Shown here one piece after another: positions 1 to 64,000 of a DNA stretch of 64,000 bases. The stretch is from positions 172,485-236,484 of the forward strand of contig CAVZJB010000009.1 in the NCBI GenBank assembly GCA_963775425.1, read 5' to 3'. Within the stretch, counting starts at the first letter, position 1. Each line of letters starts with the position of its first letter. The position numbers were made by a program, and so were the translations under genes. The notes under the pieces are model-generated. The model had not been told where the DNA came from and did no database searches. It saw nothing but the letters and a program-made list of their open reading frames with translations. This stretch comes from an uncultured delta proteobacterium. Lineage in GTDB: Bacteria > Myxococcota > UBA727 > VGSZ01.

Positions 1-62
1 GCTGTCGGAGGTCATCGGGTTCTCTATGGCATCCGAGACGCCGCGGCGCTACCTAGGGTTCC

Positions 63-581
63 ATGCGCACGCCCTTGATCTTCGCCGCCGCCCTCTCCCT
101 CCTCGCCCTCGCCGGCTGCCCCAAGTCCGAAGAGACCGGCGACTTCGGCCCCGCCAAGCCCGTGAAGAACAACGGCACCCTCGGCAACAAGCCCATCACC
201 GATGCCGCGCCGGCGGCGCCGGACTTCGAGCACTCCGTCGACGTCGCGCCCGCCTTCGACAAGGCGAGCAACACGCTCACGGTCACCCTCAAGCTCAAGC
301 CGGGCTTTCACGCCTACGCCCCGGGCGAAGAGGTCGGCAAGCCCGTGGAGCTCGCCGTGGACGCGCCCTGGACCGTCGACGGCGCCGTCAACATCCCCAA
401 GGGCACGCCCAAGGACATGGGCGAGCTCGGCAAGAGCGTCATCCTCGAGGGCGACGTCCCCTTGAGCGCCAAGCTCAAGGGCGGCAGCGGTGAGATCAAG
501 GGCGTCGTGACGGCCCAGGTGTGCACCGACAAGGCCTGCGACCGCCCGAAGAAGCACCCGTTCTCCGTGCCCGCGGCGTGA
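63..581 (+). CDS. Lipoprotein with DsbD N-terminal-like (thiol:disulfide interchange) domain
   Basis: ATG at 63. Signal peptide with lipobox [19 protein letters not shown] and [11 protein letters not shown] resemble the GWHxYW...QaCxDxxC pattern of DsbD N-terminal domains. Track ORF 63..581. Confidence 0.6.
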
Positions 582-588
582 GGTCCCC

Positions 589-2733
589 ATGGCGGCTCGT
601 GACGACGGCGGCGCTCAGGGCGCGGTGCCGCCGAAGAAGCTCTGGCCGCTCGAGAGGGCGGCGGCGGTGACGGAGCAGGCGGCGCGGGAGGACCCGGGCC
701 CTGGTTTGCGCACGCCCGCGCAGTTCAAGCTCGTCTCCGAGTACCAGCCCCAGGGCGATCAGCCCGCGGCCATCGATCAGCTCGTGGACGGCGTGAACCG
801 CGGCCACAAGCACCAGGTGCTCCTCGGCGTCACCGGGTCGGGCAAGACGTTCACGATGGCCAACGTCGTCGCCCGCACCAACCGGCCGACGCTCGTGCTC
901 GCGCACAACAAGACGCTCGCGGCGCAGCTCTATCAGGAGATCAAGGCGTTCTTCCCAGAAAACGCCGTCGAGTACTTCGTCAGCTACTACGACTACTACC
1001 AGCCCGAGGCCTACGTCCCGTCGACGGACACGTACATCGAGAAGGACTCGCTCATCAACGAGACCATCGATCGGATGCGGCACTCGGCCACCAAGAGCCT
1101 GCTCGAGAGAAACGACGTCATCATCGTCGCGTCGGTGAGCTGCATCTACGGCATCGGCTCGCGCGAGAGCTACAAGGAGATGACGGCGTATGTCGAGGTC
1201 GGCCGCCCGCTGAACCGCGACCAGTTCCTGCGCCAGCTCGTCGAGAGCCAATTCGAGAGGAACGACGTCTCGTTCGCCCGCGGCACCTTCCGCGTCCGGG
1301 GCGACACCGTCGAGGTGTTCCCCGCCGACGAAGAGGAGCACGCGCTGCGCATCTCCTTCTTCGGCGACGAGGTGGAGTCCATCGTCGAGACCGATCCGCT
1401 GCGCGGACGCACCTTGCGCGAGCTGCCGTTCGTCACCATCTGGCCCGCCTCGCACTACGCGATGAACAAGGACCGGATGAAGCGCACGCTCGACGCCATC
1501 CGCGACGAGCTGCGCGAGCGCCTCCAGGAGCTGCGCGCCCAGAACCTGCTGCTCGAGGCCCAGCGCCTGGAGCAGCGCACGCTGTACGACCTCGAGATGC
1601 TCGAGGCCACGGGCCAGTGCAAGGGCATCGAGAACTACTCGCGTCACCTCACCGGCCGGAGCCCCGGCGAGCCGCCGCCCACGCTGCTCGACTACTTCCC
1701 GCGCGACTTCCTGCTCGTCGTCGACGAGAGCCACCAGAGCGTCCCGCAGGTGCGCGGCATGTACTTCGGCGATCGCTCGCGCAAGGAGACGCTGGTGCGC
1801 TACGGCTTCCGGCTGCCGAGCGCGCTCGACAACCGCCCGCTCAAGTTCGAGGAGTTCGACGGCCACATCCACCAGGCGGTCTACGTCTCGGCCACCCCCG
1901 CCGAGTACGAGGTCGAGAAGGCCGAGGGCGTCCTCGTCGAGCAGCTCATCCGCCCCACCGGCCTGCTCGATCCGCTCGTGGAGATCCGCCCGGTGGCGTC
2001 GCAGGTGGACGACCTCATCGCGGAGGCCAAGAAGGTGGTGGCGTCCGGCGACCGCGTCCTCGTCACCACGCTCACCAAGCGCATGGCAGAGGACCTCACC
2101 GAGTACCTCGTCGAGGTCGGCGTCAAGGCGCGCTACCTCCACTCGGACATCGACACCCTCGAGCGCATCGAGATCCTCTCCGCGCTCCGCCGCGGGGAGT
2201 ACGACGTCCTCGTCGGCATCAACCTCCTGCGCGAGGGTCTCGACCTGCCCGAGGTCTCGCTCGTCGCCATTCTCGACGCCGACAAGGAGGGCTTCCTCCG
2301 CGCGGCCACGGGCCTCATCCAGACCATCGGGCGCGCGGCGCGCAACGATCACGGCCGCGTCATCCTCTACGCCGACACCATGACCGACTCCATCAACGCC
2401 GCCGTCTCGGAGACCGGGCGCCGTCGCGCGATCCAGGAGGAGTACAACAAGCGGCACGGCATCACGCCCACCACCATCCAGAAGGCCGTTCGCGCAAACC
2501 CCCAGATCGCCTACGCCGAGATGGACTACCTCGACGTCGACGCCGCGCGCGCCACCCCCGGCCGCAAGAAGGGCAGGAAGGCGCGCGCCGAGGAGGTGGA
2601 CCCGGCCGAGCTGCCGGCGCTCCTCGACAAGCTCAGGAAAGAGATGCGCGCCGCCGCCGCCGACATGGAATTCGAGCGCGCCGCGGAGTTGCGCGACCGC
2701 ATCCGCGGCCTCGAGTCACGCGCGCTCCTTTGA
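589..2733 (+). CDS. uvrB: Excinuclease ABC subunit B (UvrB)
   Basis: [18 protein letters not shown], Walker [24 protein letters not shown] and a C-terminal UvrB/UvrC-interaction motif. The roughly 45 aa N-terminal extension is unusual, so the true start may differ. Confidence 0.93.
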
Positions 2734-2779
2734 CGTCGAGGGCCGCTTTTCAGCACGGCGCGCCACGCGCGCGATGCCC

Positions 2780-3256
2780 TCATCGATCGAGCGCGTCGAC
2801 GGCCTGCGCCTGCGCCTGCGTGGCGCGGTCGGCGGCGGCGGCGGCGGCGCGCGCCTGGTGGACGGCGTCCGCCGGGAACGCGACGAGGCCGCCGTCGCCG
2901 AGGCCGGCGCTGCGCATCACCCAGCCGAAGTAGAGCGCGCCGAGGAGGGCGACGCCGGCGGCGAGCCCGGCGGCGCGCAGCAAGAGCCGGCGGCCGCGGC
3001 GGCGGCCGCGCGCGAGGCCGACGGCGGCGACGACGACGAGGGCGGCGCCGGCGCCGACGGCGGCCGAGGGCAGGTGCACGCCGCCCACGACGGCGGGCAC
3101 GTGCACGACCGGAGCGGGCCGCGCGCCGGGATCGAAGAGCGCGGCGTGCTCGCGGTACGCCGGCGGGATGGAGGCGTAGTCGTTGGTGACGACGTCGCGG
3201 CCCCGGTCGTCCTGGTAACGGAAGAAGAACGTCGCGTCGCCGGCGTCGTCGGCCAT
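2780..3256 (-). CDS. DUF4124-like membrane protein
   Basis: ATG (rc of cat 3254-3256). C-terminal FFFRYQDDRGRDVVTNDYASIP matches the DUF4124 F-Y-x-D-x-G motif. Hydrophobic central segment. Confidence 0.55.
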   Translation of the reverse strand: MADDAGDATFFFRYQDDRGRDVVTNDYASIPPAYREHAALFDPGARPAPVVHVPAVVGGVHLPSAAVGAGAALVVVAAVGLARGRRRGRRLLLRAAGLAAGVALLGALYFGWVMRSAGLGDGGLVAFPADAVHQARAAAAAADRATQAQAQAVDALDR

Positions 3257-3268
3257 CGAGGGCGTTCG

Positions 3269-4066
3269 TCAGCCCAACAGCTCGAACCCGCCGGCCGCCC
3301 GGAGCGTGAGGTTCTGCCACGGTGCGAAGTTGTTCTCGCGGAAGCGCAGCCCGAACTCGTCGGCGCCGGGATCGAGCAGCTTGAGCTCGACGAACATGTT
3401 GCCCTTCTTGGTGCCGCGCAGATCGATCTCGGCACCGTCGGGCGCGTGGAGCACCGCGTCCTCCGAAAGGGCGTAGCCCCGCTCCTTCAGCGCCTTCAGC
3501 GTGGTCCCCGTGGTGGTGAGCTGTGTCACCTGACCGTTCAGGAGCGGGTTCTTCACCCGCCACAGCTCCATGTCCCCGACGAGGGTCTTGTCCGCCGGCG
3601 GCACGACGGAGGCGCCGCCGTGCGCCTTGTCCGCCTCGAAGCGCGACGCTTCCGGGACGTGGCCGCCGACGTCGGCGAGGCTCACCGAGGTGATCTCGCC
3701 GATGCCGCGCTCGCCCGACTCGCGCGCGCGGATGTCGACGGTGAACGGCTTGTTCGGCGACACGTCGAGGCTGACCTCCTCGTTCGCCTTGGCGGTCCCG
3801 CGCAGGTCGATGTCGCCCGAAGGGGTGTGCACGACGCCGTCGTCACCGAGGGTCAAGCCGGCCTGGGCGAGCATGCGCTGCGCCGCCGGGCTGACGCTGA
3901 TGGCGGTGTCGCGCGCGCCGCGGAACCCGGGGTGGTCGTTCTTGGCCGCGAGGTGTTGCGCGACGAAGTTGCGCCCGGCGGGAAAGGCGAACGCGCGCTC
4001 GGCCCGGTTGTCGCGCAGCGGCAGACTGGTCTTTTGTTGTGCCTTGTCGAGCGCGCGGAGCTTCAT
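3269..4066 (-). CDS. Hypothetical protein with two internal about 100 aa repeats
   Basis: ATG at 4066 (rc). Two copies of a segment with G(D/A)IDLRGT(A/K)K(A/G)N ... LKxL. No signal peptide. Family not recognised. Confidence 0.55.
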   Translation of the reverse strand: MKLRALDKAQQKTSLPLRDNRAERAFAFPAGRNFVAQHLAAKNDHPGFRGARDTAISVSPAAQRMLAQAGLTLGDDGVVHTPSGDIDLRGTAKANEEVSLDVSPNKPFTVDIRARESGERGIGEITSVSLADVGGHVPEASRFEADKAHGGASVVPPADKTLVGDMELWRVKNPLLNGQVTQLTTTGTTLKALKERGYALSEDAVLHAPDGAEIDLRGTKKGNMFVELKLLDPGADEFGLRFRENNFAPWQNLTLRAAGGFELLG

Positions 4067-4155
4067 CGTCGTTCCCCTGCCGAGAGGCCGAGCCTAGCAG
4101 AGGCGCCCCGGCATGGGGGGAGCGTGTCGCGGGCTTGCCTGGTAGGATGCGCCCC

Positions 4156-5289
4156 ATGAAGTCCCGCATCGACTCGACTGCAGCGCGCCCGCTCCCTGCG
4201 GTCGCAATCGCGCTGCTCGCCGCCCTCGTGAGCGTCCCCGCGCTGGCCGGCCACGTGGACCGCGAGCGCAACAAGAAGGCCCCCGTCGTCGCCGTCTTCC
4301 CGTTCAAGGTGCTGAACAAGGAAGACAAATTCCAGTCCTACGGCGAGGGTGCGGCCGAGGCCATCATCAACAAGATCGTCAACGACAAGTCGTTGCGCAT
4401 CGTCGAGGAGAGCCAGCTCGACAAGGCCATCAACGCCCTCGCGCGCAACCAGACCGGCTTGTTCGAAGAGGAGAGCGCGCTCGCCGTGGGCCAGATGGTG
4501 GACGCCCGCTTCATCATCATCGGCAGCGTGCAGGTGGTGGCCGATCAGGTCGCCGTCACGTCGCGGCTGCTCGAGGTGGAGACGCGGCAACTGCTGGCCA
4601 GCTCGCGCAGCACGCAGCCCATGGCCAACATCTTCGGCGCCTATGACGAGGTGGCGGCGCAGATGCTCTCGCGCATGACCTTCCACCTCTCGCAGCGCAT
4701 CACCGCCGGCGAGAGCGCCGACGAGATCGCGGTGCGCCAGCTCATCGAGGACGCCAAGGCGTTCGACCCGCAGTTCCCGCCGGCCAAGAGCGCCAAGGGC
4801 GGCGACCTGCCCAAGGACCTGGCGCGCGCCCTCGCGCTCTACAACAAGGCGGTGCTGCGCGATCCCAGGAGCGCCGTCGCGCAGCTCGCCCTCGGCGACG
4901 CCGAGGGCCGCATGAGCGCCGCCATCGCCCGCGCCGACGCCACCCGCTCGCGGCAGCTCCTCGAGAGCGCGCGCGATCACCTCTCGACGTCCACCAACCT
5001 CGACAAGAACAACGTGTTCGCCTGGACCCAGCTCGGGCGTGCCGAGGGCCGGCTGCAGAACCACAGCGCCGCCGAGCTCGCCTTCCGCAACGCGCTCGCC
5101 GTCGACGCCAACTTCGTCGCCGCCCGCTACGGCCTCGCCGTGGCCCTGTTGAACGTGGGCAACCTCCAGGAGGCCCGCGAGAACGCCGCCCAGGCCAAGC
5201 AGGGCGGCGATCCCCGCGCCGCCGGCCTCCTCGGGCAGATCAACCAGCGCATCGCCGCCGAGCGCCAGAAGCCCAACCCACCGAAATAG
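4156..5289 (+). CDS. Secreted CsgG/LpoB-like-fold domain protein with C-terminal TPR repeats
   Basis: In-frame ATG at 4147 or 4156. Signal peptide AVAIALLAALVSVPALA. PVVAVFPFKVLN ... FIIIGSV matches the CsgG/FlgO/LpoB-type fold. TPR-like helices in the C-terminal half. Confidence 0.6.
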   Translation: MKSRIDSTAARPLPAVAIALLAALVSVPALAGHVDRERNKKAPVVAVFPFKVLNKEDKFQSYGEGAAEAIINKIVNDKSLRIVEESQLDKAINALARNQTGLFEEESALAVGQMVDARFIIIGSVQVVADQVAVTSRLLEVETRQLLASSRSTQPMANIFGAYDEVAAQMLSRMTFHLSQRITAGESADEIAVRQLIEDAKAFDPQFPPAKSAKGGDLPKDLARALALYNKAVLRDPRSAVAQLALGDAEGRMSAAIARADATRSRQLLESARDHLSTSTNLDKNNVFAWTQLGRAEGRLQNHSAAELAFRNALAVDANFVAARYGLAVALLNVGNLQEARENAAQAKQGGDPRAAGLLGQINQRIAAERQKPNPPK

Positions 5290-5336
5290 TCCCGGCCGGG
5301 CTTGCGACCCCGCGGGCGCTCAGGCATCGAACGCGT

Positions 5337-5810
5337 ATGGCCAAGAGCATCGCCGTCGGCGACCGCGTCGCTTCCTTCGAGCTGCCCGATCAACACGGAA
5401 AGGTCGTCAAGCTCGACGACCTCCTCGGCAAGGGTCCGCTCGTGTTCTTCTTCTATCCGAAGGACGAGACCCCCGTGTGCACGCGCGAGGCGTGCAGCTT
5501 CCGCGACGCCCACGACGAGCTGCAGCAGGCCGGCGCCGCCGTCTTCGGCGTGAGCGGAGACTCCGTCGAGTCGCACGCGAGCTTCGCCGAGCACCACAAG
5601 CTCACCTACCCGCTCCTCGCCGACCCCGGGGACAAGGTGCGGGACGGCGTGTTCGGCGTGCCGCGCGGGCTGCTCGGCCTCACCGCAGGCCGCTCCACCT
5701 ACGTGCTCGACAAGGACGGCGTCGTGCGGCACGTGCACAAGGCCCAGCTCGAAGCCCAGTCCCACGTCGACGAGGCGTTGGCCGTGGTGAAGAAGCTCGC
5801 GAACGGATAA
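5337..5810 (+). CDS. bcp: Peroxiredoxin, Bcp-type thiol peroxidase
   Basis: FFFYPKDETPVCTREAC peroxidatic Cys motif, about 157 aa, ATG at 5337. Confidence 0.9.
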   Translation: MAKSIAVGDRVASFELPDQHGKVVKLDDLLGKGPLVFFFYPKDETPVCTREACSFRDAHDELQQAGAAVFGVSGDSVESHASFAEHHKLTYPLLADPGDKVRDGVFGVPRGLLGLTAGRSTYVLDKDGVVRHVHKAQLEAQSHVDEALAVVKKLANG

Positions 5811-5818
5811 GGAACCTC

Positions 5819-6805
5819 ATGACCGCCCACAACGTCGTCATCATCGGCTCGGGGCCCGCGGGGTGGACCGCGGCGCTCTACACCGCCCGCGCCAACCTCT
5901 CGCCCATCGTGTTCGAGGGCTCCGTGCCCAACCTGCCCGGCGGCCAGCTCATGATCACGAGCGACGTCGAGAATTACCCGGGCTTCCCGGAGGGCATCAA
6001 AGGCCCCGAGATGATGGACCGCTTCAAGAAGCAGGCGGAGCGCTTCGGGACCACCGTGAAGAGCGAGAACATCGCCGCCGTGGACTTCTCCAAGCGGCCG
6101 TTCACGCTCACCACCGAGGAAGGCGAGACCCTCACGGCGCACGCCGTCATCATCGCCACCGGCGCCAACGCCAAGCTCCTCGGCATCGACAAGGAGAAGG
6201 ACCTGATGTCCTCCGGCGCCGGCGTCTCCGCCTGCGCCACCTGCGACGGCGCGCTCTACAAGGGCGAGGAGCTGGCGGTGGTGGGCGGCGGCGACACGGC
6301 CATGGAGGAGGCGCTGTTCCTCACGCGCTACGCGTCCAAGGTCACCCTCGTGCACCGCCGTGAGGAGTTCCGCGCCTCCAAGGTCATGCTCGAGCGCGCG
6401 CGCAGCAACCCGAAGATCGCGTGGGAGCTCAACGCCGTCGTCGACGAGATCCTCACCGAGAAGAAGAAGATGGGCATCTTCGAGCGCGACGCGCTCGTGG
6501 CCTTGCGCCTCAAGAACACCAAGGACGGCGGCACCAAGGACATCGCCGTGGGCGGCCTCTTCGTCGCCATCGGCCACGAGCCCAACGTCTCGCTGTTCAA
6601 GGAGCACCTGAAGCTCGACGACAAGGGGTACCTCGCCGTCACGCCGGGCACCACGCGCGCCACGGCCAGGTCCGGCCAGTGGCTCGACGGGGTGTTCGCC
6701 TGCGGCGACGTGCAGGACAGCTATTACCGCCAGGCCATCACCGCCGCCGGCACAGGCTGCATGGCCGCCATCGACTGCGAGCGCTGGCTCGCCGAGCACC
6801 ACTGA
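5819..6805 (+). CDS. trxB: Thioredoxin-disulfide reductase
   Basis: VIIGSGPAGWTAALY FAD site and redox-active CATCDG. ATG at 5819, 8 nt after the bcp stop. Track ORF 5477..6805 has a spurious N-terminal extension. Confidence 0.92.
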   Translation: MTAHNVVIIGSGPAGWTAALYTARANLSPIVFEGSVPNLPGGQLMITSDVENYPGFPEGIKGPEMMDRFKKQAERFGTTVKSENIAAVDFSKRPFTLTTEEGETLTAHAVIIATGANAKLLGIDKEKDLMSSGAGVSACATCDGALYKGEELAVVGGGDTAMEEALFLTRYASKVTLVHRREEFRASKVMLERARSNPKIAWELNAVVDEILTEKKKMGIFERDALVALRLKNTKDGGTKDIAVGGLFVAIGHEPNVSLFKEHLKLDDKGYLAVTPGTTRATARSGQWLDGVFACGDVQDSYYRQAITAAGTGCMAAIDCERWLAEHH

Positions 6806-7033
6806 AAGGCTGACGAAATAAGGCTCGTGGCAGCACTCGGCGAAGCCGCCCACAAGGTGGCTCGCCGCGCGGAGTACGTGGCGAGGCACGTCGGCGCGGA
6901 CTTGAGGCGGTGAGCTTCGCGAAGGCTAGTAGACAACGTCGCCACCGCCGGAGCTCCTTTCCGCTCCGCCGTGTGGCCGTAGCACCGTCCCCTTCCGGGG
7001 GGCTCGGATCAACGGTCCATCGGGCCAGCCGTC
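6797..7033 (-). mobile_element. MITE-like intergenic repeat, copy A (short variant, inverted orientation)
   Basis: Reverse complement matches both ends of the repeats at 15762..16105 and 28561..29050 (ggaccgttgatccgagcc ... gccgagtgctgc ... gccttatttcgtcagcctttcag). The internal imperfect palindrome of the other copies is missing here. The terminal ctgaa supplies the trxB TGA stop. Confidence 0.7.
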
Positions 7034-7122
7034 GTCGCCACTCCGGCGCTTGAGCGCGCCACCGCGAGGCGCGGGACGCGCCCGCGCCACCGCCTACGAG
7101 GCAGACGGGTCCCCGCCGGGGG

Positions 7123-8343
7123 TCACTCGAGGGGCTTGCCGTCGACGACGGCGTAGCTGCCCGGGGCGAGGTCGGCGGGGACCTTTCGCAGCACGCGGTC
7201 GGCGTTCACGTACAGCCGCACGCCGGCGGGGACGGCGCGGCCGGCCGCGATGACGACGTCGGCACCCACGAAGACCTTGGGTCCGAAGGCGACGCCGCAG
7301 GGGAGCTCGCCCACCTCGCGGAGCCCGCCGTCGTCCTCGACGCGCACCGCGCCGCCTACAGCCAGATCCAGCGGTCGCGCGAACGAGGTCAGCGCGCAGC
7401 CCTGAGCGATGACGCAGGCCTGCACGCCGTTGATGCACGCGTCCGTGTCGCCGAAGGTGACGCACGCCGACAGCGACGAATTCAACGACACGAACGTCCG
7501 CGGTCCGAGCGAGCACCCGCTCACGTGCGCGCGCTGCTCGATGACGCAGCCGTCGCCCAGGACGCTGTTGGTCACGTAGCTGTGCGCGCCCACCGTGACG
7601 TCGTCACCGAGCACGCTCGCCTCCACCGTCGCCGTCGGGTGCACGTACGTCCCCCGGCCGCGGTACGAGAACGCCCGACGCAGCGCGCGCATCCGCCCCG
7701 CCCGCGTCGGCCGCAGCGCCGACAGCCCGCGCAGCGCCGAGCGCACCGGCTGCGACGACGCCCGCTCGAGGAGCGCGACCTGCGGCATCAGGTGACCCGC
7801 GCGCAAGACGTGCAACCAGTGTCGCACGCGCATCACCACCGTCGACGTCACGGGGAACACCATCGTCGACGACTCCCTCCCGAGGATGTGCCGTGGCACC
7901 GGCACCTCGAGGTCGAGCTGCCGGTAGGGCGGCGCCCGCCAGCGCTCGGCACCGAGCGCAAAGACGTCCTTGATGCGCAGGCTCTGGCCCGCGGGGACGA
8001 AGCCGACGTCGTAGCCCGCCTTCCCCTCGTGCGTGTCGACGTCCTGCAGCGGCGAGAACAGCTCGAGCAGGCGGCTGGGCTCCAGGCACAAGCGCGACAG
8101 CTCTCCCGCGGCGGCGGACGCGAACCCCTCGAGCGCGCGCTTGCTCACGAAGACGTCGTCGCTCCACACGATGGCGGGCCCGGTGACGCCGTCGTCGACG
8201 CTCGCCTCCTCGACGGACACCTTCTCGTCGCGCAAGACGCGCTCGCGATACGACGCGAACGTCCCGGCGCCGAGGCCGCACGCGTCCACGTCGCAGCCGA
8301 AGGGCGCGATGGTCCGTCCGCGGCGCACGATGACGACCTTCAT
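7123..8343 (-). CDS. Nucleotidyltransferase-like plus left-handed beta-helix (hexapeptide-repeat) protein, GlmU-like sugar-nucleotide enzyme
   Basis: ATG at 8343 (rc), TGA at 7123. N-terminal MKVVIVRRGRT. C-terminal hexapeptide repeats (VGAHSYVTNSVLGDGCVIEQRAHVSGCSLG...). 41 bp downstream of glmU on the same strand. Track ORF 7123..9708 is a frame artefact upstream. Confidence 0.7.
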   Translation of the reverse strand: MKVVIVRRGRTIAPFGCDVDACGLGAGTFASYRERVLRDEKVSVEEASVDDGVTGPAIVWSDDVFVSKRALEGFASAAAGELSRLCLEPSRLLELFSPLQDVDTHEGKAGYDVGFVPAGQSLRIKDVFALGAERWRAPPYRQLDLEVPVPRHILGRESSTMVFPVTSTVVMRVRHWLHVLRAGHLMPQVALLERASSQPVRSALRGLSALRPTRAGRMRALRRAFSYRGRGTYVHPTATVEASVLGDDVTVGAHSYVTNSVLGDGCVIEQRAHVSGCSLGPRTFVSLNSSLSACVTFGDTDACINGVQACVIAQGCALTSFARPLDLAVGGAVRVEDDGGLREVGELPCGVAFGPKVFVGADVVIAAGRAVPAGVRLYVNADRVLRKVPADLAPGSYAVVDGKPLE

Positions 8344-8387
8344 CGACCGAGCCCCTCCGGGCGGCGAGCGCCCCCCACCGTCGCGCG

Positions 8388-9806
8388 CTACTTCTTGGCG
8401 CGCGCCGCGTTCCTGGCGCGCACCTTCGCCGCTTGGCCTTCCTTGTTCGTCTGCCGCGCGCGCCCGAAGGCCAGGGCGTCGGGCGGCACCTCGTCGGTGA
8501 TGACCGAGCCCGCGGCGACGTACGCGCCGCGCTGGATCTCCACGGGGGCCACCAGGGTCGCGTTGCTGCCGATGAAGACCTCGTCGGCGATGACGGTGGG
8601 GTGCTTGCCGATGCCGTCGTAGTTGCAGGTGATGGTGCCGGCGCCGATGTTGACGCCGCGGCCGATGTCGGCGTCGCCGAGGTACGCGAGGTGGTTGGCC
8701 TTGCTCCCTTTGCCGAGCCGCGTCTTCTTCAGCTCCACGAAGTTGCCGACGTGCGCGCCGTCCTCGAGCACCGCGCCCGGCCTCAGCCGCGCGAACGGCC
8801 CCACGATGCAGCGCGGACCGATGCGAGCGCCGTCGCAGACGCTGTAGGGGTGCACCACCAATCCCTCGTCGACCTGCGTGTCGTGCAGCACGCAGCCCGC
8901 GCCGATCTGCGCTCCCTCGCCGACGGTGGTGTTGCCGGACAACACCGCGTTGGGCCCCACGACGACGTCGTGGTGGAAACGCACGCTGGCGTCGACGTAC
9001 GCGCTCTTCGGGTCCACGAAGGTCACGCCGTCGAGCATGGCGCTGTTGATCACGCGCGCCCGCAAGACCTCGGCGGCCTCGGCGAGCTGGGCGCGGTCGT
9101 TGACGCCGAGGGTCTCGCCCACGGGCACCGCGTACGTCGGCACGCCGCGCCCCTCGGTGCGCGCGAGCGCGACGATGTCCGTGAGGTACAGCTCGCCCTG
9201 CGCGTTGTTCGGCTCGAGCTTGTCGAGCGCGGCGCGGAGGAACGCGGCGTCCACGGCGTAGACGCCCGGGTTGATCTCGTCGACGGCGCGCTCGGCCTCC
9301 GAGGCGTCCCTGTGCTCGACGATGCGTTCGAGGAGGCCGTCGGCGCCGCGCACGATGCGGCCGTAGCCGGTGGGGTCCGGCGCGCGGGCCGTCCACAGCG
9401 CCACCGGAGCGCCCGTTCGCGCGCGCAGGTCCACCAGCCCCGCCAGGTGCTGGCCGGTCAGGAGCGGGCAGTCGCCGTAGACGAGGAGCACCGTGCCGGT
9501 GAAGCCCTCGAGGAGCGGCAGCGCCATCCGCGCCGCGTGCCCGGTGCCCTTGAGCTCGGTCTGGTGCACCGTCTTCACCCGGTTGCCGAAGCGACCGGCC
9601 AGCTCCGCGTCCACGAGGTCGTGCCGGTGGCCGGTGACGACGACGACGGGCGACGCCCCCACGACGAGGACGGACTCCACGGGCCAGGAGACGAGGGGTT
9701 TTCCGCACGCCGGGTGCAGCACCTTGGGGATCGCGCTCTTCATGCGCGTGCCCTTGCCGGCGGCGAGGACGACGGCGGCGACGGGCCCGGACGGGTTGGT
9801 GGCCAT
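8388..9806 (-). CDS. glmU: Bifunctional UDP-N-acetylglucosamine pyrophosphorylase / glucosamine-1-phosphate N-acetyltransferase
   Basis: ATG at 9806 (MATNPSGPVAAVVLAAGKGTRM), LAAGxGTRM nucleotidyltransferase motif, C-terminal hexapeptide acetyltransferase domain, about 472 aa. Track ORF 8388..11018 is over-extended. Confidence 0.93.
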   Translation of the reverse strand: MATNPSGPVAAVVLAAGKGTRMKSAIPKVLHPACGKPLVSWPVESVLVVGASPVVVVTGHRHDLVDAELAGRFGNRVKTVHQTELKGTGHAARMALPLLEGFTGTVLLVYGDCPLLTGQHLAGLVDLRARTGAPVALWTARAPDPTGYGRIVRGADGLLERIVEHRDASEAERAVDEINPGVYAVDAAFLRAALDKLEPNNAQGELYLTDIVALARTEGRGVPTYAVPVGETLGVNDRAQLAEAAEVLRARVINSAMLDGVTFVDPKSAYVDASVRFHHDVVVGPNAVLSGNTTVGEGAQIGAGCVLHDTQVDEGLVVHPYSVCDGARIGPRCIVGPFARLRPGAVLEDGAHVGNFVELKKTRLGKGSKANHLAYLGDADIGRGVNIGAGTITCNYDGIGKHPTVIADEVFIGSNATLVAPVEIQRGAYVAAGSVITDEVPPDALAFGRARQTNKEGQAAKVRARNAARAKK

Positions 9807-9828
9807 GACGCGCAACATAGGCGGTGAT

Positions 9829-9857
9829 TTGACGCGGGGCCAGACACGCGGAATAAC
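9829..9857 (+). promoter_or_regulatory. Candidate sigma70-like promoter in the divergent glmU / DUF4388 intergenic region
   Basis: TTGACG (9829-9834), 17 nt spacer, AATAAC (9852-9857), 10 nt before the ATG at 9867. Weak -10. Sequence-only guess. Confidence 0.2.
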
Positions 9858-9866
9858 TCCGAGGCG

Positions 9867-11168
9867 ATGGCGTCGATAAGCGGCGACGTGTCCCTGATGC
9901 CCATTGGCGATCTGATCATCTGGATCGCCAACCGAGCGTTGAGCGGCACGTTCATGGTGAAGAAGCGTGGGGTCGAGTCGCGGTTCGTGATCCGCGACGG
10001 CAAGCTGTGGCAGGCGGCGTCGTTGGATCCGCGCGAGTACCTCGGCCAGCACCTCATCAACTTCGGCTACATCAGCGAAGAGCAGCTCCAGAAGGCGTTC
10101 GACACGCAGCAGGAGACGCACGTCCCCCTCGGCCGCGTCCTCGTCATGGTCGAGGCGGTGAACCAGGAGCAGCTCGACCGCGTGCTGTTGTTCAAGACGC
10201 GCGAGAGCATGCTCGAGACCATGAGCTGGACCGAGGGCGCCTTCAAGCTCGTCGACGAGGTCCCCGAGACCCGAGAGCTCGACACCACGGTCCCCGTCGA
10301 CCTCCACGAGGCGCACAGCGAGGCGCTCGCCCGGGCCTCGATGTGGAACGAGATCAGGAACGTGTTCCCGTCCGACGCCACGCGCGCCGAGGTGCTCGTC
10401 GACGCCGCGCGGCTCAGCGGCTTCGACAAGAAGCTCGTGATGCTCATGCTGTCCGGCCGCTCCATCGGCGAGGCCAGCCTCGAGCTGCGCTCGATGGACT
10501 TCCAGACCTACGCGCGCCTGTACGACCTCTACAACCGCGGCGCCGTGCGTCCACGGCTGGCGTCGAGCACCGTGCAGACGATGCCCGCGAGCATCCCTGC
10601 GCCGCGGGCGGCCACGCCGATGCCGTTCCGCTCCGACGTCCCGCGCACGAAGACGCCCGAAGGCCAGCGTCCGCCGGCGCAGCCGACGCAGCCGTCGTCG
10701 GCGCACGCCCAGGGCGCGGGGATCGGCGGCTACGTGCTGGTGCGGCCCGAGAAGCCCGAGGAGGCGCCCGGCGTGTTGGTGCCGCCGGAGGCGTCGGACC
10801 CGCAGGCGGCGCTGCGGGTGGCGCTCGCGGGCCGCAGTTGGTCGGATGCCCTGTTGTTGTCCCAGCGCATCCTCGAGCTCGACCCGTTGAACTCCGAGGC
10901 CATCGCGGCCTGGCGGGTCGCCGAGGCGCAGCTCAAGAAGGCGCCCGCCGGCGCCGCGGTGGACATGCGGCAGGTGCCGCGGCTGGCCATGCCGCGCGAG
11001 CAGGTCGCGCTCACCCACCTCACGTCCAAGGAGCGCTACGTCCTGTCGCGCGTGGACGGTCGTCGGTCCCTCCAGCAGATCGCCGCCGTCAGCCCCATCC
11101 AGAAAGACGAGCTCGTGCGCATCGTCAACGCATTCGTGAGCCGCGCCGTGCTCAAATTCGAATCATGA
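9867..11168 (+). CDS. DUF4388 domain-containing protein
   Basis: N-terminal SLMPIGDLIIWIANRALSGTFMVKKRGVESRFVIRDGKL is a classic DUF4388 motif. A second similar segment near the C-terminus (THLTSKERYVLSRVDGRRSLQQIA). ATG at 9867. Confidence 0.7.
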   Translation: MASISGDVSLMPIGDLIIWIANRALSGTFMVKKRGVESRFVIRDGKLWQAASLDPREYLGQHLINFGYISEEQLQKAFDTQQETHVPLGRVLVMVEAVNQEQLDRVLLFKTRESMLETMSWTEGAFKLVDEVPETRELDTTVPVDLHEAHSEALARASMWNEIRNVFPSDATRAEVLVDAARLSGFDKKLVMLMLSGRSIGEASLELRSMDFQTYARLYDLYNRGAVRPRLASSTVQTMPASIPAPRAATPMPFRSDVPRTKTPEGQRPPAQPTQPSSAHAQGAGIGGYVLVRPEKPEEAPGVLVPPEASDPQAALRVALAGRSWSDALLLSQRILELDPLNSEAIAAWRVAEAQLKKAPAGAAVDMRQVPRLAMPREQVALTHLTSKERYVLSRVDGRRSLQQIAAVSPIQKDELVRIVNAFVSRAVLKFES

Positions 11169-11737
11169 GCTCGCGCCTCGCCCTGTCCCTCGCCGTCCTC
11201 GGCTGCGCCGCCGCGGGCTGCGGGATCAACGTGCAGCCCATCGAGGCGTACGACGTCGTCCTCCAGCCCACGCAGGACTGCACGCTCACCGGCTCCACCT
11301 CGCGCGACTGCACCGATGACGCCGACCTCGCCGCGCAGCAGACCAAGGGGCGCTGGGTGTTCGAGGCCGGGCCGGCGGAGAGCTTCACGCTCACCACGGA
11401 GGAGGGCTTCACGCTCCCGGGCATCTACTTCCCCGACGACGCCACGGTGCTGAACGAGGCGCCTTGCATCGGCACCGACGGCTCGTCGCTCTGCTACTTC
11501 GCCCGGCGCAAATTCGAGTCCAGCGACGACCGCAACAACGGCTGCACGACGTTCGGCGAGCTCGTGGCCATCCTGCTGCGCACCGACGCCGAGACCTTCA
11601 GCGGCGTCGTCTCCGACACCGCCGGCACCGACCAGAACTGCGGCACCTCCACGGTGGTCCAACGCATCAACGCCGTGAGCGGCAAGCTGTCGGCGGAGCC
11701 GTCGCTGGCTCGGCAGGAAGCGGCGGCGGCACCATGA
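11165..11737 (+). CDS. Cys-rich lipoprotein, paralog 1 of 3
   Basis: ATG at 11165 overlaps the upstream stop (ATGA). Lipobox LGCAAAGC. 8 Cys. Found by reading the C-terminal part of track ORF 10007..11737. Confidence 0.6.
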   Translation: MSSRLALSLAVLGCAAAGCGINVQPIEAYDVVLQPTQDCTLTGSTSRDCTDDADLAAQQTKGRWVFEAGPAESFTLTTEEGFTLPGIYFPDDATVLNEAPCIGTDGSSLCYFARRKFESSDDRNNGCTTFGELVAILLRTDAETFSGVVSDTAGTDQNCGTSTVVQRINAVSGKLSAEPSLARQEAAAAP

Positions 11738-12243
11738 CGAGCACCGCCGTGGAACGCGCCGTCAAGACGGCCTGCGTCGTCGCGGGGCTCGGCTGCGCGC
11801 TGGGGGCCGCCGGCTGCCGCCTCGACCAGTTCAACTTCTACGACGTCACCCGCACGCCCACCGAGGAGTGCGACATCCTGCCCGAGGGCGAGTTCTGCGA
11901 TCCGGACGCGCTGTCGCCGCCGACGACGGAGACGTGGTCGGTGGAGCGCGTCGACAATGTCGTGCGCGTGTACGTCGACGAAGAGGTCTGGGTGGCGAGC
12001 CCGCCCGGCAACAAGGACGACCCGAACCTCGTGAAAGCCTCCAAGCTCGAGGTCGACACGCGCGATCCGGGGGGCTGCACCAACACCATCACGCGCGACT
12101 TCCAGGTGCTCGCCACCGACGCCGACATCACCGGCCAGCTCCACGAAAAGACGCGCCTCGTCGGCGGGCAGGAGTGCGGCGACACGCCGCGCGGCCTGCG
12201 CACCACCGCGCGCATCGACGGAACCATCGCGGGGGCCCCCTGA
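11734..12243 (+). CDS. Cys-rich lipoprotein, paralog 2 of 3
   Basis: ATG at 11734 (ATGA overlap). Lipobox ALGAAGC. Architecture similar to its neighbours. Confidence 0.6.
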   Translation: MTSTAVERAVKTACVVAGLGCALGAAGCRLDQFNFYDVTRTPTEECDILPEGEFCDPDALSPPTTETWSVERVDNVVRVYVDEEVWVASPPGNKDDPNLVKASKLEVDTRDPGGCTNTITRDFQVLATDADITGQLHEKTRLVGGQECGDTPRGLRTTARIDGTIAGAP

Positions 12244-12788
12244 TGCGTGCCCCCACGTGCGTGCCGGCGCTCGCTGCGCTCCTCGTCGGAGGTGGCCTGG
12301 CGGGGTGTGGGCCCGACAGGATCGACGCCACCTTCACGAGCCGCGTGGTGCAGCACGAGACCTGCAAGACCGTCGGCGACCACCCGCAGGTGTGCACGCG
12401 CGAGGAGTCCGTCACCGACGAGCGCGTCCGCCTCGTCGAGCGCGACGACCAGAACGTCTGGCTGTACGGCATCCCGCGCAACGGGGTCTCCGACCGCGCC
12501 ATCCTCGGCACGCGTGACAGCGCCGGCGGCTACCTCTTCGTGGACCAGGTGGTGCAGGAAAACAGCTCCAGCACCTGCACGCTCACCGACCGCCTCGAGA
12601 TCTCCATCAGCGTCGACCCGGACGCCTCCACCGACAAGATCGGCAGCGACCCGTGCATCTCCCTGCTCGGGCGCGAGAACGAGTCCACGGACAGCTCTCC
12701 CGGTTGCGACAACGTCGACGAGCCCCCGGTGAAGACCGTCCTCGTCGCCAACCGCCGCTGGGAAAAGCCCCTCGACTGCTCCCCGTAG
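12243..12788 (+). CDS. Cys-rich lipoprotein, paralog 3 of 3
   Basis: ATG at 12243 (TGATG overlap). Lipobox GGLAGC. Conserved Cys pattern. Confidence 0.6.
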   Translation: MRAPTCVPALAALLVGGGLAGCGPDRIDATFTSRVVQHETCKTVGDHPQVCTREESVTDERVRLVERDDQNVWLYGIPRNGVSDRAILGTRDSAGGYLFVDQVVQENSSSTCTLTDRLEISISVDPDASTDKIGSDPCISLLGRENESTDSSPGCDNVDEPPVKTVLVANRRWEKPLDCSP

Positions 12789-12822
12789 CAGTGTCCGGGC
12801 GCCCGTGCCGATCGCCCGCTGT

Positions 12823-15678
12823 TCAGTCGCCGGAGGCGTCGAGCACGCTCTGCAGGAACGCCTCGGGCGACGAGAAGATCACGTTCGCGCTGCAGGCGGC
12901 GTCGCCGCTGAAGGCGCCGGCGTCGCGCTCGACGGTGAGCACGCCGCCGTCGTAGGCGATGCGGGAGACGCCCGACTGCGCCGCGGCGCCGGCGTCGACG
13001 TCGAGCTCCAGGGCCCACGGGCCGCCTGCGTCCATCCCGGGGTGATCGAAGGCGTAGCCGGTGTGGATGACGCTCCGGCGCTGGCCGGCGGTGGCGCCGA
13101 GATCGGGCACGTCGTCGAGGAAGTCCACGACCGCGAACGACGTGAACGGCGCGTCGTCGTAGCCGAGGTCCGGCGGCAGGAGCGGATCGGTGAACGCCTC
13201 GGTGACCGTCACCCGCAACGCGCCGGCGTCGCAGGTGCGCTGCTCGACGCGGCGCGAGCGCGAGAGGATGTCCTTGGGGATGGGCATCGAGCGCACGAGG
13301 GCGGGCACGCGCACCGTGGACGGCTCGCTGGTGCGCGCCTGCTTGATCACCACGCGCGAGCCCCACACGTTGCCGTTCGCGAGCTCGGGCCATCCGTCGG
13401 CGACCTCGCGCAGCTCGAAGTTGATGGTGAGCTCCCGGCGCTGCTGCGCGAGCGGCAGCGCGGCGTTCTCGATGCCCTTCCAGTACTCCGCCACCTGCCG
13501 GGTCTCGTCGAAGACGCGCGCGAGCTGATCGTCGGTCAACACCCACGAGCCCTCGGGCAGGAGCGTGGAGCCGCGCACGCGGGTGAGGGCGGTGGTGCCG
13601 TCGTCGTGGAGCACGATGCGATCGACCTCGGGGAGGTTCGGATCGCCGGCCGGCGGGTTGGTGACGCTGAGCGCGCCCTCCTGGGCGTTCACCTCGAGGA
13701 CGGCGGCGCCGTCGGGGTGTCCGGGCGGCAGGATGGTGTAGAGCATCACGCCGTTTCCGATCTCCTTCGAGTCCTGGAAGTTGGCGTGGCACGCGCAGCC
13801 CATGGCGCCCGAGAGGTGGTCGACGTTGGCGAGCTTCCGCTCTTCGAAGCCCTCGACGTCCCAGTACGACGCCCACGTCTCCTTCACGGCGTGCTCGATG
13901 GTCTTTTCGTGCTTGCCGCCGCTCAAGCGGTCCGCGTGGAGGTAGCCGGTGTTGGAGGTGTAGAGCCCGGCGCCGTTGAAGCCCTCGGCGTCCTCGACGT
14001 TCGATGACGAGCGGAAGCGGATGCCCTGCCCGTCGGCGTAGCCGCCGAAGTGATCCTCGACCATGGCGGTGATGGCGGCGAGCGCAACCGGATCCATGGG
14101 CTTGTTGCGGATGAGCCCCATGATGCCGCCCTGCTCGATGACGGTGCGCAGCAGGTCGTCGGGCGCGCGTGAGTCGAGGAGCTGCTGCGGGAAGTCCGGG
14201 CGCTCGGGGTGGCGTGTGTTCCAGCCGTCGACGCCTTCGAGGCCGAGGACGCGCACGTTGGCGTCGGCGGCGAATTGCGGGTCGGCGAGCACGGCCTCGA
14301 TGGTGGGCTTGAGATCGGCGATGTGCTCGACGTAGCCGCGCACGGAGACGGCGAAGGGTCGGTCGGGCGTGTCGATGTCCTCCTGGTCGAGGAGCGCGAG
14401 GAAGCCGCTGGCCTTGCCGCCGAGGATCGGGCGCCAGTGCGCCTCGTCGGCGAAGTCGAGGTCGGTGAGGTCGTAGGCGTAGTCGATGGTGCTGACGTCG
14501 ACGGGCGGCGCGGAGCTCGGCGGCACCACGCTGAGCGCGCGGTATTGGGCGAACTGCGCCTCCGTCATGGCGACGAGCCGCAAGCGATCCGGCGCGAGCG
14601 CCTCGAGGACCACCGGGGCGCGCACGCGCGCGAGCTGGTCGAGCCCCGGGTCGTCGAGGATGCCGGCCTGGAAGGCGTTGGGGATGCCGCGGTTCTTGGC
14701 GAGCAGGTTGATGTGCGACAGCGCCGTCTGCGGGACGGCGGTGACGAGGCCCGTGCACTGCGGCAGGAAGTCGACGAGGTCTTCGCTGACGAGCACGTCG
14801 GTGGAGCGCGCGTCCTGGAAGTTCTCGCCGGCGTGGACCACGCGCAGCCGGCCGGCGACGAGGCCGTCGTTGTAGACCTCCGTCTGCCCGGGGACGGTGA
14901 CGTCGCTGTAGTGGATGAAGCGGGCCGCGAGCGGATCACCGTCGGCGACGAGCTGCTGCAGGAGCTCCTCGTGCTGCGGCGAGCGCACGAGCATCTTGAG
15001 GTTGTCGCCGACCTCGGGCGGGAGCGAGGGCTCGACCATCGCGAACATGTCGACGAGCTCGGCCTTGCTCAAGACGTGCTGGTACTCGAGCTCGATGGCC
15101 CAGGTCTCCGGGACCGTGTCGCGCGCGTCGAAGTGAAGCACGGTGCCGATGCCCATGGTCTTCGGCGTGTCGAACAACGAGAGGTTGTAGAAGTGCGGCG
15201 AGTAGAGCCGGTGGTCGCCGACGAACGCCAGGTCGAGCGGCAGGGGGCGCTGCGCGATGACCTCGCCGTCGGCCCACGACACGATGTCGGCGACGCTCGC
15301 GAAGGAGCGGCCGACGTTCACCGGCGCGATGTCGTCGACGCCGTCGACGACGTGGCCGTTCATGAGGCGAAACCAGTACCACTCGTCGTGCAGGCCGTAC
15401 GCGTCGGAGGCGAGCCAGCGCAGGTTCTCACCGGGCTGCATGAAGCGCGTGATGACGAACTTCACCGCGGTGCTCGACGCCGACGGCGCCGCCACGGCCT
15501 CGAAGTCGTCGAAGGTGGCGAGCGCGCGAACGGTGTGATCGTCGAAGCCGTCGCCCTCGCCTTCCCCCTCGCCCTCGCCCTCGCCTTCGCCCGGGTGCGT
15601 GCCCGGGCAGGCCATGAGACCTGCAGGCAGCAGCAGCAGCAGGGCCAAGCCCCCGATCTTCTTCACGACACCCATCAT
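12823..15678 (-). CDS. Large lipoprotein with PEP-utilising-enzyme mobile (His) domain and a pyruvate-phosphate-dikinase PEP/pyruvate-binding-like domain
   Basis: ATG ATG at 15678 (rc). Lipobox LMAC followed by GEGEGEGEGEGEGDG. TALSHINLLAKNRGIPNAFQAGI matches the PEP-utilisers phospho-His motif. GGKASGFLAL is PPDK_N-like. About 951 aa. Track ORF 12823..15969. Confidence 0.6.
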   Translation of the reverse strand: MMGVVKKIGGLALLLLLPAGLMACPGTHPGEGEGEGEGEGEGDGFDDHTVRALATFDDFEAVAAPSASSTAVKFVITRFMQPGENLRWLASDAYGLHDEWYWFRLMNGHVVDGVDDIAPVNVGRSFASVADIVSWADGEVIAQRPLPLDLAFVGDHRLYSPHFYNLSLFDTPKTMGIGTVLHFDARDTVPETWAIELEYQHVLSKAELVDMFAMVEPSLPPEVGDNLKMLVRSPQHEELLQQLVADGDPLAARFIHYSDVTVPGQTEVYNDGLVAGRLRVVHAGENFQDARSTDVLVSEDLVDFLPQCTGLVTAVPQTALSHINLLAKNRGIPNAFQAGILDDPGLDQLARVRAPVVLEALAPDRLRLVAMTEAQFAQYRALSVVPPSSAPPVDVSTIDYAYDLTDLDFADEAHWRPILGGKASGFLALLDQEDIDTPDRPFAVSVRGYVEHIADLKPTIEAVLADPQFAADANVRVLGLEGVDGWNTRHPERPDFPQQLLDSRAPDDLLRTVIEQGGIMGLIRNKPMDPVALAAITAMVEDHFGGYADGQGIRFRSSSNVEDAEGFNGAGLYTSNTGYLHADRLSGGKHEKTIEHAVKETWASYWDVEGFEERKLANVDHLSGAMGCACHANFQDSKEIGNGVMLYTILPPGHPDGAAVLEVNAQEGALSVTNPPAGDPNLPEVDRIVLHDDGTTALTRVRGSTLLPEGSWVLTDDQLARVFDETRQVAEYWKGIENAALPLAQQRRELTINFELREVADGWPELANGNVWGSRVVIKQARTSEPSTVRVPALVRSMPIPKDILSRSRRVEQRTCDAGALRVTVTEAFTDPLLPPDLGYDDAPFTSFAVVDFLDDVPDLGATAGQRRSVIHTGYAFDHPGMDAGGPWALELDVDAGAAAQSGVSRIAYDGGVLTVERDAGAFSGDAACSANVIFSSPEAFLQSVLDASGD

Positions 15679-15761
15679 GACCCCGCCGGTGTGCAGCCGC
15701 CATGCCCGAGCGATCGGACCGAGCCACGCCGCGTAACGTGATCCATCGGGATCCGCGTCAT

Positions 15762-16105
15762 CGAGTGGACCGTTGATCCGAGCCACCCGGAAGCGGACGG
15801 TGCTACGGCCACACGGCGGAGCGGAAAGGAGCTCCGAGCTCGGCGACGAAGACGCGCGCCGAGTTGAGCGCCGGGGCGCCGAGCTCTCCGCTCCTTTCCG
15901 CTCGCCTGAAGTCCGCGCCGACGTCGCATCGAGGCACGAACCCTGTACGTGCGCTGATAGCGGGATCACAACACCGCTCGGACCCGCCGTTTCCTCACAA
16001 CCTGCAGCGGTTCTTGCGCGCCGACGTGCCTCGCCACGTACTCCGCGCGGCGAGCCACCCTTCGCCGAGTGCTGCTGCGAGCCTTATTTTTCGTCAGCCT
16101 TCAGT
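15762..16105 (+). mobile_element. MITE-like intergenic repeat, copy B
   Basis: Shares a 5-prime block of about 120 bp (including the imperfect palindrome ggagcggaaaggagctccgagctcggcg ... cgccgagctctccgctcctttccgctc) and a 3-prime block of about 105 bp with copy C. The terminal tcag overlaps the TGA stop of the minus gene 16101..17144. Confidence 0.75.
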
Positions 16106-17144
16106 TCGCGGCGCCGGGCGTCGGCGGATCGCGCGGACCCGCGGTGCCGGCGGCGCCGTCGGGGGAGAGGCCGGCGGACACGTCGGCGCCGGCGCCGTCG
16201 AGCGGCAGGTCGTCGGTGACGCTGCCGCAGTCGTCGACGAGGACGACGTCGTCGTCGGCGGCGCTCAGGAGGAAGCTCGCGTGCAGCGCTCCCTCGCCGG
16301 GCTCCTCGTCGGCGAAGATGACCAGGAAGCCGCCGGGGTCGAGCGCCTGCGCGGGGAGCGGCCACGCGCCGAGGCCGGCGGCGTTGTCCGCGAGGCGCAT
16401 CCCGCCGAGCGAGACCGCGGCGGCGCCCGCGTTGAACAGCTCGATCCAGGGCGCGTGCTCGCCGCCCTCGTCGGTGATGCCGGCGACGTTGTCGACGAGG
16501 GCCTCGTTGACGACCACGCCGTCGGGCGTCGTCGGCACGCAGTCGCCCTCGCCTTCTCCCTCGCCTTCGCCTTCTCCTTCGCCTTCGCCCGCGCCGTCGT
16601 TGGGCGCGCCGGGCGTGGGATGTGCGAGCACGGCGAAGGCTCCGTCGACGTCGGGGATGCGCCCGAAGCTCACGTCCGCGCCGAGCGCCGGCAGCGCGAC
16701 GTCGTCGACGATCTCGCCGGCGCTCCTCAACGTGACGTGATCGCCCGAGGCCGACAGCTTGAACGCGAAGTGCGGCTCGGCGGCGCTGCCCTGGCCGGGC
16801 TCGTCGTCGCAGAACACCACGAGGAAGCCGTGGGCCGGCACCACCGCGCCGAGGCTGAAGGGCTGCGGCCCGGAGCCGCTGTCCTCGAGGCTGAACGTCC
16901 CGAGCGCGATGTCCGCGTCGGTGCCGTTGGCGAGCTCGAGCCAATCGTCGAAGTCACCCGCGGCGTCGGCGACGGTCACATCGTTCTTGGACATCAGCTC
17001 ATTGACGGAGAGCGTCGCCGCCGTTCCCCCGTCGACGGGGCCGGGTCCGCCGTCCCCGACCGCGCCCGCGTCGGGACCCGTCGACGTTCTACCGACACAA
17101 CTGACGGCAAGCGCCAGCACCGAAAATGTGATGACGGAGCGCAC
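16101..17144 (-). CDS. Secreted protein with two lamin-tail domains (LTD) joined by a (GE)n linker
   Basis: Two LTD signatures (SVNELMSKND...DWLELANG and VVNEALVDN...WIELFNAG...LGGMRL) separated by GEGEGEGEGEGEGEGD. Probable GTG start at 17144 (MRSVITFSVLALAVSC lipobox). Start is uncertain because there is no in-frame ATG. Confidence 0.6.
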   Translation of the reverse strand: MRSVITFSVLALAVSCVGRTSTGPDAGAVGDGGPGPVDGGTAATLSVNELMSKNDVTVADAAGDFDDWLELANGTDADIALGTFSLEDSGSGPQPFSLGAVVPAHGFLVVFCDDEPGQGSAAEPHFAFKLSASGDHVTLRSAGEIVDDVALPALGADVSFGRIPDVDGAFAVLAHPTPGAPNDGAGEGEGEGEGEGEGEGDCVPTTPDGVVVNEALVDNVAGITDEGGEHAPWIELFNAGAAAVSLGGMRLADNAAGLGAWPLPAQALDPGGFLVIFADEEPGEGALHASFLLSAADDDVVLVDDCGSVTDDLPLDGAGADVSAGLSPDGAAGTAGPRDPPTPGAAN

Positions 17145-17228
17145 ACCGAAGATTAGCCCGCCGAGGAGGATCCCGCTCGTCGGTTGAAATTCGGCGGGAT
17201 ACAAGCGCGCGTCCCCTCGAGGTGTTTC

Positions 17229-18044
17229 ATGGGTTGGGCCGAATCCACGCTGTTCGAAGAGCGGTTGCCGGATCGGTTCCCCAAGCTCGTGAACCTCTAC
17301 GAGAAGGCCAAGCGGGACTTCTGGAACGAGTCCACGGCCATCGACTGGGACCAGCCCCTCACGCTGTCCACCGACGAGCGGCGCGCGCTCGCGCGCATCC
17401 TGAGCATCACCTACTACGGGGAGCGCGCGGCCATGACCATCGCCGGGCAGCTCGTCGCCAGCGTGCCCGACGAGGAGGCCCGGCAGGTGCTCGCCTGCCA
17501 GGTGATCGAGGAGGCCAAGCACGTCGGGGCGTTCCAGAAGCTGCTCAAGCGCCTCGACAAGATCTCGCCGCCCTCGTTCTTTGCCAAGAAGCTGCTCGTC
17601 GACCTCATCGAGACCGACGAGCCCGCGGCCAAGATGGTCGGCATGCACATGTTCGTCGAGAACATCGCCAACCACAGCTTCCATGCGCTCCACGACGCCA
17701 TCGAGGACCCCCTCGTGCGGCAGGTGCTCGACTACGTGGCCCGCGACGAGAAGAAGCACACCGCCATCGGCGTCCTCTATCTCCCCGCGCTCCTCAAGGC
17801 GCTGCCACGCCACAAGCTCGTGTGGCTGGAGATGAAGCAGGTGAAGTGGCTCGGCCTCGGCCTCGGCATGGTGAAGGACGGCTACGAGGACGCCCGCGTC
17901 CTCCAGATCGACCTCGCCTCCGCCGGCCAACGGGCGCTGCGCCAGCACTACCGGCTGCGGGAGCAGCTCGCGACCACCCGGGGCCTCATCGACGTCCCCG
18001 GCTTCGATCGCGTGATCGACCTGATCGGGCGTTGGGCCTCATAG
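17229..18044 (+). CDS. Ferritin-like diiron-carboxylate protein
   Basis: Two ExxH motifs (VIEEAKHV, ARDEKKHT) in helical context. Alternative ATG at 17184. Confidence 0.55.
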   Translation: MGWAESTLFEERLPDRFPKLVNLYEKAKRDFWNESTAIDWDQPLTLSTDERRALARILSITYYGERAAMTIAGQLVASVPDEEARQVLACQVIEEAKHVGAFQKLLKRLDKISPPSFFAKKLLVDLIETDEPAAKMVGMHMFVENIANHSFHALHDAIEDPLVRQVLDYVARDEKKHTAIGVLYLPALLKALPRHKLVWLEMKQVKWLGLGLGMVKDGYEDARVLQIDLASAGQRALRQHYRLREQLATTRGLIDVPGFDRVIDLIGRWAS

Positions 18045-18285
18045 CCGCGTGGCTGGAGCCCTCGGATCTGTGGTGAACATGCCGCAACCGTGGCGTTCTT
18101 ACCGCGGACCGAATTGTCCCGAATCTGGCGCGTTCGGCGCAAACCGTCGGGGTAAATTGACCGCACCCCCGCCTCCGCGATCGCGTCAACATGCAGTCTC
18201 GGGGTTGGCATGGAGGATGCTGTTGGCTGGCTCCACAGACAGCCGGCTGCGTTGACTTCCCCCCAGGTCGATCGGTTGTCTGTGG

Positions 18286-18342
18286 AAGGCCATCTGAAGC
18301 GGCGTCCCCCCCGTGCCGCAAAGATGGCCTTCGTTTTTTTTC
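18286..18342 (+). terminator. Rho-independent terminator-like hairpin with T9 tract
   Basis: aaggccatc (18286-18294) pairs with gatggcctt (18323-18331), with an inner gcggc/gccgc stem, followed by cg + TTTTTTTTT (18334-18342). 44 bp upstream of rph. Confidence 0.5.
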
Positions 18343-18385
18343 CGCGCCGGCGGCGTCCTGCTGTATCCGCGCCCTCGAGGTGACC

Positions 18386-19129
18386 ATGGCTCGCAAGGAC
18401 GGGCGCGCGGCGACGGAGCTGCGGCCGGTGAAATTCGACGTCGGGTTCGTGAAGCACCACGCAGGGAGCGTCCTGGTGAGCTTCGGGGACACGCGGGTGC
18501 TCTGCGTCGCCACCGCCGAGGATCGGGTGCCGCCCTTCCGCCTGGCCTCGGGCGGCGGCTGGGTCACGGCCGAGTACTCCATGCTCCCCGCCTCCACGCA
18601 TGAGCGAAAGCATCGGGAGATCTCCCGCGGCAAGGCCGACGCCCGCTCCGTCGAGATCCAGCGGCTCGTGGCGCGCGCGCTCAGGAACATCGTCGACATC
18701 GACGCCATCGGGCAGCGCTCCATCACCGTCGACTGCGACGTCCTTCAGGCCGACGGCGGCACGCGCACCGCCTCCATCACCGGCGGCTTCGTCGCCCTCG
18801 CGCTGTGCTTGAACGACCTGCAAAAGCGCGGCGTGTCCATGAAGGGCAAGAAGCTCAAGGACGTCCTGCGCGCGCAGGTGGCGGCGGTGTCGCTCGGCAT
18901 CCTCGGCGACGAGATCTTCACGGACCTCAACTACGGCGAAGACTCCAAGGCGGAGACCGACCTCAACCTCGTCGCCCGCAACGACGGCACCATCGTCGAG
19001 ATCCAGGGCACCGCCGAGGGCCACCCGATGAAGCGCGAGCAGCTCTTCGCCGTGGTCGACCAGGGCCTCGCCGCCGTGCGCGAGCTGTGCGCCAAGCAGA
19101 ACGAGGCCCTCGGGGGGATCCTCGGGTGA
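18386..19129 (+). CDS. rph: Ribonuclease PH
   Basis: MARKDGRAATELRPVKFDVGF ... full-length RNase PH homology, ATG at 18386. Confidence 0.93.
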   Translation: MARKDGRAATELRPVKFDVGFVKHHAGSVLVSFGDTRVLCVATAEDRVPPFRLASGGGWVTAEYSMLPASTHERKHREISRGKADARSVEIQRLVARALRNIVDIDAIGQRSITVDCDVLQADGGTRTASITGGFVALALCLNDLQKRGVSMKGKKLKDVLRAQVAAVSLGILGDEIFTDLNYGEDSKAETDLNLVARNDGTIVEIQGTAEGHPMKREQLFAVVDQGLAAVRELCAKQNEALGGILG

Positions 19130-19899
19130 GCGCCGTCCTCGTCCTCGCCACGCAGAACGCGAAGAAGCGGCGCGAGCTCGAGGACCTCGTCGCGGGCGGG
19201 CCGTGGCTCGTGCGCACGCTCGACGACGTCGGCCTCGGCGGCCTCGCGATCGAAGAGACCGGCGCCACCTTCGCCGAAAACGCCCGCATCAAGGCCGACG
19301 CCGTGCTCGCGGCGCTGCCCGAGGGCGAGCGCCGCGAGACCTTCGCCGTCGTCGCCGACGACTCGGGCATCATCGTCGACGCGCTGTCTCCCCCCGCGCG
19401 GCGCGACGCCCCCGAGCTCCCCGGCGCGCCCGCCGGCAGCCGCCACGACGGCCCGGACGCAAAGCCCGGCGTGCGCTCGGCCCGCTTCGCTGCCGACCAC
19501 GGCGTCGAGATGCTCGGGCCCACCGTCGATGACGCCAACAACGCGCTGCTGCTCTTGTTGCTCGAGGCCGTTCCGGACGAGATGCGCGGGGCGCGCTTCG
19601 CCTCCGCCGTGTGCGCCGTCGTCGTCCAGACCGGCGAGCACCTCGAGGCCTTCGGCACCGTCGAGGGCCGCATCGCCCGTGACCTCGAAGGCGACGGCGG
19701 CTTCGGCTACGACCCGCTGTTTCTCCCCGACGAGGCCCCGGGCCGCCGCATGGCCGAGCTCACGCCCGACGGCAAGCACGCCATCTCCCACCGCGGCCGC
19801 GCCATGCGCGCGCTCCTGGCGCAGCTCACGGGCCGCGCGGAGGCCTCCCGCGGGCCCGCCGCGGAGGCGTTCGTCTTCAAGCGCGCGCGGCCCCGCTGA
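19126..19899 (+). CDS. rdgB: Non-canonical purine NTP pyrophosphatase (RdgB/HAM1 family)
   Basis: GTG at 19126 overlaps the rph stop (GTGA). LVLATQNAKKRRE...FGYDPLF...HAISHRGRA motifs. Carries an insertion of about 40 aa relative to typical roughly 200 aa RdgB. Confidence 0.85.
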   Translation: MSAVLVLATQNAKKRRELEDLVAGGPWLVRTLDDVGLGGLAIEETGATFAENARIKADAVLAALPEGERRETFAVVADDSGIIVDALSPPARRDAPELPGAPAGSRHDGPDAKPGVRSARFAADHGVEMLGPTVDDANNALLLLLLEAVPDEMRGARFASAVCAVVVQTGEHLEAFGTVEGRIARDLEGDGGFGYDPLFLPDEAPGRRMAELTPDGKHAISHRGRAMRALLAQLTGRAEASRGPAAEAFVFKRARPR

Positions 19900-19937
19900 C
19901 GCGGCGGCCGGACGGCTGCAAAAGCGCGGCGGCGCGG

Positions 19938-20657
19938 CTACGAGCGGCCGCGGGAGACGGCTTTGGGGTCCAGGCCCTCGCGGACGAGGAGGCCCTTGCC
20001 GCGCTGCTCGATGAAGCCGCGACGCTGGAACTCCGAGAGGGCGCGCGACACCGTCTCGCGCGAGGTGCCGATGCGCGAGGCGATGTGCTGCTGCGTGGGC
20101 ATCTTCTTGATGAGGTGCCCCTCGGGGACGGGGTCGCCCTCTTCTTCACAGCGCTCGAGGAGGAACCGGGCCACGCGACCGTAGACGTCGAGGAGCGCGA
20201 GGTTGCCGATGCTCTCGTCGGCGCGCCGCAGGCGGACGCAGACCTCGGTCATGACGTTGATGGCGATGGTGGGATAGCCGCGCAGCGCCTGGAGGAACTC
20301 GCGGCGCCCGAGGCGCAGCACCAGGGCGTCGGTGAGGCAGGCGACGTTGGCGGAGCGGGGCTCGCCGTCGACCAGCGACATCTCGCCGAAGAAGCTGCCC
20401 GGCCCGAGCGTGGACAGGATGATCTCGCGCCCGTTGTCGCTCCACAACGAGACCTTCACCTCGCCCTCGGCCACGATGTAGAGCGCGTCGCCCGGGTCCG
20501 TGGCGGACACGATCACCGTGTCTTTGGGGTAGTGCTTCTCGGTGATGATCAGCGACAGACGCGCGAGATCGTCGTGGTCGAGCCCCGCGAAGAGCGGGAC
20601 GTCCTTGAGGAGGTCCACGATCTGGCGCGCCCTCGTGTTGGTCGACGTCGATGTCAT
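19938..20657 (-). CDS. Crp/Fnr family transcriptional regulator
   Basis: ATG at 20657 (MTSTSTNTRARQ). cNMP-binding domain (FFGEMSLVDGEPRSANVACL) plus C-terminal HTH (QQHIASRIGTSRETVSRAL). Track ORF 19938..20831 is over-extended. Confidence 0.85.
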   Translation of the reverse strand: MTSTSTNTRARQIVDLLKDVPLFAGLDHDDLARLSLIITEKHYPKDTVIVSATDPGDALYIVAEGEVKVSLWSDNGREIILSTLGPGSFFGEMSLVDGEPRSANVACLTDALVLRLGRREFLQALRGYPTIAINVMTEVCVRLRRADESIGNLALLDVYGRVARFLLERCEEEGDPVPEGHLIKKMPTQQHIASRIGTSRETVSRALSEFQRRGFIEQRGKGLLVREGLDPKAVSRGRS

Positions 20658-20700
20658 GGAACCCTCCGTGCGCGACGCTAACCGTGCGCCGACGGCGCGG

Positions 20701-21039
20701 TCAAGAAGCAGGGCCGTTCCTGGCAAGGGCCTCCCGGACCAGCTCCTCGAGCGCGGCGCGCGCCTCGTCGTCGAACCCCACCAGCTCGATGCCGTACCCG
20801 CCGTCGGCGTTGCGCACCACGCGGCCCTCACCCTGCAAAAAGTGGCGTCCGTCCCTCGTCGTGAGCTGGACGAAGACCCGGGTCCCCACGGGCTTCGCCT
20901 CGGTGGTCGAGATGAACATCCCCGAAACCGACACGTTCAGCGCGTACTCGGTGCGCAGCTCCTCGAGGGCCCCGAAACGGTACTGCACGAGGAGGGGCAC
21001 GTCGACGCGCGGGTGCCGCCGGCGGTTTTGCTCGGTCAC
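20701..21039 (-). CDS. PilZ domain protein
   Basis: GTG at 21039 overlaps the EVE stop (GTGA). RRHPRVDV ... DxSxxGxF-type PilZ motifs. 112 aa. Confidence 0.7.
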   Translation of the reverse strand: MTEQNRRRHPRVDVPLLVQYRFGALEELRTEYALNVSVSGMFISTTEAKPVGTRVFVQLTTRDGRHFLQGEGRVVRNADGGYGIELVGFDDEARAALEELVREALARNGPAS

Positions 21040-21452
21040 CGGGCAAGCTCGAGGATGGCGGCCGCCTCCTCCGGCGTCACCGGGCACACCGAGAGCCGGG
21101 ACTGCTTGACCAGGGCCATGCCCTTCAGGAGCTCGTGCGCCTTGAGCGCGTCGAGGCCGACGGGCCTTTTCAGGGCCCGCTTGGGCACGAGGTCCACGAC
21201 GACCCAGGGCTGCTTCGGGTCGTCGTCGTTGGGGTCCGGGTAGGCCGCCTTCTTCACCTCCGCGATGCCCACGATCTCCCGCGGACCTACCGAGTGGTAG
21301 ATGAAGCAGCCGTCGCCGACCTTCATCGCGCGCAGGTTGTTGCGGGCGGTGTAGTTGCGGACGCCGTCCCAGGCGGTCCCGCCGTCCTTCACGAGGTCGT
21401 CCCAGGAGTACGTCCCCGGCTCGGTCTTCAAGATGAAGCGCGGCGCCGCCAC
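21036..21452 (-). CDS. EVE (PUA-like) domain protein
   Basis: MAAPRFILKTEPGTYSWDDLVKDGGTAWDGVRNYTARNNLRAMKVGDGCFIYHS is a typical EVE domain. 138 aa. Confidence 0.8.
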   Translation of the reverse strand: MAAPRFILKTEPGTYSWDDLVKDGGTAWDGVRNYTARNNLRAMKVGDGCFIYHSVGPREIVGIAEVKKAAYPDPNDDDPKQPWVVVDLVPKRALKRPVGLDALKAHELLKGMALVKQSRLSVCPVTPEEAAAILELAR

Positions 21453-21890
21453 TCAGGGCCTCCCCACCGGCGGCCCGTCGACGAGGAGCGCGCTCCGGGC
21501 CGCGACCACGCGAGCGCGCAGATCGCCGCCGTCCTCGAGGATCTCGACCTCGGTGCCGAAGGCGTCCTCGAGGTACGGCAGGCGCGTGGCGAGCTTGCCC
21601 CAGACCTTCGCGGGGGCCTTGTCGGCGAAGGCGCGCTTGAGGGCGGCGTAGGCGGCGCGATCGACCTCGACGAAGACGCCGTACACCGATCCCTTCGGGT
21701 GCCCGAGCGGCACGGTGAGGACGGCGCGGACGAAGCCGCGGGTGGCGCCGGGCTCGTGGAGCACCACCGTGTCGCTGCCGGCCCGCACGCGGCGCGCGCG
21801 CTCGTCGTCGGAGAGCGACAACACGGCCTCCGGCCAGCGCGCCGACAGCGCCGTCCGCTCACGCTCCTGCACCACGGGCAAGCGTTTCAT
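21453..21890 (-). CDS. Hypothetical protein
   Basis: ATG at 21890. Stop overlaps the EVE start (ATGA). No recognisable family. Confidence 0.5.
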   Translation of the reverse strand: MKRLPVVQERERTALSARWPEAVLSLSDDERARRVRAGSDTVVLHEPGATRGFVRAVLTVPLGHPKGSVYGVFVEVDRAAYAALKRAFADKAPAKVWGKLATRLPYLEDAFGTEVEILEDGGDLRARVVAARSALLVDGPPVGRP

Positions 21891-21937
21891 GCCGGGGACC
21901 CTACGGAGTTGCCACGCGAGGCGTTAGCCTCGTGTCG

Positions 21938-22729
21938 ATGAAGTTTACGCCGAAGCTGCCCCACACGGTGCCCGAGTCGTTGAAGATCGTGAAGCCGGAC
22001 CCGGGGCCGCTCGTCAAGGCGCGGACGCACGAGAAGAAGGCCGAGGTCCTGCGCAAGGACGAGGAGCAAAAGCCGCACCTCGAGTACCTGGAGCGCTGGA
22101 AAGCCCTGGAATTCACGGTGACGCCCATCGAGGGCCGCGCCCGGCACGAGTGGCGCAACAAGCTCGGGGCCGAGCCGCGCGAGCACCAGATCATCGGACA
22201 CCTGATCGCGAGCCTGCCCCGCCCGCGCATGGACGCGCTGTTCCGCCACGAGAACATCGGGAAGCTGAACGTGGCCTTCGGACATCGGGACCTCAGAAAG
22301 ATCGTCGATGACAACGAGCTCCTCCAGGATCTCGGCATCGATTGGCCGACCTTCCTCGACGCGAAGCGCGACTTCAAGTTTCAGCTCGGGATCCAGACCT
22401 ACAAGAGCGCGCAGGCGCTGGCGGTTTACTTGACCGTCGTGCGCGCCGCCTGTGATCCCAAGGTGCGAAAGACGAAGAACTTCGTCACCGACGTCGAGGT
22501 GCTGAAGCTCGCCGGCGACCTGCTGCGCGACGTCACCACGCACATCATCGAGGAGATGCAGGCGGCACACGACTCGTTCTTCGCCGTCGGCGACCGAAAG
22601 CAGGTCGGCGAGGCCTTCCGCGTCGACCGCGCCAGGAAGAGCGGCCGGCCCGTCCCCGCTGCCGACGCCCAAAAGGGCCGCCCGGCGCCCAAGGGCGACC
22701 TCCGCCCCAAAGGCGGCGTCAAGGCGTGA
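21938..22729 (+). CDS. Hypothetical protein
   Basis: ATG at 21938 (GTG at 21932 also in frame). Basic C-terminal tail. No recognisable family. Confidence 0.5.
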   Translation: MKFTPKLPHTVPESLKIVKPDPGPLVKARTHEKKAEVLRKDEEQKPHLEYLERWKALEFTVTPIEGRARHEWRNKLGAEPREHQIIGHLIASLPRPRMDALFRHENIGKLNVAFGHRDLRKIVDDNELLQDLGIDWPTFLDAKRDFKFQLGIQTYKSAQALAVYLTVVRAACDPKVRKTKNFVTDVEVLKLAGDLLRDVTTHIIEEMQAAHDSFFAVGDRKQVGEAFRVDRARKSGRPVPAADAQKGRPAPKGDLRPKGGVKA

Positions 22730-22787
22730 CCGCGGCGGCGGGCAAGCCGCGCCACACGTACGAGCTCCGGCCTGACGCGCGCGCCAC

Positions 22788-22828
22788 GAAAAAAGCGAAG
22801 CGCGCCCCCGAAAGGAGGCGCGCTTCGC
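22788..22828 (-). terminator. Rho-independent terminator for the minus-strand cytochrome c peroxidase gene
   Basis: 12 bp perfect stem gcgaagcgcgcc / ggcgcgcttcgc with an A6 run on the plus strand (T6 on minus) immediately 3-prime of the stop at 22850. Confidence 0.55.
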
Positions 22829-22849
22829 GTTCGGCTCGACGTCAGAGCG

Positions 22850-24859
22850 TCAGAGCGTCTTCAGGTAGGCCACGAGGTCGCTGGCCTCGTCGTCGGTGAG
22901 CTGGCTGCCATGGCCCATCTTGTCGGTGCGCACGACGTTGTTCACGAGGTCGCGCAGGGTGGGCTCCGAGCCGTCGTGGAGGTACGGCGCCGAGCGGTTG
23001 AGGCCGTGGAGCACCGGGGTCTGGAACAGGCGGATGTCGCTCGCCGAGGCCTGCGTGCCGACGTCGTGGCTGAGGTTGTCGGTGAAGTGACCGCCGCCGT
23101 GGCAGCTCGCGCACTGGGTCGCGTCGCTGTAGAAGAGCTGCTCGCCGCGCTGCTCCTGCTCGGTGAGGTCACGCTGGCTGGTGGCCGACGGCGCCGGACG
23201 AAGCTGGTCGATGTACGCGGCGATGTACTGGAAGCTGCCCGCGTCGAGGCCGGTGCCGCCCATGAAGGGGAGCACGGTCATGTCGTTGAGCGCCGGCACC
23301 GTGGGCACGTCGCCCGGCCAGTGGAAGGGCGCGGTGTCGAGGATGCCGCCGCCGAGCTGCGGGGTGTTGCGGGGGCCGAACACGAACTGCCAGGTGCGGC
23401 CGTCGTTGCGGCCGTCGGGGTGGCAGGTGGCGCAGCTCACCGCGGCGTTGGCCGAGATGCGCGAGTCGGTGGCGTCGTGGAAGAGCTTGCGGCCGATGGA
23501 GGCCTCGGGCGACAGCGCGTCCTCGATGCCGAGGTCGATGGTCTTGGCCGCGAGCTCCGGCACGAGCCCGAGCTCGGGCGCCGCCACGGGCTGGCCGTTT
23601 TGGTCGGGGACGAACTTGGACGCGGTGTCCACCTCGTCATCGACCTTGGGCAGCGCGATGACCGACACGGTGCGATCGAACTGGTTCCACACGTAGGCGG
23701 TGGTGCCGTCGTCGGAGACGGTCACGGACTGCGCGCCGTTGCCGAGGCTCACGGTGGCGATGACGTCCTTGGCCACGCCGTGCAGGTCACGGCGGAGGAG
23801 CAGCGCGTTCTTGGAGCCGAGGTTCACGACCATCATGCCGCGGCCGCCGTCGAAGAGCGCGAGCGCGGTGGGGTTTTGCACGTGGGTGCCGGCGAGGCGG
23901 CTCTCGTGCGGGTTGAGCACGTTCGGCGGGTTGGGCGTGACGCCGAAGAAGCCGCCGCCGCCGCAGTCGAAGCAGTCGTCGACGGGCGCGCCCTCGAAGG
24001 CGCCGTTGGTGGCTTGCTGCTGCTGCTGCGAGGTGGGGATGACCACGGTGTCGTCGGTGGGGTTCACCTCGGTGATGCTCGGCGTCACCGCGGGGAGCTC
24101 CTGCTGGCAGCCGCTGTAGCCGCAGTTGGCGCCCTGGTCCGGCGCTCCGGGATCGTCGATGGGGGCGCGGACGGTGTCCACGTTGGCCTGCGTGTTCACC
24201 GACAGCACCGTGGCGGTGTTGTCGTCGACGGTGAGGGTGCGCAGGTGCTCGGCCACGATGCGCGGGCCGAAGTCGTTGCGGGTGGTGACGTCGACGCGGG
24301 TGGCCACGCCGGTGTCGAGGCGCACGTGCGAGAACGAGCCGGTGGCCATGTGCGAGACGTACAGCGAGCCGTCGGGGAGCAGGGCCACGCCGCGCGGGTC
24401 GCGGTCGCCGAGCTGGACCTTCTGGCGGACGCTGCCGTCCTTCACGTCGACGACGGCGAGGGCCGCCTCGCCGGCGAGCGCCACGGCGATGTCGCCGTTT
24501 TGGAGCTCGACCATGCCGAACGGCTCGATGCCGACGTCGATGCTCTGGACCACGGCGCCGCGGTTCACGTCGACGATGACGACGCTGTTGCCGTAGCGGG
24601 TGCTGACGGCGGCGTTGCCGTTTCTGAGCTGGATGACGTGGGCGGGGGAGTCCCCGACGTCGACGCGGTGCTCGAGCTTCATCGTCGCGCGGTTGACGAT
24701 GAGGAGCTGGCCGTGGTCCTCGGCCGCGATGAGCAGCTTGTCGTGGGTGGCGGCGATGGCGCTCGACACGGGGCCGTGCCCGGGGTCGATGGTGCGCGCG
24801 GGCGGCTCGCAGGCGAGCGCTGCGGCGACCAGGCAAACAAGAGCGAGTACTTTCTTCAT
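22850..24859 (-). CDS. Lipoprotein: N-terminal beta-propeller fused to di-haem cytochrome c peroxidase (CCP/MauG family)
   Basis: ATG at 24859 (MKKVLALVCLVAAALAC lipobox). YVTN-like propeller repeats. Two CxxCH haem sites (CATCH, CASCH) in the C-terminal CCP domain. Confidence 0.8.
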   Translation of the reverse strand: MKKVLALVCLVAAALACEPPARTIDPGHGPVSSAIAATHDKLLIAAEDHGQLLIVNRATMKLEHRVDVGDSPAHVIQLRNGNAAVSTRYGNSVVIVDVNRGAVVQSIDVGIEPFGMVELQNGDIAVALAGEAALAVVDVKDGSVRQKVQLGDRDPRGVALLPDGSLYVSHMATGSFSHVRLDTGVATRVDVTTRNDFGPRIVAEHLRTLTVDDNTATVLSVNTQANVDTVRAPIDDPGAPDQGANCGYSGCQQELPAVTPSITEVNPTDDTVVIPTSQQQQQATNGAFEGAPVDDCFDCGGGGFFGVTPNPPNVLNPHESRLAGTHVQNPTALALFDGGRGMMVVNLGSKNALLLRRDLHGVAKDVIATVSLGNGAQSVTVSDDGTTAYVWNQFDRTVSVIALPKVDDEVDTASKFVPDQNGQPVAAPELGLVPELAAKTIDLGIEDALSPEASIGRKLFHDATDSRISANAAVSCATCHPDGRNDGRTWQFVFGPRNTPQLGGGILDTAPFHWPGDVPTVPALNDMTVLPFMGGTGLDAGSFQYIAAYIDQLRPAPSATSQRDLTEQEQRGEQLFYSDATQCASCHGGGHFTDNLSHDVGTQASASDIRLFQTPVLHGLNRSAPYLHDGSEPTLRDLVNNVVRTDKMGHGSQLTDDEASDLVAYLKTL

Positions 24860-25010
24860 CTGGGCTCCCCTGGGGCTCCTGTGTGGAGCGATCGAAACCG
24901 CCGGCCAGGCTGCGCGATCCATGCCAGCCTAGCAGACCCTCCCGCGCCCTATGGCACGGCATCCAGCTGCGGTCGGTGACGGCGGCACACCGGAGCGCTT
25001 GGCGGCGGCC

Positions 25011-26393
25011 TCAGTTTTTCGTGTGGGATCTGCGGGTGTCAGGCAGCGGGGCGCGGCCTGACGGCGCCGGCAGGGCCCGCGCCTCGGGCCCCGCGATCAG
25101 CCGGGCGCCGCGGTTGCGGGTCACGTACGAGTAGGCCCATTGCACCGCGACCAGCACGCGGTTTTCGAAGTCCACGAGGTACAGGATGTGGACGAAGAGC
25201 CAGGCGAGCCACGCCAGCACCCCCGTCAGGCGGAGGTCGAGGCCGAACCCCACGCGAGCGACCGCCCGGTTTCTGCCGATCACCGCCATCGTGCCCTTGT
25301 CGAAGAAGCGGAAGGCGCCCGGGTCTCGCCCCGCGAGCCGCGCGCGGATGGCGCGGGCGACCCAGGCGCCCATCTGCATCGCCACCGGCGCCACCCCCGG
25401 CAGCGGCGCGGGCTTGTCCGCCGTCTCCGCCGCCCCCGGCGGCGACGCGGGGTGGGCGAAGTGGGCGAGGTCGCCGGCGACGAAGATGTCGGGGCGACCG
25501 CTCAGCGTGCAGTCGGGCTCGACGACGACGCGGCCCGCGCGATCGAGGGTGGCGCCGACCCGATCGTGCAGGATGCGGCCGAGAGGCGAGCCGGCGACGC
25601 CCGCGGCCCACAGCACGGTGCGTGCGGCGACGCGCTCGCGGCCCGTCTTGACCTCGACGTCGACGCCGCCGTCGTCGACGCCGACCACGCGCGCCTCGAG
25701 CTCGACGCGGACGCCGAGGCGCTCGAGCGCGCGCAGCGCGTAGCTGGCCTGCCGCTCGCTGTACATCGAGAGGATGCGGTCCAAGCCCTCGACGAGGATG
25801 ATGCGCGCCGACGCTGGATCGATGCGGCGAAACTCTCCGCGCAGGGTCTGTCGCGCGAGCTCGCCCAGGGCGCCGGCAAGCTCGACGCCGGTGGGCCCGC
25901 CGCCGACGATGACGAAGGTGAGCCACGCCCGCCGCGCCTGCTCGTCGTCCTCGAGCTCGGCGTTTTCGAACGCGGCGAGCACGCGGCCGCGGATCTCGGT
26001 GGCGTCCTCGACGGTCTTGAGCCCCGGCGCGGGCGCCGCCCACTCGTCGTGGCCGAAGTAGCTGTGGGTGGCGCCGGTGGCGACGACGAGGCTGTCCCAG
26101 GGGACGCGCTCTCCCGAGGACAGGAGCACCGCGCGCGCGTCGGTGTCGAGGTCCTCGACGTCGCCGAGGATCACGCGCGCGTTCTTGACGCGCTTGAGCA
26201 CGGAGCGCAGCGGCGCGGCGATGTCCCCGGGCGACAGGCCGCCGGTGGCGACCTGATACAGGAGGGGCTGGAACAGGTGGAAGTTGCGCCGGTCGATGAC
26301 GGTGACGTCGACGGCGGCCTTTCTCAGCTCCTGGCAGCAGCGCACGCCGGCGAACCCGCCCCCGATGACAACGACCCGGTGCGCCGCGCTCAT
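25011..26393 (-). CDS. ndh: Type II NADH:quinone oxidoreductase (NDH-2)
   Basis: VVVIGGGFAG and second dinucleotide fold IVGGGPTGVELAG. C-terminal amphipathic/membrane segment. Confidence 0.88.
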   Translation of the reverse strand: MSAAHRVVVIGGGFAGVRCCQELRKAAVDVTVIDRRNFHLFQPLLYQVATGGLSPGDIAAPLRSVLKRVKNARVILGDVEDLDTDARAVLLSSGERVPWDSLVVATGATHSYFGHDEWAAPAPGLKTVEDATEIRGRVLAAFENAELEDDEQARRAWLTFVIVGGGPTGVELAGALGELARQTLRGEFRRIDPASARIILVEGLDRILSMYSERQASYALRALERLGVRVELEARVVGVDDGGVDVEVKTGRERVAARTVLWAAGVAGSPLGRILHDRVGATLDRAGRVVVEPDCTLSGRPDIFVAGDLAHFAHPASPPGAAETADKPAPLPGVAPVAMQMGAWVARAIRARLAGRDPGAFRFFDKGTMAVIGRNRAVARVGFGLDLRLTGVLAWLAWLFVHILYLVDFENRVLVAVQWAYSYVTRNRGARLIAGPEARALPAPSGRAPLPDTRRSHTKN

Positions 26394-26435
26394 GTGCGGA
26401 GCGATACCACGGCGCCTTCCCTTGTCACCGGCGGC

Positions 26436-26768
26436 TCACTCGTCGTCGGGCTTTGGGACGAGCGGCTTGGGCTCGGGCGGAGGCGCGTCGTCGAGCAGCT
26501 CGTGAAAGACCGTCTCGCCGGTCACGAGCATGCGCCGCACGTACGGGTTGCACAGCCGGCACGAGATGCCGAACTCGACGTGCTCCTGCAGCTCCTCGAG
26601 CGTGGTCGCCCCCGTGCGCTCGGCCGCGGCCTTCAGCTCGGTGAACGTCTTGTGGAAGCACTCGCAGCGCACGATGCGGACCGTCACCGCCTCGAGCTTA
26701 TCCGCGCGCGCGCCGCGCGCGCGCCGCCGGTGCGCTTTGCCCCGGCTGCGTGAGCCAGGAGGCCGCAT
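26436..26768 (-). CDS. BFD-like [2Fe-2S]-binding domain protein
   Basis: ATG at 26768. VRCECFHKTFTELKAAAE...ISCRLCNPYV Cys pattern typical of bacterioferritin-associated ferredoxin-like domains. 42 bp upstream of ndh on the same strand. Confidence 0.6.
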   Translation of the reverse strand: MRPPGSRSRGKAHRRRARGARADKLEAVTVRIVRCECFHKTFTELKAAAERTGATTLEELQEHVEFGISCRLCNPYVRRMLVTGETVFHELLDDAPPPEPKPLVPKPDDE

Positions 26769-26894
26769 CGCGACGCTCAGGAAACGAACGACCGCGTCCG
26801 AACGCGACGGGCGTGTTGGATCGCTGCTTGCGTCCTCTTGGCGGACCGGCGGCAACGCCGCCGCCGGTGGCCACCGCGGAACGCAGGAGGTCCC

Positions 26895-27998
26895 ATGCTC
26901 CGCATCATCCCCATCGCCATCTTCGCCGCGGGCCTGGCCGCCTGCGGCGCTTCACCGCCGCTACAACCCATCACGCCTTCGACGAGCTGCAACGCCACCG
27001 CGCTGCAGGTCGCGCCCGGCGACGGGGCCGGCCCGCTGCACCGCATGACGCCGATCGCCGCGACCTGGACAGGCACCGCGACCAACGTCTTCTTCGACGT
27101 GCACGCCGGCGCCAAGGCCGTCGCCGGGGAGACCTTCGTCGACGACAACCGCGCCGTCTTCCTGCCCACGGAGCCGCTGCCCGCGTCGAGCACGATCACC
27201 GCCCGCGTCAGCGTCTGCGGCTTCGTCGACACGAGCACGTTCACCACCGGCGCCATCCTGCACCCGCTACAGGAGCTCGACACCTGCGTGGGCCAGCCCT
27301 ACGGCATGGACCTGCGCACGGCGCACTGGGCGGCGCCGAAGCCCGCGAGCGCCATCGCCGAGGTCATGCTCAAGTGGCGCCTCGCGCCGACCCTGCTCGT
27401 GATGCTCGAGGCCGTCGACGGCAACACAGGCACCTTCGCGCTCATCCCCGGGAAGCTCGACAAGGACGGCAACACCGTGCCCGATCCGTCGCGGAGCGCG
27501 CAGTTCCTGACGGCGGACCTCTCCGGCAACCCGTACGTGTCGCTCACGCCGGACAACTTCCCCGTCGCCGTGGGTGACGGCGCCGTCTCCCTGCGCAGCG
27601 TCGATCTCGTGCTCGGCCTCGGCGAAAACGGGCTCGAGGACGGACGCCTGTCCGCCGAGGTCGATGTCCACGGCATGCGCGGCGTCGACAATCCGTGCGC
27701 GGTGCTCCACGACCTCACCGGCCAGGGCTGCTATCCGTGCGACGAGACCGACTCCCTCGGCAGTTGCTTCCTGCTCGAGATGAACGACGTGACGGCGCTC
27801 CCCACCGACGTCGCGCTCGGCGTCATCGGCACGCCGCCGTTCCTCGGCGGAGACCCGCTGGCCCCGCGGCCCGCGAGCACGGCGCCGGCCGTCGACCTGC
27901 CGCAGATCCCCGACCTGCGCATCGGCTGCCCCGACGGCTTCTGCCCGCCGTACCCGGTGGCGGCGCCCCCGCCGTCTCCGTGGCCCCCCGTTGACTGA
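26895..27998 (+). CDS. Hypothetical lipoprotein
   Basis: ATG at 26895. MLRIIPIAIFAAGLAACG lipobox. Cys-rich. No recognisable family. Confidence 0.6.
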   Translation: MLRIIPIAIFAAGLAACGASPPLQPITPSTSCNATALQVAPGDGAGPLHRMTPIAATWTGTATNVFFDVHAGAKAVAGETFVDDNRAVFLPTEPLPASSTITARVSVCGFVDTSTFTTGAILHPLQELDTCVGQPYGMDLRTAHWAAPKPASAIAEVMLKWRLAPTLLVMLEAVDGNTGTFALIPGKLDKDGNTVPDPSRSAQFLTADLSGNPYVSLTPDNFPVAVGDGAVSLRSVDLVLGLGENGLEDGRLSAEVDVHGMRGVDNPCAVLHDLTGQGCYPCDETDSLGSCFLLEMNDVTALPTDVALGVIGTPPFLGGDPLAPRPASTAPAVDLPQIPDLRIGCPDGFCPPYPVAAPPPSPWPPVD

Positions 27999-28004
27999 CG
28001 GCCG

Positions 28005-28472
<468 letters not shown>

Positions 28473-28560
28473 CGACCCGTTCTGTCACGCCCTGGAGAGT
28501 CCCGCCAATTCACGATGCCGTGAGACGGGCGCCGGCACGAGCGCGAGGCTGACGCATCAC

Positions 28561-29050
28561 GTGTTGATCCGAGCCACCCGGAAGGGGCCGGTGCTACGGC
28601 CACACGGCGGAGCGGAGAGGAGCTCCGAGCTCGGCGACGAAGACGCGCGCCGAGTTGAGCGCCGGGGCGCCGAGCTCTCCGCTGCTTTCCGCTCCGGCGG
28701 TGGCGACGTTGTCTAGCCTCCGCTGATTCCGAGCGCCCAAGCACTCGCAACTCACCGAGATTTGCGCGCCAAGATGCGGCTCGAGCGATCCACCTTGCAC
28801 GGTGAAGGGCTGACGACGAACGACGACGCCTGCCGTTTTATCGTCGGCGATCTGCGCCCGAGTCACGACGTCATCGCCAGGTTCCGCGTCGATCACGGCG
28901 CCGCGTTCGACAAGCTCCTCACCCGCCGTTTCCTCACAACCTGCAGCGGTTCTTGCGCGCCGACGTGCCTCGCCACGTACTCCGCGCGGCGAGCCACCGT
29001 GTGGCGGCTTCGCCGAGTGCTGCTACGAGCCTTGTTTTTCGTCAGCCTTC
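28561..29050 (+). mobile_element. MITE-like intergenic repeat, copy C (longest; contains a transposase-fragment insertion)
   Basis: Same 5-prime and 3-prime blocks as copy B, plus an extra internal segment of about 245 bp. The terminal tcag supplies the TGA stop of the minus gene 29049..30260. Confidence 0.75.
28831..28935 (+). pseudogene. Remnant of an IS5/IS1182-type transposase N-terminus (DUF772 / InsH_N-like)
   Basis: Translation CRFIVGDLRPSHDVIARFRVDHGAAFDKLL matches the conserved LRPDHxTIxRFR motif. Only about 35 codons remain. Confidence 0.5.
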
Positions 29051-30260
29051 AGCCCTGCGGCGGGATCTCGGCGCCCCCGCCGCTCCCGTCGCCGGCCGGG
29101 GGGTCGGCGCCGGTGGCGGGGGTGCAGGCGCCGGGGTCGCCGGCGACGAGCCCGCCCGCGAAGCCGATGTCGATGACGCCGGCGGCGGCGAGGTCGCGCG
29201 CGACGACGGCGCCGGCGACGCGCAGGTCGCCCGCCGACGCGAGCGTGCCGTGGGGGAGGTAGAGGGCGCCGGAGACGACCTCGTCGCCCGCGAGCGCGAC
29301 GCCGCGGCTGCCGTCGACGTAGAGCCGCACGGCGTCCGGCGTCGCGCCGTCGCCGAGGTGGAGCACGCCGGCGGCGGCGAGGTCTCCGCCGATGAAGAGG
29401 TCGAGCGTGGCGCCGTCGTCGAGGTCGACGTCGACGTCGCCTGCGGAGGCCACGTCGCCGGCGACGAAGAGCTCCACGGCGCCGCTCGCGTGGATCTCGA
29501 TGACGCCCGCGTGCGCGATGTCCTCGACGAAGTAGCGGCCGGCCGGCAGGTCGAGCGCCACCGCGCCCGCGCTCTCGAAGCCGGCGGGGTCGATGCCGGC
29601 GGCCGCGTCGTCGTTTTCGCTGCGCGCCTGCGCGATGAAGCCCTGCACGTCGACGTGCGTGGACGCGTCGCCGCCGCAGTCGCACGGGGGCGGGACGTCG
29701 ACGTCGCCGCGCACGACGCCGCCGGCCTGGATGCCGAGGACCCGCGCGCCCTCGGGCACGGTGAGCGTCCCGTCGATGCCGACGACGCCCGCGCCCACGG
29801 CGTCGCCGCCGATGCGCGCGTCGCCGCCGACGTCGACGACGCCGGCCTGGGCGAAGCCGGCGCCGACGTCGAGGTCCCCCTCGATGTCGTCGTCGCCGGC
29901 GCCGCTCATCCGCGCGCCGACGACGAGATCGCCCTCGATGACGGAGACCCCGGCGCGGCTCCAGTCGCCGTTGGCGGCTGCCGACGCCGGCGTCTGCGCG
30001 TCGAGGCCGTGCACGCTCAGGTCGCCGGCGAAGGCGGCGTCGCCGCACAGGCACAGGCCGAAGCCGAACGCGTCGGCGGCGAGGCCGTCGCTGCACACGG
30101 GAGCGCCGTTCGAGAGCGCGCCGACGAAGCGGTTGCCGTTCGGGGCCGCGGTGGCGCGGCCGGGGGCGCCACCGCCGGGGGGGCGCGCGCCGGGGGCGAG
30201 GTCGGCGCCGGCACAGCCGGCGAGCGGGGCGAGGACGAGGGCGACGAGGAGCAAGCGCAT
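29049..30260 (-). CDS. Lipoprotein with Gly/Asp/Ala-rich beta-helix-like repeats
   Basis: ATG at 30260 (MRLLLVALVLAPLAGC). Repeated GDL/GDV-x-V-x-G units. Cys cluster near the N-terminus. Track ORF 29049..30359 starts at a GTG further upstream. Confidence 0.6.
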   Translation of the reverse strand: MRLLLVALVLAPLAGCAGADLAPGARPPGGGAPGRATAAPNGNRFVGALSNGAPVCSDGLAADAFGFGLCLCGDAAFAGDLSVHGLDAQTPASAAANGDWSRAGVSVIEGDLVVGARMSGAGDDDIEGDLDVGAGFAQAGVVDVGGDARIGGDAVGAGVVGIDGTLTVPEGARVLGIQAGGVVRGDVDVPPPCDCGGDASTHVDVQGFIAQARSENDDAAAGIDPAGFESAGAVALDLPAGRYFVEDIAHAGVIEIHASGAVELFVAGDVASAGDVDVDLDDGATLDLFIGGDLAAAGVLHLGDGATPDAVRLYVDGSRGVALAGDEVVSGALYLPHGTLASAGDLRVAGAVVARDLAAAGVIDIGFAGGLVAGDPGACTPATGADPPAGDGSGGGAEIPPQG

Positions 30261-30448
30261 GGAGCCTCCGTGCGCCTGGCGTCGCAAGGGCGGTGCCACG
30301 TGCCCGGCGGCGCGCGGACGCCACGGGTGGAGCCGCGATTGTCCTGTATTGGTGGACACTTGTGACCAGGATGGGACAGATGGGTCGGAAGGCGGGTGGG
30401 GCCGATGACGGGCGGCACGCGGCGCCGCGGATCGAGGAAGATGTGGCG

Positions 30449-32140
30449 ATGGCGGAGCGGCAGGTCGGGCGATACCGGCTCCTCGAGCGCGTCGGCGCGG
30501 GCGGGATGGGGGAGGTGTATCTCGCCGAGCTCGTCGGCGTCGCGGGCTTTCGCCGCCGCTGCGCCGTGAAGCTCGTCCTGCCCCACCGCGTCGCTCGCGA
30601 CGACGTCGTGGCGATGTTCGAGCGCGAAGCCGTGCTGGCCGCGCGCATCGCGCACGAAAACGTCGTGCAGGTGTTCGACTTCGGCCGCGACGGCGACGCC
30701 CTCTATCTGGTCATGGAGTACGTCGACGGGCTCACCCTGCGCGCCCTCGCCGAGCGGCGCTGGAAGAAGCAGCCGCTGTCGGTCCCCGAGGTCTGCTCGT
30801 TCATCGCCGACGCAGCGCGCGGCCTCCAGGCCATCCACGCGCTCAAGGAGCGGGTGGTCCATCGAGACGTCACGCCCGACAACATCCTGGTCACGCGCGA
30901 GGGCGTCGCCAAGATCGGCGACTTCGGGATCGCGATGGCCGCGGACATGGCGCGGTTGACGACGACGGGAGAGCTCAAGGGCAAGATCCCCTACATGGCG
31001 CCGGAGCAGCTCGACGGCGGCGACATCACGAGCGCCGCCGACGTCTTCTCCCTCGGCGTGACGCTCCACACCCTGCTGAGCGGCAAGCGTCCCTTCGACC
31101 GTGGCACCGAGCTCGGCACCATGAACGCGATCGTCAACGAGGCGCCGCCGCGGTTGCGCGACCTGCGCGGCGACGTCCCTGCGGCGGTGGAGGACCTGTC
31201 GCGCCGCATGCTGGCCAAGGTGAGCTTCGAGCGCCCGACGGCCGCCGAGGTCGCCGACGTCCTCGCCTTCGCGGGGGATCGGCCGAAGGACCTCGTGACG
31301 CTCGTCCTCGGTCCGCCGACGCGCGCGCTGGCGCCGCCGCTCGAGACGCAGGTGGTGGAGGTGCTCCACAGCACCACCGCGGAGAACGAGCCGGCGACCG
31401 AGCTGGTCACGGCGGAGACGAGCGCGGGCTTCAACCGCCGCCGCCGCCGCCGCGCGCCCCCGGCCGCCGTCGTCGCCGCGGCCTCGCTCGTCCTCGTGCT
31501 CGTGGCGGCGGCGGGCGCCTGGGTGTGGGCCGCGCGCGGGGGGCCGGAGCCCCCCGTGGCGCTGGGGGCCGTCGCGCAGGGCGCCGTCGGGGAGGGCGCC
31601 GTCGGGGAGGGTGCCGTCGGGGAGGGTGCTGGGGCCGCACGCGACGCCGGCGTCCTCGTCGTCGTCGAAGATGCCGCCGCGGCGACGGTCGCCGACGCGC
31701 CGGACGAGCCCGAGGCGCGGCCGGGGCGACGCCACGTCGTGGTGCCGGAGGTGTCGCTCGTGGGACCGCCGTCGGTGTCGTGGTCGACGCTCGACGGAAA
31801 AAAGCTCGGCGTCGGCGAGCTCCACGTGCGCCTGCGTTCCCACGCGGTGGCCGCGTTCGACGGCGCGACCGGCGCGCGCTGCATGGTGCCGATCGCCTCC
31901 GGCGTCGCGCGCTTCGACGCGCTGCCCACCGGCGCCGTCGACGTGCGCGCCAACCCCTACGCGGCGGTCTCCGTGGGCGGGCGCGCGCTCGGCACCACGC
32001 CCATCAGCCCGCCGCCCGAGCTCAAGGCGTGCAGCTACCGCATGCGCTTCGTCTACGAAAAAAAGACGCGCACCGAGACGGTGCGCGTCGTCGCAGGCAA
32101 GACCACGCCGGTGCGCGTGGACATGGACGGGTCGCGTTAG
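30449..32140 (+). CDS. Ser/Thr protein kinase with TM segment and C-terminal PEGA-like domain
   Basis: GAGGMGEVY, AVK, HRDVTPDN, DFG, APE motifs. GAGGAAG Shine-Dalgarno 9 nt before the ATG at 30449 (alternatives 30371 and 30380). AVGEGAVGEGAVGEG repeat after the TM segment. Confidence 0.85.
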   Translation: MAERQVGRYRLLERVGAGGMGEVYLAELVGVAGFRRRCAVKLVLPHRVARDDVVAMFEREAVLAARIAHENVVQVFDFGRDGDALYLVMEYVDGLTLRALAERRWKKQPLSVPEVCSFIADAARGLQAIHALKERVVHRDVTPDNILVTREGVAKIGDFGIAMAADMARLTTTGELKGKIPYMAPEQLDGGDITSAADVFSLGVTLHTLLSGKRPFDRGTELGTMNAIVNEAPPRLRDLRGDVPAAVEDLSRRMLAKVSFERPTAAEVADVLAFAGDRPKDLVTLVLGPPTRALAPPLETQVVEVLHSTTAENEPATELVTAETSAGFNRRRRRRAPPAAVVAAASLVLVLVAAAGAWVWAARGGPEPPVALGAVAQGAVGEGAVGEGAVGEGAGAARDAGVLVVVEDAAAATVADAPDEPEARPGRRHVVVPEVSLVGPPSVSWSTLDGKKLGVGELHVRLRSHAVAAFDGATGARCMVPIASGVARFDALPTGAVDVRANPYAAVSVGGRALGTTPISPPPELKACSYRMRFVYEKKTRTETVRVVAGKTTPVRVDMDGSR

Positions 32141-32158
32141 AGAGCCGTAACGAGCTCG

Positions 32159-33223
32159 CTAGGCGCCGAGGCCGCACGCCGCTTCGGCGGTCGCGAGCGC
32201 GGCGTCGACAGCGTCGTTGTAGCTGTGGGTGGCGGCGTCGCAGGTGCCCGGATCTGCGAGGCACGCGTCCTGAAGCTGCGCGCTCAGGTCGGCGATGGTC
32301 GCCTGCGCGTCGGCGTATGCCTGCGTGCACGCGTCGGCGGAGTCGCCCGCGCCGGCGAAGGGGTTGTCGCAGCCGTCGCCTGCGCCGTCGGCCGGATCGG
32401 CCGGATCGCCGGCGGGATCACCGGCATCGTCGTCACCCGTGCCGGCGTCGGCGGGGTCGCCTGCGCCGTCGGCGGGCTCGCCTGCGTCGTCGGCGGGGTC
32501 GCCTGCGTCGTCGGCGGGGGCGCCTGCGTCGTCGGCGGGGTCGCCTGCGGCGCCGGCGAGGGCGTCGTCGCAGGCGGCCTGCGCGGCCGCGTAGACGGCG
32601 TCGAGGCTGGCGCTGAAGGTGTCGGGGTCGCAGGTGTCGGGGCCGGCGGCGCAGCCGTCTTCGAAGCTCGCGCGCAGCGCGTCCGCCTGGGCGTCGGCGT
32701 CGTCGAACGCGGCCTGGCAGGCGGCGAAGGCGGCGTCGTAGGCGTCGGCGCTGTCCTGAAGGCGGGCGAGCTGATCGGCGAGGTCGCCGATGGCGTGGGC
32801 GACCTCCTCGCACGCGCCGGCCTGGGCGTCGGCGGCCGCGGCGAGGGCGTCGGCGTCGGCGGCGCTGCACCCGTCGAGGATCGGCTGCAGGTCGGCGTCG
32901 CCCGCGTCGACCGCGCTCTGCAGCGCGTCGACGTCGCAGGTGCACGCGCCCTCGCTCGCGGCCTGCTCGAGGGCGGCCCGCGCCTGATCGAGCGCCGCGC
33001 CGGCGGCGCCGAGCGCGTCGTCGGCGGCGCCGGCGCCGTCGGCGAGCGCGGAAGCGGCGTCGTCGAGCGCCCCCGCGCAATCGCTCGCGTCGTCGCCGGC
33101 GTTGTCGAGTGCCTGCTGTCCCCCGGCGGCGCGGCTCCCGGGAGCGGCGCGATCGACGATGGTGTTCGAGCAGGCGGTCGCGGCCAGGAGCACCGTGGAA
33201 ATCAGGATGGGCAAAGACCTCAT
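32159..33223 (-). CDS. Ala/Asp-rich lipoprotein with DDAGDPA repeats
   Basis: ATG at 33223 (MRSLPILISTVLLAATAC). Many paired Cys. 21 bp DNA tandem repeats encode (P)ADDAGDPA units. Confidence 0.6.
   Translation of the reverse strand: MRSLPILISTVLLAATACSNTIVDRAAPGSRAAGGQQALDNAGDDASDCAGALDDAASALADGAGAADDALGAAGAALDQARAALEQAASEGACTCDVDALQSAVDAGDADLQPILDGCSAADADALAAAADAQAGACEEVAHAIGDLADQLARLQDSADAYDAAFAACQAAFDDADAQADALRASFEDGCAAGPDTCDPDTFSASLDAVYAAAQAACDDALAGAAGDPADDAGAPADDAGDPADDAGEPADGAGDPADAGTGDDDAGDPAGDPADPADGAGDGCDNPFAGAGDSADACTQAYADAQATIADLSAQLQDACLADPGTCDAATHSYNDAVDAALATAEAACGLGA
32390..32580. repeat. 21 bp tandem repeat array inside the lipoprotein CDS
   Basis: About 7 units of gtcgcctgcgtcgtcggcggg visible on the plus strand. 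Confidence 0.7.
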
Positions 33224-33423
33224 GAGCACCTCCGGCGTGGGACCTTTCAAGACCGATGCCGGCGCCCTTCCCCCGCGGCGCGCCGCGGCCGCGCCGGTGT
33301 GCTCACTATTGGTAGACAGGTATGTACACTTATGATGGACATGCGACTGTCCTCGCGGAAGGACATGCGCTCGTGGCTGGCCCGCCAGGTGGAGCGGCCG
33401 GTGCGCGGATCCCGAGCGCCCGA

Positions 33424-34272
33424 TCAGTTCCCAAACACCAGGATCGGGCCGAGGCGCCCGACCTCGGACTCGCGCAGCAGATAGGAGCCGTCGCTCCGCC
33501 GGCAGCCGATGTACCTGTGCGCGCCGGCGAGCTCACCGCCGCCGATGGCGTTCAGCGTGTCGTTCGTGGCGCCGTCGACGACGACGCCGGTGCAGACGCA
33601 GGCGTCGCCCTCGCTGCCGCAGGTCCCGCTGCCCCCTGAGTCGAGGCAGATGCCGCCGGGCACGCATTGATCGGGCACGGTCACGTCGTATGTGACCTCG
33701 CCGGTGAGCGAGAGGGACGCGCCGCCGCCCGCGGAGTCGAGCGTCCCGGCGAGCGTCGAGGACGCGATCGTCGCCGTGTCCGGCGGCCCCACGCACGTCC
33801 CTCCGCCGGCGCCGAGCTCCTCGACGAGGTCGACGGGGAAGGTGTCTCCGTCGTCGCAGACGCGCGCGAGCGCCGCGTGCAGCGGGAGGTCGCCGCTGCA
33901 GCTTGTGGTGAACGAGTCGGGGCAGCCGGCGACGCCCGCGTCTTGCGGGTCGCCGTTGCCCGCGTCCTGCGCCGCGCCGGCGTCGCGCGCGCCCCCGTCC
34001 GCGGGGCCGTCGTCGGCGGGGCCGGCGTCGGGCCCGGGGCGCACGCAGACGTCGTCGACGCAGACGAAGCCGTCGAGGCACGGGCACGGCCTGCCCTCGA
34101 GGTCGACGCTCAGGCACGCCGCCCACACCGAGAGGCCGGCGAGCGCGGCGAGGGGCAGGGCGACGGTCGAGGCGCGCACGAGACCTGCGCCGCATTCAAG
34201 TCGCGCGCCATCGGCGCCGCAGGCCCGCCGTGCGCCGGGTTCGTTGTGAGCTTCGACGCCTCTCGCGCGCAT
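33424..34272 (-). CDS. Cys-rich secreted hypothetical protein
   Basis: ATG at 34272. Hydrophobic signal-like segment ALPLAALAGLSVWAAC. More than 20 Cys. Confidence 0.5.
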   Translation of the reverse strand: MRARGVEAHNEPGARRACGADGARLECGAGLVRASTVALPLAALAGLSVWAACLSVDLEGRPCPCLDGFVCVDDVCVRPGPDAGPADDGPADGGARDAGAAQDAGNGDPQDAGVAGCPDSFTTSCSGDLPLHAALARVCDDGDTFPVDLVEELGAGGGTCVGPPDTATIASSTLAGTLDSAGGGASLSLTGEVTYDVTVPDQCVPGGICLDSGGSGTCGSEGDACVCTGVVVDGATNDTLNAIGGGELAGAHRYIGCRRSDGSYLLRESEVGRLGPILVFGN

Positions 34273-34292
34273 GGAGGGTCTAGAGTGCCGGA

Positions 34293-35051
34293 ATGCCGTG
34301 GCTGTTGTCACTGCTGCTCGCCGCGTCGCTCGCCGAGGACCCGCGCTTCGCCGACGCCGCGGAGCGCATGCGCAAGCTCGACTACGAAGGCGCCGTCACC
34401 GCGTTCGACGCCTTGCTCGAGGAGGCCCGTCCCGACGGCGAGCGCGTGACGCTGTTGCTCTACTCCGGCGCCGCCCGCGCCCTCCTCGGCGACGACGGCG
34501 CCGCGCGCCTCGCGTTCGAGAGCGCCCTGCGGATCGATCCGGACACGTCGTTCGACCTCAACACCTCGCCCAAGGTCGTCGCCCTCTTCGACGACGTGAA
34601 GCACACCGTCTCCGCGCGCGCGGGCCCACCGCCCCCCGCCGACGGACGCGCGGGCCCCGCGCTCGTGCCGTCGAGCGCGGCCGCTCCCCCCAGCCCCCGA
34701 AGCTCGACCGCCGCCGCGCCGCGCGCGCACGCGCCGGCCGCCGAGGAGCAAGCCAGTCCCGACCTCGCCGCCGTCGCCGGCATCGGCGCCGCCGTCGTCG
34801 GCGCCGCCGCGGGGATGGCGAGCGTGGCCTTCGGCCTCGACGTCGCCGGCAAGATGCAGACCGCGAGCGACAAGGGCACCTCGCAGCAGGACGCCCAGGC
34901 CCTCGTCGACGACGCCAACGCATCGCTCCTGTGGGCGTCCGTGCTCGGCGGCGCCTGCGTCGCCGGCGCCGGCACGGCGGTCGCAATGTTCGTCTTCGGC
35001 GACGCGCCGGAGCCTGCGGCGGCCGCGGCCGCGAAACCGACGGGGGAGTGA
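34293..35051 (+). CDS. TPR-like secreted protein with C-terminal TM
   Basis: ATG at 34293. Signal peptide. TPR-like helices. Ala/Pro linker. C-terminal hydrophobic segment. Confidence 0.55.
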   Translation: MPWLLSLLLAASLAEDPRFADAAERMRKLDYEGAVTAFDALLEEARPDGERVTLLLYSGAARALLGDDGAARLAFESALRIDPDTSFDLNTSPKVVALFDDVKHTVSARAGPPPPADGRAGPALVPSSAAAPPSPRSSTAAAPRAHAPAAEEQASPDLAAVAGIGAAVVGAAAGMASVAFGLDVAGKMQTASDKGTSQQDAQALVDDANASLLWASVLGGACVAGAGTAVAMFVFGDAPEPAAAAAAKPTGE

Positions 35052-35109
35052 GATCGCGCGCGCCGCCCACACCCTGATCACCGACCTCGCCACGGGCGAG
35101 ACGCTCGCG

Positions 35110-36489
35110 ATGACGCTGTGGCTGCGCGTCATCGCCGGGCCCGACCGCGGCAAGCGCATCCCGCTGCGCGCCGGCGCCATCGTCCTCGGCGCCGGCGACG
35201 TCGACGTCCCCCTCAGGGACCCGCGCGTGTCCCGCAGCCACGCGAGCTTCGAGCTCGTCGCCGACGGCGTGCGCGTGCGCGATCTGCGCTCGAAGAACGG
35301 TACGCGGGTGAACGGCGCCCCCACCGCCGAGGCCGTGGTCCGGCCGGGCGCCGTCGTCGAGATCGGCGACACCGCGCTCGTCGTCGACGGCGACGGCGAC
35401 GTCGTCGACGTCCCCCGCACTTCGGGCGCGCGCGGTGCCGGCGCGCCGGCGTTCGGCGCGTCGATGCGGCGCATCGTCGCCGTGCTCGATCGCGCGGCCA
35501 GGAGCGACGTGACGGTGCTCCTGCAAGGAGAGAGCGGCACCGGCAAGGACGTCATGGCGCGCGCGCTTCACGGCAAGAGCTCGCGCGCCAAGGCGCCGTT
35601 CGTCGTCGTCGATTGCGGCGCCATCGCGCCTGGCCTCGTGGCGAGTGAGCTGTTCGGGCACAAGCGGGGCGCCTTCACGTCGGCGCACGAAGACCGCGTC
35701 GGCGCGTTCGAGGCCGCGCGCGGCGGGACGCTCTTCCTCGACGAGATCGGCGAGCTGCCGCTCGAGCTCCAGCCCGCGCTCTTGCGCGTGCTCGAGATGC
35801 GGCAGGTGACACGCGTCGGCGAGAGCCACGCGCGCCACGTCGACGTGCGCGTGGTGGCGGCCACCAACCGCAAGCTGAAGAGCGAGGTGGACGGGGGCCG
35901 CTTCCGCGCCGACTTGTTCTTCCGGTTGGCGGTGGTGAGCGTGGCGTTGCCGCCGTTGCGCGAGCGCAAGGACGAGATCCTCGCGTTCGCCGGTGAGTTC
36001 CTGCGTGAGCAGGGCCGCAGCCTCGACGACGTCGCCGCCGCGGACCGCCGCCGGCTCCTCGAATATCCGTGGCCCGGCAACGTGCGCGAGCTGAAGAACG
36101 TGGTGCTGCGCGCTTGTGCGCTCACGGGCCTCGACGAACCCGTGCGGCTCACCTTCGACGACGACGCCGTCCGCGGCCGCGCGAGCGTCGCCGCCCCGGG
36201 CGCCGCCGGCGAAAGCGCCCGTGTCGAGCGCGGCGCCGCCGCCGTCGACGCGCGCCTCGCGCCGCTCGCAGACGGCGCTTTGCTCGAGCGCACGCTCCCC
36301 GAGGCGCGCCGCGCGATGCTCGACGACCTCGACGCGCGCTACCTCGCGGCGGTGCTCGAGGCGTGCGGCGGCAACGTCAGCGCCGCCGCGCGCAAGGCCG
36401 GCGTGGCCCGCAGCTACTTCCACCGCCTGTTGCAGCGGCACCGCCCGTCCGGCGGGCGCGGGGCGGGCCGCCGCGGGCCGGCGAGGTGA
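35110..36489 (+). CDS. Sigma-54-dependent transcriptional activator with N-terminal FHA domain
   Basis: FHA (GRxxxxDVxLxDPRVSRSHA). AAA+ sigma54-interaction domain with GESGTGKD, GAFTSA-like and ESELFGH motifs. C-terminal HTH. Confidence 0.9.
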   Translation: MTLWLRVIAGPDRGKRIPLRAGAIVLGAGDVDVPLRDPRVSRSHASFELVADGVRVRDLRSKNGTRVNGAPTAEAVVRPGAVVEIGDTALVVDGDGDVVDVPRTSGARGAGAPAFGASMRRIVAVLDRAARSDVTVLLQGESGTGKDVMARALHGKSSRAKAPFVVVDCGAIAPGLVASELFGHKRGAFTSAHEDRVGAFEAARGGTLFLDEIGELPLELQPALLRVLEMRQVTRVGESHARHVDVRVVAATNRKLKSEVDGGRFRADLFFRLAVVSVALPPLRERKDEILAFAGEFLREQGRSLDDVAAADRRRLLEYPWPGNVRELKNVVLRACALTGLDEPVRLTFDDDAVRGRASVAAPGAAGESARVERGAAAVDARLAPLADGALLERTLPEARRAMLDDLDARYLAAVLEACGGNVSAAARKAGVARSYFHRLLQRHRPSGGRGAGRRGPAR

Positions 36490-37388
36490 CGCGCGGCGGC
36501 CACGCCGTCGACGTCGATGCGCTCGTGCTCGTGCGCGGGCTCGGGCGCGGGACGCTGTGCGAGGTGCTCCTCGTCGAGGACGCCGCCGGGCGGCGCTACG
36601 CCATGAAGCGCGCGCTCGCCGAGCACCGCGCGAACGCCGGCGTGCTCCGCCTGCTGCGCGACGAGGCGCGCGTGGCGGGGCAGCTCGCGCACTCGGCCAT
36701 CCCGCGTTTGTGCGCGGTGGCGGAGAGCGACGTCGACGGCGTCGTGATGGTCTTCGAGCTGCTCGACGGCGCCACGCTCGACGAGGTGCTGCCGAAGAAG
36801 GCGACGTTGTCGTCGAACGCGGCGCTGTTCGTCGTGGACACGCTGCTCGACGCGCTCGGCTACGTCCACGGCCTCGCGGTCGTGCACAGAGACGTCGGCC
36901 CGCACAACGTCGTCGTCACGCGCAGCGGTGACGTCGCTCTCATCGACTTCGGCATCGCCGTCGACGACGACCGCGAGCGCTGGACCGCGGCGGGCGCGCT
37001 CCGCGGGACGCTCGGGTACCTCGCGCCCGAGGCCGTGCGCGGCGAGCCCGTCGACGCGCGCGCCGATCTCTTCGCCGCCGGCGCCCTGCTCTATCGCCTC
37101 GCCGCCGGCCAGGGCGCGTTTCGCGGCAAGGGGCCGCGCCGGGTGCTCGACGCCGTCGCCCGCGGCGCGTTCGCCCCCGCCGCCGAGCTCGACGCCGCGC
37201 TCGCCCCCCTCGACGCGGTGTTTTCGCGCGCGCTCACGGCAGATCCGGAGCGACGCTTCGCCGACGCCCGTGAGATGCGCCGCGCCCTCCCGCGCTTCGA
37301 TCCGGCGTCCGCCCGGCGCGAGCTCGCGGAGAAGGTCGCGCCGCTGCTGGCGCCGCCGTCGTCCCTGCGCGGCCCCACGCTCAGCTGA
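36486..37388 (+). CDS. Ser/Thr protein kinase (divergent catalytic loop HRDVGPHN)
   Basis: GTG at 36486 overlaps the activator stop (GTGA). GLGRGTLCEV, AMK, HRD, DFG, APE. 300 aa. Track ORF 36069..37388 is over-extended. Confidence 0.8.
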   Translation: MTRGGHAVDVDALVLVRGLGRGTLCEVLLVEDAAGRRYAMKRALAEHRANAGVLRLLRDEARVAGQLAHSAIPRLCAVAESDVDGVVMVFELLDGATLDEVLPKKATLSSNAALFVVDTLLDALGYVHGLAVVHRDVGPHNVVVTRSGDVALIDFGIAVDDDRERWTAAGALRGTLGYLAPEAVRGEPVDARADLFAAGALLYRLAAGQGAFRGKGPRRVLDAVARGAFAPAAELDAALAPLDAVFSRALTADPERRFADAREMRRALPRFDPASARRELAEKVAPLLAPPSSLRGPTLS

Positions 37389-37446
37389 AGGCGTCGCGAG
37401 CTTAGCGGCGTTCGCTGACGATGACGTCGTGCCCCGCCGCGAATGT

Positions 37447-38100
37447 CTACGCCGCGCGCCTTCGACGCCTTTGTCGCATCGGGGCGACGGCCGGCACCGT
37501 CGTCGCCGCACGCGTCGACACGGCACGTCCGCGCCCTCTCCGTGGGGAACGCGGCTCAACGCGGGCCCGGGCGCGAACGCGCCGCATCGACGGCGCGGCT
37601 CCTCCCGGCGCCGCCCGCCGCCCCACACGTCGACACGACACGCACGGCATCGAGACGTAGGGCGCCCCCTCGTGCGGCGCGTCGGCGACACCGGCAACGT
37701 CCGCGTGCCCGTGCCAGCACGCGTAGCCGACGGCGTTGTCGAGCGGGGTGCCGATCGAGCCGGGGAGGGCTTCGATGTCGGCGCCGCCGTCGATAAGCGC
37801 CGCGGCGACGTCGACGTCGTCGCTGCTGGCCGCCCAGGGCAGCGGCGTCTCGTCGCGGGGGCCGCGGCTCATCGGATCGGCCCCGGCGGCCAGGAGGAGC
37901 CGCGCGATCTCGGGCCCGTTCGGGAAGTAGCCCGGCCAATCGGCGACGACGTGCAGCGGGGTGCGGCGCCCGAACGGGCCCTCGAGGGGCCCGGCGACGA
38001 TCTCCGGCGCGTCGGCGACGATGCGCCGGACGGCAGCGACGTCACCGGAGCGGATGGCGGCGACCAACGCGGCCGCGCTGTCAGGGCTCGGAGCGACCAC
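37447..38100 (-). CDS. Ankyrin-repeat protein
   Basis: TPLHVVADW...ARLLLAAGADP and ETPLPWAAS...AALIDGGADIEA repeats. GTG start at 38100. C-terminal 60 aa are low-complexity, so the true end is uncertain. Confidence 0.6.
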   Translation of the reverse strand: MVAPSPDSAAALVAAIRSGDVAAVRRIVADAPEIVAGPLEGPFGRRTPLHVVADWPGYFPNGPEIARLLLAAGADPMSRGPRDETPLPWAASSDDVDVAAALIDGGADIEALPGSIGTPLDNAVGYACWHGHADVAGVADAPHEGAPYVSMPCVSCRRVGRRAAPGGAAPSMRRVRARARVEPRSPRRGRGRAVSTRAATTVPAVAPMRQRRRRRAA

Positions 38101-38139
38101 GGCGCTTCCTGTGGGTTGGCCTCCGCGCGCCGGACCGGC

Positions 38140-38841
38140 TCACGGCGAGCCCCCGACGGGGTCGAAGCGGTACCCCGTGCCGCGCACCGTGATGAGGTGC
38201 CGTGGGCTCTCGGGGTCGACCTCGAGCTTCTTGCGCAGCGACACCACGAAGTTGTCGATCGTTCGCTCGGTGCCTTCGTAGTCGAGGCCCCAGGCGCCCT
38301 CGAGGAGCGCGTTCCTCGTCAGGGCGCGGCCGGGGTGATCGAGGAAGAACATCAGCAGCGCCATCTCCCGCGGCGACAGCACCACGGCCGCGCCTGCGCG
38401 GCTCACCGTGCGCGCGCGGCGGTCGACGGTGACCTCGCCGAAGATGGTCATCGACGGCGCGTGCGCCTCCCGACGACGCAGCACCGCGTGGATGCGCGCG
38501 ATGAGCTCGTGCAGACCGAAGGGCTTTTGCACGTAGTCGTCGGCGCCGAGGTCGAGCCCGAGCACCTTGTCCTCCTCGAGGCCCTTGGCGGTGAGCATGA
38601 TGACGCCGCTCTGGCTGCCGCGGCGGCGCAGCTCGCGGAGCACCTCGAAGCCGTTCATCACGGGCAGCATGACGTCGAGGAGGATGAGGTCGTACGGGTT
38701 GTCCATGGCCTCGCGCAGCCCGCTCTCGCCCTCCGAGCGCGTGACCACGTCGAAGCCCTCGTGGCGCAGGTTGAGGCGGAGCCCCGCCGTGATGGAGGCG
38801 TCGTCTTCGATGATCAGGATGCGGGGCTTGGTCTGGGCCAT
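38140..38841 (-). CDS. OmpR/PhoB-family response regulator
   Basis: Receiver domain (ILIIEDD...DLILLDVMLP...MLTAK) plus winged-helix (LITVRGTGYRF). Confidence 0.9.
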   Translation of the reverse strand: MAQTKPRILIIEDDASITAGLRLNLRHEGFDVVTRSEGESGLREAMDNPYDLILLDVMLPVMNGFEVLRELRRRGSQSGVIMLTAKGLEEDKVLGLDLGADDYVQKPFGLHELIARIHAVLRRREAHAPSMTIFGEVTVDRRARTVSRAGAAVVLSPREMALLMFFLDHPGRALTRNALLEGAWGLDYEGTERTIDNFVVSLRKKLEVDPESPRHLITVRGTGYRFDPVGGSP

Positions 38842-38844
38842 GCT

Positions 38845-39966
38845 CTACTCGAAGAGCTGGAAGTGCACGGCGTCGGCGGCGGCCACGACGGGCAACGGTT
38901 GGGGAAGCGGGGTGGTCCACAGCGCGTCGACGTCGACGGAGCACGCGCCGTGCACCTGGATCGCGGCGAACATGGGCGCGTCGGAGAACGGCGGGCGCAG
39001 GTCGCTCTCCTGGTACGCCACCGTGTCGTCGGACCCGACGAACACGCCGCCGCCGTCGACGGCGACGGTGACGCGGGCGAAGCTGTTGGTGGCGACGAAG
39101 CTGTCGCCCAAGGGGGTCGGCGTGGAATTCTCGTCGGGTGCGACCTGCGCCGCCGCCGCGAGCTGGTCGCTCACGAAGACGCCCGCCGACGGGCCCACGT
39201 TGAAGAGCGACTGATCGTCGCCGATGAGCCCCACGAACACCTGCCCGCAGTCGCGCCCGTTGATGCGGACGAGGGCCGTCATCAACACGGGCGGCGTGAG
39301 CTGGCGGCGCAAGACGACGGCCTGCTCGTCGCCGACGTTGACGATGCCGCCGTCGACGTTGGGCGTGCCGGTCACGCGCCAGCGGGTGTCGTCGAGGCCG
39401 TCGTCGAAGCCGTCGAAGTCCGCGAAGGTGGTGCTCGGGTCCTCGACGACGGTGGGCACCTTGTCGAAGGTGTCGGCCTCGATGTACGCGAGCACCCCGG
39501 TGCGCCCCTGCGCAATCTCGCGCTGCGTGGGGATCCACGCGGTGAAGCGGTCGGCCAGGCGATCGAGGAACACCGGCACCACGTGCCACGCGCCCGTCTG
39601 CTCGTCGAAGTCCACGATGCGGAAGTCGGGCCCGACCTCGTCGAGCGGCAGGTCGGCGCCGTCGCCCCCCACCGACACGGGCACCGCCGTCCCCTTGGGC
39701 AGGGGCTTGTCGTCGCCGTTGTTCACCGTGAGCAAGCGCCGCGAGCCGAACTGCTCGTCGTCCCACGGCGGCGGCGCGCACACGTGCTCCTCGCACGAGC
39801 GCCCCGGGTCGCAGTCCTTGTCGGCGGCGCAGGAGACGTAGCCGTCGGGCGCGATGTTGGGCGCCCAGATGCATCCGCCGACGCTCGCGACGACGAGCAC
39901 GGCGCCGGCGGGGCACAAGCCCGCGCGCCACTGCGGCCGTCGTCCGACGTGGGGCGCGCGGGTCAT
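38845..39966 (-). CDS. Secreted lipoprotein, hypothetical
   Basis: ATG at 39966 overlaps the upstream stop (ATGA). Lipobox ASVGGC. Cys pairs near the N-terminus. 3 nt spacer to the response regulator start. Confidence 0.6.
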   Translation of the reverse strand: MTRAPHVGRRPQWRAGLCPAGAVLVVASVGGCIWAPNIAPDGYVSCAADKDCDPGRSCEEHVCAPPPWDDEQFGSRRLLTVNNGDDKPLPKGTAVPVSVGGDGADLPLDEVGPDFRIVDFDEQTGAWHVVPVFLDRLADRFTAWIPTQREIAQGRTGVLAYIEADTFDKVPTVVEDPSTTFADFDGFDDGLDDTRWRVTGTPNVDGGIVNVGDEQAVVLRRQLTPPVLMTALVRINGRDCGQVFVGLIGDDQSLFNVGPSAGVFVSDQLAAAAQVAPDENSTPTPLGDSFVATNSFARVTVAVDGGGVFVGSDDTVAYQESDLRPPFSDAPMFAAIQVHGACSVDVDALWTTPLPQPLPVVAAADAVHFQLFE

Positions 39967-40925
39967 GGCGCGGCCTCGGCGTCGTCGTCGCCGGACAAGA
40001 ACCACAGCGCGGCGGCTGCGCCGGCGGCGACGAGGCCGGCGGCGTAGAGGCCGTCGGCGGTGTACGCGTAGACCTGGCCGCGCAGGGTGAGGTCGCTGTC
40101 CTGGGGGAACGCGAGGAGCTGGGCCTTGGCGCGATTTTCGACGTCGAGCGAGTCCTTCAAGGAGAGCGCGCCGGCGACGCCGCCGAGAACGAACAGGCCC
40201 GCGCCGATGGAGCCGAGGACGATGGCCTCGGTGTGGTCGGCGCCGCCGCCCTCCCCGGAAGCAGCCGGCGCCGCGGGCCCGTCGACGCCGGCGAGCAGCA
40301 CCGCCTTCACCTCGGTGGTGGTGCCGTGCAAGACGCTCACGCGTCGCCGCAGCGCGCGGTAGCCGTCCTTGGCGACGACGAGGATGTGGTCCCCCTCGGG
40401 CACGCCCTCGATCGGATCGAGCGGAAGCGCGCCGAGCGGTCTGCCGTCGAGAGACGCCGCCGCGCCTTCGTCGCCGGTGATGACGATCGTGCCCTTGAGC
40501 GAGCTCGGGTCGAGGGCCACGCGGACGAGGCAATCGATGCGGCCGTCGTCGCCGTCCTTGCCCTGCAGCGTGGCCTCGGCGTGCCGGAAGACGGCGGCGG
40601 CGCCGGCCTTCACGACGACGAGCGAGATGCGCAGGCCGTCGGGCGCGACGGTGACGGCGCCCGCGACCATGAGATCGGCGCCGCGCACCGACGCGAGCGC
40701 GCCGAGGCACTTGGGCTCGCGTTGGCAACGCTGCGCGTCGCCGTTGTCGCCCTTGGTCTCGGAGAGGAGCTTGGCGACATGCCCGTCGTCGATGGCCTTG
40801 CGGACCAGGGCCGTGACGCCGTGCGCCTGCTTCTCGCTGACACCCTCGCCGGCGAGGAGCGGCAGGATGGAGGCCGCGTCGGCCTGCGCACCGCCGAGGG
40901 AGAGAGCGACGACGAGCGCGAGCAT
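39963..40925 (-). CDS. PEGA domain protein with C-terminal TM
   Basis: Signal peptide MLALVVALSLGGAQA. PEGA motif GRPLGALPLDPIEGVPEGDHILVVAKDGY. C-terminal hydrophobic segment. Confidence 0.7.
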   Translation of the reverse strand: MLALVVALSLGGAQADAASILPLLAGEGVSEKQAHGVTALVRKAIDDGHVAKLLSETKGDNGDAQRCQREPKCLGALASVRGADLMVAGAVTVAPDGLRISLVVVKAGAAAVFRHAEATLQGKDGDDGRIDCLVRVALDPSSLKGTIVITGDEGAAASLDGRPLGALPLDPIEGVPEGDHILVVAKDGYRALRRRVSVLHGTTTEVKAVLLAGVDGPAAPAASGEGGGADHTEAIVLGSIGAGLFVLGGVAGALSLKDSLDVENRAKAQLLAFPQDSDLTLRGQVYAYTADGLYAAGLVAAGAAAALWFLSGDDDAEAAP

Positions 40926-41340
40926 CAGTCGCTCCCGGCGAACAGCGGCTTCAGCCGGAACCCACCGGTGGAAGGGTCGAACAGCGCGAGCGCGGCGGCG
41001 CTGGCGCCGACCAGACCCGACCACACGAGCAGGCCCGCGCCGCCAATCTGCGCCACGGACTGCACGTGATCGTCGACGTCGTTGCGCGGCGTATTTGCGT
41101 ACGACGCCGCGAGCACGCCGGCGCCGCCGAGGGCGAGGCCGACGCTCAAAAACGCGAGCTCGCCGGGGAGGATGCTCGGGCTCACGGCGGGCCTGTCCTC
41201 GGCAGGCTTCTTGTCGGCGGCGACGGGCGGCGCGGCGTCGGCGGGCGCCGCGCACGCCGGCGTGCGGTCGACGACGCCGGCGCAAGGCGCGGGACCGGCG
41301 CCGAGGGCGAGGGCGAGGGCGACGGGGACGGCGGCGATCA
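40925..41340 (-). CDS. Small secreted/membrane hypothetical protein
   Basis: ATG at 41340 overlaps the lgt stop. 138 aa. Ala-rich hydrophobic segments. Confidence 0.45.
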
Positions 41341-42195
41341 TGCAGGGTCCGTGGCGGGCAGGGGCTCGCGCGGGTCGCGGAGCTTCCCGGCGCGGGCGAG
41401 GCGGAGGTTTCGCCGCCACACATAGATCGTGACGGGGAGGGATGCGAGGGCGACGAGCTGCGACGTCGAGACGAGCCCGTGAAACCACAGCCCGCGGTCG
41501 GTGTCGGCGCGGACCGTCTCGGTGCAAAAGCGCCACACGGCGTAGCAGACGATGTAGGCGCAGAGGGCTTCGCCGGCGAAGCGCCGCTTCTTGTACAGGA
41601 GCGCGAGCGCGACGAGGCCGACGAGACCGAACGCGGAGTCGTACAGCTCGACGGGGTGCACCGGCACCGAGCCCGACGGGTGCCCGGGCGGGAACGTCAC
41701 CGCCCAGGGCAAGGACGTGGGCACGCCGTAGCAGCAGCCGCCGAGGAAACACCCGATGCGGCCGACAAACGTCCCGAACAAGAGCCCGGGGACGCCGTAG
41801 TCGCCGAGGCCGCCCGGCTCGGGGATGCCGCGGCGGACGGTGAAGAGCCACCCCATGGCGACGGCGCCGACGACGCCGCCGTAGAAGACGTAGCCGGCTT
41901 CGAACAGCCGCGCCCAGTGCCAGGGGTCGTCCTTGAGGAGGTCGATGATGCCGCGCGCGGTGCTGCCGTCGCTGAGCACGTGGCCGCGCGCCTCGAACAG
42001 CGTGTGGAAGAGCTTGGACCCGAGGAGCGCGGAGATGACGACGACGATGGCGAGGTCAATCATGTCCCGCAGGGGCCGTCCGTCCTTGAGCCCGAGCCAG
42101 ACGCCGCAGCCGACGCCGGCGAGGTAGCCGAGCACCGTCGCCGCCACGTAGGAATGCACGGTCTGGCCGAAGGCCGAAAACAGCACCGGGTGCAC
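41338..42195 (-). CDS. lgt: Prolipoprotein diacylglyceryl transferase
   Basis: Lgt signature GRIGCFLGGCCYG and conserved HP..LY...G. Start taken as GTG at 42195 (VHPVLFSAFG). The track ORF extends further upstream into repeat sequence. Confidence 0.8.
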   Translation of the reverse strand: MHPVLFSAFGQTVHSYVAATVLGYLAGVGCGVWLGLKDGRPLRDMIDLAIVVVISALLGSKLFHTLFEARGHVLSDGSTARGIIDLLKDDPWHWARLFEAGYVFYGGVVGAVAMGWLFTVRRGIPEPGGLGDYGVPGLLFGTFVGRIGCFLGGCCYGVPTSLPWAVTFPPGHPSGSVPVHPVELYDSAFGLVGLVALALLYKKRRFAGEALCAYIVCYAVWRFCTETVRADTDRGLWFHGLVSTSQLVALASLPVTIYVWRRNLRLARAGKLRDPREPLPATDPA

Positions 42196-42210
42196 CCCGT
42201 GTCTGTAGCA

Positions 42211-42453
42211 GTTTCTTGGCGCGCTGCGCGCGCCGCGCGCTTCGCGCGGGGCCCTCCGGGCCCCCCACGCGCTTCGCGCGCGGGCCCCCCCCTTCTTCAG
42301 CTTGCGCATCGATGGGCCCGCTCGCGGAGCTCGCGCTTCCGCGAGACATGCAGCGCGCTCCTCAAAGACGCGGGACCAAGCTCGCGGCGGAGCCGCCCTC
42401 GCAGCGGACTGCGGCGGCCGGCTCCGCCGCGCTCCTTTTCGACGGCTTGACCT
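42211..42453. repeat. Inverted repeat, left arm (about 240 bp), upstream of lgt
   Basis: About 88% identical to the reverse complement of 44259..44490. Examples: cgggaccaagctcgcggcggagccgccctcgcagcggactgcggcggccggctccgccgcgctcc versus cgggacgaagctcgcggcggagccggcctcgcagcggactgcggcggccggctccgccgcgctcc. Confidence 0.8.
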
Positions 42454-42516
42454 CGTCACCCCCCCGAACGGCTCCGCCGCTACGACTGGGACGTGCCCTC
42501 GGCGTCCTCATCGGGC

Positions 42517-42658
42517 CGCGCGCCTCCTTGGCGCGCCTCCTTGGCGCGCCTCCTTGGCGCGCCTCCTTGGCGCGCCTCCTTGGCGCGCCTCCTCGGCGCG
42601 CCTCCTCGGCGCGCCTCCTTGGCGCGCCTCCTTGGTGCGCCTCCTCGGCGCGCCTCCA
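42517..42658. repeat. 13 bp tandem repeat, about 11 copies (ggcgcgcctcctt)
   Basis: Near-perfect head-to-tail copies directly downstream of the stop (42661) of the minus-strand FG-GAP gene. Confidence 0.85.
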
Positions 42659-42660
42659 CG

Positions 42661-44025
42661 TCAGCGACGCGGCGCTCTGCCTCGGTGCGGCGATCGCGCC
42701 GTGGTGATGATGGCCACGGCGGTCTTGCCCTGGTGCGGCTCGCCGACCAGGACGACGCCGGGGAGCGCCGGCATCGCCACCACATGCACAAACGCAGGGA
42801 CCTCCCACGTCGCCGTCGCATCCAGGGCGAAGCCGGCCGCAGTGCCCTTGTGGAGCGCCGCTCTCCCAGGCTCGCCCAGGTCCAGCAGGTCCGGCACGCC
42901 GTCGCCGTCGAAGTCGACGCTCACCACCGGCAGCGCGCCGTCCATGTGCCCGCCGCGCACGTCGGCCTTCGCCTGCATCGCCAGCGGTTCGCCCCCCTGG
43001 AGCCCCACCTTCACCGGGATCCGCCCGGTGACGACGACGGCCGACAGCGAGACCAGCGACGTGTCCACCTCCGCCACCACCAGCGCGCGGCCGCGTTCAC
43101 CGATGGGCGCCACGAGCCCGTCCCGCCGCCACAGCAAGCGCGGCGACGAAAACGGCCGCGCCGACGTCGACGACACCAGCCACGCCTCCGAGCGCTCGGG
43201 CACCGCGCCGCGCGTCACGCCGATCACGGCGTCGGCGCGGCCGTCCGCGTCGGCGTCGACGATGCGCACACGCAGGTCGGCGTCGCCCGCGCCGACGGTG
43301 CGCCCGAGGTCGCCGGACAGCCACGGACTCGCCTCGAGATCGCCGGCGGTGCGGCGCCACACGACCACCTCCCCCTCGTGCACGGCGATCAGGTCCGTGT
43401 CGCCGTCGGCGTCCACGTCGGCGTCGATGAGGCGCGGCCCATACAGCGACAGCGCCTCCGCGTAGCCCCGATCGGGCCGCAGCCCGCGATGCGCCCGTCC
43501 CGAGTACGCGCGCGCCTCGTGGCGCATGTGCACCAAGCGCGGCGCCTTCGCCGCCTCCCCGCCGCGCGGCGGACGCGGCACGACAAGGAGGCCGTCCACC
43601 ACAGGCAAGCGGAGCTCGCCGTCGCCGTCGCCGCGCTGGCCGCAAAGGTCCGCCACCAGCAGCGCGTCCGCGTCCGGCACCGTGAACAGCGCGTGCCCCT
43701 CGACGAGCACCTTGCCGTCGACGTCCTCGAGGCCCCGCGGTCCCGCGAACACGACGCGGCCGTCAGGGCACGCGTCCACGAAGATCGCGTCGGCCGGGAC
43801 CCGGCTGTCCGCGGCCGCCCGCCGGCCCTCCGCGTCGACGCGGACCAGGCGACGACCCCGCGCGTCCGCGCTCGTGAGCACGATGGTCCGCGGCTTCGCG
43901 AAGAAGGCATCGGAGACCGCGCCGTCGATCGCCACCACCGGCGCAGCAGCGGCGACCACGGCAGCGACGACGGCAATGACGGCGGACAGCACGCCGTCCT
44001 CTATCGCCCCGGCGCGCCCATGCAT
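42661..44025 (-). CDS. Secreted FG-GAP/VCBS-repeat protein
   Basis: ATG at 44025 (MHGRAGAIEDGVLSAVIAVVAAVVAAAAP signal-like). Repeated DxDGDGxxDL motifs (DADVDADGDTDLIAV, DADADGRADAVIGV, DFDGDGVPDLLDLG). Track ORF 42661..44346 is over-extended into non-coding repeats. Confidence 0.65.
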   Translation of the reverse strand: MHGRAGAIEDGVLSAVIAVVAAVVAAAAPVVAIDGAVSDAFFAKPRTIVLTSADARGRRLVRVDAEGRRAAADSRVPADAIFVDACPDGRVVFAGPRGLEDVDGKVLVEGHALFTVPDADALLVADLCGQRGDGDGELRLPVVDGLLVVPRPPRGGEAAKAPRLVHMRHEARAYSGRAHRGLRPDRGYAEALSLYGPRLIDADVDADGDTDLIAVHEGEVVVWRRTAGDLEASPWLSGDLGRTVGAGDADLRVRIVDADADGRADAVIGVTRGAVPERSEAWLVSSTSARPFSSPRLLWRRDGLVAPIGERGRALVVAEVDTSLVSLSAVVVTGRIPVKVGLQGGEPLAMQAKADVRGGHMDGALPVVSVDFDGDGVPDLLDLGEPGRAALHKGTAAGFALDATATWEVPAFVHVVAMPALPGVVLVGEPHQGKTAVAIITTARSPHRGRAPRR

Positions 44026-44040
44026 ACCCACGGACCAAGG

Positions 44041-44230
44041 CAAGAAAGCAGAAGGGGGAAGGGGAGAAGGCAGAAGGCAAGAAGGCAAGAAAGGCAAGAA
44101 GGCAAGAAGGCAAGAAGGCAAGAAGGCAAGAAGGCAAGAAGGCAAGAAGGCAAGAAGGCAAGAAGGCAAGAAGGCAAGAAGGCAAGAAGGCAAGAAGGCA
44201 AGAAGGCAAGAAGGCAAGAAGGCAAGAAGG
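44041..44230. repeat. 8 bp tandem repeat, about 19 perfect copies (ggcaagaa) plus about 4 degenerate copies
   Basis: Perfect octamer array at 44081-44230, starting 16 nt upstream of the FG-GAP start codon. Reads ttcttgcc on the coding strand. Confidence 0.9.
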
Positions 44231-44258
44231 TGGAGGAGCGCTGACGACGAGGCGGGGC

Positions 44259-44490
44259 GGTCAAGCCCCCCAACAGGAGCGCGGCGGAGCCGGCCGCCGC
44301 AGTCCGCTGCGAGGCCGGCTCCGCCGCGAGCTTCGTCCCGCGTCATTGAGGAGGGCGCTGCGCCTCTCGCGAAAGCGCGAGCTCCGCGAGCGGGCCGTTC
44401 GAAGGCACACCCTCAAGCGGGGGGGACCCGCGCGGAGCGCGGGGGGGCCCGGAGGGCCCGGCTGTTCGCGCGCGAAGCGCGCAAAAAAGC
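44259..44490. repeat. Inverted repeat, right arm (about 230 bp)
   Basis: Reverse complement aligns with 42211..42453 along the whole length. Confidence 0.8.
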
Positions 44491-44515
44491 AGCCCGTCGT
44501 GGGGACGACGGGCTG
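44484..44515 (-). terminator. Rho-independent terminator for the minus-strand membrane-protein gene
   Basis: Perfect 11 bp stem cagcccgtcgt / acgacgggctg with a gggg loop. Preceded by A6 on the plus strand (T6 on minus). 40 nt 3-prime of the stop at 44557. Confidence 0.6.
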
Positions 44516-44556
44516 CCACGGTCGATCGGCTGCGGGGTCGATCGGCTGCGGGGGTC

Positions 44557-45465
44557 TTAGTCGCGCGGCGGCTGGGCCAGGCCCGCGGAGGCGCCGAGGA
44601 CGGCGCCGATGCCGATGCCGAGGGGCAGGGCGTAGCTCGCGGTCTCGCTGATGAACCAGCGGGCGGCGGCGACGAGGTTGGTGTCGACCATCCACGAGGT
44701 CTCGACGGCCGAGGCCGCGCCCGCCGCCGCGAGGACCACGAGGGCGCCGACCGCGCCCATGGCGCTGCCGAGCATCGTGGAGAGCGGAACGACGCGGAAG
44801 CGCGCCGCCACGGGGTGCCCGCCGCCCAGGGCGTGGCTGGCCTCGAGGAGGCGGATGGCCATGCGCTCGGCCACGATGCGGCTGGTCAGGCCGATGACGA
44901 GGACGTCGAGGCCGAAGACAAAGGGAGCCGTCCAGTCGTCGCCCCAGGTGTAGGTCTCGGGGTGAAGGAGCGGGAGCGCGTTGCCGGCGACGAGGGCGAG
45001 CACCGTGCCGAGCACCGCCAGGCGCCGGACGTGGTGCAGGCGCAGCGGATCCGACGCCACGATGCCGGCGAGGCGGCCGCCACCCATGGCGAAGTCATGG
45101 GAGGAGTACGCGTTCTCGACGCGGATGCGCTGGCGCTGGAGCACCGAACGCGCGTCCGCGCCGCGGCCGACCAGGGTGCACAGCACCGCCAGGCCGGACG
45201 CCTCGAGCCCGCGCAAGAGCAGGCCGATCTCCCGGAACAAGCCCAGGCGGGACGGCGCCGCCACCGCGAAGGTCATCACGGGGATGCCCACGACGACGAA
45301 CATCGTCACCATCGGCACTCTCGCGGCCGGGGAGGCCATGAGGCCGAACAGCGCCCCCAACATCATCACCGACGTGAACAAACACCGTTCGCGCCCGCAG
45401 GCGAATCCGGTGGAGCACGGGGTGTCTTGTGGCGTGAAGCCCGAGTAGCGCATCGCTGACCTCAT
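44557..45465 (-). CDS. Polytopic membrane protein, hypothetical
   Basis: Multiple hydrophobic helices. ATG at 45465 or 45453. No recognisable family. Confidence 0.5.
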   Translation of the reverse strand: MRSAMRYSGFTPQDTPCSTGFACGRERCLFTSVMMLGALFGLMASPAARVPMVTMFVVVGIPVMTFAVAAPSRLGLFREIGLLLRGLEASGLAVLCTLVGRGADARSVLQRQRIRVENAYSSHDFAMGGGRLAGIVASDPLRLHHVRRLAVLGTVLALVAGNALPLLHPETYTWGDDWTAPFVFGLDVLVIGLTSRIVAERMAIRLLEASHALGGGHPVAARFRVVPLSTMLGSAMGAVGALVVLAAAGAASAVETSWMVDTNLVAAARWFISETASYALPLGIGIGAVLGASAGLAQPPRD

Positions 45466-45642
45466 CGTGGTGAACCTGATCTCATCGACCGACAACAAGT
45501 GTATCGGCCCGGTTCATCCCCGGCAAAAGCGGGCCGGAGTGTCTCACGCCGGCAGCGTGAGCCCGGTCAACGCCCTCGGTCGACGGGAGGAGGGGGCCGG
45601 AGGCTCGACTTTTCGAGGCCGGATGGCCGAGACTCCCGCTCC

Positions 45643-46521
45643 ATGCGCGCCCCCCTCGTCGCCGTTGCCCTCCTCGCCGCCGCCGCCTGCGGGGGCAGCG
45701 CAGAAGTGGTCCACGGGCTCAGCGAGCTCGAGGCCAACGAGATCATGGTCGTGCTCGAGGCCAAGGGGATCGACTCCGAGAAGCAGGCGGAGCCCGGCCG
45801 CGTGACGACGTGGAAGATCGTCGTGTCCGGCGTGGACGCCAAAGACGCGCGCCGCTACCTGGTGGCCAACCACCTGCCCCGGGCACACAGCCAGGGCCTC
45901 CCCGAGGTCTATCCCGCCGGCGGCGGCGGCCTCATCCCCACCAAGTCCGAGGAGAAGGCCAAGTTCATGATGGCCCTCCAGGGAGAGATCGAAAAGAAGC
46001 TCAAGACCCTCCCCGGCATCGTGTCGGCGCAGGTGACCGTGGTGCAGCCGGAGAAGGACATCGTGCGCGACCTGGACGCGCCGCCGCCCCTGTCCACGGC
46101 GTCGGTGGCCATCGTCTACAACGCCGTCGATCCCCGCGGCAGCGCCGCCGTCAGCCGGGACGAGGTGAAGGACCTGGTGGCGTCGTCGGTGGAGGATCTG
46201 AAGCCGGGCAACGTCACCGTGGTCATGAAGCCCAACGAGCCGGCGGTGATCGTCAGCGAATACGCCGACTCCGGCACCATCGAGGCCCCCATCACTGCGT
46301 CGAGCTGGCTCGGGCTCAAGTTCGCCGACAAGGCCTCGCGCAACAAGCTCGTCGGCTACTTCGCCGTCGGCGGCATCATCGGTGTCCTCTGCCTCGGCGT
46401 CGGCGTCGGCGGCATCGTGCGCTCCATGAGCCTGCGCCGGGCCAAGGCGCGGGCGGAGGCCGAGCTGACCTCGATGCGCAAGGCCGGTCGCGCCACCCAG
46501 ACGGGCCTGCAGCAGGGCTGA
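45643..46521 (+). CDS. YscJ/PrgK/FliF-family inner-membrane ring lipoprotein (SctJ-like)
   Basis: ATG at 45643. Lipobox LLAAAACGG. LSELEANEIMVVLEAKGIDSEK and VSAQVTVVQPEKD match the YscJ family. Single C-terminal TM (LVGYFAVGGIIGVLCLGVGV). 292 aa. Confidence 0.7.
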   Translation: MRAPLVAVALLAAAACGGSAEVVHGLSELEANEIMVVLEAKGIDSEKQAEPGRVTTWKIVVSGVDAKDARRYLVANHLPRAHSQGLPEVYPAGGGGLIPTKSEEKAKFMMALQGEIEKKLKTLPGIVSAQVTVVQPEKDIVRDLDAPPPLSTASVAIVYNAVDPRGSAAVSRDEVKDLVASSVEDLKPGNVTVVMKPNEPAVIVSEYADSGTIEAPITASSWLGLKFADKASRNKLVGYFAVGGIIGVLCLGVGVGGIVRSMSLRRAKARAEAELTSMRKAGRATQTGLQQG

Positions 46522-46544
46522 GGCCGAGGCGCCGCGGAGGGTAG

Positions 46545-47558
46545 GTGCTCGGACGTCTGCTCCATCCGCTGGATCGGCGTCAGCAGACGCTGCTGTTGAC
46601 CATGCTGAGCTTCGGCGGCTCGCAGGGCAAGGAGCTGCTGTCGCTGCTGCCCGACGACGAAGCCGGGATGATGGCCGAGAAGGCGCGGAAGCTCGACGAG
46701 ATCCCGCGCGATCGCCGCATCCCGCTCATGGTGCGCGAGCTCAAGCAGATGATGACGTTTCGCGCCATCAAGGGGCTCGAGGGCGTCGAGCCGTCCTGGT
46801 TGTCGGCGGGGTTCAAGGGCGAGAGCCCGCGGGTCATCGCCATCGCGCTCATGCACATGCCGTCGTCGATCGCGCGGCAGATCGTGGCGCGGCTGCCGGA
46901 TCCCGTGCGCGACGCGCTGCCGCCGCGGGAGGAGCTGCGGCAGGTGCCGCTGTCGGTGGTCAAGCTCGTGCGCGCGCGCTTCGACGCCAAGTTCGCCTCG
47001 ATGCCGCTCGAGCGCGACCTGGCCGAGCTGCAGTTCCGCGACCTCGTGCTGCTCACCGCCAAGGAGCTCGTCACGGTGGTGCGCCACGTCGGCGCCGACG
47101 AGATCGCCTGTGCGTTCCTCGCCGTCGGCAAGCGCGCCCTCGCCGAGTTCCTCTCCAAGCTCAGCCCCGAGGACGCCGAGGAGCTCATCGCCGCCGTCAA
47201 GCGAACCGACATCAAGGACCAGATGGAGCAGAAGGCGGCGCGCGGCTTCCTCGGCAAGGTGCTCCAGGGCTTCAACAACACCGACGAGCTGTTCCAGAAG
47301 GCGGGCCTCTATCGCCTCGCCCGCGCCATCTCCATCGAAGACCCCACCTACGTGCGTCAGATTTCGCAGCGCTTCCCGCGCCCGCACGGCCGGCTGCTCG
47401 GCGAATACCTCGCGCGCGTGCGCGACGAGGAGCTCGACGACGGCCAGGTGCGGCGGCTGCGCGATCAGGTGCTCGACGTCCTCGTCAACCTCTCGCGGCG
47501 CGGAAAGATCGAGGCGCGCTACGGGCAGCGGCCCGTGAAGTACGAGGGGCGCTCGTGA
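46545..47558 (+). CDS. FliG-like protein (rotor/switch-protein fold)
   Basis: GTG at 46545 with GGAGGG 4 nt upstream. N-terminal LDRRQQTLLLTMLSFGGSQGKELLSLL resembles FliG-N. VIAIALMHMPSSIARQIVARLPDPVRDAL and FRDLVLLTAKELVTVVRHVGADEIACAFLAVGKRALAEFLSKLSPEDAEEL resemble FliG middle and C-terminal motifs. Confidence 0.6.
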   Translation: MLGRLLHPLDRRQQTLLLTMLSFGGSQGKELLSLLPDDEAGMMAEKARKLDEIPRDRRIPLMVRELKQMMTFRAIKGLEGVEPSWLSAGFKGESPRVIAIALMHMPSSIARQIVARLPDPVRDALPPREELRQVPLSVVKLVRARFDAKFASMPLERDLAELQFRDLVLLTAKELVTVVRHVGADEIACAFLAVGKRALAEFLSKLSPEDAEELIAAVKRTDIKDQMEQKAARGFLGKVLQGFNNTDELFQKAGLYRLARAISIEDPTYVRQISQRFPRPHGRLLGEYLARVRDEELDDGQVRRLRDQVLDVLVNLSRRGKIEARYGQRPVKYEGRS

Positions 47559-48574
47559 AGATCGACCTGCGCGTCGATCCCACGGCTCGCCGCATCGCCT
47601 TTGCCGCCGCGACGCCGTTCGTGCTCGTCGCCATCGGCAGCGAGGGCTACCACGTCATCGAGGGTTGGAGCTGGCTCGACGCCCTCTACATGACGGTGAC
47701 CACGCTCTCCACGGTGGGCTTCGGCGAGGTGCATCCCCTCTCGGCCGCGGGGCGCATGTTCACCGTCGGTCTCGTGCTCGGCGGCGTCTTCACCATGGCC
47801 GCCGCGGTGACGTCGGTGATCAGCTCTCTGGTTTCAGGCGAGGTGCAAAAGCTCCTCGGGAGGCAGCGCATGGAGCGCAGCTTGGCGTCGATGAAGGACC
47901 ACGTGATCGTCTGCGGCTACGGGCGCATGGGACACATCGTTTGTGACGAGCTGGCGGTCATCAACCAGCCGTTCGTCGCCATCGACCGCGACCACAACCT
48001 CATCGAGCACTTCCCCGGCCACATCGGGGTCGCGCTCGAGGGGGACGCCACGGCCGACGAGGTGCTGCGCAAGGCCGGCATCGACCGCGCCCGCGCCGTC
48101 GTCAGCGCGCTGCCGCACGACGCCGACAACCTCTTCGTCACCATGAGCGCCAAGCTCTTGAACGAGAAGGTCTTCGTCGTCGCGCGCGCCGAAGACCCCG
48201 CCAGCGAGGCCAAGCTCACGCGCGCCGGCGCCAACCGCGTCGTCGCCCCCTACGTCCTCGGCGGCGGCCGCGTGGTGCAGGCGGTGCTCAGGCCGACGGT
48301 GCTCGACTTCATCGACCTCGCCACCAAGACGCACCACATCGAGCTGCAGATGGAGGAGACGTTGGTGCACCACAGCTCCGGCCTCATCGGCAAGAAGCTG
48401 AGCGAGTCCATGAACCGCGAGCACCGCATCATCATCGTGGCCATCAAGCGCAAGAACGGGAAGATGGAATTCAACCCGGGCGGCGAGACCAAGCTCGACG
48501 AGGGCGACACGCTGATCTCCCTCGGGCACCGCCATGACCTCGATCGCCTCGAGCGGCTCGCGGCCGGATCGTAG
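47555..48574 (+). CDS. 2-TM K+ channel with RCK (TrkA-N/TrkA-C) gating domains, MthK/Kch-like
   Basis: GTG at 47555 overlaps the FliG-like stop (GTGA). Pore TLSTVGFGEV. Rossmann VIVCGYGRMG. C-terminal RCK_C. Confidence 0.85.
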   Translation: MKIDLRVDPTARRIAFAAATPFVLVAIGSEGYHVIEGWSWLDALYMTVTTLSTVGFGEVHPLSAAGRMFTVGLVLGGVFTMAAAVTSVISSLVSGEVQKLLGRQRMERSLASMKDHVIVCGYGRMGHIVCDELAVINQPFVAIDRDHNLIEHFPGHIGVALEGDATADEVLRKAGIDRARAVVSALPHDADNLFVTMSAKLLNEKVFVVARAEDPASEAKLTRAGANRVVAPYVLGGGRVVQAVLRPTVLDFIDLATKTHHIELQMEETLVHHSSGLIGKKLSESMNREHRIIIVAIKRKNGKMEFNPGGETKLDEGDTLISLGHRHDLDRLERLAAGS

Positions 48575-49486
48575 TCACCGCTCGACGAGGGGCAGCCGGC
48601 GCTGGCGGCGCTCATCGTCGATGCGCTTGTGCGCGATGGTGCAGTAGTCGCCGTCGCGCTCAACCCCCACCCAGTGACGGTCGAGGCGGTCGGAGGCGAG
48701 CAAGGTCGAACCGGACCCGGCGAAGCAGTCGAGGATGCGGTCCCCCCGGTTCGTCCCCGCGAGGACGATCCGCTCCATCACGCGCAGCGGCTTCTGCGAC
48801 GGGTGCTTGCCGTGCACCCTCTCGCGCGCCGGCGTCACCGGGATCTCCCAGAAGTTGCGCATCTGCTTGCCGCCGTTGAGCGCCTTCATCGAGTCGTAGT
48901 TGAAGGTCCAGTTCTTCGCCTTCTTGTTGGTGTTGTTGCACAGCCACAGGATCTGCTCCGTGCTCTCGGTGAGCATGCGACAGGTGATGTTGGGCTGGGC
49001 GTTCGGCTTCGCCCAGATGATGCTGTTCACGATGCGCAGATCCAGGCGAGCGGCAATGGCACCAATCGTATAGATATTGTGATAGCTCCCGAAGATGAAG
49101 ATGTTGCCGTTCTCCTTGGTGGTGCGGCACACCTCCTTGAGCCATGCGGCGGTGAACTCCTCGTACTCGTCGTGGGTAAACCGATCCCACTCGCTGTCGA
49201 TGGTCACGTGCGAGGAGAACGCCCACGACAGACCCTTTCTGTCGCGAGCAATATTGTATGGTGGATCGGTGATACATGCATGGAAATACCGGTTGCTCCA
49301 TTGCGACAAGGTCTCCAGGCAATTGCCATGGTAGAGCTGGTTGGGCAGCGGACTGACCTTGTCGCTCCCTCGCTTCGGCAGCGTCGAGATCGATCCCGTC
49401 GAAAGCGGACGGGCCACGGGCTCGTACGGCCGCTCGAGATCGAGCGGCTCCACTTCGCCGGCCTGGAACTTCGCCATCGCCACCAT
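48575..49486 (-). CDS. Site-specific DNA methyltransferase, beta-class (motif IV DPPY before motif I FAGSGS), probably N6-adenine
   Basis: ITDPPYNI and LDCFAGSGSTLLA. ATG at 49486. GC content visibly lower than flanks. Stop directly abuts the K+ channel stop, so there is zero intergenic space. Confidence 0.85.
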   Translation of the reverse strand: MVAMAKFQAGEVEPLDLERPYEPVARPLSTGSISTLPKRGSDKVSPLPNQLYHGNCLETLSQWSNRYFHACITDPPYNIARDRKGLSWAFSSHVTIDSEWDRFTHDEYEEFTAAWLKEVCRTTKENGNIFIFGSYHNIYTIGAIAARLDLRIVNSIIWAKPNAQPNITCRMLTESTEQILWLCNNTNKKAKNWTFNYDSMKALNGGKQMRNFWEIPVTPARERVHGKHPSQKPLRVMERIVLAGTNRGDRILDCFAGSGSTLLASDRLDRHWVGVERDGDYCTIAHKRIDDERRQRRLPLVER

Positions 49487-49648
49487 CCTTCACCCTCCGA
49501 TCGCACGCACACATCCGCCGCGAGCGCAAGCTCGCGAGGATCCTTGGGTTCACGTCGTCGTCACGAAGGCGACCTCGTCGCCTCTTGTCCTCTGCTGCCG
49601 ACTATGGAGCCAACGTGCGACCGCTCCAAGTTTTCCGCCGAACGAATT

Positions 49649-51088
49649 TCAGCGGGCCCCGAACACGCCGAGCTCTTCGCGCGTCCAGACGTGCCCGCTG
49701 CCGAGCGGAGCGACGTGGTAGCGCCAGAGCGTGGCGCGCACGTCGAGGGGGCGCGCGCCGTGGAAGGGGTCGCCGGCGAGGAGCGCGAGCACCGACGGCT
49801 CGGCGTCGCGGAGCCGCTCGAGGAACCGGAAGAACCACGGGCTCCGGCGCGGCGAGCCGAGCGCGGCGAACCACATCTGCCAGTCGAGCCGTGGCTGGTG
49901 CGGCGCGACGAAGCCGGGGAGCGCGTCGACGTCGCCGGGCTTGTCCTTGAACGCGTACGGCAGCCAGGTCTCTCCGTCGAGCGTGCCCTCGACGACGATC
50001 TCGTCGCGCTCGGTGGTCATGCTGGCGAACAGCCCATAGCCGCCGGCGACGAGGAACGGCTCCACGCGCATCATGACGTCGTCGAACGGCAGCGGCGCGC
50101 GCACCAGCCGCTCGGTCTCGGCGAGCAGGCCGAGGACGATGAGCACGCACGAGAGGACGGCGACGGCGGCGCGTCCGGCCCCCGCGCGCGCCACGGGGGC
50201 CCGCGCGGCCGCGGCCGGCGGCGACGACGATCCGCTCGAAGCCGAGGCCGGCAGGAGGGCGCGGGCGAGAGAGCGCCAGGCGTCGTCGTCGACGGCGGCG
50301 AGGGCGAGGACGGTGGTGAGCGCGTTGAAGAACGCGAAGTTGCCGGTGAGCGCGATGACCGCTTGCAGGAGCGTCATCCCCGCGACGGCGGCGTGGCGCA
50401 CCTTGCGCAGCGGCACGAAGAGGAGAGGGGGGAGGCCGAGCTGGATGACGAACATCAGGAGGCACGACAGATCGAGCAGCGGCGCCGGCAGGTGGTGCGC
50501 GAGCCAGCCCACGGGCGTCGGCAGCGGCTGCGTCTCGAAGTGGAAGTGGAGCGCGGTGAGGGAGCGCCAGCTCTCGTCGCCCGAGAGGAGCTTCGACAGG
50601 CCCGAGCCCATCTCGAGCCGCGCCGCCAGCGCCCACACGAGGACCAACGAAAACGGCGAGGGCCGCCGCGGCGACATCAGCGCCGCGACGATGAGCGACT
50701 CGCACAGGAGCATGTCCCACTGGTAGCCGAGGAAGATCTGCCCGGCGCCGCACAGCGACAGGTAGAGCGCGTACGCGACCAAAAGCGCGGGGCCGGCGAA
50801 GACGTCGGCGACGGCGAGGGCCGACGCGATCATGCCGGCGGCGCAGAAGGCGAGCAGCCAGCCGTCGCTCGCGCCGGTGAGCCAGAACAGCGAAGGCAGC
50901 CGCGTCACGCGCTCGACGAGGTCGAGGCGGTCGGCGACGCGCTCGAAGAACGCTTGCGCGGGGAGGATGCCGTGCGCCCCCACGAGCCCGCGGAGCTGCG
51001 CGGCGAGCGAGGCGAACGCGACGAGCGCGCAGCCGCCGACGCCGCGAACGACGACGGCGCGGGCGACGCGGAAGCGCTCAGCCCACAT
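49649..51088 (-). CDS. Lipase maturation factor (LMF)-family membrane protein
   Basis: Polytopic. Conserved LMF-like C-terminal segment (DxxWxxYxF..., WQMWFAAL). 479 aa. Confidence 0.65.
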   Translation of the reverse strand: MWAERFRVARAVVVRGVGGCALVAFASLAAQLRGLVGAHGILPAQAFFERVADRLDLVERVTRLPSLFWLTGASDGWLLAFCAAGMIASALAVADVFAGPALLVAYALYLSLCGAGQIFLGYQWDMLLCESLIVAALMSPRRPSPFSLVLVWALAARLEMGSGLSKLLSGDESWRSLTALHFHFETQPLPTPVGWLAHHLPAPLLDLSCLLMFVIQLGLPPLLFVPLRKVRHAAVAGMTLLQAVIALTGNFAFFNALTTVLALAAVDDDAWRSLARALLPASASSGSSSPPAAAARAPVARAGAGRAAVAVLSCVLIVLGLLAETERLVRAPLPFDDVMMRVEPFLVAGGYGLFASMTTERDEIVVEGTLDGETWLPYAFKDKPGDVDALPGFVAPHQPRLDWQMWFAALGSPRRSPWFFRFLERLRDAEPSVLALLAGDPFHGARPLDVRATLWRYHVAPLGSGHVWTREELGVFGAR

Positions 51089-51869
51089 GGCCTTCGGCGA
51101 CGCGCGCCGCGAGCTCCGGCAGGACCTCCTCGGCCGGGCCGATGAGGTTTTCGAAGCCGAACGCTTTGTCGACGTTGACGTTCACGAGCATGGAGCGCGC
51201 GTAGCGCCCTGCGCGGACCGCGTAGTCGGTGATGCCGACGGAGAAGGACGTGCCGACGAAGACGATGACGCCGGCGTCGTTCAACGCGCGACGCGCCTCG
51301 CGCATCTTGTAGGCCGGGTGCGACTCGTACATCTCGTCGAAGAGCAGGACCAAGGGCCGCAGCGGCGCGCCGCAGAGATCGCAGCGGGGGAGGTCGGCGG
51401 CGTCGTCGTCGGCGAGGGCAGAGAGGAAAACATGAAAGACGGGCTCGAGCACGCGGCGGCAGCCGTCGCGGGTGCACACGAAGCGGTCGTGCCGGCCGTG
51501 GATCTCGACGAGCTGGTCCTCGGGGACGCCGGCCTTTCTGTGGAGCCCGTCGATGTTCTGCGTGACCACGAGCGCGCCGGGCTTGTGCGCGAGCATCTCC
51601 GTAATGGCGAGGTGCCCCGCGTTCGGCGACGGCGGCGTCCCCGTCACGAGCGACGCGTGGGCCTTGAGCCAGAACTCGCGCCACCACGCGCGCGGGTCCT
51701 CGTGGAACTTCGCGATGGTCCCCCAGTCCGTGACGAAGCTCTCCCAGACCGCGTCCTTGCTCTTTCGGTAGGGCGCGATGCCGCTCGCCACGGACAAGCC
51801 GGCGCCGGTGAGGAACACGACCTCGTCGCTGTTCCTGATCGCGCGCGCGACGTCGTCGACGGCGCTCAC
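51078..51869 (-). CDS. cobB: NAD-dependent protein deacylase (Sir2/CobB family)
   Basis: GAGLSVASGIAPYR, QNIDGLH and the Zn ribbon CxxC...CxxC. GTG at 51869 overlaps the fmt stop (GTGA). Overlaps the LMF start by 11 nt. Confidence 0.8.
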   Translation of the reverse strand: MSAVDDVARAIRNSDEVVFLTGAGLSVASGIAPYRKSKDAVWESFVTDWGTIAKFHEDPRAWWREFWLKAHASLVTGTPPSPNAGHLAITEMLAHKPGALVVTQNIDGLHRKAGVPEDQLVEIHGRHDRFVCTRDGCRRVLEPVFHVFLSALADDDAADLPRCDLCGAPLRPLVLLFDEMYESHPAYKMREARRALNDAGVIVFVGTSFSVGITDYAVRAGRYARSMLVNVNVDKAFGFENLIGPAEEVLPELAARVAEGHVG

Positions 51870-52807
51870 CCGAGCACCGTGCCGGCAGCGATGGGGCGCC
51901 CGCGCACGAGGTCGGCGACGGGCATGCGCCTCTTGTTCGGCAACTGCGCCTCGAGGAAGGCGACCGCGCCGTCGCCGGTGCCGACGACGAGGCTGCCGTC
52001 GCCGGTGCCGACGACGACGCCGGCGGCGGCCGCGCCGACGGCGTCGCGTGGCGAGAACAGCTTGAGCGTCTCGCCGTCGAGCGTGGTGAACGCGCCCGGC
52101 CACGGGTGCATCGCGCGCGCGTGGTTCTTCACGGCGGCTGCGCCGCGCGTCCAGTCGATGCGGCCGTCTTCCTTGGTGAGCTGTGACGCGTAGGTGACGC
52201 CCTCGCTCGGCTGCGGTGTGCGCGTGAGCGCTCCGTCGACGAGCGCGTCGATGTGCTCGGAGAGGAGGCCCGCGCCGAGGTCGGCGATCTTCCGGGTCAG
52301 GGTCTCGCCGTCGTCGTCGGGCGCGACGAGGATCTCGGCGGAGGCGTAGACGTCGCCGGCGTCGAGCTCGGGGACCATGTGCATGAGGCACACGCCGGTC
52401 TCTTCGTCGCCGGCCTCGATGCAGCGCTGGATGGGCGCGGCGCCGCGCCAGCGCGGCAGGAGGGAGGCGTGCACGTTGACGAAGCCGCGCGCGGGGACGT
52501 CGAGGACGCGCCGGGGGATGATGCGTCCGTACGCGGCGACGACGGCGAGCTCGGGGGCGAGCGCCCTGAAGCGCTCGAAGAAGGCGTCGCCCGAGGGCGT
52601 GCCCTTCTTGAGCGTCTCGGGTTGCGCGACCTCGACGTGGTGCTCGAGGGCGAGCGCCTTGGTGGGCGGCGGCTCGAGCTTGTGGCCGCGGCCGCGCGGC
52701 TTGTCCGGCTGCGCGACGACGAGGGCGACCTGGTGCTTGCTCGCGAGGAGCGCCCGCAGTTGCGCGGCGGCGAGCTCGGGCGTGCCGAAGAATGCGAGGC
52801 GGGCCAT
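51866..52807 (-). CDS. fmt: Methionyl-tRNA formyltransferase
   Basis: MARLAFFGTPELAA...VVAQPDKPRGRG...NVHASLLPRWRGAAPI. GGAGG Shine-Dalgarno 5 nt upstream. Confidence 0.9.
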   Translation of the reverse strand: MARLAFFGTPELAAAQLRALLASKHQVALVVAQPDKPRGRGHKLEPPPTKALALEHHVEVAQPETLKKGTPSGDAFFERFRALAPELAVVAAYGRIIPRRVLDVPARGFVNVHASLLPRWRGAAPIQRCIEAGDEETGVCLMHMVPELDAGDVYASAEILVAPDDDGETLTRKIADLGAGLLSEHIDALVDGALTRTPQPSEGVTYASQLTKEDGRIDWTRGAAAVKNHARAMHPWPGAFTTLDGETLKLFSPRDAVGAAAAGVVVGTGDGSLVVGTGDGAVAFLEAQLPNKRRMPVADLVRGRPIAAGTVLG

Positions 52808-53760
52808 CAGCTCCCTCCTCGCGCGCGGGCGACAGGCAGCGCGACGGCGATGAGCGCGCCGCTGTCGTCGAGGATGACGCGGGGAGGGCCGACACCGTCC
52901 TTGGTGGAGCGAACGAGCGCGGCGGCGTCGTCGACGAGGTTGGCGGTGATGCGCTTGATGCGCCAGCGGGCGGCGGGCTCGTGCATGTGGAGCAGCGGGG
53001 CCTTCATGGTGTCGGGGTCGCTCGCGATGGTGCGGCAGAGGTGCGGCGGCGGATCGGTGACGGAGCGCGCCGGGTCGCGCTCGAGGACGACGAAGGAGAA
53101 GCTGCTCGCGGTGACGCCGAGCTTCCTGGCGGTCTCGTCGAAGCGGGCGCGCGCCCTCTGGGGCGTGGTGAGCGCGTCGGGGGCCGCCATGCACGCGAGG
53201 TCGAGCGCGGGGACGTCGACGAGCTCGCCGTCGTCGACGCTCATCCCTTCGACGAGGATGGTGCCGTCCGCGTCGACCGGCGCGGTGGCGATCGGCTCCG
53301 GCGCGGCTGCCGGCTTCGGGGGGGGCACGCTCGCGGCGCCCTTGTCGTCGTTGCCGCCGTTGCCGTCGCGCGCGGCCGTGGGGGCCGGCGCCGGCGCCGC
53401 GGGCGTCGTCGTCGGGGACGCGGGCGTTGGCGTCGCGGGCGCCGTCGTCGCCGTCGTCGCGGGCGCCGTCGTCGCCGTCGTCGCTGTCGTCGTCGCCGCC
53501 GTCGTCGCCGCCGCCGTCATCGGGGCCGTCGTCGCCGTCGTCGTCGCCGCCGTCGTCGCCGCCGCCGTCGCCGTCGTCGTCGTCGGCGCCGGCGGCGCGG
53601 GTGCAGCCGTCGGCGGCGCGTCCCCCCTCGAAGCCGGCGCAGCGTTCGAGGCCTGTCCGGGAGGGTCGATGTCCTCCCAGCGGACGAGGCCGTAGCGGGC
53701 GGTGCAGGCGCACAGCGTCGTCAACGCGAGGGTGGCGCCGGCGAGGCGCGCGGCGCTCAC
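52807..53760 (-). CDS. Lipoprotein with Thr/Ala/Pro-rich linker, hypothetical
   Basis: GTG at 53760 (VSAARLAGATLALTTLCAC lipobox) overlaps the aminotransferase stop. TTTATAAATTAATTTATTAP low-complexity run. Stop overlaps the fmt start (TGATG). Confidence 0.55.
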   Translation of the reverse strand: MSAARLAGATLALTTLCACTARYGLVRWEDIDPPGQASNAAPASRGDAPPTAAPAPPAPTTTTATAAATTAATTTATTAPMTAAATTAATTTATTATTAPATTATTAPATPTPASPTTTPAAPAPAPTAARDGNGGNDDKGAASVPPPKPAAAPEPIATAPVDADGTILVEGMSVDDGELVDVPALDLACMAAPDALTTPQRARARFDETARKLGVTASSFSFVVLERDPARSVTDPPPHLCRTIASDPDTMKAPLLHMHEPAARWRIKRITANLVDDAAALVRSTKDGVGPPRVILDDSGALIAVALPVARARGGS

Positions 53761-55007
53761 GCGGCGCCCTTCACGACGTCGGCGATGCGGTCCACCGCGG
53801 TGCGCAGCGTCTCCATCGAGGGGCCGAAGGAGAAGCGCAGGTGCCGCTCGAAGCGGGTGCTGCTGCGGCGGCGGCCCGGGTTGATGTCGAAGAACGCCCC
53901 GGGGACCGTGATCACCTGCTGCTCGAGCATCTTCTTGAAGAACGACATGCCGTCGTCGAGGCCGGGCGGCAGGTTCTCCACCGAGCCCCACACGTAGAAC
54001 CCGCCCTCCGGCGGCAGGTCCACGCGCACGCCGAGCGCCTGCAACCGATCGACGAGGAAGTCGCGCTTGGGCAGGAACGCGCGGCGAATGGCGCCGGTCT
54101 CCTTGTCGATGACGTCGTCCTCGAGCAGCGCCACCGCCGCCTGCTGCGCCGGCCGTGAGCCGCCGCCGTCGAGGAACGAGCCCGCCGACGCCACCGCGTC
54201 GATGACCTTCTTCGGTCCCACGGTCCACGAGATGCGAAAGCCCGGGTAGCGCCAGTTCTTCGTCAGCCCGTCGAACACCACCACCGGATCCTTGTCGACG
54301 TCCTCGACGTATTCACACGCGCTCACCACGGGCTTGTGCACGCCGTCGGCCGTCTTCCAGATGTAGTGCGAGTAGAACTCGTCGACGAGGAGCGCGCAGT
54401 CGAGCGAGCGGCACGTGGCCACCCACGCCGCCAGCTCCGCCCCGAGGAGCGTCTTGCCCGTCGGGTTGCACGGGTTCGACAGCAGCAGCGCGCTCAAGCC
54501 GCGCCCGAGGATCTCCTTCCTCAGCTCGTCGACGCCGAAGTGGTAGCGGCGCTCCGCCTCCAGCAGGATCGGGATGGCCGAAAACAGGCGGAACACGCTC
54601 AGCAGCTCTTCGTACGCCGTGTAGTCCGGCAGGAAGTGGCCGAGGTTCACCTCGCCGAGCGCCGTCGCCGCCCGGGCGAGCGCGAGGCGGCCGCCGCCGC
54701 AGATGGCGACGTTCTCCGCGCTGTACTGCGAGGCGAGCCCGCGGCGGAACCTGCGGTTGTACGCGTCGGCCACCGCCGCGCGCAGGTCGCCGAGCCCGGC
54801 GACGGGCGCGTACTCGTACGCGTCGTCGGACACCGCCAGCGACGGCAGCCGCGGCGGCGCGCCCGGGAGCGCGCCCGTCTCGGGTTGTCCCTGGCCGAGG
54901 TTGCACCACGCGGGATCTCCGGGCGCGTAACCGCGGCGCTCCGCCTCCGTGGTCACGAAGATCACACCGGTCTTGGGCACGGGACGAAAAGCGGCGACGT
55001 CGGACAT
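53757..55007 (-). CDS. PLP-dependent aminotransferase (class I/II fold)
   Basis: LSNPCNPTGK and a TKNW(R) PLP-lysine region. 416 aa. Confidence 0.8.
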   Translation of the reverse strand: MSDVAAFRPVPKTGVIFVTTEAERRGYAPGDPAWCNLGQGQPETGALPGAPPRLPSLAVSDDAYEYAPVAGLGDLRAAVADAYNRRFRRGLASQYSAENVAICGGGRLALARAATALGEVNLGHFLPDYTAYEELLSVFRLFSAIPILLEAERRYHFGVDELRKEILGRGLSALLLSNPCNPTGKTLLGAELAAWVATCRSLDCALLVDEFYSHYIWKTADGVHKPVVSACEYVEDVDKDPVVVFDGLTKNWRYPGFRISWTVGPKKVIDAVASAGSFLDGGGSRPAQQAAVALLEDDVIDKETGAIRRAFLPKRDFLVDRLQALGVRVDLPPEGGFYVWGSVENLPPGLDDGMSFFKKMLEQQVITVPGAFFDINPGRRRSSTRFERHLRFSFGPSMETLRTAVDRIADVVKGAA

Positions 55008-55140
55008 GGCGGGAGAACTTCACGGATGGGAGGCGCCGGCGCAAGAGGCCGGTGGGACTTCGTCCTACATGCGGCGCGGAAGCCTTGCAGGGACGCTGGG
55101 ACTCGATGAGAGTGCGGGCGTGTTCCCCTCCAGCACGCCC

Positions 55141-57345
55141 ATGAGAGTCATGCCCCTCCTCCTCGCGGCCGTCCTCGCGCTGTCCTGCGCCACCACCACC
55201 GCCGCCGCCTCCACCCGCACCGTCACGGTGGGCGGCCAACAGGTCCTCGCCGAGGACGTGGCCAAGGGCCTCCTCGACGACGGCAACGCGGCCGCCCGCG
55301 GCGGCGACGCCGGCAAGGCGCGCGCCTCGTTCGAGCGCGTGACCAACGAGTTCTCGGACACCTCGTCGTTCGGCCCCGCCACGGTCGGCCTCGCGCACAT
55401 CCTGCTCGACCAGGGCGACGCCAAGGGCGCGCAGGCCGCGCTCGAGAAGCTCCTCATGCAGGACCCGACCACGCCGGTGTCCGACGACGCGCGCTACCTG
55501 CTCGCGCTCGCGCAGCTCCAACAGGGCGACAGCAGGAGCGCGGCCCCCACGCTCAAGACCATCGTCGACAAGCTCCCCGCGGACCAGAAGGCCGACGCCC
55601 TCGCTCAGCTCGGCCGCCAGCTCCTCGCGCAGGGGCAGGGGACCGAGGGAGCGCGCTACGTCGCCCGCGCCCTCGCCGCCGGCGCCGCCGACAAGAGCGG
55701 GCTCGAAAAGGAGCTGTTCACGGCCGTCGACGGCGGCATCCCCTTCTCCGACCTGCGCGTGCTCCTCGAGACCGAGGCCAAGCCCAACACGCTCTTCGAC
55801 GAGCTTTTGACCATGAAGCTCGCGCGCGTGCACCTGCACCTGCGCGACTACGCCTCCGCCAACGACATGGTGCAGCGCTACCTGTCGCGCTACCCGAGCG
55901 GCCGCTTCGCGCAGCAGGCGAGCGCGCTGCGCGATCAGCTCGCGGCGCGCGTCGTCGTCGATCCCAAGGTGGTCGGCGTCATCCTGCCGCTCACGGGCGA
56001 CTACTCGCCCTACGGCAAGCGCTCCCTCGCCGCCATCAAGCTCGCCTTCGGCATCCCGGTGAAGCCGCACGTGACGCGCGCGCCCGAGCCCGTGCTCGAT
56101 CCAAAGACCGGCGAGCCCGTCGAGCCGCCCGCCGACGCAGCGCCGGCGCCGCGCGCGCGGGGCGACAAGGAGAGCCTCGAAGGCACGCTGACCGCGCCGA
56201 GCGGCCTGCGCATCGTCGTGAAGGACAGCGGCGGCGACGCCGACAAGGCGGTGGCGGCGGTGCACGCGCTCGTCGAGCAGGACCACGTCATCGCCATCCT
56301 CGGCGACATCCTCCTCGACACCTCGCTGCCGGCGGCGCTCGCCGCGGAGGACGCGGGCGTGCCCATCCTGTCCCTGTCGCGCCGCGAGGACGTCCCCAAG
56401 GCGGGGCCGTGGACGTTCCGGCTCGGGCTCACCGCCGAGAAGCAGGCGGAGGCGCTGGTGTCGCTCGCCGTCGACGGCATCGGGCTCAAGCGCTTCGCCA
56501 TCATGTACCCCAAGCACCAGTTCGGCGTGGAGCTGATGAACGCCATCTGGGACGAGCTGGAGAAGCGCAAGGCCGAGGTCACCGCCGTCGAGAGCTACGC
56601 GCATGACCAGACCACGTTCACGTCGGAGGCCAAGTCTCTCGTCGGGCGCGGCATGCAGGCCAACAAGGAGATGATCGAGTGCCGTCGCGAGGCGCGCGAA
56701 ATCACCAACTCCTATCGCCGCAAGAAGAAGTACGAGTCTTGCAACGATCTCGCCAAGCCCATCGTCGACTTCGAGGCGCTGTTCATCCCCGACAGCTACA
56801 AGACGGTCAGCTACGTGATCCCCGCGCTCGTCGCCGAGGACATGCTCCTCACCAACGACCGGCGCATCGTCGAGAACTACAAAAAGACGTTGCCGAACAA
56901 CAAGAACGTCAGGCCGGTGCAGCTCTTCGGCGTCAACATGTGGAACGACCCGGAGCTCACGCGTCGGCTCGGCCGGCAGATCGACGGCGCCATCTTCGTC
57001 GACGGCTTCGACGCCCGCTCGGGAGAGCCGCGCGTCCAGAAGTTCGTCAAGGCGTTCGCGGACGCGCACTACGGCAAGCCGCAGCTCGTCGAGGCGCAGG
57101 CGTACGACGGCGCCGCGTTGCTCTCGGCGCTGCTCAACGGATCGGGCGGTGCGTCGCCCAGGACCCGCGCGCAGATGCGCGGCGCGCTCGCCGGCGTGAA
57201 GGACTTCCCCGGCGTCACCGGCCTCATCCGGTTCGACGACGACGGGGACAGCGCCACGCCGCCGCGCTACTTCCAGGTCGACGGTGATAGGCTCGAAGCG
57301 CGGGATCCCGCCGCGCTCGCCAAGAGCGGCGAAAGCGGGGAGTGA
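55141..57345 (+). CDS. LpoA-like lipoprotein: TPR N-domain plus type I periplasmic-binding-protein C-domain
   Basis: ATG at 55141 (MRVMPLLLAAVLALSCA). TPR-like N half. C half VVGVILPLTGDYSPYGK...IVVKDSGGDADKAV resembles a Leu/Ile/Val-binding fold, as in PBP activator LpoA. Confidence 0.65.
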   Translation: MRVMPLLLAAVLALSCATTTAAASTRTVTVGGQQVLAEDVAKGLLDDGNAAARGGDAGKARASFERVTNEFSDTSSFGPATVGLAHILLDQGDAKGAQAALEKLLMQDPTTPVSDDARYLLALAQLQQGDSRSAAPTLKTIVDKLPADQKADALAQLGRQLLAQGQGTEGARYVARALAAGAADKSGLEKELFTAVDGGIPFSDLRVLLETEAKPNTLFDELLTMKLARVHLHLRDYASANDMVQRYLSRYPSGRFAQQASALRDQLAARVVVDPKVVGVILPLTGDYSPYGKRSLAAIKLAFGIPVKPHVTRAPEPVLDPKTGEPVEPPADAAPAPRARGDKESLEGTLTAPSGLRIVVKDSGGDADKAVAAVHALVEQDHVIAILGDILLDTSLPAALAAEDAGVPILSLSRREDVPKAGPWTFRLGLTAEKQAEALVSLAVDGIGLKRFAIMYPKHQFGVELMNAIWDELEKRKAEVTAVESYAHDQTTFTSEAKSLVGRGMQANKEMIECRREAREITNSYRRKKKYESCNDLAKPIVDFEALFIPDSYKTVSYVIPALVAEDMLLTNDRRIVENYKKTLPNNKNVRPVQLFGVNMWNDPELTRRLGRQIDGAIFVDGFDARSGEPRVQKFVKAFADAHYGKPQLVEAQAYDGAALLSALLNGSGGASPRTRAQMRGALAGVKDFPGVTGLIRFDDDGDSATPPRYFQVDGDRLEARDPAALAKSGESGE

Positions 57346-57399
57346 GCGCCCCACCCTGCACGACGACGGCGACGAACGAGGGCGCACCGGAGGCACGGA

Positions 57400-58092
57400 G
57401 TGAACGGCGTCATCTTCCAGTGCGCGGCATGCCGCGCGCTCGCCGTCGCGGACTCCATCCGCGTCGACGGTGACCGCGCCGGCCTCGCGTGCACGGCGTG
57501 CGGCGCCATCACCATGCTCCCCGTCGCCCACCGCGGCGGCGCCCGCGTCGTCGTCGACGCGGAGTCGCCTCGCCCCGCGCCCCCGCCCAAGGAGCTGCCC
57601 GCGCCGTCGTCGCTCGCGCCCGCCGGCCAGGTCGCGGTGCGTGACGGTGGGCTCGACGGGGCCGCGCGCGAGCGCGTCGCCGCCCGCGTCGCCAGGCTGC
57701 CGCCGGTCGCCGAGCAACAGGAGACGCTGGCGGCCGGCTTCGACAAGCTCCTCGCGCGTTGGGACGACGCCGCCGAGCACAAGCGCCTGTTGAAGAGCGC
57801 GGCCATCGCGGGCGAGCTCGCGTTCATGGGGCAGCGCTACCGGGCGGTGCTCGAAGAGGTCCCCGGCGACGCCGCGGCCAAGACCGCGCAAAACGAGATC
57901 ATGACGCTCGCCATGGCGTCGCTGACGGCCCGCAAGGACCTCGGCGCACCGGAGAAGAGCGCGGGCCAGAGGACACAGTGGATCGCCGCCGCGGTCCTCG
58001 CCGTCGTCTTCGCGGCGGTCACGCTCTGGCTTTTGCCCAAGCTTTTGCCTCCGGACCAGGACGGGGCGACAATCGAGAGAACCCACCGATGA
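57400..58092 (+). CDS. Zinc-ribbon protein with C-terminal TM, hypothetical
   Basis: GTG at 57400. CAAC...CTAC ribbon. C-terminal hydrophobic segment. Stop overlaps the next start (ATGA). Confidence 0.5.
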   Translation: MNGVIFQCAACRALAVADSIRVDGDRAGLACTACGAITMLPVAHRGGARVVVDAESPRPAPPPKELPAPSSLAPAGQVAVRDGGLDGAARERVAARVARLPPVAEQQETLAAGFDKLLARWDDAAEHKRLLKSAAIAGELAFMGQRYRAVLEEVPGDAAAKTAQNEIMTLAMASLTARKDLGAPEKSAGQRTQWIAAAVLAVVFAAVTLWLLPKLLPPDQDGATIERTHR

Positions 58093-58646
58093 CCGACGCT
58101 GACGCCCTGATCGAGGAAGCCGAGCGCAACGCGCAGTCGCTCGTCGAAGAGGCGCGCGCGCAGGTGAAGGAGATGATCGCGGCGGCCGCCGAAGAGGGCG
58201 AGCGCGAGGGGGCGGCGCAGGCTGAGCACATGCGCGACGAGATCCAGCATCTGCTCGAGCGCATGCTCAAGGAGGTCGACGGGGAGGTGGTGCGCACCGC
58301 GATGCGGGTCGCGCGCGCGCTGCTCGCCGCGGAGACGCAGATGCGCGAGGACGCCGTCGTCGACGTCGCCGCCACCGCGCTGCAGGCGGCCAAGACCGCG
58401 CGCGACATCAACCTGCGCGCGAGCCCCCGCGACGCGCCTGTGCTGCGGCGCGACAAGGCGCGCCTCGTCAGCGTGCTCACCCGCGCCAAGGACCTGGAGA
58501 TCCGCGAGGACCGGCGCGTGAACCCCGGCGGAGTCCTCATCGAGACGGAGTCCGGCGTCGTCGACGCGCAACTCGACACCCAGCTCGAGGAGCTCGAGCA
58601 GGTGCTCGAGCGCAAGGGCGCGCGTGGTGCGCAGGAGCAGGCGTAG
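58089..58646 (+). CDS. FliH/SctL-like protein (type III export stator-family fold)
   Basis: Coiled-coil N half. C-terminal RVNPGGVLIETESGVVDAQLDTQLEEL matches the FliH/YscL C-terminal consensus. 185 aa. Confidence 0.5.
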   Translation: MTDADALIEEAERNAQSLVEEARAQVKEMIAAAAEEGEREGAAQAEHMRDEIQHLLERMLKEVDGEVVRTAMRVARALLAAETQMREDAVVDVAATALQAAKTARDINLRASPRDAPVLRRDKARLVSVLTRAKDLEIREDRRVNPGGVLIETESGVVDAQLDTQLEELEQVLERKGARGAQEQA

Positions 58647-59794
58647 TGGCGCGCGTCATCAAAGCGGGCCAAGGAGGACAGAAGCCCGCGCGCCCCGCGA
58701 CGCGCATGATCGTCGACGCCGGCGACAAGAAGATCATCGATCGCGCGCTCTATCAGGCGAAGCAGGACGCCGAGCACATCCTGATGCGCGCCGAGCACGA
58801 GCGGCAAGCCATCATCGCGGACGGCAAGAAGCAGTCGGCGCGCACCCGCGAGGAGGCCATGGTGCGCGGAGCGTCCGAGGCGTTCGCGGCGGCGGCGGCG
58901 GAGGCGCTGGCGGCGTTTCGCGCGCGCGCCGATCGCTACGGCGAGGCCGCCGACGACATCCGCGCCCTCGCGCTGGAGGTGGTGAGGAAGGTGCTCGGCA
59001 ACGAGCCCGATCTCGGACCCAAGGACGTCGAGCGCATCCTGCAGCGCGGCATGACGCAGTTGCGGGCGCGCCGCCGGCTGCGGCTGCAGGTGGCCAACGG
59101 GCGGCTCGGCCAGCTTCACACCGAGCGGCCCAACCTGATGAAGGCGCTGCAAAACGAGCCCGACCTCGTCATCGAGGACGTCGACGACGTCAGCGAGGGG
59201 TTCGCGCGCGTCGTCACGGAGATCGGCGGCGCCTTGTGCGCCGAAGAGACCGCCCTCGACGCGCTCAGCGTGAGCGTCAACGTGCACGAGCAGCCACGCT
59301 CGCAGCGGGCGAGCACCGGCGAGACCAACGTCAACACCGCGCCCAAGGGCTTGCAGGCGCTGCAGCGGCCATCCACCGACGAGAGCCTCCCCGACGCGGC
59401 CGTCGTCGAGGACGAGATCCCCGACGACGGCGACGACACCATGAACATGGCGGCCTCGAGCGAGCGTACCCGCCCGCGGCGCGCGTACACCCGCGGCGAC
59501 GACGTCGAGGAGATCGAGGCCGAGGAGGACAGCATCGGCGACGAGCCCACCTCCACGCGGCGCGCGGGGCGCGGCGCGGGCGAGCGCGTGCAGATCTCGC
59601 CCGGAACACGCGCGGCGACGCGCGTCGTCCCCATCGACGCCCGCAAGGACGCGCGCGCGCTCCCCGCGGGCGACAGCGACGAGACGTTGCGCCACGCGCC
59701 GATGATCGTCGACGAGGACGCGAGCAGTGAAGAGGACGAAGACCTCGACCTGTTCACCGACGACGCCGTGAAGACCCCGAGGAAGAAGCGCTGA
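58646..59794 (+). CDS. Second FliH/SctL-like protein with long acidic C-terminal tail
   Basis: GTG at 58646 overlaps the previous stop (TAGTG). Coiled-coil, ALALEVVRKVL, IEDVDDVSEGFARVVTEIGGALCAEETALDAL. C-terminal 120 aa are acidic and disordered. Confidence 0.45.
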   Translation: MARVIKAGQGGQKPARPATRMIVDAGDKKIIDRALYQAKQDAEHILMRAEHERQAIIADGKKQSARTREEAMVRGASEAFAAAAAEALAAFRARADRYGEAADDIRALALEVVRKVLGNEPDLGPKDVERILQRGMTQLRARRRLRLQVANGRLGQLHTERPNLMKALQNEPDLVIEDVDDVSEGFARVVTEIGGALCAEETALDALSVSVNVHEQPRSQRASTGETNVNTAPKGLQALQRPSTDESLPDAAVVEDEIPDDGDDTMNMAASSERTRPRRAYTRGDDVEEIEAEEDSIGDEPTSTRRAGRGAGERVQISPGTRAATRVVPIDARKDARALPAGDSDETLRHAPMIVDEDASSEEDEDLDLFTDDAVKTPRKKR

Positions 59795-60519
59795 TGGCCG
59801 TTCCCCGCCACGTCGCCATCATCATGGACGGCAACGGCCGCTGGGCCGAAGACCGCGGCCTGCCTCGCATCGAGGGGCACCGCGCGGGGGCCAAGACCGT
59901 ACGTGAGGTGACCACGCATTGCCGCGAACGCGGCGTTCGCTACCTCACCCTCTACGCGTTCTCGTCGGAGAACTGGGGGCGCCCCGAGACGGAGGTCGGC
60001 GGCCTGATGCAGCTCCTCCACGAGTACCTGGTGGAGGAGCGCGCCACGCTTTTGAAGAACCAGATCGAGCTGCGCACCATCGGCGCCACCGACAAGCTGC
60101 CGCTGTTCGTCCGCACCGTGCTGAAGGCGGCGAAGGAGGCGAGCCGCGGCCTCGGCGGGATGCGCCTGACGTTGGCGTTGTCGTACGGCTCCCGCGACGA
60201 GATCGTGCGCGCCGCGCGCGCCCTCGCCGGCGACGTTCGGCGCGGCACGCTCAAGCCCGACGAGATCGACGAAAAGGCCGTCAGCGCGCGGCTCGACACC
60301 GCGGACATGCCGGACCCGGACCTCCTCATCCGCACGAGCGGAGAGATGCGCCTGTCGAACTTCCTCCTGTGGCAGCTCGCCTACACCGAGCTGTACGTCA
60401 CCGACGTCACTTGGCCGGAATTTTCACGCGCGCACGTCGACGAGGCCTTCGCTTCCTTCGGCTCCCGCCAGCGCCGCTTCGGTCTGACCGGCGCGCAGGC
60501 GCGGAAGGGCTCTTCGTGA
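59794..60519 (+). CDS. uppS: Isoprenyl transferase (undecaprenyl diphosphate synthase)
   Basis: HVAIIMDGNGRWA and TSGEMRLSNFLLWQ. ATG overlaps the upstream stop (TGATG). Confidence 0.93.
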   Translation: MAVPRHVAIIMDGNGRWAEDRGLPRIEGHRAGAKTVREVTTHCRERGVRYLTLYAFSSENWGRPETEVGGLMQLLHEYLVEERATLLKNQIELRTIGATDKLPLFVRTVLKAAKEASRGLGGMRLTLALSYGSRDEIVRAARALAGDVRRGTLKPDEIDEKAVSARLDTADMPDPDLLIRTSGEMRLSNFLLWQLAYTELYVTDVTWPEFSRAHVDEAFASFGSRQRRFGLTGAQARKGSS

Positions 60520-61364
60520 ACAACCTCCTGCTCCGCGTCCTCTCGGCGGCCGTGCTGTTGCCGCCCGTGATCGCCGCGTTCATCGCCGGCGGCTGGTGGC
60601 TGCGCGGCCTCGTCCTTACGGCCACGGCCATCGGCCTGTTCGAGTACGGCCGCATCGTCGCCCGCGACTCGCTGCGCGACCGCATCGCGTTGCTGATCGT
60701 CGGCAGCGGCGCCACCGCGCTCGGCCTCGTCCTCGACAACGCCATCGCCGCGTTGCTCGTGCTTCAGGTGGCCACCATGGCGATCGCCTCCATGGTGGTG
60801 CTGGCGCCGGGCGACCTGATCACGGCGTGGAAGCGCCTGTGCGTCCTGGCGTTCGGCGTGTGGTACGTCGGCCTGAGCCTGCTCGCGGTGGCGCGGCTGC
60901 GCGACCTCGGCGACGCGTACACCGGCGCCGCCCGCGGCGGGCACATCCTGGTCGCGTTCACCGCCACCTGGGCCAACGACACCTGCGCCTACTTCGCCGG
61001 CCGCGCCTTCGGGAAGCACAAGATGTCGGCGAAGGTCTCGCCCAAGAAGACCTGGGAGGGCTTCGCCGGCGGCGCCGTCGGAACGCTCGCGTTCCTCCTC
61101 GCGGGGCGGGCGCTGTTCCCGTCGGTGTTCCTCGACATCACGTACCTCGACATGGTCATCGTGGGGCTGCCCGTGAGCTTCCTCGGCCCCATGGGCGACC
61201 TCGCCGAGTCCATGCTCAAGCGTGCCTACGACGTCAAAGACTCCGGCAACATCATCCCCGGCCACGGCGGCATCCTCGACCGCGTCGACGCCGTCTTCTT
61301 CGTGGCGCCGTGGACCCTCGCGTACTTCATGGCCGTGAAGCCGCTCGTCGACAAGCTCGTCTGA
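60516..61364 (+). CDS. cdsA: Phosphatidate cytidylyltransferase
   Basis: GTG overlaps the uppS stop (GTGA). KKTWEGFAGG and GHGGILDRVD CTP-transferase motifs. Confidence 0.9.
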   Translation: MNNLLLRVLSAAVLLPPVIAAFIAGGWWLRGLVLTATAIGLFEYGRIVARDSLRDRIALLIVGSGATALGLVLDNAIAALLVLQVATMAIASMVVLAPGDLITAWKRLCVLAFGVWYVGLSLLAVARLRDLGDAYTGAARGGHILVAFTATWANDTCAYFAGRAFGKHKMSAKVSPKKTWEGFAGGAVGTLAFLLAGRALFPSVFLDITYLDMVIVGLPVSFLGPMGDLAESMLKRAYDVKDSGNIIPGHGGILDRVDAVFFVAPWTLAYFMAVKPLVDKLV

Positions 61365-61397
61365 CTCGAGCGGCGCCACGCCGCGCCGTGTGAGCCG

Positions 61398-63074
61398 TCA
61401 CCGGCGGAAGAGGCGGCGCAGCAGGCTCTGCTTGGCCGCTGTCCCCTGGGGGCCGGTGGGACGAGCGGGTGAGTGGCTCGGGGCGATGGCCATCTGGCTC
61501 GCGGTGGCGTCGGTGAGGTCGGCGGGGTCCATGCTGAGCGTGGGCGTGCCGGCGATGAGCGTGAGCTTCCTGGTGGCGCCGGCGTAGCTGCCCTTGACGT
61601 CGACGATGCCTTCGGGGTCGATGTGGATGGCGAGCGAGAGGTGCGCCTTGCCCGCAGGCGCGGGCGCGAGGCCGTCGAAGCGCACGGTACCCAGGTAGTC
61701 GGCGTTGTTGATCTCGCGCGATTGCCCCTGGAAGAGGTCCACCTCGATGGACGTCTGCCCGTCGTGGAGCGTGGCCACGTCCGTGCGCGCCTCCACCGGC
61801 AGCGTGGCGTTGCGCGGCACCACGGGCTCGAAGTGCACCGTGGTCTGCGTGCGGCGGCCGACGCCGATGGGCAACGAGATGACGTCGAGCAGGCGCAGGT
61901 CGCCCCCGCTCTGCAGCGAGCGGCCGAGCAGCGCCGCTCCCTGCGCGACCACCTCGTCGGGGTTCACGCCCTTCTTGGGCGGCCGGCCGAATTGCTTCTC
62001 GAGCCGCGCCTGGATGGCGGGCATGCGCGTCTGGCCGCCCGCGAGCAGCACCTCGTTGATCTCGTCGTGCTGGAGCCCGGCGTGCGCGAGCACCTCGTCG
62101 ACGGTGTGGGCGCAGCGCTCGATGAGGTCGTCGGTGAGCTGGTTCAACATCTGTCGGCTGACGTGCAGCACCATGTCCACGGGCTTTCCGCGCCGCGCGG
62201 CCACGAACGGCAGCCGCACCTCCGCGTGCTGCAACAGGGACAGGTCGATCTTGGCGAGCTCCGCCGCGTTGAGCACGCGTTGGACGACGACGGCGTCGTC
62301 GCGGATGTCGATGCCCTCTTCGGTCTCGAAGCGATCGATGAGGTAGTCGGTGAGGCGGATGTCGAAGTCGACGCCGCCGAGGAAGCCGTCCCCGCCGGTG
62401 GCGAGGACCTGGAACGTTCCGCCGCCGATCTCGAGGATGGAGACGTCGAACGTGCCGCCGCCGAGGTCGAACACCAGGATGCGCTGGTCGACGTTGCGGT
62501 TCATGCCGTACGCGAGCGCCGCCGCGGTGGGCTCGTTCACCAGGCGCCACACGTCGAGGCCCGCCTCCTTGCCCGCTTTGCGCACGGCCTCGCGCTGCGA
62601 CAGCGGGTAGTACGCCGGGACCGAGATGACGACGCCGTCGAGCGGACCGCCGCCGCCGAGCTGCGACAGGTGCGCCGCCGAGTAGCGCGCGATCTGCGAC
62701 AGCAGGATGGAGGAGATTTCGGTGAGCTCGTGGACGCGGCCGCCGGCGTGCACGGCGCAAAAGCCGTCCTTCCCCTCGGTGATCTCGTACGCGAAGCGCT
62801 TCTGCAGCGCCTGCACCTGGCGCGAGTGGTAGGGGCGGCCCACGAGGCGCTTGCTGCCGTAGATGGTGTCGGACGGGTTGATGAGGAGCTGCTCTTTCGC
62901 CGGCTGCCCGATCAACACGCGCTCACCCGCGAACGCCACCACCGACGGCAACAAGGTGTAGCCGCGCTCCGTGGGGATCACCCGCGGCACGCGCCCGTCG
63001 GTCCAGGCGGCGAGCGTGTTGGTGGTCCCGAGGTCGATCCCGACGACCCGAGGCGTTTTCCCGGCGGAGACCAT
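61398..63074 (-). CDS. Hsp70-family protein, non-canonical (HscC-like)
   Basis: [20 protein letters not shown] and NEPTAAA actin-like ATPase motifs. Divergent short substrate-binding domain. 558 aa. Confidence 0.85.
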
Positions 63075-63135
63075 GTACGGCGGACACTACCAGAGCTTGA
63101 CGTCGACGTTGGGAAAGAACGATCGTCGACACAAC

Positions 63136-64000
63136 GGTGACTGACCCACCCCCTCCCCCGTCGTCGAGCCCGCCCGCGCCGGCGCCATCGTCGTCGCCCG
63201 CGCCGAACGCAACCGAGCGCAAGTCGACGGCGCGGCGGATGCGCGACGTGTTCGTCTCGGCGATGCAGGCGGTGGGCGAGCCGGCGGTGAAATTCCTCGA
63301 GGAGACGGGAAAGCTCGGCGCGTTCTGTTTGCAGGTGGCCTTCTGGCTCCCGCGCCGCCCGTTCCGCTGGTCGCAACTGTTCCGGCACATGCGCGACATC
63401 GGCTTCGGCTCGCTGTTCATCGTGGTGCTCACCGGGTTCTTCACCGGGCTGGTCTTCGGTTTTCAAACGTTGCAGGGCTTCCGCCGCTTCGGCGCCGAAG
63501 CGCTGGTCGGACCCGCAACGCTCCTCACGCTTGCGCGCGAGCTGGGCGCGGTGCTCACGGGCTTGATGGTCGCCGGCCGCTCGGGCTCGGGCATGGCCAC
63601 CGAGCTCGGCACCATGCGCGTGACGGAGCAGATCGACGCGCTGTCGACGCTGGCGGTGGAGCCGGTTCAATACCTGGTCGTGCCGCGCACCATCGCGGCC
63701 ACCATGATGATGCCCCTGCTCACGGCGATCTTCGCCGCCACGGGCTTTTTGGGCTGCTACCTGATCGGCGTCGTGCGCGAGGGCGTGGATCCCGGCGTGT
63801 TCTTCCACGAGACGTGGCAGTCGCTCGACCCCGACGACTTCTACGAAGGCTGGATCAAGGCCGCCTTCTTCGGTCTGCAGATAGCGCTCATCTCCTGTTA
63901 CCAGGGGTTCCACGCCGCCGGCGGCGCCCGCGGCGTCGGCGAGGCGGCGACGCGCGCCGTGGTGTTGTCGTCGGTGAGCATCCTCGTCGGCACCTACCTG
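63136..64000 (+). CDS. mlaE: MlaE/YrbE-family ABC transporter permease (3-prime partial, runs off window)
   Basis: Conserved MlaE motifs (GFQTLQGF, VGPATLLTLARELGAVLTGLMVAGR, MRVTEQIDAL). Start is GTG at 63136 or ATG at 63238. No stop within the window. Confidence 0.7.

What the first reader, a model, noticed from the sequence alone, without database searches (positions are those of the whole stretch)
9867..12788. DUF4388 protein followed by three translationally coupled paralogous Cys-rich lipoproteins
The four genes overlap by ATGA/ATGA/TGATG. The three lipoproteins are 170-190 aa each, carry a lipobox and about 8 conserved Cys, and were missed or merged in the ORF track. DUF4388 proteins are signalling-associated. 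A lipoprotein triplet suggests an envelope-localised output or adhesin set.
Basis: partly seen in the sequence, partly recalled or inferred. Interest (0 to 1): 0.5.

Follow-up and report, generated by a model that had tools for sequence, protein, structure and literature searches.

The report
PATAN protein plus three barrel lipoproteins
A conserved four-gene operon in uncultured Myxococcota encodes a cytoplasmic PATAN/DUF4388 signalling-type protein with a c-di-GMP-receptor-like insert, followed by three anciently duplicated, disulfide-stapled beta-barrel lipoproteins of unknown function; it is real and undescribed, but nothing yet shows a new mechanism.

Summary
Four + strand genes sit at 9867-11168 (G1, 433 aa), 11165-11737 (L1), 11734-12243 (L2) and 12243-12788 (L3). 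They overlap by ATGA/ATGA/TGATG and each has GC3 of 0.95.

G1 is a PATAN/DUF4388 protein. Its alpha-helical insert matches the MshEN-type c-di-GMP-binding motif. A Pro-rich linker, one TPR-like hairpin and a small conserved C-terminal domain follow.

L1-L3 are lipoprotein precursors with 6, 4 and 6 mature Cys; only four Cys positions are shared by all three. Pairwise BLAST shows almost no similarity. Profile comparison without signal peptides supports common descent: L1-L2 96% probability, and L1-L3 weak but about 8 sd above shuffled controls. AlphaFold models of L1 and L3 (pLDDT about 90) are both eight-stranded beta-barrels with the same structural neighbours.

The fold is generic and no Pfam, NCBIfam or PADLOC family fits. 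The G1-L1-L2-L3 order recurs in Myxococcota metagenome contigs from 54 to 72% GC. G1 also occurs without the triplet, and L1-L2 once without G1.

Most likely reading: a co-expressed, roughly equimolar trio of periplasmic, membrane-tethered barrels, genetically linked to a cytoplasmic c-di-GMP-type adaptor. An adhesin role is unsupported. Interest is moderate to low.

The parts
9807..9866 (.). 60-bp divergent intergenic region between glmU (-) and G1 (+); presumed promoter region for the operon
   Evidence: Gene ends. No sigma-70 consensus, terminator or Rfam match in 9600-13000. Promoter function is inferred, not shown.
9867..11168 (+). G1: 433-aa cytoplasmic PATAN/DUF4388 protein
   Evidence: Pfam PF14332 at E 1.7e-17. 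No hydrophobic segment; maximum KD19 is 1.33. GC3 is 0.95. Orthologues of 50-78% identity occur in 11 Myxococcota MAG loci.
9879..10346 (+). PATAN (DUF4388) domain, aa 5-160, including the helical insert
   Evidence: The Pfam match covers aa 5-160 against profile positions 1-121 of 122.
10041..10187 (+). Alpha-clip / MshEN_N-like tandem 24-residue motif (aa 59-107): YLGQHLINFGYISEEQLQKAFDTQ ... PLGRVLVMVEAVNQEQLDRVLLFK
   Evidence: NCBIfam NF053729 'cyclic di-GMP-binding domain, MshE-related' scores 51.3 bits against a cutoff of 38. It aligns to the PilF GSPII-B and MshE c-di-GMP-binding domains in the PDB. Each half deviates at one position from the relaxed motif of PMC5013675: Y at position 1 of motif 1, and E at position 10 of motif 2.
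10539..10766 (+). Pro/Ala-rich linker of variable length (about aa 225-300)
   Evidence: Orthologues range from 409 to 575 aa, mainly through this segment. tblastn splits the match here.
10800..10937 (+). Single TPR-like helical hairpin (about aa 312-357)
   Evidence: The profile of 14 orthologues matches consensus TPR proteins at positions 24-55. Weak TPR Pfam hits occur in several orthologues.
11019..11165 (+). Conserved C-terminal domain (aa 385-433, KERYVLSRxDGxRxLxxIxxVSP...), possibly winged-helix-like
   Evidence: This is the most conserved block of alignment A8, with an invariant KERYVLSR. Only sub-threshold HTH-type hits were found. The fold was not predicted.
11165..11737 (+). L1: 190-aa lipoprotein precursor (lipobox Cys19; mature Cys 39, 49, 101, 110, 127, 159); eight-stranded beta-barrel
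11734..12243 (+). L2: 169-aa lipoprotein precursor (lipobox Cys28; mature Cys 46, 55, 115, 148); paralogue of L1
   Evidence: Alignment A3. hhalign against L1 without signal peptides gives 96% probability, E 6e-9, 134 columns, with all four Cys in register. No structure was predicted for L2.
12243..12788 (+). L3: 181-aa lipoprotein precursor (lipobox Cys22; mature Cys 41, 51, 112, 138, 155, 179); eight-stranded beta-barrel; most diverged paralogue
8388..9806 (-). glmU, divergently transcribed; conserved neighbour of G1 (context, not part of the operon)
   Evidence: Pfam NTP_transferase plus Hexapep. It lies upstream of G1 in L002-L010 and L013-L016.

Best explanation
This is one transcription unit of four genes.

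G1 is a soluble cytoplasmic adaptor. Its PATAN domain carries an alpha-clip insert homologous to the MshEN_N c-di-GMP-binding module. G1 therefore probably binds c-di-GMP, or at least uses that module. Like the characterised PATAN proteins, it probably acts through protein-protein contacts. Its TPR hairpin and conserved C-terminal domain would serve as further interaction surfaces.

L1, L2 and L3 descend from an old tandem triplication. Each is exported by a type II (lipoprotein) signal peptide and acylated on the invariant Cys. Each folds into an acidic eight-stranded up-and-down beta-barrel. Two shared disulfides hold the barrel: one clamps the first hairpin (C-x8-9-C), and one links the start of strand 6 to the strand 7-8 loop. 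L1 and L3 each have one extra disulfide.

The overlapping stop and start codons and the fixed gene order argue that the three are made in similar amounts and act together. The most likely form is a membrane-tethered hetero-oligomer in the periplasm that binds something rather than catalysing a reaction. They have no Lys at +2, so by the Myxococcus xanthus sorting rule they would go to the outer membrane.

Shown here: gene structure, domain content, homology of the three, predicted fold, and conserved synteny. Inferred: c-di-GMP binding, acylation and localisation, disulfide pairing, complex formation, and any functional dependence between G1 and the trio.
For: - Junctions and frames are exact.
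- PATAN is identified by Pfam. The MshE-type c-di-GMP motif scores above the curated cutoff and aligns to solved c-di-GMP-binding GSPII/MshEN domains.
- PATAN domains act by binding PilB/PilC in Synechocystis (bioRxiv 10.1101/2021.06.11.447907). MshEN_N alone binds c-di-GMP and is often fused to uncharacterised domains (PMC5013675).
- Signal peptide statistics: -1 is G/A/S in all 86 family members scored (of 87 aligned), a K/R n-region occurs in 83 of 86, +2 is never Lys or Asp, and mature Cys numbers are even in L1 and L3 and in the window's L2.
- An Lgt gene is present in the window.
- Homology: L1-L2 has 96% probability. L1-L3 scores 28.8 against a shuffled 11.7 +/- 2.2 and a reversed 15.0. 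The four Cys columns align in both comparisons. Cross-family HMM hits rank directly after the orthologues.
- The G1-L1-L2-L3 order, mostly with 1-4 nt overlaps, recurs in the window, L002-L006, L013-L016, a JGI contig and L020. L021 shows G1-L1-L2, then the contig ends. These span 54-72% GC and down to about 30% identity for L1.
Against: - G1 orthologues next to glmU have no triplet in L008 and L009. L007 also shows no hit, but only about 1.9 kb lies downstream there. The more distant G1 homologues in L011 and L012 also lack it.
- L017 has L1-L2 without a PATAN gene upstream. So neither part strictly needs the other nearby.
- Both halves of the c-di-GMP motif deviate at one consensus position, including the Arg position of motif 1.
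- The barrel fold is generic, and no ligand, partner or machine can be named.
- The window's neighbourhood is housekeeping, with no pilus, secretion or motility genes adjacent.
- The L2 fold, complex formation and disulfide pairing were not modelled.
Confidence: 0.4

Rival explanations
1. The lipoprotein trio is an autonomous periplasmic module that only shares a promoter with G1. Examples would be small-molecule or protein binders, or inhibitors that shield the cell's own envelope from lytic enzymes, in the manner of the barrel lipoproteins MliC/PliC/ACP.
For: - L017 carries L1-L2 with a 4-nt overlap but no PATAN gene.
- G1 orthologues exist without the triplet.
- G1 is cytoplasmic and cannot touch periplasmic proteins.
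Against: - The G1-L1 junction is tight (overlap or 2-nt gap) in most loci, across 54-72% GC.
- No Pfam MliC/PliC match appears in any of 85 family members scanned.
- The inhibitor hits are weaker than hits to unrelated barrels, so the resemblance is at fold level only.
Confidence: 0.3
2. One reading: the triplet is the envelope output of DUF4388 signalling and acts as a set of surface adhesins.
For: Synteny is conserved with a signalling-type protein. The proteins are exported and lipid-anchored with no inner-membrane retention residue at +2.
Against: - No adhesin-type domain, repeat or lectin-like family was found.
- The proteins are small, acidic single barrels.
- No surface-lipoprotein export partner was seen among the gene calls around the operon.
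- Surface exposure cannot be inferred from sequence.
Confidence: 0.12
3. L1-L3 are small integral outer-membrane beta-barrels of the OmpA/OmpW/NspA type rather than soluble barrels.
Against: - They have lipoprotein signal peptides with an invariant Cys.
- They have two or three conserved Cys pairs and a net charge of about -12 to -14.
- No C-terminal aromatic residue is present of the kind typical of BAM substrates; the ends are ...AAAP...GAP and ...CSP.
- Soluble barrels (Cap15, avidins, NHBA) match equally well or better.
Confidence: 0.06
4. The three downstream ORFs are not real genes, or are not related to each other. That would make the pattern chance ORFs in a 70% GC sequence.
For: Pairwise BLASTP between the three is insignificant apart from the signal peptides. 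High-GC DNA yields many long spurious ORFs.
Against: - GC3 is 0.95 against GC2 of about 0.5 in the stated frames.
- There are 24, 15 and 48 homologues with conserved motifs.
- The AF2 models are high-confidence.
- Profile-level similarity is far above shuffled and reversed controls.
Confidence: 0.01

Closest known systems
PATAN-domain proteins (Pfam PF14332 DUF4388/PatA_N): PatA of Anabaena, PixE/PixG of Synechocystis, SgnC and other M. xanthus PATAN proteins
   Same: The N-terminal PATAN domain carries the alpha-helical 'alpha-clip' insertion. The protein is cytoplasmic. The family is abundant in Myxococcota.
   Different: G1 has no receiver (REC) domain, so it is not a PatA-type response regulator. 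It has instead a Pro-rich linker, one TPR hairpin and a conserved C-terminal domain. It is encoded in an operon with three lipoproteins. No pilus or chemotaxis genes are nearby.
MshEN / GSPII-B c-di-GMP receptor module (V. cholerae MshE, T. thermophilus PilF, E. coli NfrB)
   Same: G1 carries the tandem 24-residue motif, recognised by NCBIfam NF053729 above its cutoff. It is alignable to solved c-di-GMP-binding domains.
   Different: The module is embedded in a PATAN domain rather than at the N-terminus of a secretion ATPase or glycosyltransferase. Motif 1 has Tyr in place of Arg/Lys/Pro/Asn at position 1, and motif 2 has Glu in place of Gly/Ala/Ser at position 10. Binding is untested.
Small eight-stranded beta-barrel proteins: Cap15 barrel (7n34), avidins, MliC/PliC/ACP lysozyme inhibitors, C-terminal barrels of neisserial lipoproteins (NHBA, fHbp, HpuA), PsbO
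   Same: The predicted fold of L1 and L3 is the same up-and-down eight-stranded barrel. Several of these proteins are also lipoproteins.
   Different: Sequence identity is 4-14% with no shared motifs, and no family HMM matches. L1-L3 have their own conserved Cys pattern. They occur as a fixed trio behind a PATAN gene. The Cap15 context (transmembrane helices, CBASS operon) is absent.
Tandem paralogous lipoprotein arrays in bacterial genomes in general
   Same: The genes are adjacent, co-oriented and translationally coupled, and encode small exported paralogues.
   Different: The duplication here is ancient; the three families are no longer recognisable pairwise. All three copies are retained in fixed order across lineages. 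That points to three non-redundant roles rather than recent expansion or antigenic variation.

Membership tests
PATAN / DUF4388 (PF14332) | Match to the family HMM above the gathering score | tested here: met
   64 bits against a cutoff of 25, aa 5-160, profile positions 1-121 of 122.
PATAN / DUF4388 (PF14332) | Alpha-helical insertion (alpha-clip) of two helical-hairpin repeats inside the domain | tested here: met
   aa 59-124 align to MshEN/GSPII helical repeats. The match spans 156 residues against a 122-position profile.
PatA-type response regulator | C-terminal CheY-like receiver (REC) domain | tested here: not met
   No Response_reg hit in Pfam or NCBIfam at E <= 1. The C-terminus is a TPR-like hairpin plus an unassigned domain.
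MshEN-type c-di-GMP receptor | [quoted passage not shown] | tested here: inconclusive
   NF053729 scores 51.3 bits against a cutoff of 38. By eye against the published relaxed motif, motif 1 fails at position 1 (Y) and motif 2 at position 10 (E); all other positions fit.
MshEN-type c-di-GMP receptor | Binding of c-di-GMP | not testable with these tools
   Needs ITC, DRaCALA or a similar assay on the purified domain.
Bacterial lipoproteins (signal peptidase II substrates) | Basic n-region, hydrophobic h-region, and a lipobox ending in [GAS]-Cys within about 15-35 residues of the start | tested here: met
   The Cys is invariant in all 87 aligned homologues. Of the 86 scored, -1 is G/A/S in all and 83 have a K/R n-region. 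The median signal length is 19-20 residues. Position -3 is often A/G rather than L. No dedicated predictor was available.
Bacterial lipoproteins (signal peptidase II substrates) | Lipid modification and membrane anchoring | not testable with these tools
   An Lgt gene is present in the window, but acylation itself needs an experiment.
One paralogous family L1/L2/L3 | Statistically supported sequence similarity outside the signal peptide | tested here: met
   L1-L2: hhalign 96% probability, E 6e-9, 134 columns. L1-L3: E 6e-4 (local) and 7e-5 (global), probability 28-34%, scores 28.8 and 25.7 against shuffled 11.7 +/- 2.2 and 3.4 +/- 2.4. L2-L3 is not detectable directly, so L3 is linked through L1.
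One paralogous family L1/L2/L3 | Same fold | tested here: inconclusive
MliC/PliC lysozyme inhibitors | Match to the family HMM and its conserved motifs | tested here: not met
Cap15 CBASS effector | N-terminal transmembrane helices plus a barrel, encoded next to a CD-NTase | tested here: not met
Integral outer-membrane 8-stranded barrels (OmpA/OmpW/NspA) | Type I signal peptide, C-terminal aromatic beta-signal, lipid-facing hydrophobic belt | tested here: not met
   The signal peptides are lipoprotein-type. The C-termini are ...AAAP...GAP and ...CSP. Conserved Cys pairs are present and net charge is -12 to -14. The hydrophobic belt could not be checked without coordinates.

The most novel reading that the evidence does not exclude
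G1-L1-L2-L3 is a dedicated signalling-to-envelope module. In this reading, a c-di-GMP-sensing PATAN adaptor controls assembly or activity of a previously unknown outer-membrane lipoprotein complex made of three non-redundant barrel subunits. An unidentified inner-membrane partner would connect them. That would make it a new accessory of a motility, secretion or surface-polymer apparatus in non-model Myxococcota. An even bolder version follows the Cap15 resemblance: the barrels would bind a nucleotide or other small signal in the periplasm.
Probability: 0.12. Interest if true: 0.6.

Novelty: new member of a known kind. Interest (0 to 1): 0.3.

Why it matters
Myxococcota encode dozens of PATAN and MshEN-type proteins whose targets are almost all unknown. 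A PATAN gene locked for a long evolutionary time to three specific envelope lipoproteins gives a concrete, testable pairing. It would link a probable c-di-GMP receptor to an envelope component.

The three lipoprotein families have no Pfam or NCBIfam model, although they can be modelled with high confidence. They could be defined as one new family with a diagnostic four-Cys pattern.

No mechanism or phenotype can be attached yet, and the fold is common. The practical value today is annotation and a hypothesis, not a discovery.

Tried and rejected
- **Pairwise BLASTP and a three-sequence MAFFT alignment.** These were too insensitive. The apparent L1-L2 hit was mostly signal peptide.
- **hhalign with signal peptides left in.** It gave inflated probabilities (94% and 69%). 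I repeated it without them and with more diverse profiles.
- **One concatenated L1+L2+L3 sequence, to model all three in a single job.** MAFFT mis-aligned the families, so I did not submit it. L2 therefore has no model.
- **Fold search against afdb50.** The library was not installed. Foldseek against the PDB gave only weak PsbO-type hits with TM about 0.3.
- **PDB sequence search with the L3 profile.** Nothing at E <= 10.
- **Pfam, NCBIfam and PADLOC on the lipoproteins and on 85 homologues.** No recurrent family.
- **The search for related loci in metagenome contigs with diverse L1 alignments.** I used single look-ups of remote homologues instead.
- **Promoter, terminator and Rfam scans of 9000-13500.** Nothing found.
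- **A link to the gliding-motility lipoproteins CglC/E/F of M. xanthus.** I considered it from memory and made a literature search. No sequences were available to test it, so I dropped it.
- **The Cap15 top hit as evidence for nucleotide binding.** Rejected, because the fold is generic, the proteins are exported, and no defence context exists.
Full report
**1. What is in the sequence**

The window has about 70% G+C. The mechanical ORF list shows many overlapping ORFs. Four + strand genes can be fixed exactly:
- G1, 9867-11168 (433 aa)
- L1, 11165-11737 (190 aa)
- L2, 11734-12243 (169 aa)
- L3, 12243-12788 (181 aa)

The junctions read ATGA, ATGA and TGATG. All four genes have GC3 of 0.95 and GC2 of about 0.5, the same as the flanking glmU and other neighbours. 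They are therefore native coding sequence in these frames. Public gene calls hold exactly these four products, unnamed, on a 394-kb contig. In the raw ORF list the three small genes are buried in longer ORFs that run upstream into the preceding gene.

**2. G1**

Pfam places aa 5-160 in PF14332 (DUF4388, now PatA_N; 64 bits against a cutoff of 25). NCBIfam recognises aa 59-107 as the 'cyclic di-GMP-binding domain, MshE-related' (NF053729; 51 bits against a cutoff of 38). The same stretch aligns to the solved c-di-GMP-binding GSPII-B domain of Thermus PilF and to MshE.

This is the alpha-helical insertion ('alpha-clip') already described for PATAN domains, and it is related to the N-termini of secretion and pilus ATPases (bioRxiv 10.1101/2021.06.11.447907). 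I compared it with the relaxed motif published for MshEN (PMC5013675). The first 24-mer, YLGQHLINFGYISEEQLQKAFDTQ, deviates only at position 1 (Tyr). The second, PLGRVLVMVEAVNQEQLDRVLLFK, deviates only at position 10 (Glu). Binding of c-di-GMP is therefore plausible but open.

The rest of G1 has three parts:
- a Pro/Ala-rich linker whose length varies between orthologues, which range from 409 to 575 aa;
- one TPR-like hairpin;
- a strongly conserved C-terminal block, KERYVLSRxDGxRxL..VSP, with only sub-threshold helix-turn-helix-type hits.

G1 has no receiver domain and no hydrophobic segment. It is a cytoplasmic PATAN protein, not a PatA-type response regulator.

**3. The three lipoproteins**

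Each begins with a basic residue, a hydrophobic stretch and a small residue followed by Cys. That Cys is invariant in all 87 aligned homologues. Of the 86 scored, position -1 is G/A/S in all, and +2 is G, R, A or S, never K or D. A prolipoprotein diacylglyceryl transferase gene lies in the window.

The mature parts are acidic (net about -12 to -14) and hold 6, 4 and 6 Cys. It overstates what the three share: only the lipobox Cys and four further positions are common to all.

**4. Are they paralogues?**

Pairwise, hardly. BLASTP gives L1-L2 3e-5, almost entirely signal peptide, L1-L3 1.0 and L2-L3 0.28.

I collected homologues of each protein (49, 25 and 15 hits) and compared family profiles. 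With signal peptides included the probabilities look good (94%, 69%, 11%). After removing them they collapse (28%, 0.3%, 1.5%).

Adding more diverse sequences restores a real signal. A full HMMER scan of 1.84 billion representatives found only 43 L1-type proteins. With a 60-sequence L1 profile (Neff 4.7) and no signal peptides:
- L1-L2 reaches 96% probability, E 6e-9, over 134 of about 140 columns.
- L1-L3 reaches E 6e-4 (local) and 7e-5 (global) over 129-148 columns, with probability only 28-34%.

Controls with column-shuffled target profiles give local scores of 11.7 +/- 2.2 (maximum 16.4 in 40 trials). Reversed profiles give 15-19. The observed scores are 56.4 for L2 and 28.8 for L3.

In both alignments the four core Cys fall in the same columns:

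| Protein | Core Cys positions |
|---|---|
| L1 | 39 / 49 / 127 / 159 |
| L2 | 46 / 55 / 115 / 148 |
| L3 | 41 / 51 / 112 / 155 |

These four, plus the lipobox Cys, are the only Cys invariant across the diverse L1 family. Cross-family HMM hits also rank directly behind the true orthologues in every set of loci searched, and in the window itself.

I conclude that the three are diverged paralogues. This is well supported for L1-L2 and reasonably supported for L3. L2 was not modelled, and I could not superpose the models directly.

**5. What the fold says**

Little. The structural neighbours are a mixture:
- designed barrels
- avidins
- small outer-membrane barrels (NspA, OmpA, OmpW, PagL)
- the C-terminal barrels of neisserial lipoproteins
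- PliC/MliC-type lysozyme inhibitors
- PsbO

All share 4-14% identity with the models. Foldseek against the PDB gives nothing better than TM about 0.3. Pfam, NCBIfam and PADLOC give no family for the window proteins or for 85 homologues, and the PDB sequence search is empty.

The lipoprotein signal, the conserved Cys pairs, the acidity and the lack of a C-terminal aromatic residue favour soluble, lipid-tethered periplasmic barrels over membrane-inserted ones. This is an inference.

**6. Conservation of the arrangement**

A genome scan with G1 found 11 Myxococcota MAG loci. The block of hexapeptide-repeat gene (-) and glmU (-), divergent from G1-L1-L2-L3 (+), is present in these places:
- L002-L006
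- three further metagenome places reached from L3 homologues
- L020, a 54% GC contig where L1 is only about 32% identical and no glmU was seen
- L021, where G1-L1-L2 is visible before the contig ends

Gene junctions there are mostly 4-nt or 1-nt overlaps, or 2-nt gaps. The genes downstream of L3 differ between loci, so the conserved unit ends at L3.

There are two kinds of exception:
- G1 orthologues that still sit next to glmU are followed by a convergent diacylglycerol-kinase-like gene, with no triplet, in L008 and L009. L007 shows no triplet hit either, but only about 1.9 kb lies downstream. The more distant L011 and L012 also lack it.
- L017, a 39% GC contig, has L1-like and L2-like genes with a 4-nt overlap but no PATAN gene upstream.

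The association is therefore old and frequent, but not obligatory.

**7. Neighbourhood**

The surroundings are housekeeping or unrelated: UvrB, a TPR/FlgO-like protein, thioredoxin-reductase-like, the LbH protein, GlmU, a large lipoprotein with a sub-threshold PPDK_N match, RNase PH, a Crp-type regulator, a MauG-like peroxidase and NDH-2. No pilus, secretion or gliding genes flank the operon. No promoter consensus, terminator or Rfam element was detected.

**8. Explanation and limits**

The best-supported picture is a four-gene operon. It co-expresses a cytoplasmic PATAN adaptor carrying a c-di-GMP-receptor-like module with three non-redundant, disulfide-stabilised barrel lipoproteins. These are produced in similar amounts and probably work as one envelope-tethered assembly.

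That PATAN proteins act through protein contacts with membrane machines is established only for cyanobacterial examples. Here it is an analogy. G1 cannot reach the periplasm, so any functional coupling needs an unidentified membrane partner, or is purely regulatory.

The main rival is that the trio is autonomous and merely shares the promoter. The G1-only and L-only loci make this a serious alternative. The adhesin idea has no support.

**9. Novelty**

PATAN domains, their alpha-clip and the MshEN motif are known. Small barrel lipoproteins are common. Two things are not described, as far as the libraries and papers I could search show. One is the three-member lipoprotein family, with its four-Cys signature, narrow distribution (43 clusters at 50% identity among 1.84 billion proteins for L1) and no Pfam or NCBIfam model. 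The other is its long-standing linkage to one particular PATAN protein.

I rate this a new member of known kinds, of moderate to low interest, useful mainly as an annotation and a testable pairing.

Noticed in passing
window 12823-15678 (-): A 951-aa predicted lipoprotein (MMGVVKKIGGLALLLLLPAGLMAC, followed by a Gly-Glu repeat run) whose only family signal is a sub-threshold PPDK_N (ATP-grasp-type) match. It is convergent with L3 and is conserved beside the operon in L002, L003 and L013 but not elsewhere. An exported protein with a PEP-utilising-enzyme-like domain is unusual.
   Followed up: partly
window 7123-8343 (-): A 406-aa left-handed beta-helix (hexapeptide-repeat) protein lies directly downstream of glmU. 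It lacks a nucleotidyltransferase domain. It is conserved together with glmU next to G1 in most loci.
   Followed up: partly
window 45640-46521 (+) and 46545-47558 (+): A YscJ/FliF-family lipoprotein is followed by a FliG-like protein. No other type III secretion or flagellar genes were noticed in the parts of the window I annotated.
   Followed up: no
window 41338-42507 (-): Prolipoprotein diacylglyceryl transferase (Lgt), the first enzyme of lipoprotein maturation, is encoded in the same window.
   Followed up: no
window 34600-36489 (+): An FHA-domain sigma-54 activator (enhancer-binding protein) with a Fis-type HTH.
   Followed up: no
L008 8001-9605 and L009 2950-4677: These G1 orthologues have a much longer Pro/Ala-rich linker (534 and 575 aa) and no lipoprotein triplet. 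A diacylglycerol-kinase-like gene converges on them instead.
   Followed up: yes
L017 1679-2634: A 39% GC contig carries L1-like and L2-like genes with a 4-nt overlap but no PATAN gene upstream; a DnaJ gene and a 206-aa gene lie there, divergently. This shows the lipoprotein module can exist without G1 nearby.
   Followed up: partly
L020 3541-4843: In a 54% GC lineage the G1-L1-L2-L3 operon is followed by two more co-oriented genes of unknown function (240 and 191 aa) that are absent from the window.
   Followed up: no
window 44001-46000, 50001-52000, 58001-60000: There are local peaks of AT skew (0.21-0.34) in the composition profile. I read ORFs in these three regions but did not work out the cause.
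   Followed up: partly

What the first reader, a model, noticed from the sequence alone, without database searches (positions are those of the whole stretch)
15762..16105. Family of three MITE-like intergenic repeats whose terminal ...cagccttcag supplies TGA stop codons
Copies at 6797-7033 (inverted), 15762-16105 and 28561-29050 share a 5-prime block (ggaccgttgatccgagcc...) and a 3-prime block of about 100 bp ending gccttatttttcgtcagccttcag. In all three, the last bases of the repeat overlap the TGA stop of the abutting gene (trxB, the LTD gene, the GD-repeat lipoprotein). Each copy sits at a gene 3-prime end. Copies B and C contain a 28 bp imperfect palindrome that could form a hairpin and act as a terminator or RNA-stability element.
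Basis: seen in the sequence. Interest (0 to 1): 0.6.

Follow-up and report, generated by a model that had tools for sequence, protein, structure and literature searches.

The report
Decayed IS1182 remnants capping gene ends
The three intergenic repeats are broken, non-autonomous leftovers of an IS1182-family insertion sequence that landed on the last codons of three genes and now supply a TGA stop to each; two of them bracket a 21.5-kb inversion, so this is an ordinary kind of mobile DNA seen in a clear example.

Summary
There are three copies: A at 6803-7018 (minus), B at 15767-16103 and C at 28563-29051. They share a 5' block (65-132 nt, 95-97% identity) and a 3' block (95-142 nt, 85-94%), and their flanks are unrelated. 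Copy C keeps a transposase fragment. Sibling ORFs in the same assembly, one of them on the same 394-kb contig, match the N-terminus of IS1182-family transposase (E down to 7e-20). Each copy has a different internal deletion. The copies are therefore non-autonomous IS1182 derivatives, not classical MITEs: I found no clear terminal inverted repeats and no target-site duplication. Related metagenomic genomes give empty sites for B and for the trxB junction. TrxB and the LTD protein end 1-2 codons earlier than their orthologues, exactly where the element's TGA begins. Joining the flanks restores native-looking ends (…AEHHT*, …GAANTR*). Insertion right at gene ends without a duplication matches the hairpin-directed mode published for IS1272/TnSha1, which belong to the same family. 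Copies A and C are mutually inverted and sit exactly at the breakpoints of a 21.5-kb inversion relative to a relative in which trxB and the cNMP gene are adjacent. The B/C hairpin is real but shows no terminator features. Verdict: a new member of a known kind, of modest interest.

The parts
6803..7018 (-). Copy A, the shortest derivative (216 nt). Its 3' block is 6803-6898 and its 5' block is 6949-7018. It lacks the palindrome and the middle segment.
   Evidence: Its deletions lie between short direct repeats that are single in A: CGCGCCGACGT occurs twice in B, and GCTCCG occurs twice in C.
6803..6805 (+). The trxB stop codon TGA, which is the first three bases of copy A's 3' terminus.
   Evidence: In relative L001 TrxB ends ...AEHHGH-TAG. 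Nucleotide homology stops at GAGCACCAC, directly before this TGA.
15767..16103 (+). Copy B (337 nt). Its 5' block is 15767-15903 and its 3' block is 15982-16103.
   Evidence: The site is empty in relative L006, where the LTD stop is followed after 58 nt by the PPDK_N-like gene.
15815..15906 (+). Long imperfect palindrome inside B's 5' block.
   Evidence: DNA fold -37.9 kcal/mol, z=-4.5, 0 of 200 shuffles as stable.
16101..16103 (-). The LTD gene stop codon TGA, which is the end of copy B.
   Evidence: All 7 aligned orthologues carry 1-4 residues after the conserved ...PTPGAAN, and the window protein stops at that N. L006 reads GCGAAC GAC TGA where the window reads GCGAAC TGA AGGCTGACG.
15707..15766 (-). 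Downstream flank of B. In the LTD reading frame it begins ACT CGA TGA, a likely displaced native stop. It also contains the distal arm (15707-15742) of an inverted repeat whose other arm is the last 33 nt of the LTD gene.
   Evidence: Joining the flanks gives ...PTPGAANTR*. The flanking inverted-repeat alignment scored 23, reached by 2 of 500 shuffles. The reconstructed site folds as one long hairpin with the insertion point at the top of the 5' arm, but its energy z-score is only -1.35.
28563..29051 (+). Copy C, the longest derivative (489 nt). Its 5' block is 28563-28694 and its 3' block is 28921-29051.
28606..28697 (+). The palindrome in C, homologous to the one in B.
   Evidence: DNA fold -35.7 kcal/mol, z=-2.9.
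28810..28923 (+). Remnant of the N-terminal (DUF772) domain of the IS1182-family transposase: LTTNDDACRFIVGDLRPSHDVIARFRVDHGAAFDKLLT.
   Evidence: tblastn: 97% identical to P0001 and 88% to P0002. NCBIfam NF033551 E=0.011 and Pfam PF05598 E=0.11 on the fragment itself. The sibling ORFs match NF033551 with E=7e-20 to 1.6e-11.
28546..28554 (+). AGGCTGACG, an exact inverted copy of bases 4-12 of the 3' terminus, lying 9-17 nt outside C's 5' block. It could be a remnant of a left terminal inverted repeat, or it could be chance.
   Evidence: No equivalent sequence was found in B, and A has only a degenerate GGCTGG.
29049..29051 (-). The stop codon TGA of the DUF7305 'GD' lipoprotein gene, which is the end of copy C.
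   Evidence: Whether the gene was truncated is unresolved.
7019..28562 (.). Segment bounded by the mutually inverted copies A and C. It is inverted relative to relative L001-L003.
   Evidence: L001 is collinear with window 197->6802 and then continues at 28472->19942. In that genome trxB and the cNMP gene are 99 bp apart with no element between them.

Best explanation
The repeats are non-autonomous, internally deleted derivatives of an IS1182-family insertion sequence. Each keeps the left end (a short leader plus the start of the transposase gene) and the right end (about 100-130 bp, including the right terminus). Each has lost most or all of the transposase gene through deletions between short direct repeats. 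The parent element inserted without a target duplication into the extreme 3' ends of host genes, 1-2 codons before the native stop. The most likely mechanism is the structure-directed (hairpin or terminator) insertion described for IS1272/TnSha1 of the same family. Read in the sense of the host gene, the right terminus begins with TGA and has further stops in the other frames within 20 nt, so the interrupted genes are closed at once and lose only 1-2 residues. Copies A and C lie in opposite orientation. Recombination between them, or an intramolecular transposition event, inverted the 21.5 kb between trxB and the cNMP-binding gene. What is shown: the repeat family, the IS1182 ancestry, the empty sites, the shortened genes, and the synteny breakpoints falling at A and C. 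What is inferred: the hairpin-directed mechanism, the direction and mechanism of the inversion, and whether the short forms moved after they were deleted.
For: Repeat family. IS1182 ancestry: the fragment in C is 88-97% identical to ORFs P0001-3 and P0017. Those ORFs match NCBIfam NF033551 (IS1182 transposase, profile positions 15-131) with E=7e-20 to 1.6e-11, and P0002 carries PF05598. P0017 reads from the transposase N-terminus straight into the 3' block (RFLRADVPRHVLRAASH...CFSSAFQ). It lies on a contig of 394,389 bp, the same length as the contig that carries the window's own proteins. P0003 joins the N-terminal domain to a typical transposase C-terminal tail. Every copy has a different internal deletion, with microhomology at A's junctions. 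Empty sites and shortened genes. Joining the flanks restores ...AEHHT* and ...GAANTR*, and no duplicated target is seen. Stops in frames 0/2/1 (A), 0/1/2 (B) and 0/1 (C). Published behaviour of the family: IS1272/TnSha1 insert into hairpins or terminators immediately downstream of genes, make no target duplication, and partly delete the target (PMC4923244; PMC5678879). B's target carries a flanking inverted repeat that ends exactly at the insertion point (2 of 500 shuffles reach its score). Inversion: L001-L003 run from window 6802 directly to 28472 and onward in reverse.
Against: I found no full-length, intact copy or close full-length transposase; the best other hits are fragments at 62% identity or less. 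The DDE domain and the true termini were therefore never seen. Terminal inverted repeats are not demonstrable. Only C has a 9-nt candidate, and it lies outside the shared block, which conflicts with the neat native stops obtained when that stretch is treated as flank. Hairpin targeting rests on one site: the trxB site and the lipoprotein site give non-significant flanking repeats, and the reconstructed folds are not better than shuffles. A second relative (L004/L005) joins window 12720 to 28472. More than one rearrangement has therefore touched the cNMP gene's upstream side, and the direction of the A/C inversion is inferred only from the elements and the restored trxB end. That P0001-3 come from the same assembly is likely but unproven.
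Confidence: 0.75

Rival explanations
1. A classical MITE family. One short deletion derivative with terminal inverted repeats was amplified in trans by a resident transposase. It makes target-site duplications, and its hairpin has been co-opted as a terminator or RNA-stability element.
For: The copies are small and non-coding and occur several times. B and C share a derived 68-nt palindromic insertion at two different loci, 97% identical over 132 nt, which suggests that a defective form spread at least once. All copies sit at gene ends.
Against: No terminal inverted repeats or target duplications were found. Every one of the seven known copies has a different internal structure, which is not the uniform architecture of an amplified MITE. 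No terminator-like or promoter-like site was found. The palindrome is missing from A and lies far from the upstream stop codon. Gene conversion between copies could also explain the feature shared by B and C, since A/B and A/C share other private segments.
Confidence: 0.15
2. A stop-codon-seeking element. The insertion machinery recognises the stop-codon region and places the element's TGA in frame by design, so the in-frame stop in all three copies is a property of the element and not luck or selection.
For: All three junctions have the element's first TGA in frame 0. That is 1 in 27 if the frame were random (own calculation). Both reconstructable targets were cut 3 and 6 nt upstream of a native TGA, and both read AC|AC at the junction.
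Against: There are only three sites. The family's known preference for hairpins next to gene ends already explains the location. With stops in all three frames, the frame hardly matters for the host.
Confidence: 0.07
3. Segmental duplication or a conserved host regulatory or RNA element, not mobile DNA.
For: None beyond the repetition itself.
Against: Similarity stops sharply at both ends, and the neighbouring genes are unrelated. The element is absent from the orthologous sites in three related genomes. Rfam gave no match anywhere in the window. The transposase remnant is present in C.
Confidence: 0.03

Closest known systems
IS1272 and its composite TnSha1 (IS1182 family, staphylococci)
   Same: The transposase family is the same (N-terminal DUF772 region, NCBIfam NF033551). 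Insertions lie immediately at or after gene 3' ends, there is no target-site duplication, and the structure or size of copies is variable. The family is known to target inverted repeats and terminator hairpins (PMC4923244, PMC5678879). B's target shows such a flanking inverted repeat.
   Different: All copies seen here are defective and lack the DDE domain. The 16-bp terminal inverted repeats are not recognisable. At the two reconstructable sites the target seems to be kept, not deleted. The insertion point lies inside the last codons, so the element provides the stop codon. The host is a GC-rich (about 70%) bacterium whose identity I could not determine, not a staphylococcus.
Bacterial MITEs (Correia/NEMIS, RUP, ERIC, Rickettsia RPE, Coxiella QMITE)
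   Same: These are also short, non-autonomous, IS-related repeats in or next to genes. Some alter the ends of proteins or create in-frame fusions (review PMC10969869).
   Different: Classical MITEs have terminal inverted repeats, target duplications and a uniform architecture. These copies have none of the three.
Ac/Ds-type non-autonomous deletion derivatives
   Same: Both ends are kept, and the middle is removed to a different extent in each copy through microhomology.
   Different: That is a eukaryotic hAT system. It is only an analogy for how such derivatives arise.
IS-mediated chromosomal inversions (recombination between inverted IS copies, or intramolecular transposition)
   Same: Two copies in opposite orientation sit exactly at the two breakpoints of an inverted segment.
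   Different: The copies here are short remnants (216 and 489 nt) that share only about 70-95-nt blocks. A second relative shows a different junction, so the history is not a single clean event.

Membership tests
IS1182 family insertion sequence | Transposase with the N-terminal DUF772 (PF05598) region that matches NCBIfam NF033551 | tested here: met
   The fragment in C gives NF033551 E=0.011 and PF05598 E=0.11. ORFs from sibling copies, 88-97% identical to it, give E=7e-20 to 1.6e-11 over profile positions 15-131.
IS1182 family insertion sequence | Intact DDE catalytic domain (PF13751), i.e. an autonomous element | tested here: not met
   No copy in the window has it, and none of the sibling ORFs do. 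No close full-length transposase was found. These are therefore derivatives, not functional members.
IS1182 family insertion sequence | Terminal inverted repeats (about 16 bp in IS1272) | tested here: inconclusive
   The best match between ends is 9/9 nt, seen in C only and lying outside the shared 5' block. A and B show nothing convincing.
IS1182 family insertion sequence | Insertion into palindromes or hairpins without target-site duplication (IS1272-type members) | tested here: inconclusive
   No target duplication at any copy. A flanking inverted repeat at B ends at the insertion point (2 of 500 shuffles). The other sites are not significant, and the reconstructed folds are no better than shuffles.
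MITE | Small, non-coding, multi-copy | tested here: met
   The copies are 216-489 nt with no intact ORF. There are three in the window, at least one more on the same contig, and probably three more in the assembly.
MITE | Terminal inverted repeats and target-site duplications | tested here: not met
MITE | Uniform architecture showing that one short form was amplified in trans | tested here: inconclusive
   Every copy has its own deletion. B and C do share a derived palindromic insertion. The assembly could not be searched at the DNA level.
Intrinsic terminator or known RNA family | GC-rich stem followed by a T-run, or a match to an Rfam model | tested here: not met
   No terminator-like site in 15600-16200. 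No Rfam match in the window at gathering thresholds.

The most novel reading that the evidence does not exclude
The element family may be adapted to land on stop codons. On this reading it recognises the structured DNA at the very end of genes, cuts a few bases upstream of the native stop at a codon boundary, and replaces that stop with its own in-frame TGA, backed up by stops in the other frames. That would be a 'stop-codon-replacing' transposon that minimises harm to its host. All three junctions are in frame, and both reconstructable targets were cut 3-6 nt before a native TGA at an AC|AC step.
Probability: 0.08. Interest if true: 0.6.

Novelty: new member of a known kind. Interest (0 to 1): 0.3.

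Why it matters
This is a clear worked example of how decaying insertion sequences reshape a GC-rich genome. They shorten and re-terminate genes (trxB, an LTD protein, a lipoprotein) and push co-directional genes 340-490 bp apart. They also provide the homology, or the transposition chemistry, for a 21.5-kb inversion that separates trxB from its ancestral neighbour. If the IS1272-like mechanism is confirmed, gene-end and hairpin-directed, duplication-free insertion in the IS1182 family would extend from staphylococci to a distant GC-rich lineage. For annotation, the three stop codons and the C-terminal residues of these genes derive from the element, and the intergenic 'ORFs' here are transposase debris.

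Tried and rejected
1. Two genome-contig scans found nothing. The first used a 22-mer that is invariant in all three copies. The second used an alignment of the transposase remnants. The source genome and its close relatives are not in that collection.

2. The metagenome-contig scan with the same 22-mer gave two hits. Both are 22-32-nt chance matches inside unrelated ORFs.

3. The look-up of encoding contigs returned 'not on record' for the window's cNMP protein and for P0001-3. The DNA of the sibling copies could therefore not be read. The listing of cluster members gave no accession numbers.

4. Rfam and tRNA scans of the window were empty.

5. Remnant ORFs from other organisms were no help for defining termini. 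L009 (from P0040) is a junkyard of integrase, Y1 and IS91 fragments. L010 (from P0036) has a truncated transposase N-terminus with unrelated ends.

6. The C-terminus of the lipoprotein could not be resolved. Homologue tails range from about 10 to 70 residues, and the nearest homologue (47% identity) has a 61-residue Cys-rich tail against 24 residues here. Joining the flanks of the presumed ancestral site restores no stop.

7. I recalled from memory a resemblance between the 3' end and the IS5 inverted repeat (GGAAGGTGCGAATAAG). I could not test it and dropped it in favour of the IS1182 assignment from the profile search.

8. I considered a left terminus at 28545 (AGGCTGACG). It stays ambiguous because treating that stretch as flank gives a native-looking trxB stop.

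9. GC skew was uninformative for dating the inversion.

Full report
**Observation.** blastn of each copy against the whole window gave these matches:
- B vs C 5' block: 132 nt, 97% identity, E=7e-60.
- B vs C 3' block: 142 nt, 90%, E=1e-51.
- A vs C 3' block: 95 nt, 94%, E=8e-35.
- A vs B 5' block: 71 nt, 97%, E=1e-29.

Similarity stops sharply at both ends, and the neighbouring genes are unrelated. The 5' motif GTTGATCCGAGCCACCCGGAAG occurs three times, and the 26-nt 3' terminus occurs twice within three mismatches (copy A differs from it by indels). Shuffled sequence gave zero matches for either. There is no fourth copy in the window. The refined coordinates are A 6803-7018 (minus orientation), B 15767-16103 and C 28563-29051. 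The palindrome in B and C has arms of about 27 nt. It folds at -37.9 kcal/mol (z=-4.5) in B and -35.7 kcal/mol (z=-2.9) in C, and A lacks it. In gene sense all three junctions read C|TGA-A(A)GGCTGACGAAA. That TGA closes trxB (Pyr_redox_2), a two-domain LTD protein and a DUF7305 lipoprotein.

**What the element is.** Copy C has a private middle segment of about 220 nt. In one frame it reads LTTNDDACRFIVGDLRPSHDVIARFRVDHGAAFDKLLT. On its own this fragment gives only weak hits: NCBIfam IS1182 transposase E=0.011 and Pfam DUF772 E=0.11. A search of the large protein collection found only short ORFs that are 88-97% identical to it:
- P0001, P0002 and P0003 are NCBI/ENA singletons on contigs of 726 kb, 1.15 Mb and 669 kb.
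- P0017 lies on a contig of 394,389 bp. That is the same length as the contig carrying the window's own TrxB, peroxiredoxin and cNMP-binding proteins.

These ORFs match the N-terminal third of the IS1182-family transposase model with E=7e-20 to 1.6e-11. P0017 runs from that N-terminal domain directly into the translated 3' block (RFLRADVPRHVLRAASH...CFSSAFQ) and out of the element. P0003 joins the N-terminal domain to a typical transposase C-terminal tail. P0001 joins it to the segment that A and B carry in their middle.

The family therefore has at least four copies on this contig and probably seven or more in the assembly. Each copy has a different internal deletion between a conserved left end and a conserved right end. 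The deletions in A lie between short direct repeats: CGCGCCGACGT occurs twice in B and once in A, and GCTCCG occurs twice in C and once in A. I found no intact copy and no close full-length transposase. These are non-autonomous deletion derivatives of an IS1182-family insertion sequence. They are not uniform MITEs, because no convincing terminal inverted repeats or target duplications are present.

**Empty sites and stop codons.** The 90% identity cluster of the cNMP-binding protein contains metagenomic members, and their contigs could be read.

In relative 1 (L001-L003), trxB is followed after 99 bp by the cNMP gene with no element between them. TrxB there ends ...AEHHGH-TAG. The window's TrxB ends ...AEHH, and nucleotide homology stops at GAGCACCAC, directly before the element's TGA.

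An LTD homologue search showed that all seven aligned orthologues have 1-4 residues after the conserved ...PTPGAAN, whereas the window's protein stops at that N. In relative 3 (L006) the LTD gene is followed after 58 nt by the orthologue of the 951-residue PPDK_N-like gene, so B's site is empty there. L006 reads GCGAAC GAC TGA where the window reads GCGAAC TGA AGGCTGACG.

Joining the sequences on the two sides of the element restores native-looking gene ends...PTPGAANTR* for LTD, and ...AEHHT* for trxB when it is joined to the cNMP-side flank of copy C. Nothing is duplicated at either site. In these two cases the TGA therefore belongs to the element, and the genes lost one or two codons.

In gene sense the right terminus carries stops in all three frames in A and B (TGA, TGA, TAA within 20 nt) and in two frames in C. 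For the lipoprotein the question stays open. Its homologues have very variable tails, and joining the flanks restores no stop.

**How it probably got there.** IS1272 and its composite TnSha1 belong to the IS1182 family. Published work shows that they insert into hairpins, often transcription terminators immediately downstream of genes. They make no target duplication and partly delete or replace the target. A review also notes that other IS1182 members target palindromes (PMC4923244; PMC5678879). The location at gene ends and the missing duplications seen here fit that behaviour.

At B, the last 33 nt of the LTD gene form an imperfect inverted repeat with 15707-15742, and the element sits exactly at the inner end of the first arm. 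The alignment scored 23, a value reached by 2 of 500 shuffles. The other two sites give nothing significant, and the reconstructed targets do not fold better than shuffled sequence. Hairpin targeting is therefore an inference from the family's known behaviour plus one suggestive site.

All three element TGAs are in frame with the host gene. That is 1 in 27 by chance, which is too little evidence to claim a frame-aware mechanism.

**Inversion.** Copies A and C are in opposite orientation (pairs I2, I3, I7, I10). Relative 1 is collinear with window 197->6802 and then continues at 28472 running down to 19942. The 21.5 kb between A and C are therefore inverted relative to that genome, and the breakpoints fall exactly at the two copies. 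The restored trxB end and the 82-nt spacer to the cNMP start argue that the window's ancestor had the trxB-cNMP adjacency with an element between the two genes. Recombination between two inverted copies, or an intramolecular transposition, would give the present structure. A and C share a private 25-nt segment that is 100% identical.

There is a caveat. Relative 2 (L004/L005) joins window 12720 directly to the cNMP gene. At least two rearrangements have therefore used the region upstream of that gene in this group, and the direction of the events cannot be fixed without closer relatives.

**Function of the palindrome.** The palindrome is missing from A. It lies about 200 nt (B) to 350-430 nt (C) downstream of the stop of the gene abutting the 3' block, has no T-run, and gave no terminator-like or promoter-like hit. 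Rfam found nothing in the window. Compared with A it is a 68-nt insertion that repeats the preceding bases in inverted order, inside what was the start of the transposase gene. B and C share it at two different loci. This suggests either that a defective form moved at least once or that gene conversion occurred between copies. A role as a terminator or RNA-stability element cannot be excluded, but nothing supports it.

**Comparison and verdict.** The element works like IS1272-type members of the IS1182 family and is derived from that family. It is not a functional member, because it has no DDE domain. It is not a classical MITE, because it has no terminal inverted repeats, no target duplications and no uniform architecture. 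It is a new member of a known kind, with a clear documented case of element-supplied stop codons and an associated inversion.

**What could not be done.** The source assembly could not be searched at the DNA level. As a result the copy number, the true termini and the frame statistics across all copies remain open.

Noticed in passing
window 42309-44402: A pair of 144-nt inverted repeats (42309-42452 and 44259-44402, 90% complementary) encloses 1.8 kb holding a minus-strand gene. Just inside the arms are two tandem arrays: about 13 copies of the 13-mer GCGCGCCTCCTTG at 42492-42686 and about 25 copies of the 8-mer GAAGGCAA at 44042-44254. It looks like another mobile or invertible structure.
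   Followed up: partly
window 12720-12830 and 28472; loci L004/L005: In a second related genome the block at window 8624-12720 is followed after 13 nt by the cNMP-binding gene. No repeat copy lies at 12790-12823 in the window. The region upstream of the cNMP gene is therefore a junction that differs in all three genomes compared.
   Followed up: partly
window 26680-28005: The stretch between the cNMP gene and the NDH2 gene holds a 386-residue plus-strand lipoprotein-like ORF (26838-27998) with no Pfam hit. It has no counterpart in either relative: one has an 88-residue gene there, and the other has Fer2_BFD plus a histidine kinase.
   Followed up: no
window 15535-15603 and 16539-16607: Both genes flanking copy B carry (Gly-Glu)n linkers encoded by GCCCTCGCCTTC-type repeats (family D9). 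The LTD orthologues have the same GEGEGE linker.
   Followed up: no
outside the window, same 394,389-bp contig (protein P0017): A fourth copy of the element is implied by a 171-residue ORF that reads from the transposase N-terminal domain through the 3' block and about 40 residues into the flank. By back-translation its end (…SSAFQ) fits GCC TTT CAG, as in copy A.
   Followed up: partly

What the first reader, a model, noticed from the sequence alone, without database searches (positions are those of the whole stretch)
28561..29050. Copy C of the repeat carries a roughly 245 bp insert encoding an IS5/IS1182-type transposase N-terminal fragment
Relative to copy B, copy C has extra sequence whose translation contains DLRPSHDVIARFRVDHGAAFDKLL, the DUF772/InsH_N signature. 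This suggests the repeat family is a deletion derivative of an IS5-family element, or was once targeted by one.
Basis: partly seen in the sequence, partly recalled or inferred. Interest (0 to 1): 0.5.

Follow-up and report, generated by a model that had tools for sequence, protein, structure and literature searches.

The report
Decayed IS1182 insertion-sequence remnants
The three-copy repeat in this GC-rich genome is the wreckage of an IS1182-family jumping gene: copy C still holds a 38-40 codon scrap of the transposase gene, and all copies have lost the catalytic part, which is an ordinary kind of genomic fossil.

Summary
Copy C (28545-29052) has 226 bp (28695-28920) that copy B lacks, and 28804-28923 encodes ...ACRFIVGDLRPSHDVIARFRVDHGAAFDKLL. 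It is not a simple insert, because B carries a different 78 bp at the same place.

Direct profile matches are weak: DUF772 E=0.045, IS1182 model E=0.009. Indirect evidence is strong. Seven full-length transposases of 416-446 aa hit the window only here (E down to 4e-8). Three that were scanned pass NCBIfam's IS1182 cut-off. Four ORFs 88-97% identical to the fragment pass Pfam's DUF772 threshold.

A matrix built only from IS ends in other organisms ranks the three right ends of the repeat first, second and third among about 128,000 window positions. Related ORFs join the same fragment to the repeat's right end through other deletion junctions.

A, B and C are therefore independently deleted remnants of one IS1182-family element. 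None has a DDE domain. Left inverted repeats are decayed. No close full-length parent was found (best 58% identity), and the source genome could not be scanned.

The family appears to insert at CTSAG and duplicate TSA. That explains why all three copies abut the TGA stop codon of a neighbouring gene. The finding is ordinary and of low interest.

The parts
28545..29052 (+). Copy C. This is the most complete remnant, about 508 bp: decayed left end, 5' leader with palindrome, transposase scrap, part of the 3' untranslated region, and an intact right inverted repeat.
   Evidence: Alignments; PWM; tblastn.
28546..28554 (+). Remnant of the left inverted-repeat core, AGGCTGACG. It is a 9/9 reverse-complement match to copy C's own right end (29040-29048). 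The expected flanking C-TCA is not preserved; the sequence reads CGCG.
   Evidence: pair I13. The family PWM does not support it (score -14.7), so it is supported only within this lineage.
28563..28694 (+). Left segment shared with B (97% identical) and in part with A. Inferred to be the 5' leader of the IS.
   Evidence: (D20). Its origin from the IS is inferred, not shown.
28605..28699 (+). Long imperfect palindrome with 32-nt arms. It is present in B and C. In A it is absent, at a junction flanked by GCTCCG direct repeats.
   Evidence: I1. Fold energy -75.6 kcal/mol, z = -5.1. Function unknown.
28695..28920 (+). B has an unrelated 78 bp here.
28804..28923 (+). Transposase gene scrap of 38-40 codons: (EG)LTTNDDACRFIVGDLRPSHDVIARFRVDHGAAFDKLLT. 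It corresponds to the second half of the DUF772 domain (Pfam profile positions 38-72 of 74), aligning to residues between 90 and 152 of the 416-446 aa transposases.
28921..29030 (+). Distal part of the IS 3' untranslated region, shared with B (78/78 identical) and A.
   Evidence: P0006 translates through this segment.
29031..29048 (-). Right terminal inverted repeat, read inward as AGGCTGACGAAAAACAAG.
   Evidence: PWM rank 3 of 127,956 window positions.
29049..29051 (-). TCA (TGA on the minus strand). It is inferred to be the right copy of the 3-bp target duplication, and it serves as the stop codon of the DUF7305 gene at 29049-30359.
15766..16104 (+). Copy B, 339 bp. It contains the left segment with the palindrome, then the last codon and stop codon of the transposase gene (GCC TGA; stop at 15908-15910), then a complete 3' untranslated region of about 190 nt and the right inverted repeat (16083-16100). 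The TCA at 16101-16103 is the stop codon of the lamin-tail-domain gene 16101-17948. The left inverted repeat is lost.
   Evidence: PWM rank 1. P0001 matches 15903-15941.
6802..7031 (-). Copy A, about 230 bp. It contains the left segment without the palindrome, the last 7 or so transposase codons (about 6929-6905), a deletion between GCGCCGACGT direct repeats, and the right inverted repeat (6806-6823). The TGA at 6803-6805 is the stop codon of the thioredoxin-reductase-like gene 5477-6805. A weak left-end remnant, GGCTGGCC, lies at 7030-7023.
   Evidence: PWM rank 2. P0006 and P0001 matches.

Best explanation
Copies A, B and C are non-functional, internally deleted remnants of one IS1182-family insertion sequence. 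That element once had several copies in this genome lineage.

The parent is inferred to be about 1.5-1.7 kb long, with this layout:
- a left inverted repeat
- a 5' leader of about 140-230 nt
- one transposase gene of about 420 codons (DUF772 N-terminal domain plus a DDE catalytic domain)
- a 3' untranslated region of about 190 nt
- a right inverted repeat

Each copy then lost most or all of the transposase gene through its own internal deletions, several of them between short direct repeats. The ends survived, probably because deletions running outward would damage the neighbouring genes.

Copy C kept 38-40 codons of the DUF772 region. B kept only the last codon and the stop codon. A kept about 7 terminal codons. 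So the 'insert' in C is retained ancestral sequence.

Family members appear to integrate at 5'-CTSAG-3' and duplicate the central TSA. In a genome of 72% G+C, a TGA stop codon is one of the few harmless places where that motif occurs. This explains why each copy's right end sits exactly on the stop codon of a convergent gene.

What is shown:
- homology of the fragment
- identity of the right end with the family's inverted repeat
- absence of a DDE domain in the window
- different deletion junctions in each copy

What is inferred:
- the left segment is the IS leader
- the target and duplication rule
- deletion happened in place rather than before transposition
For: Fragment homology:
- tblastn with seven full-length relatives hits only 28804-28923.
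- P0001, P0002, P0003 and P0006 are 88-97% identical to the fragment and pass the DUF772 gathering score.
- Three full-length relatives that were scanned pass the IS1182 curated cut-off.

Right end:
- A 22-nt PWM was built from 78 ends of family members in other organisms, allowing one gap. Its three best scores over the whole window fall exactly on the three repeat boundaries: 22.9 at 16104, 18.0 at 6802 and 14.3 at 29052.

Physical linkage of fragment and repeat end:
- P0006 reads N-terminal fragment, then a different junction, then RFLRADVPRHVLRAASHLVGGFAECCYEPCFSSAFQ. That last stretch is the translation of the repeat's right end.
- P0001's tail matches the internal segments of A and B.
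- P0003 ends in the transposase C-terminus AFNLLQNLAKRTA*. Its back-translation matches the DNA implied by P0001 read one frame over, which is also the sequence seen in A and B (sequence reasoning).

Different deletion junctions in A, B and C.

No other transposase remnant in the window.

Target rule: among ends flanked by TCA or TGA on both sides, 37 non-redundant pairs are direct duplications and 1 is not. An active 1.59-kb relative has at least 9 copies in one MAG.

Size and layout are typical of the family: ISPse1 is 1,653 bp with 16-bp inverted repeats (PMC3281130).
Against: - The fragment on its own fails both curated profile thresholds.
- No close full-length parent was found in the species-representative genomes (best 55%), the metagenomes (best 58%; exact DNA motif gave 0 hits) or the protein database.
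- The left ends do not match the family PWM. No left copy of the TSA duplication survives, so the IS origin of the left segment rests on a 9-nt match in C, on position, and on constant linkage to the right end.
- An unanchored HMM scan for the ends was not significant.
- Nothing recognisable as the start of the transposase gene was found at 28700-28803.
Confidence: 0.88

Rival explanations
1. The copies are MITE-like non-autonomous elements. One short deletion derivative was mobilised in trans by a full-length IS elsewhere in the genome and spread as a short element.
For: - The copies are small (230-508 bp) and 95-100% identical in their shared segments.
- The right inverted repeat is intact in all three.
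- All three lie between genes.
- Further short derivatives exist in related contigs.
Against: - A, B and C, and also P0001, P0002, P0003 and P0006, each have different internal junctions. No junction is shared, so no single short progenitor explains them.
- The left inverted repeats are decayed or missing, and no direct duplication survives.
- No full-length helper was found.
Confidence: 0.08
2. The left segment with its palindrome is an unrelated intergenic repeat (REP-like). An IS1182 element inserted next to it or into it, and only the right two-thirds of each copy derives from the IS.
For: - The left ends fail the family end PWM.
- The left part holds a strong palindrome.
- Some IS1182-family members are reported to target palindromes; IS1272 targets inverted-repeat structures and makes no duplications (PMC5678879).
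Against: - In the window, the left segment occurs only three times, always linked to the right end in the same orientation.
- Copy C has a 9/9 inverted match to its own right end just outside the left segment, and A has a weaker match at the same spacing.
- The leader length (about 140 nt without the palindrome) fits the leader of about 140 nt in the active relative.
- The family studied here shows a simple CTSAG/TSA insertion signature, not palindrome replacement.
Confidence: 0.04

Closest known systems
IS1182 family insertion sequences (ISfinder family; NCBIfam NF033551). Examples are ISPse1, 1,653 bp with 16-bp inverted repeats and a 4-bp duplication (PMC3281130), and IS1272 (PMC5678879).
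   Same: The transposase scrap aligns to model positions 79-123 of NF033551. It is 41-55% identical to full-length proteins, three of which were scanned and pass that model's cut-off. Relatives are 1.5-2.0 kb with one transposase ORF and short terminal inverted repeats.
   Different: The window copies are not elements any more. They have no DDE domain, only 38-40 of about 420 codons, and decayed left ends. The subgroup found here shows a 3-bp TSA duplication in CTSAG (inferred), unlike the 4 bp of ISPse1 or the absence of duplication in IS1272. I could not check ISfinder to see whether this subgroup is already named.
IS5 family
   Same: They share the DUF772 N-terminal domain and the DDE_Tnp_1 catalytic domain. 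From my own knowledge, not tested here, several IS5 subgroups insert at short T-N-A-type targets with 2-4 bp duplications.
   Different: Full-length relatives score only 26-33 bits on the IS5 models, against cut-offs of 140-275. They score 278-283 bits on the IS1182 model. So the parent belongs to IS1182, not to IS5 in the strict sense.
MITEs and other internally deleted IS derivatives
   Same: Short, non-coding, IS-derived repeats lying between genes that keep the IS termini.
   Different: There is no uniform internal structure, the left inverted repeats are not intact, and there are no flanking duplications. The copies look like separately decayed insertions rather than an amplified short element.

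Membership tests
IS1182 family (as an intact element) | Transposase scoring above the curated IS1182 model cut-off (NF033551, 270 bits) | tested here: not met
   The window ORF scores 15 bits, E 0.0086, covering model positions 79-123 only. Relatives L015, L001 and L007 score 278-283 bits. The window sequence is therefore a remnant derived from the family, not a member element.
IS1182 family (as an intact element) | DDE catalytic domain (DDE_Tnp_1 / DDE_Tnp_1_6) | tested here: not met
   tblastn with seven full-length transposases finds no match to residues beyond 152 anywhere in the 64-kb window.
IS1182 family (derivation from it) | N-terminal DUF772 domain homologous to that of family transposases | tested here: met
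   - 34-40 aa at 41-55% identity to seven full-length relatives, E down to 4e-8.
- 88-97% identity to P0001, P0002, P0003 and P0006, which pass the DUF772 gathering score (24.9-30.2 bits against 23.1).
- The fragment alone is below threshold (13-14 bits).
IS1182 family (derivation from it) | Terminal inverted repeats matching the subgroup consensus C|TSA|AGAGCTGTC..AAAT | tested here: inconclusive
   - Right ends: met. They are the top three PWM scores of 127,956 window positions.
- Left ends: not matched by the PWM. C has only a 9/9 match to its own right end, A has a weak match, and B has none.
IS1182 family (derivation from it) | Flanking target-site duplication | tested here: inconclusive
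   The family shows TSA duplications in 37 of 38 informative pairs. In the window, the right-hand TCA is present in all three copies, but the left-hand copy is not preserved in any of them.
MITE (amplified non-autonomous derivative) | Many copies with the same internal structure, both inverted repeats intact, flanked by duplications | tested here: not met
   The three copies have three different sets of junctions, decayed left ends and no direct duplication. Only the window could be examined, not the whole genome.
IS5 family in the strict sense | Transposase above the curated IS5 model cut-offs | tested here: not met
   Full-length relatives score 19-33 bits on the IS5 models, against cut-offs of 140-275.

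The most novel reading that the evidence does not exclude
The remnants may persist because they have been taken over by the host. Each sits exactly at the stop codon of a convergent gene. B and C also lie directly upstream of the next gene; copy C's left end is about 70 bp from the start codon of a cyclic-nucleotide-binding protein gene. The conserved ends and the 95-nt palindrome could therefore act as 3'-end or promoter-proximal regulatory modules. Alternatively, the remnants may still be mobilisable in trans. A related possibility is that this is an undescribed IS1182 subgroup with a strict CTSAG target and a 3-bp TSA duplication, for which TGA stop codons act as safe landing sites in high-G+C genomes.
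Probability: 0.1. Interest if true: 0.35.

Novelty: new member of a known kind. Interest (0 to 1): 0.15.

Why it matters
- It explains a three-copy intergenic repeat as transposon debris, so the repeat should not be annotated as a gene. ORF 28762-29262 is spurious.
- It shows that an IS1182-type element was once active in this lineage and has apparently died out in the window.
- It illustrates how target preference plus selection can place IS ends exactly on stop codons in a high-G+C genome.
- None of this challenges current understanding.

Tried and rejected
- **DNA of the close relatives.** Exact look-ups for P0001, P0002, P0003 and P0006, and for a window protein, found nothing on record. 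Cluster look-up gave no names or accessions. I therefore could not see the neighbouring DNA or identify the organism.
- **Close full-length parent.** None was found in the genome set, in the metagenomes by exact right-end motif (0 hits) or by protein, or in the protein database.
- **Unanchored nhmmer scan with an end HMM.** It recovered only copy A's end, at E=11, which is not significant. I replaced it with the gapped PWM ranking.
- **Rfam.** Nothing was found (best hit E 0.51).
- **Promoter and terminator scan of copy C.** Nothing was found.
- **Stop-codon targeting as a general property of the family.** Rejected. In-frame long ORFs occur in 6/23 cases, against 7/23 and 3/23 in control frames. 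Within the window, about half of the harmless CTSAG sites lie on stop codons, so 3 of 3 is unremarkable (crude gene calls).
- **Start of the transposase gene at 28700-28803.** A sensitive tblastn gave only noise.
- **'HNLQRFLRA' in the right part as the transposase C-terminus.** Rejected. The real C-terminus is AFNLLQNLAKRTA* (P0003), and its stop codon maps to B 15908-15910.
- **28802 as the true left end of copy C.** Not adopted, because its flanking TGA is not a direct duplicate of the right-hand TCA.

Full report
**What is in the sequence**

The window is 71.6% G+C. A repeat occurs three times and nowhere else in the window:
- A, about 6802-7031, on the minus strand
- B, 15766-16104
- C, 28545-29052

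All three share a left segment that begins GTTGATCCGAGCCACCCGGAAG. All three also share a right segment that ends ...GCCGACGTGCCTCGCCACGTACTCCGCGCGGCGAGCCACC...CTTCGCCGAGTGCTGCTACGAGCCTTaTTTTTCGTCAGCCTTCAG.

The pairwise alignment of B and C gives:
- B 15772-15903 = C 28563-28694 (128/132 identical)
- B 15982-16059 = C 28921-28998 (78/78)
- B 16060-16104 = C 29008-29052 (43/45)

Between these blocks C has 226 bp (28695-28920), where B has an unrelated 78 bp (15904-15981).

Copy A lacks the 95-nt palindrome that B and C carry (28605-28699; fold energy -75.6 kcal/mol, z = -5.1). It also lacks most of the interior.

**Is the transposase match real?**

On its own the fragment is weak:
- Pfam DUF772: E 0.045-0.079, 13-14 bits against a gathering score of 23.1
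- NCBIfam IS1182 model NF033551: E 0.0086, positions 79-123 of 488

The case becomes strong through homologues.
- Database searches found four short ORFs (P0001, P0002, P0003, P0006) that are 88-97% identical to the fragment. All four pass the DUF772 threshold. P0002 carries the whole N-terminal region.
- Scans of genomes and metagenomes returned 103 loci that encode relatives 45-58% identical to P0002.
- Full-length ORFs in these loci are 416-446 aa. Three that were scanned pass the curated IS1182 cut-off (278-283 bits against 270), and carry DUF772, DDE_Tnp_1 and DDE_Tnp_1_6.
- Used as tblastn queries, seven such proteins hit the 64-kb window at one place only, 28804-28923. The hits span 34-40 aa at 41-55% identity, with E from 4e-8 to 2e-3, and align to residues between 90 and 152 of the queries.

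There is no trace of a DDE domain anywhere in the window.

**Are the repeat's ends IS ends?**

One MAG holds at least nine 99.7%-identical copies of a 1.59-kb relative, which fixes that element's boundaries. Across the family the ends read C|TSA|AGAGCTGTC[CG]..AAAT.

I built a 22-nt position weight matrix from 78 such ends, all from other organisms. I then scored every position of the window on both strands, allowing one gap. The three best of 127,956 positions are exactly the three right boundaries of the repeat:
- 16104, score 22.9
- 6802, score 18.0
- 29052, score 14.3

An unanchored HMM scan had not been significant. B and C carry a 1-nt deletion relative to the consensus.

The left ends do not match the matrix.
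- Copy C keeps only a 9/9 inverted match (AGGCTGACG, 28546-28554) to its own right end.
- Copy A has a weaker match at the same spacing.
- Copy B has none.

**Linkage of fragment and ends in independent copies**

- P0006 reads: N-terminal fragment, then a short stretch of further transposase sequence, then RFLRADVPRHVLRAASHLVGGFAECCYEPCFSSAFQ. The last stretch is the translation of the repeat's right end.
- P0001 runs from the fragment into ...REAHRLKSAPTSHRGT, which matches A (6921-6865) and B (15903-15941).
- P0003 ends in AFNLLQNLAKRTA*, the expected transposase C-terminus. Its back-translation gives the same DNA as P0001 read one frame over. This places the transposase stop codon at B 15908-15910, and shows that A retains about seven terminal codons. 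This step is inference.
- P0002's tail, LLTPAKLTA, matches A's LLAFAKLTA.

Every copy therefore has its own deletion junctions within a common parent order: left end, leader (with or without the palindrome), transposase gene, a 3' untranslated region of about 190 nt, right inverted repeat. Several junctions lie at short direct repeats: GCTCCG around the palindrome in A, and GCGCCGACGT in A's 3' region.

**Target site**

In family members, when the left end reads CTCA|AG..., the reverse complement of the right end reads CTGA|AG..., and the reverse also holds. The counts are 26 + 11 = 37 non-redundant pairs of this kind, against one TCA/TCA pair. That is the signature of a direct 3-bp duplication of TSA within a CTSAG target. 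It would not be expected if those bases belonged to the inverted repeat.

In the window, each right end is followed by TCA-G, and that TCA is the stop codon (TGA) of a real convergent gene:
- a thioredoxin-reductase-type oxidoreductase (5477-6805)
- a lamin-tail-domain protein (16101-17948)
- a DUF7305 protein (29049-30359)

This is not a family-wide habit. It is also not surprising locally. With a crude gene call, the 41 remaining CTSAG sites split into 32 inside genes, 6 intergenic and 3 on stop codons.

The left-hand copy of the duplication is not preserved in any window copy.

**Explanation and rivals**

The best reading, with confidence about 0.88, is that A, B and C are separately decayed insertions of one IS1182-family element. 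On this reading copy C's 'insert' is retained ancestral sequence.

A MITE-like origin is unlikely. No deletion junction is shared between copies, and the left ends are degraded.

The idea that the left segment is an unrelated palindromic repeat targeted by the IS cannot be fully excluded, because the left ends fail the family matrix. Against it stand the constant linkage of left and right segments, the 9-nt inverted match in C, and the leader length, which fits that of the active relative.

**Limits**

- No close full-length parent was found (best 58% identity).
- The DNA around P0001, P0002, P0003 and P0006 could not be retrieved.
- The source genome could not be scanned.
- ISfinder was not available.

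**Comparison with known elements**

Size, single ORF and short inverted repeats agree with described IS1182 members such as ISPse1, which is 1,653 bp with 16-bp inverted repeats and a 4-bp duplication (PMC3281130). IS1272 differs from this subgroup: it targets inverted-repeat structures and makes no duplication (PMC5678879).

**Verdict**

This is an ordinary, correctly spotted IS fossil. Novelty is limited to an apparently unnamed, extinct lineage and an inferred CTSAG/TSA target rule.

Noticed in passing
window 42309-44402: Two 144-nt inverted repeats (42309-42452 and 44259-44402, 90% identical) bracket a 1.8-kb segment that holds an FG-GAP-repeat ORF (42661-44346, minus strand). Just inside the arms lie two tandem arrays: the 13-nt unit GCGCGCCTCCTTG x10.8 (42518-42657) and the 8-nt unit AAGGCAAG x24.5 (44037-44230). 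This unusual architecture is unexplained.
   Followed up: partly
window 28802-28823 (+), inside copy C: GTGAAGGGCTGACGACGAACGA is the fifth-best match in the whole window to the IS-end matrix (score 10.8). It lies exactly at the junction upstream of the transposase scrap. It may be the left end of a second, nested copy fused by deletion. It may also be a coincidence, because the coding sequence for 'RLTTND' contains GGCTGACGA. Its flanking TGA is not a direct duplicate of the right-hand TCA.
   Followed up: partly
L012-L020 (MAG CAWIGY...; e.g. L015 3784-5379): An apparently active IS1182-family element of 1,591-1,597 bp is present in at least nine copies at 99.7-99.9% identity in one uncultured 'delta proteobacterium' MAG, including two copies about 2.1 kb apart in L012.
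   Followed up: partly
family loci L001-L103: This IS1182 subgroup shows a consistent C|TSA|AGAGCTGTC terminal signature. That implies a CTSAG target and a 3-bp TSA duplication (37 of 38 informative pairs). I could not check whether ISfinder already records this.
   Followed up: yes
window 28472-28545: Copy C's left end lies only about 70 bp upstream of the ATG (28472, minus strand) of a cyclic-nucleotide-binding-domain gene (28005-28472; Pfam cNMP_binding, E 1.3e-23). That gene's promoter region therefore abuts or overlaps the IS remnant. No sigma-70-like promoter was predicted.
   Followed up: partly
window 28762-29262 (+): The 166-aa ORF that contains the transposase scrap starts at a TTG, runs out of the element, and continues antisense through the 3' end of the DUF7305 gene. 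It is a spurious ORF and should not be annotated as a gene.
   Followed up: yes
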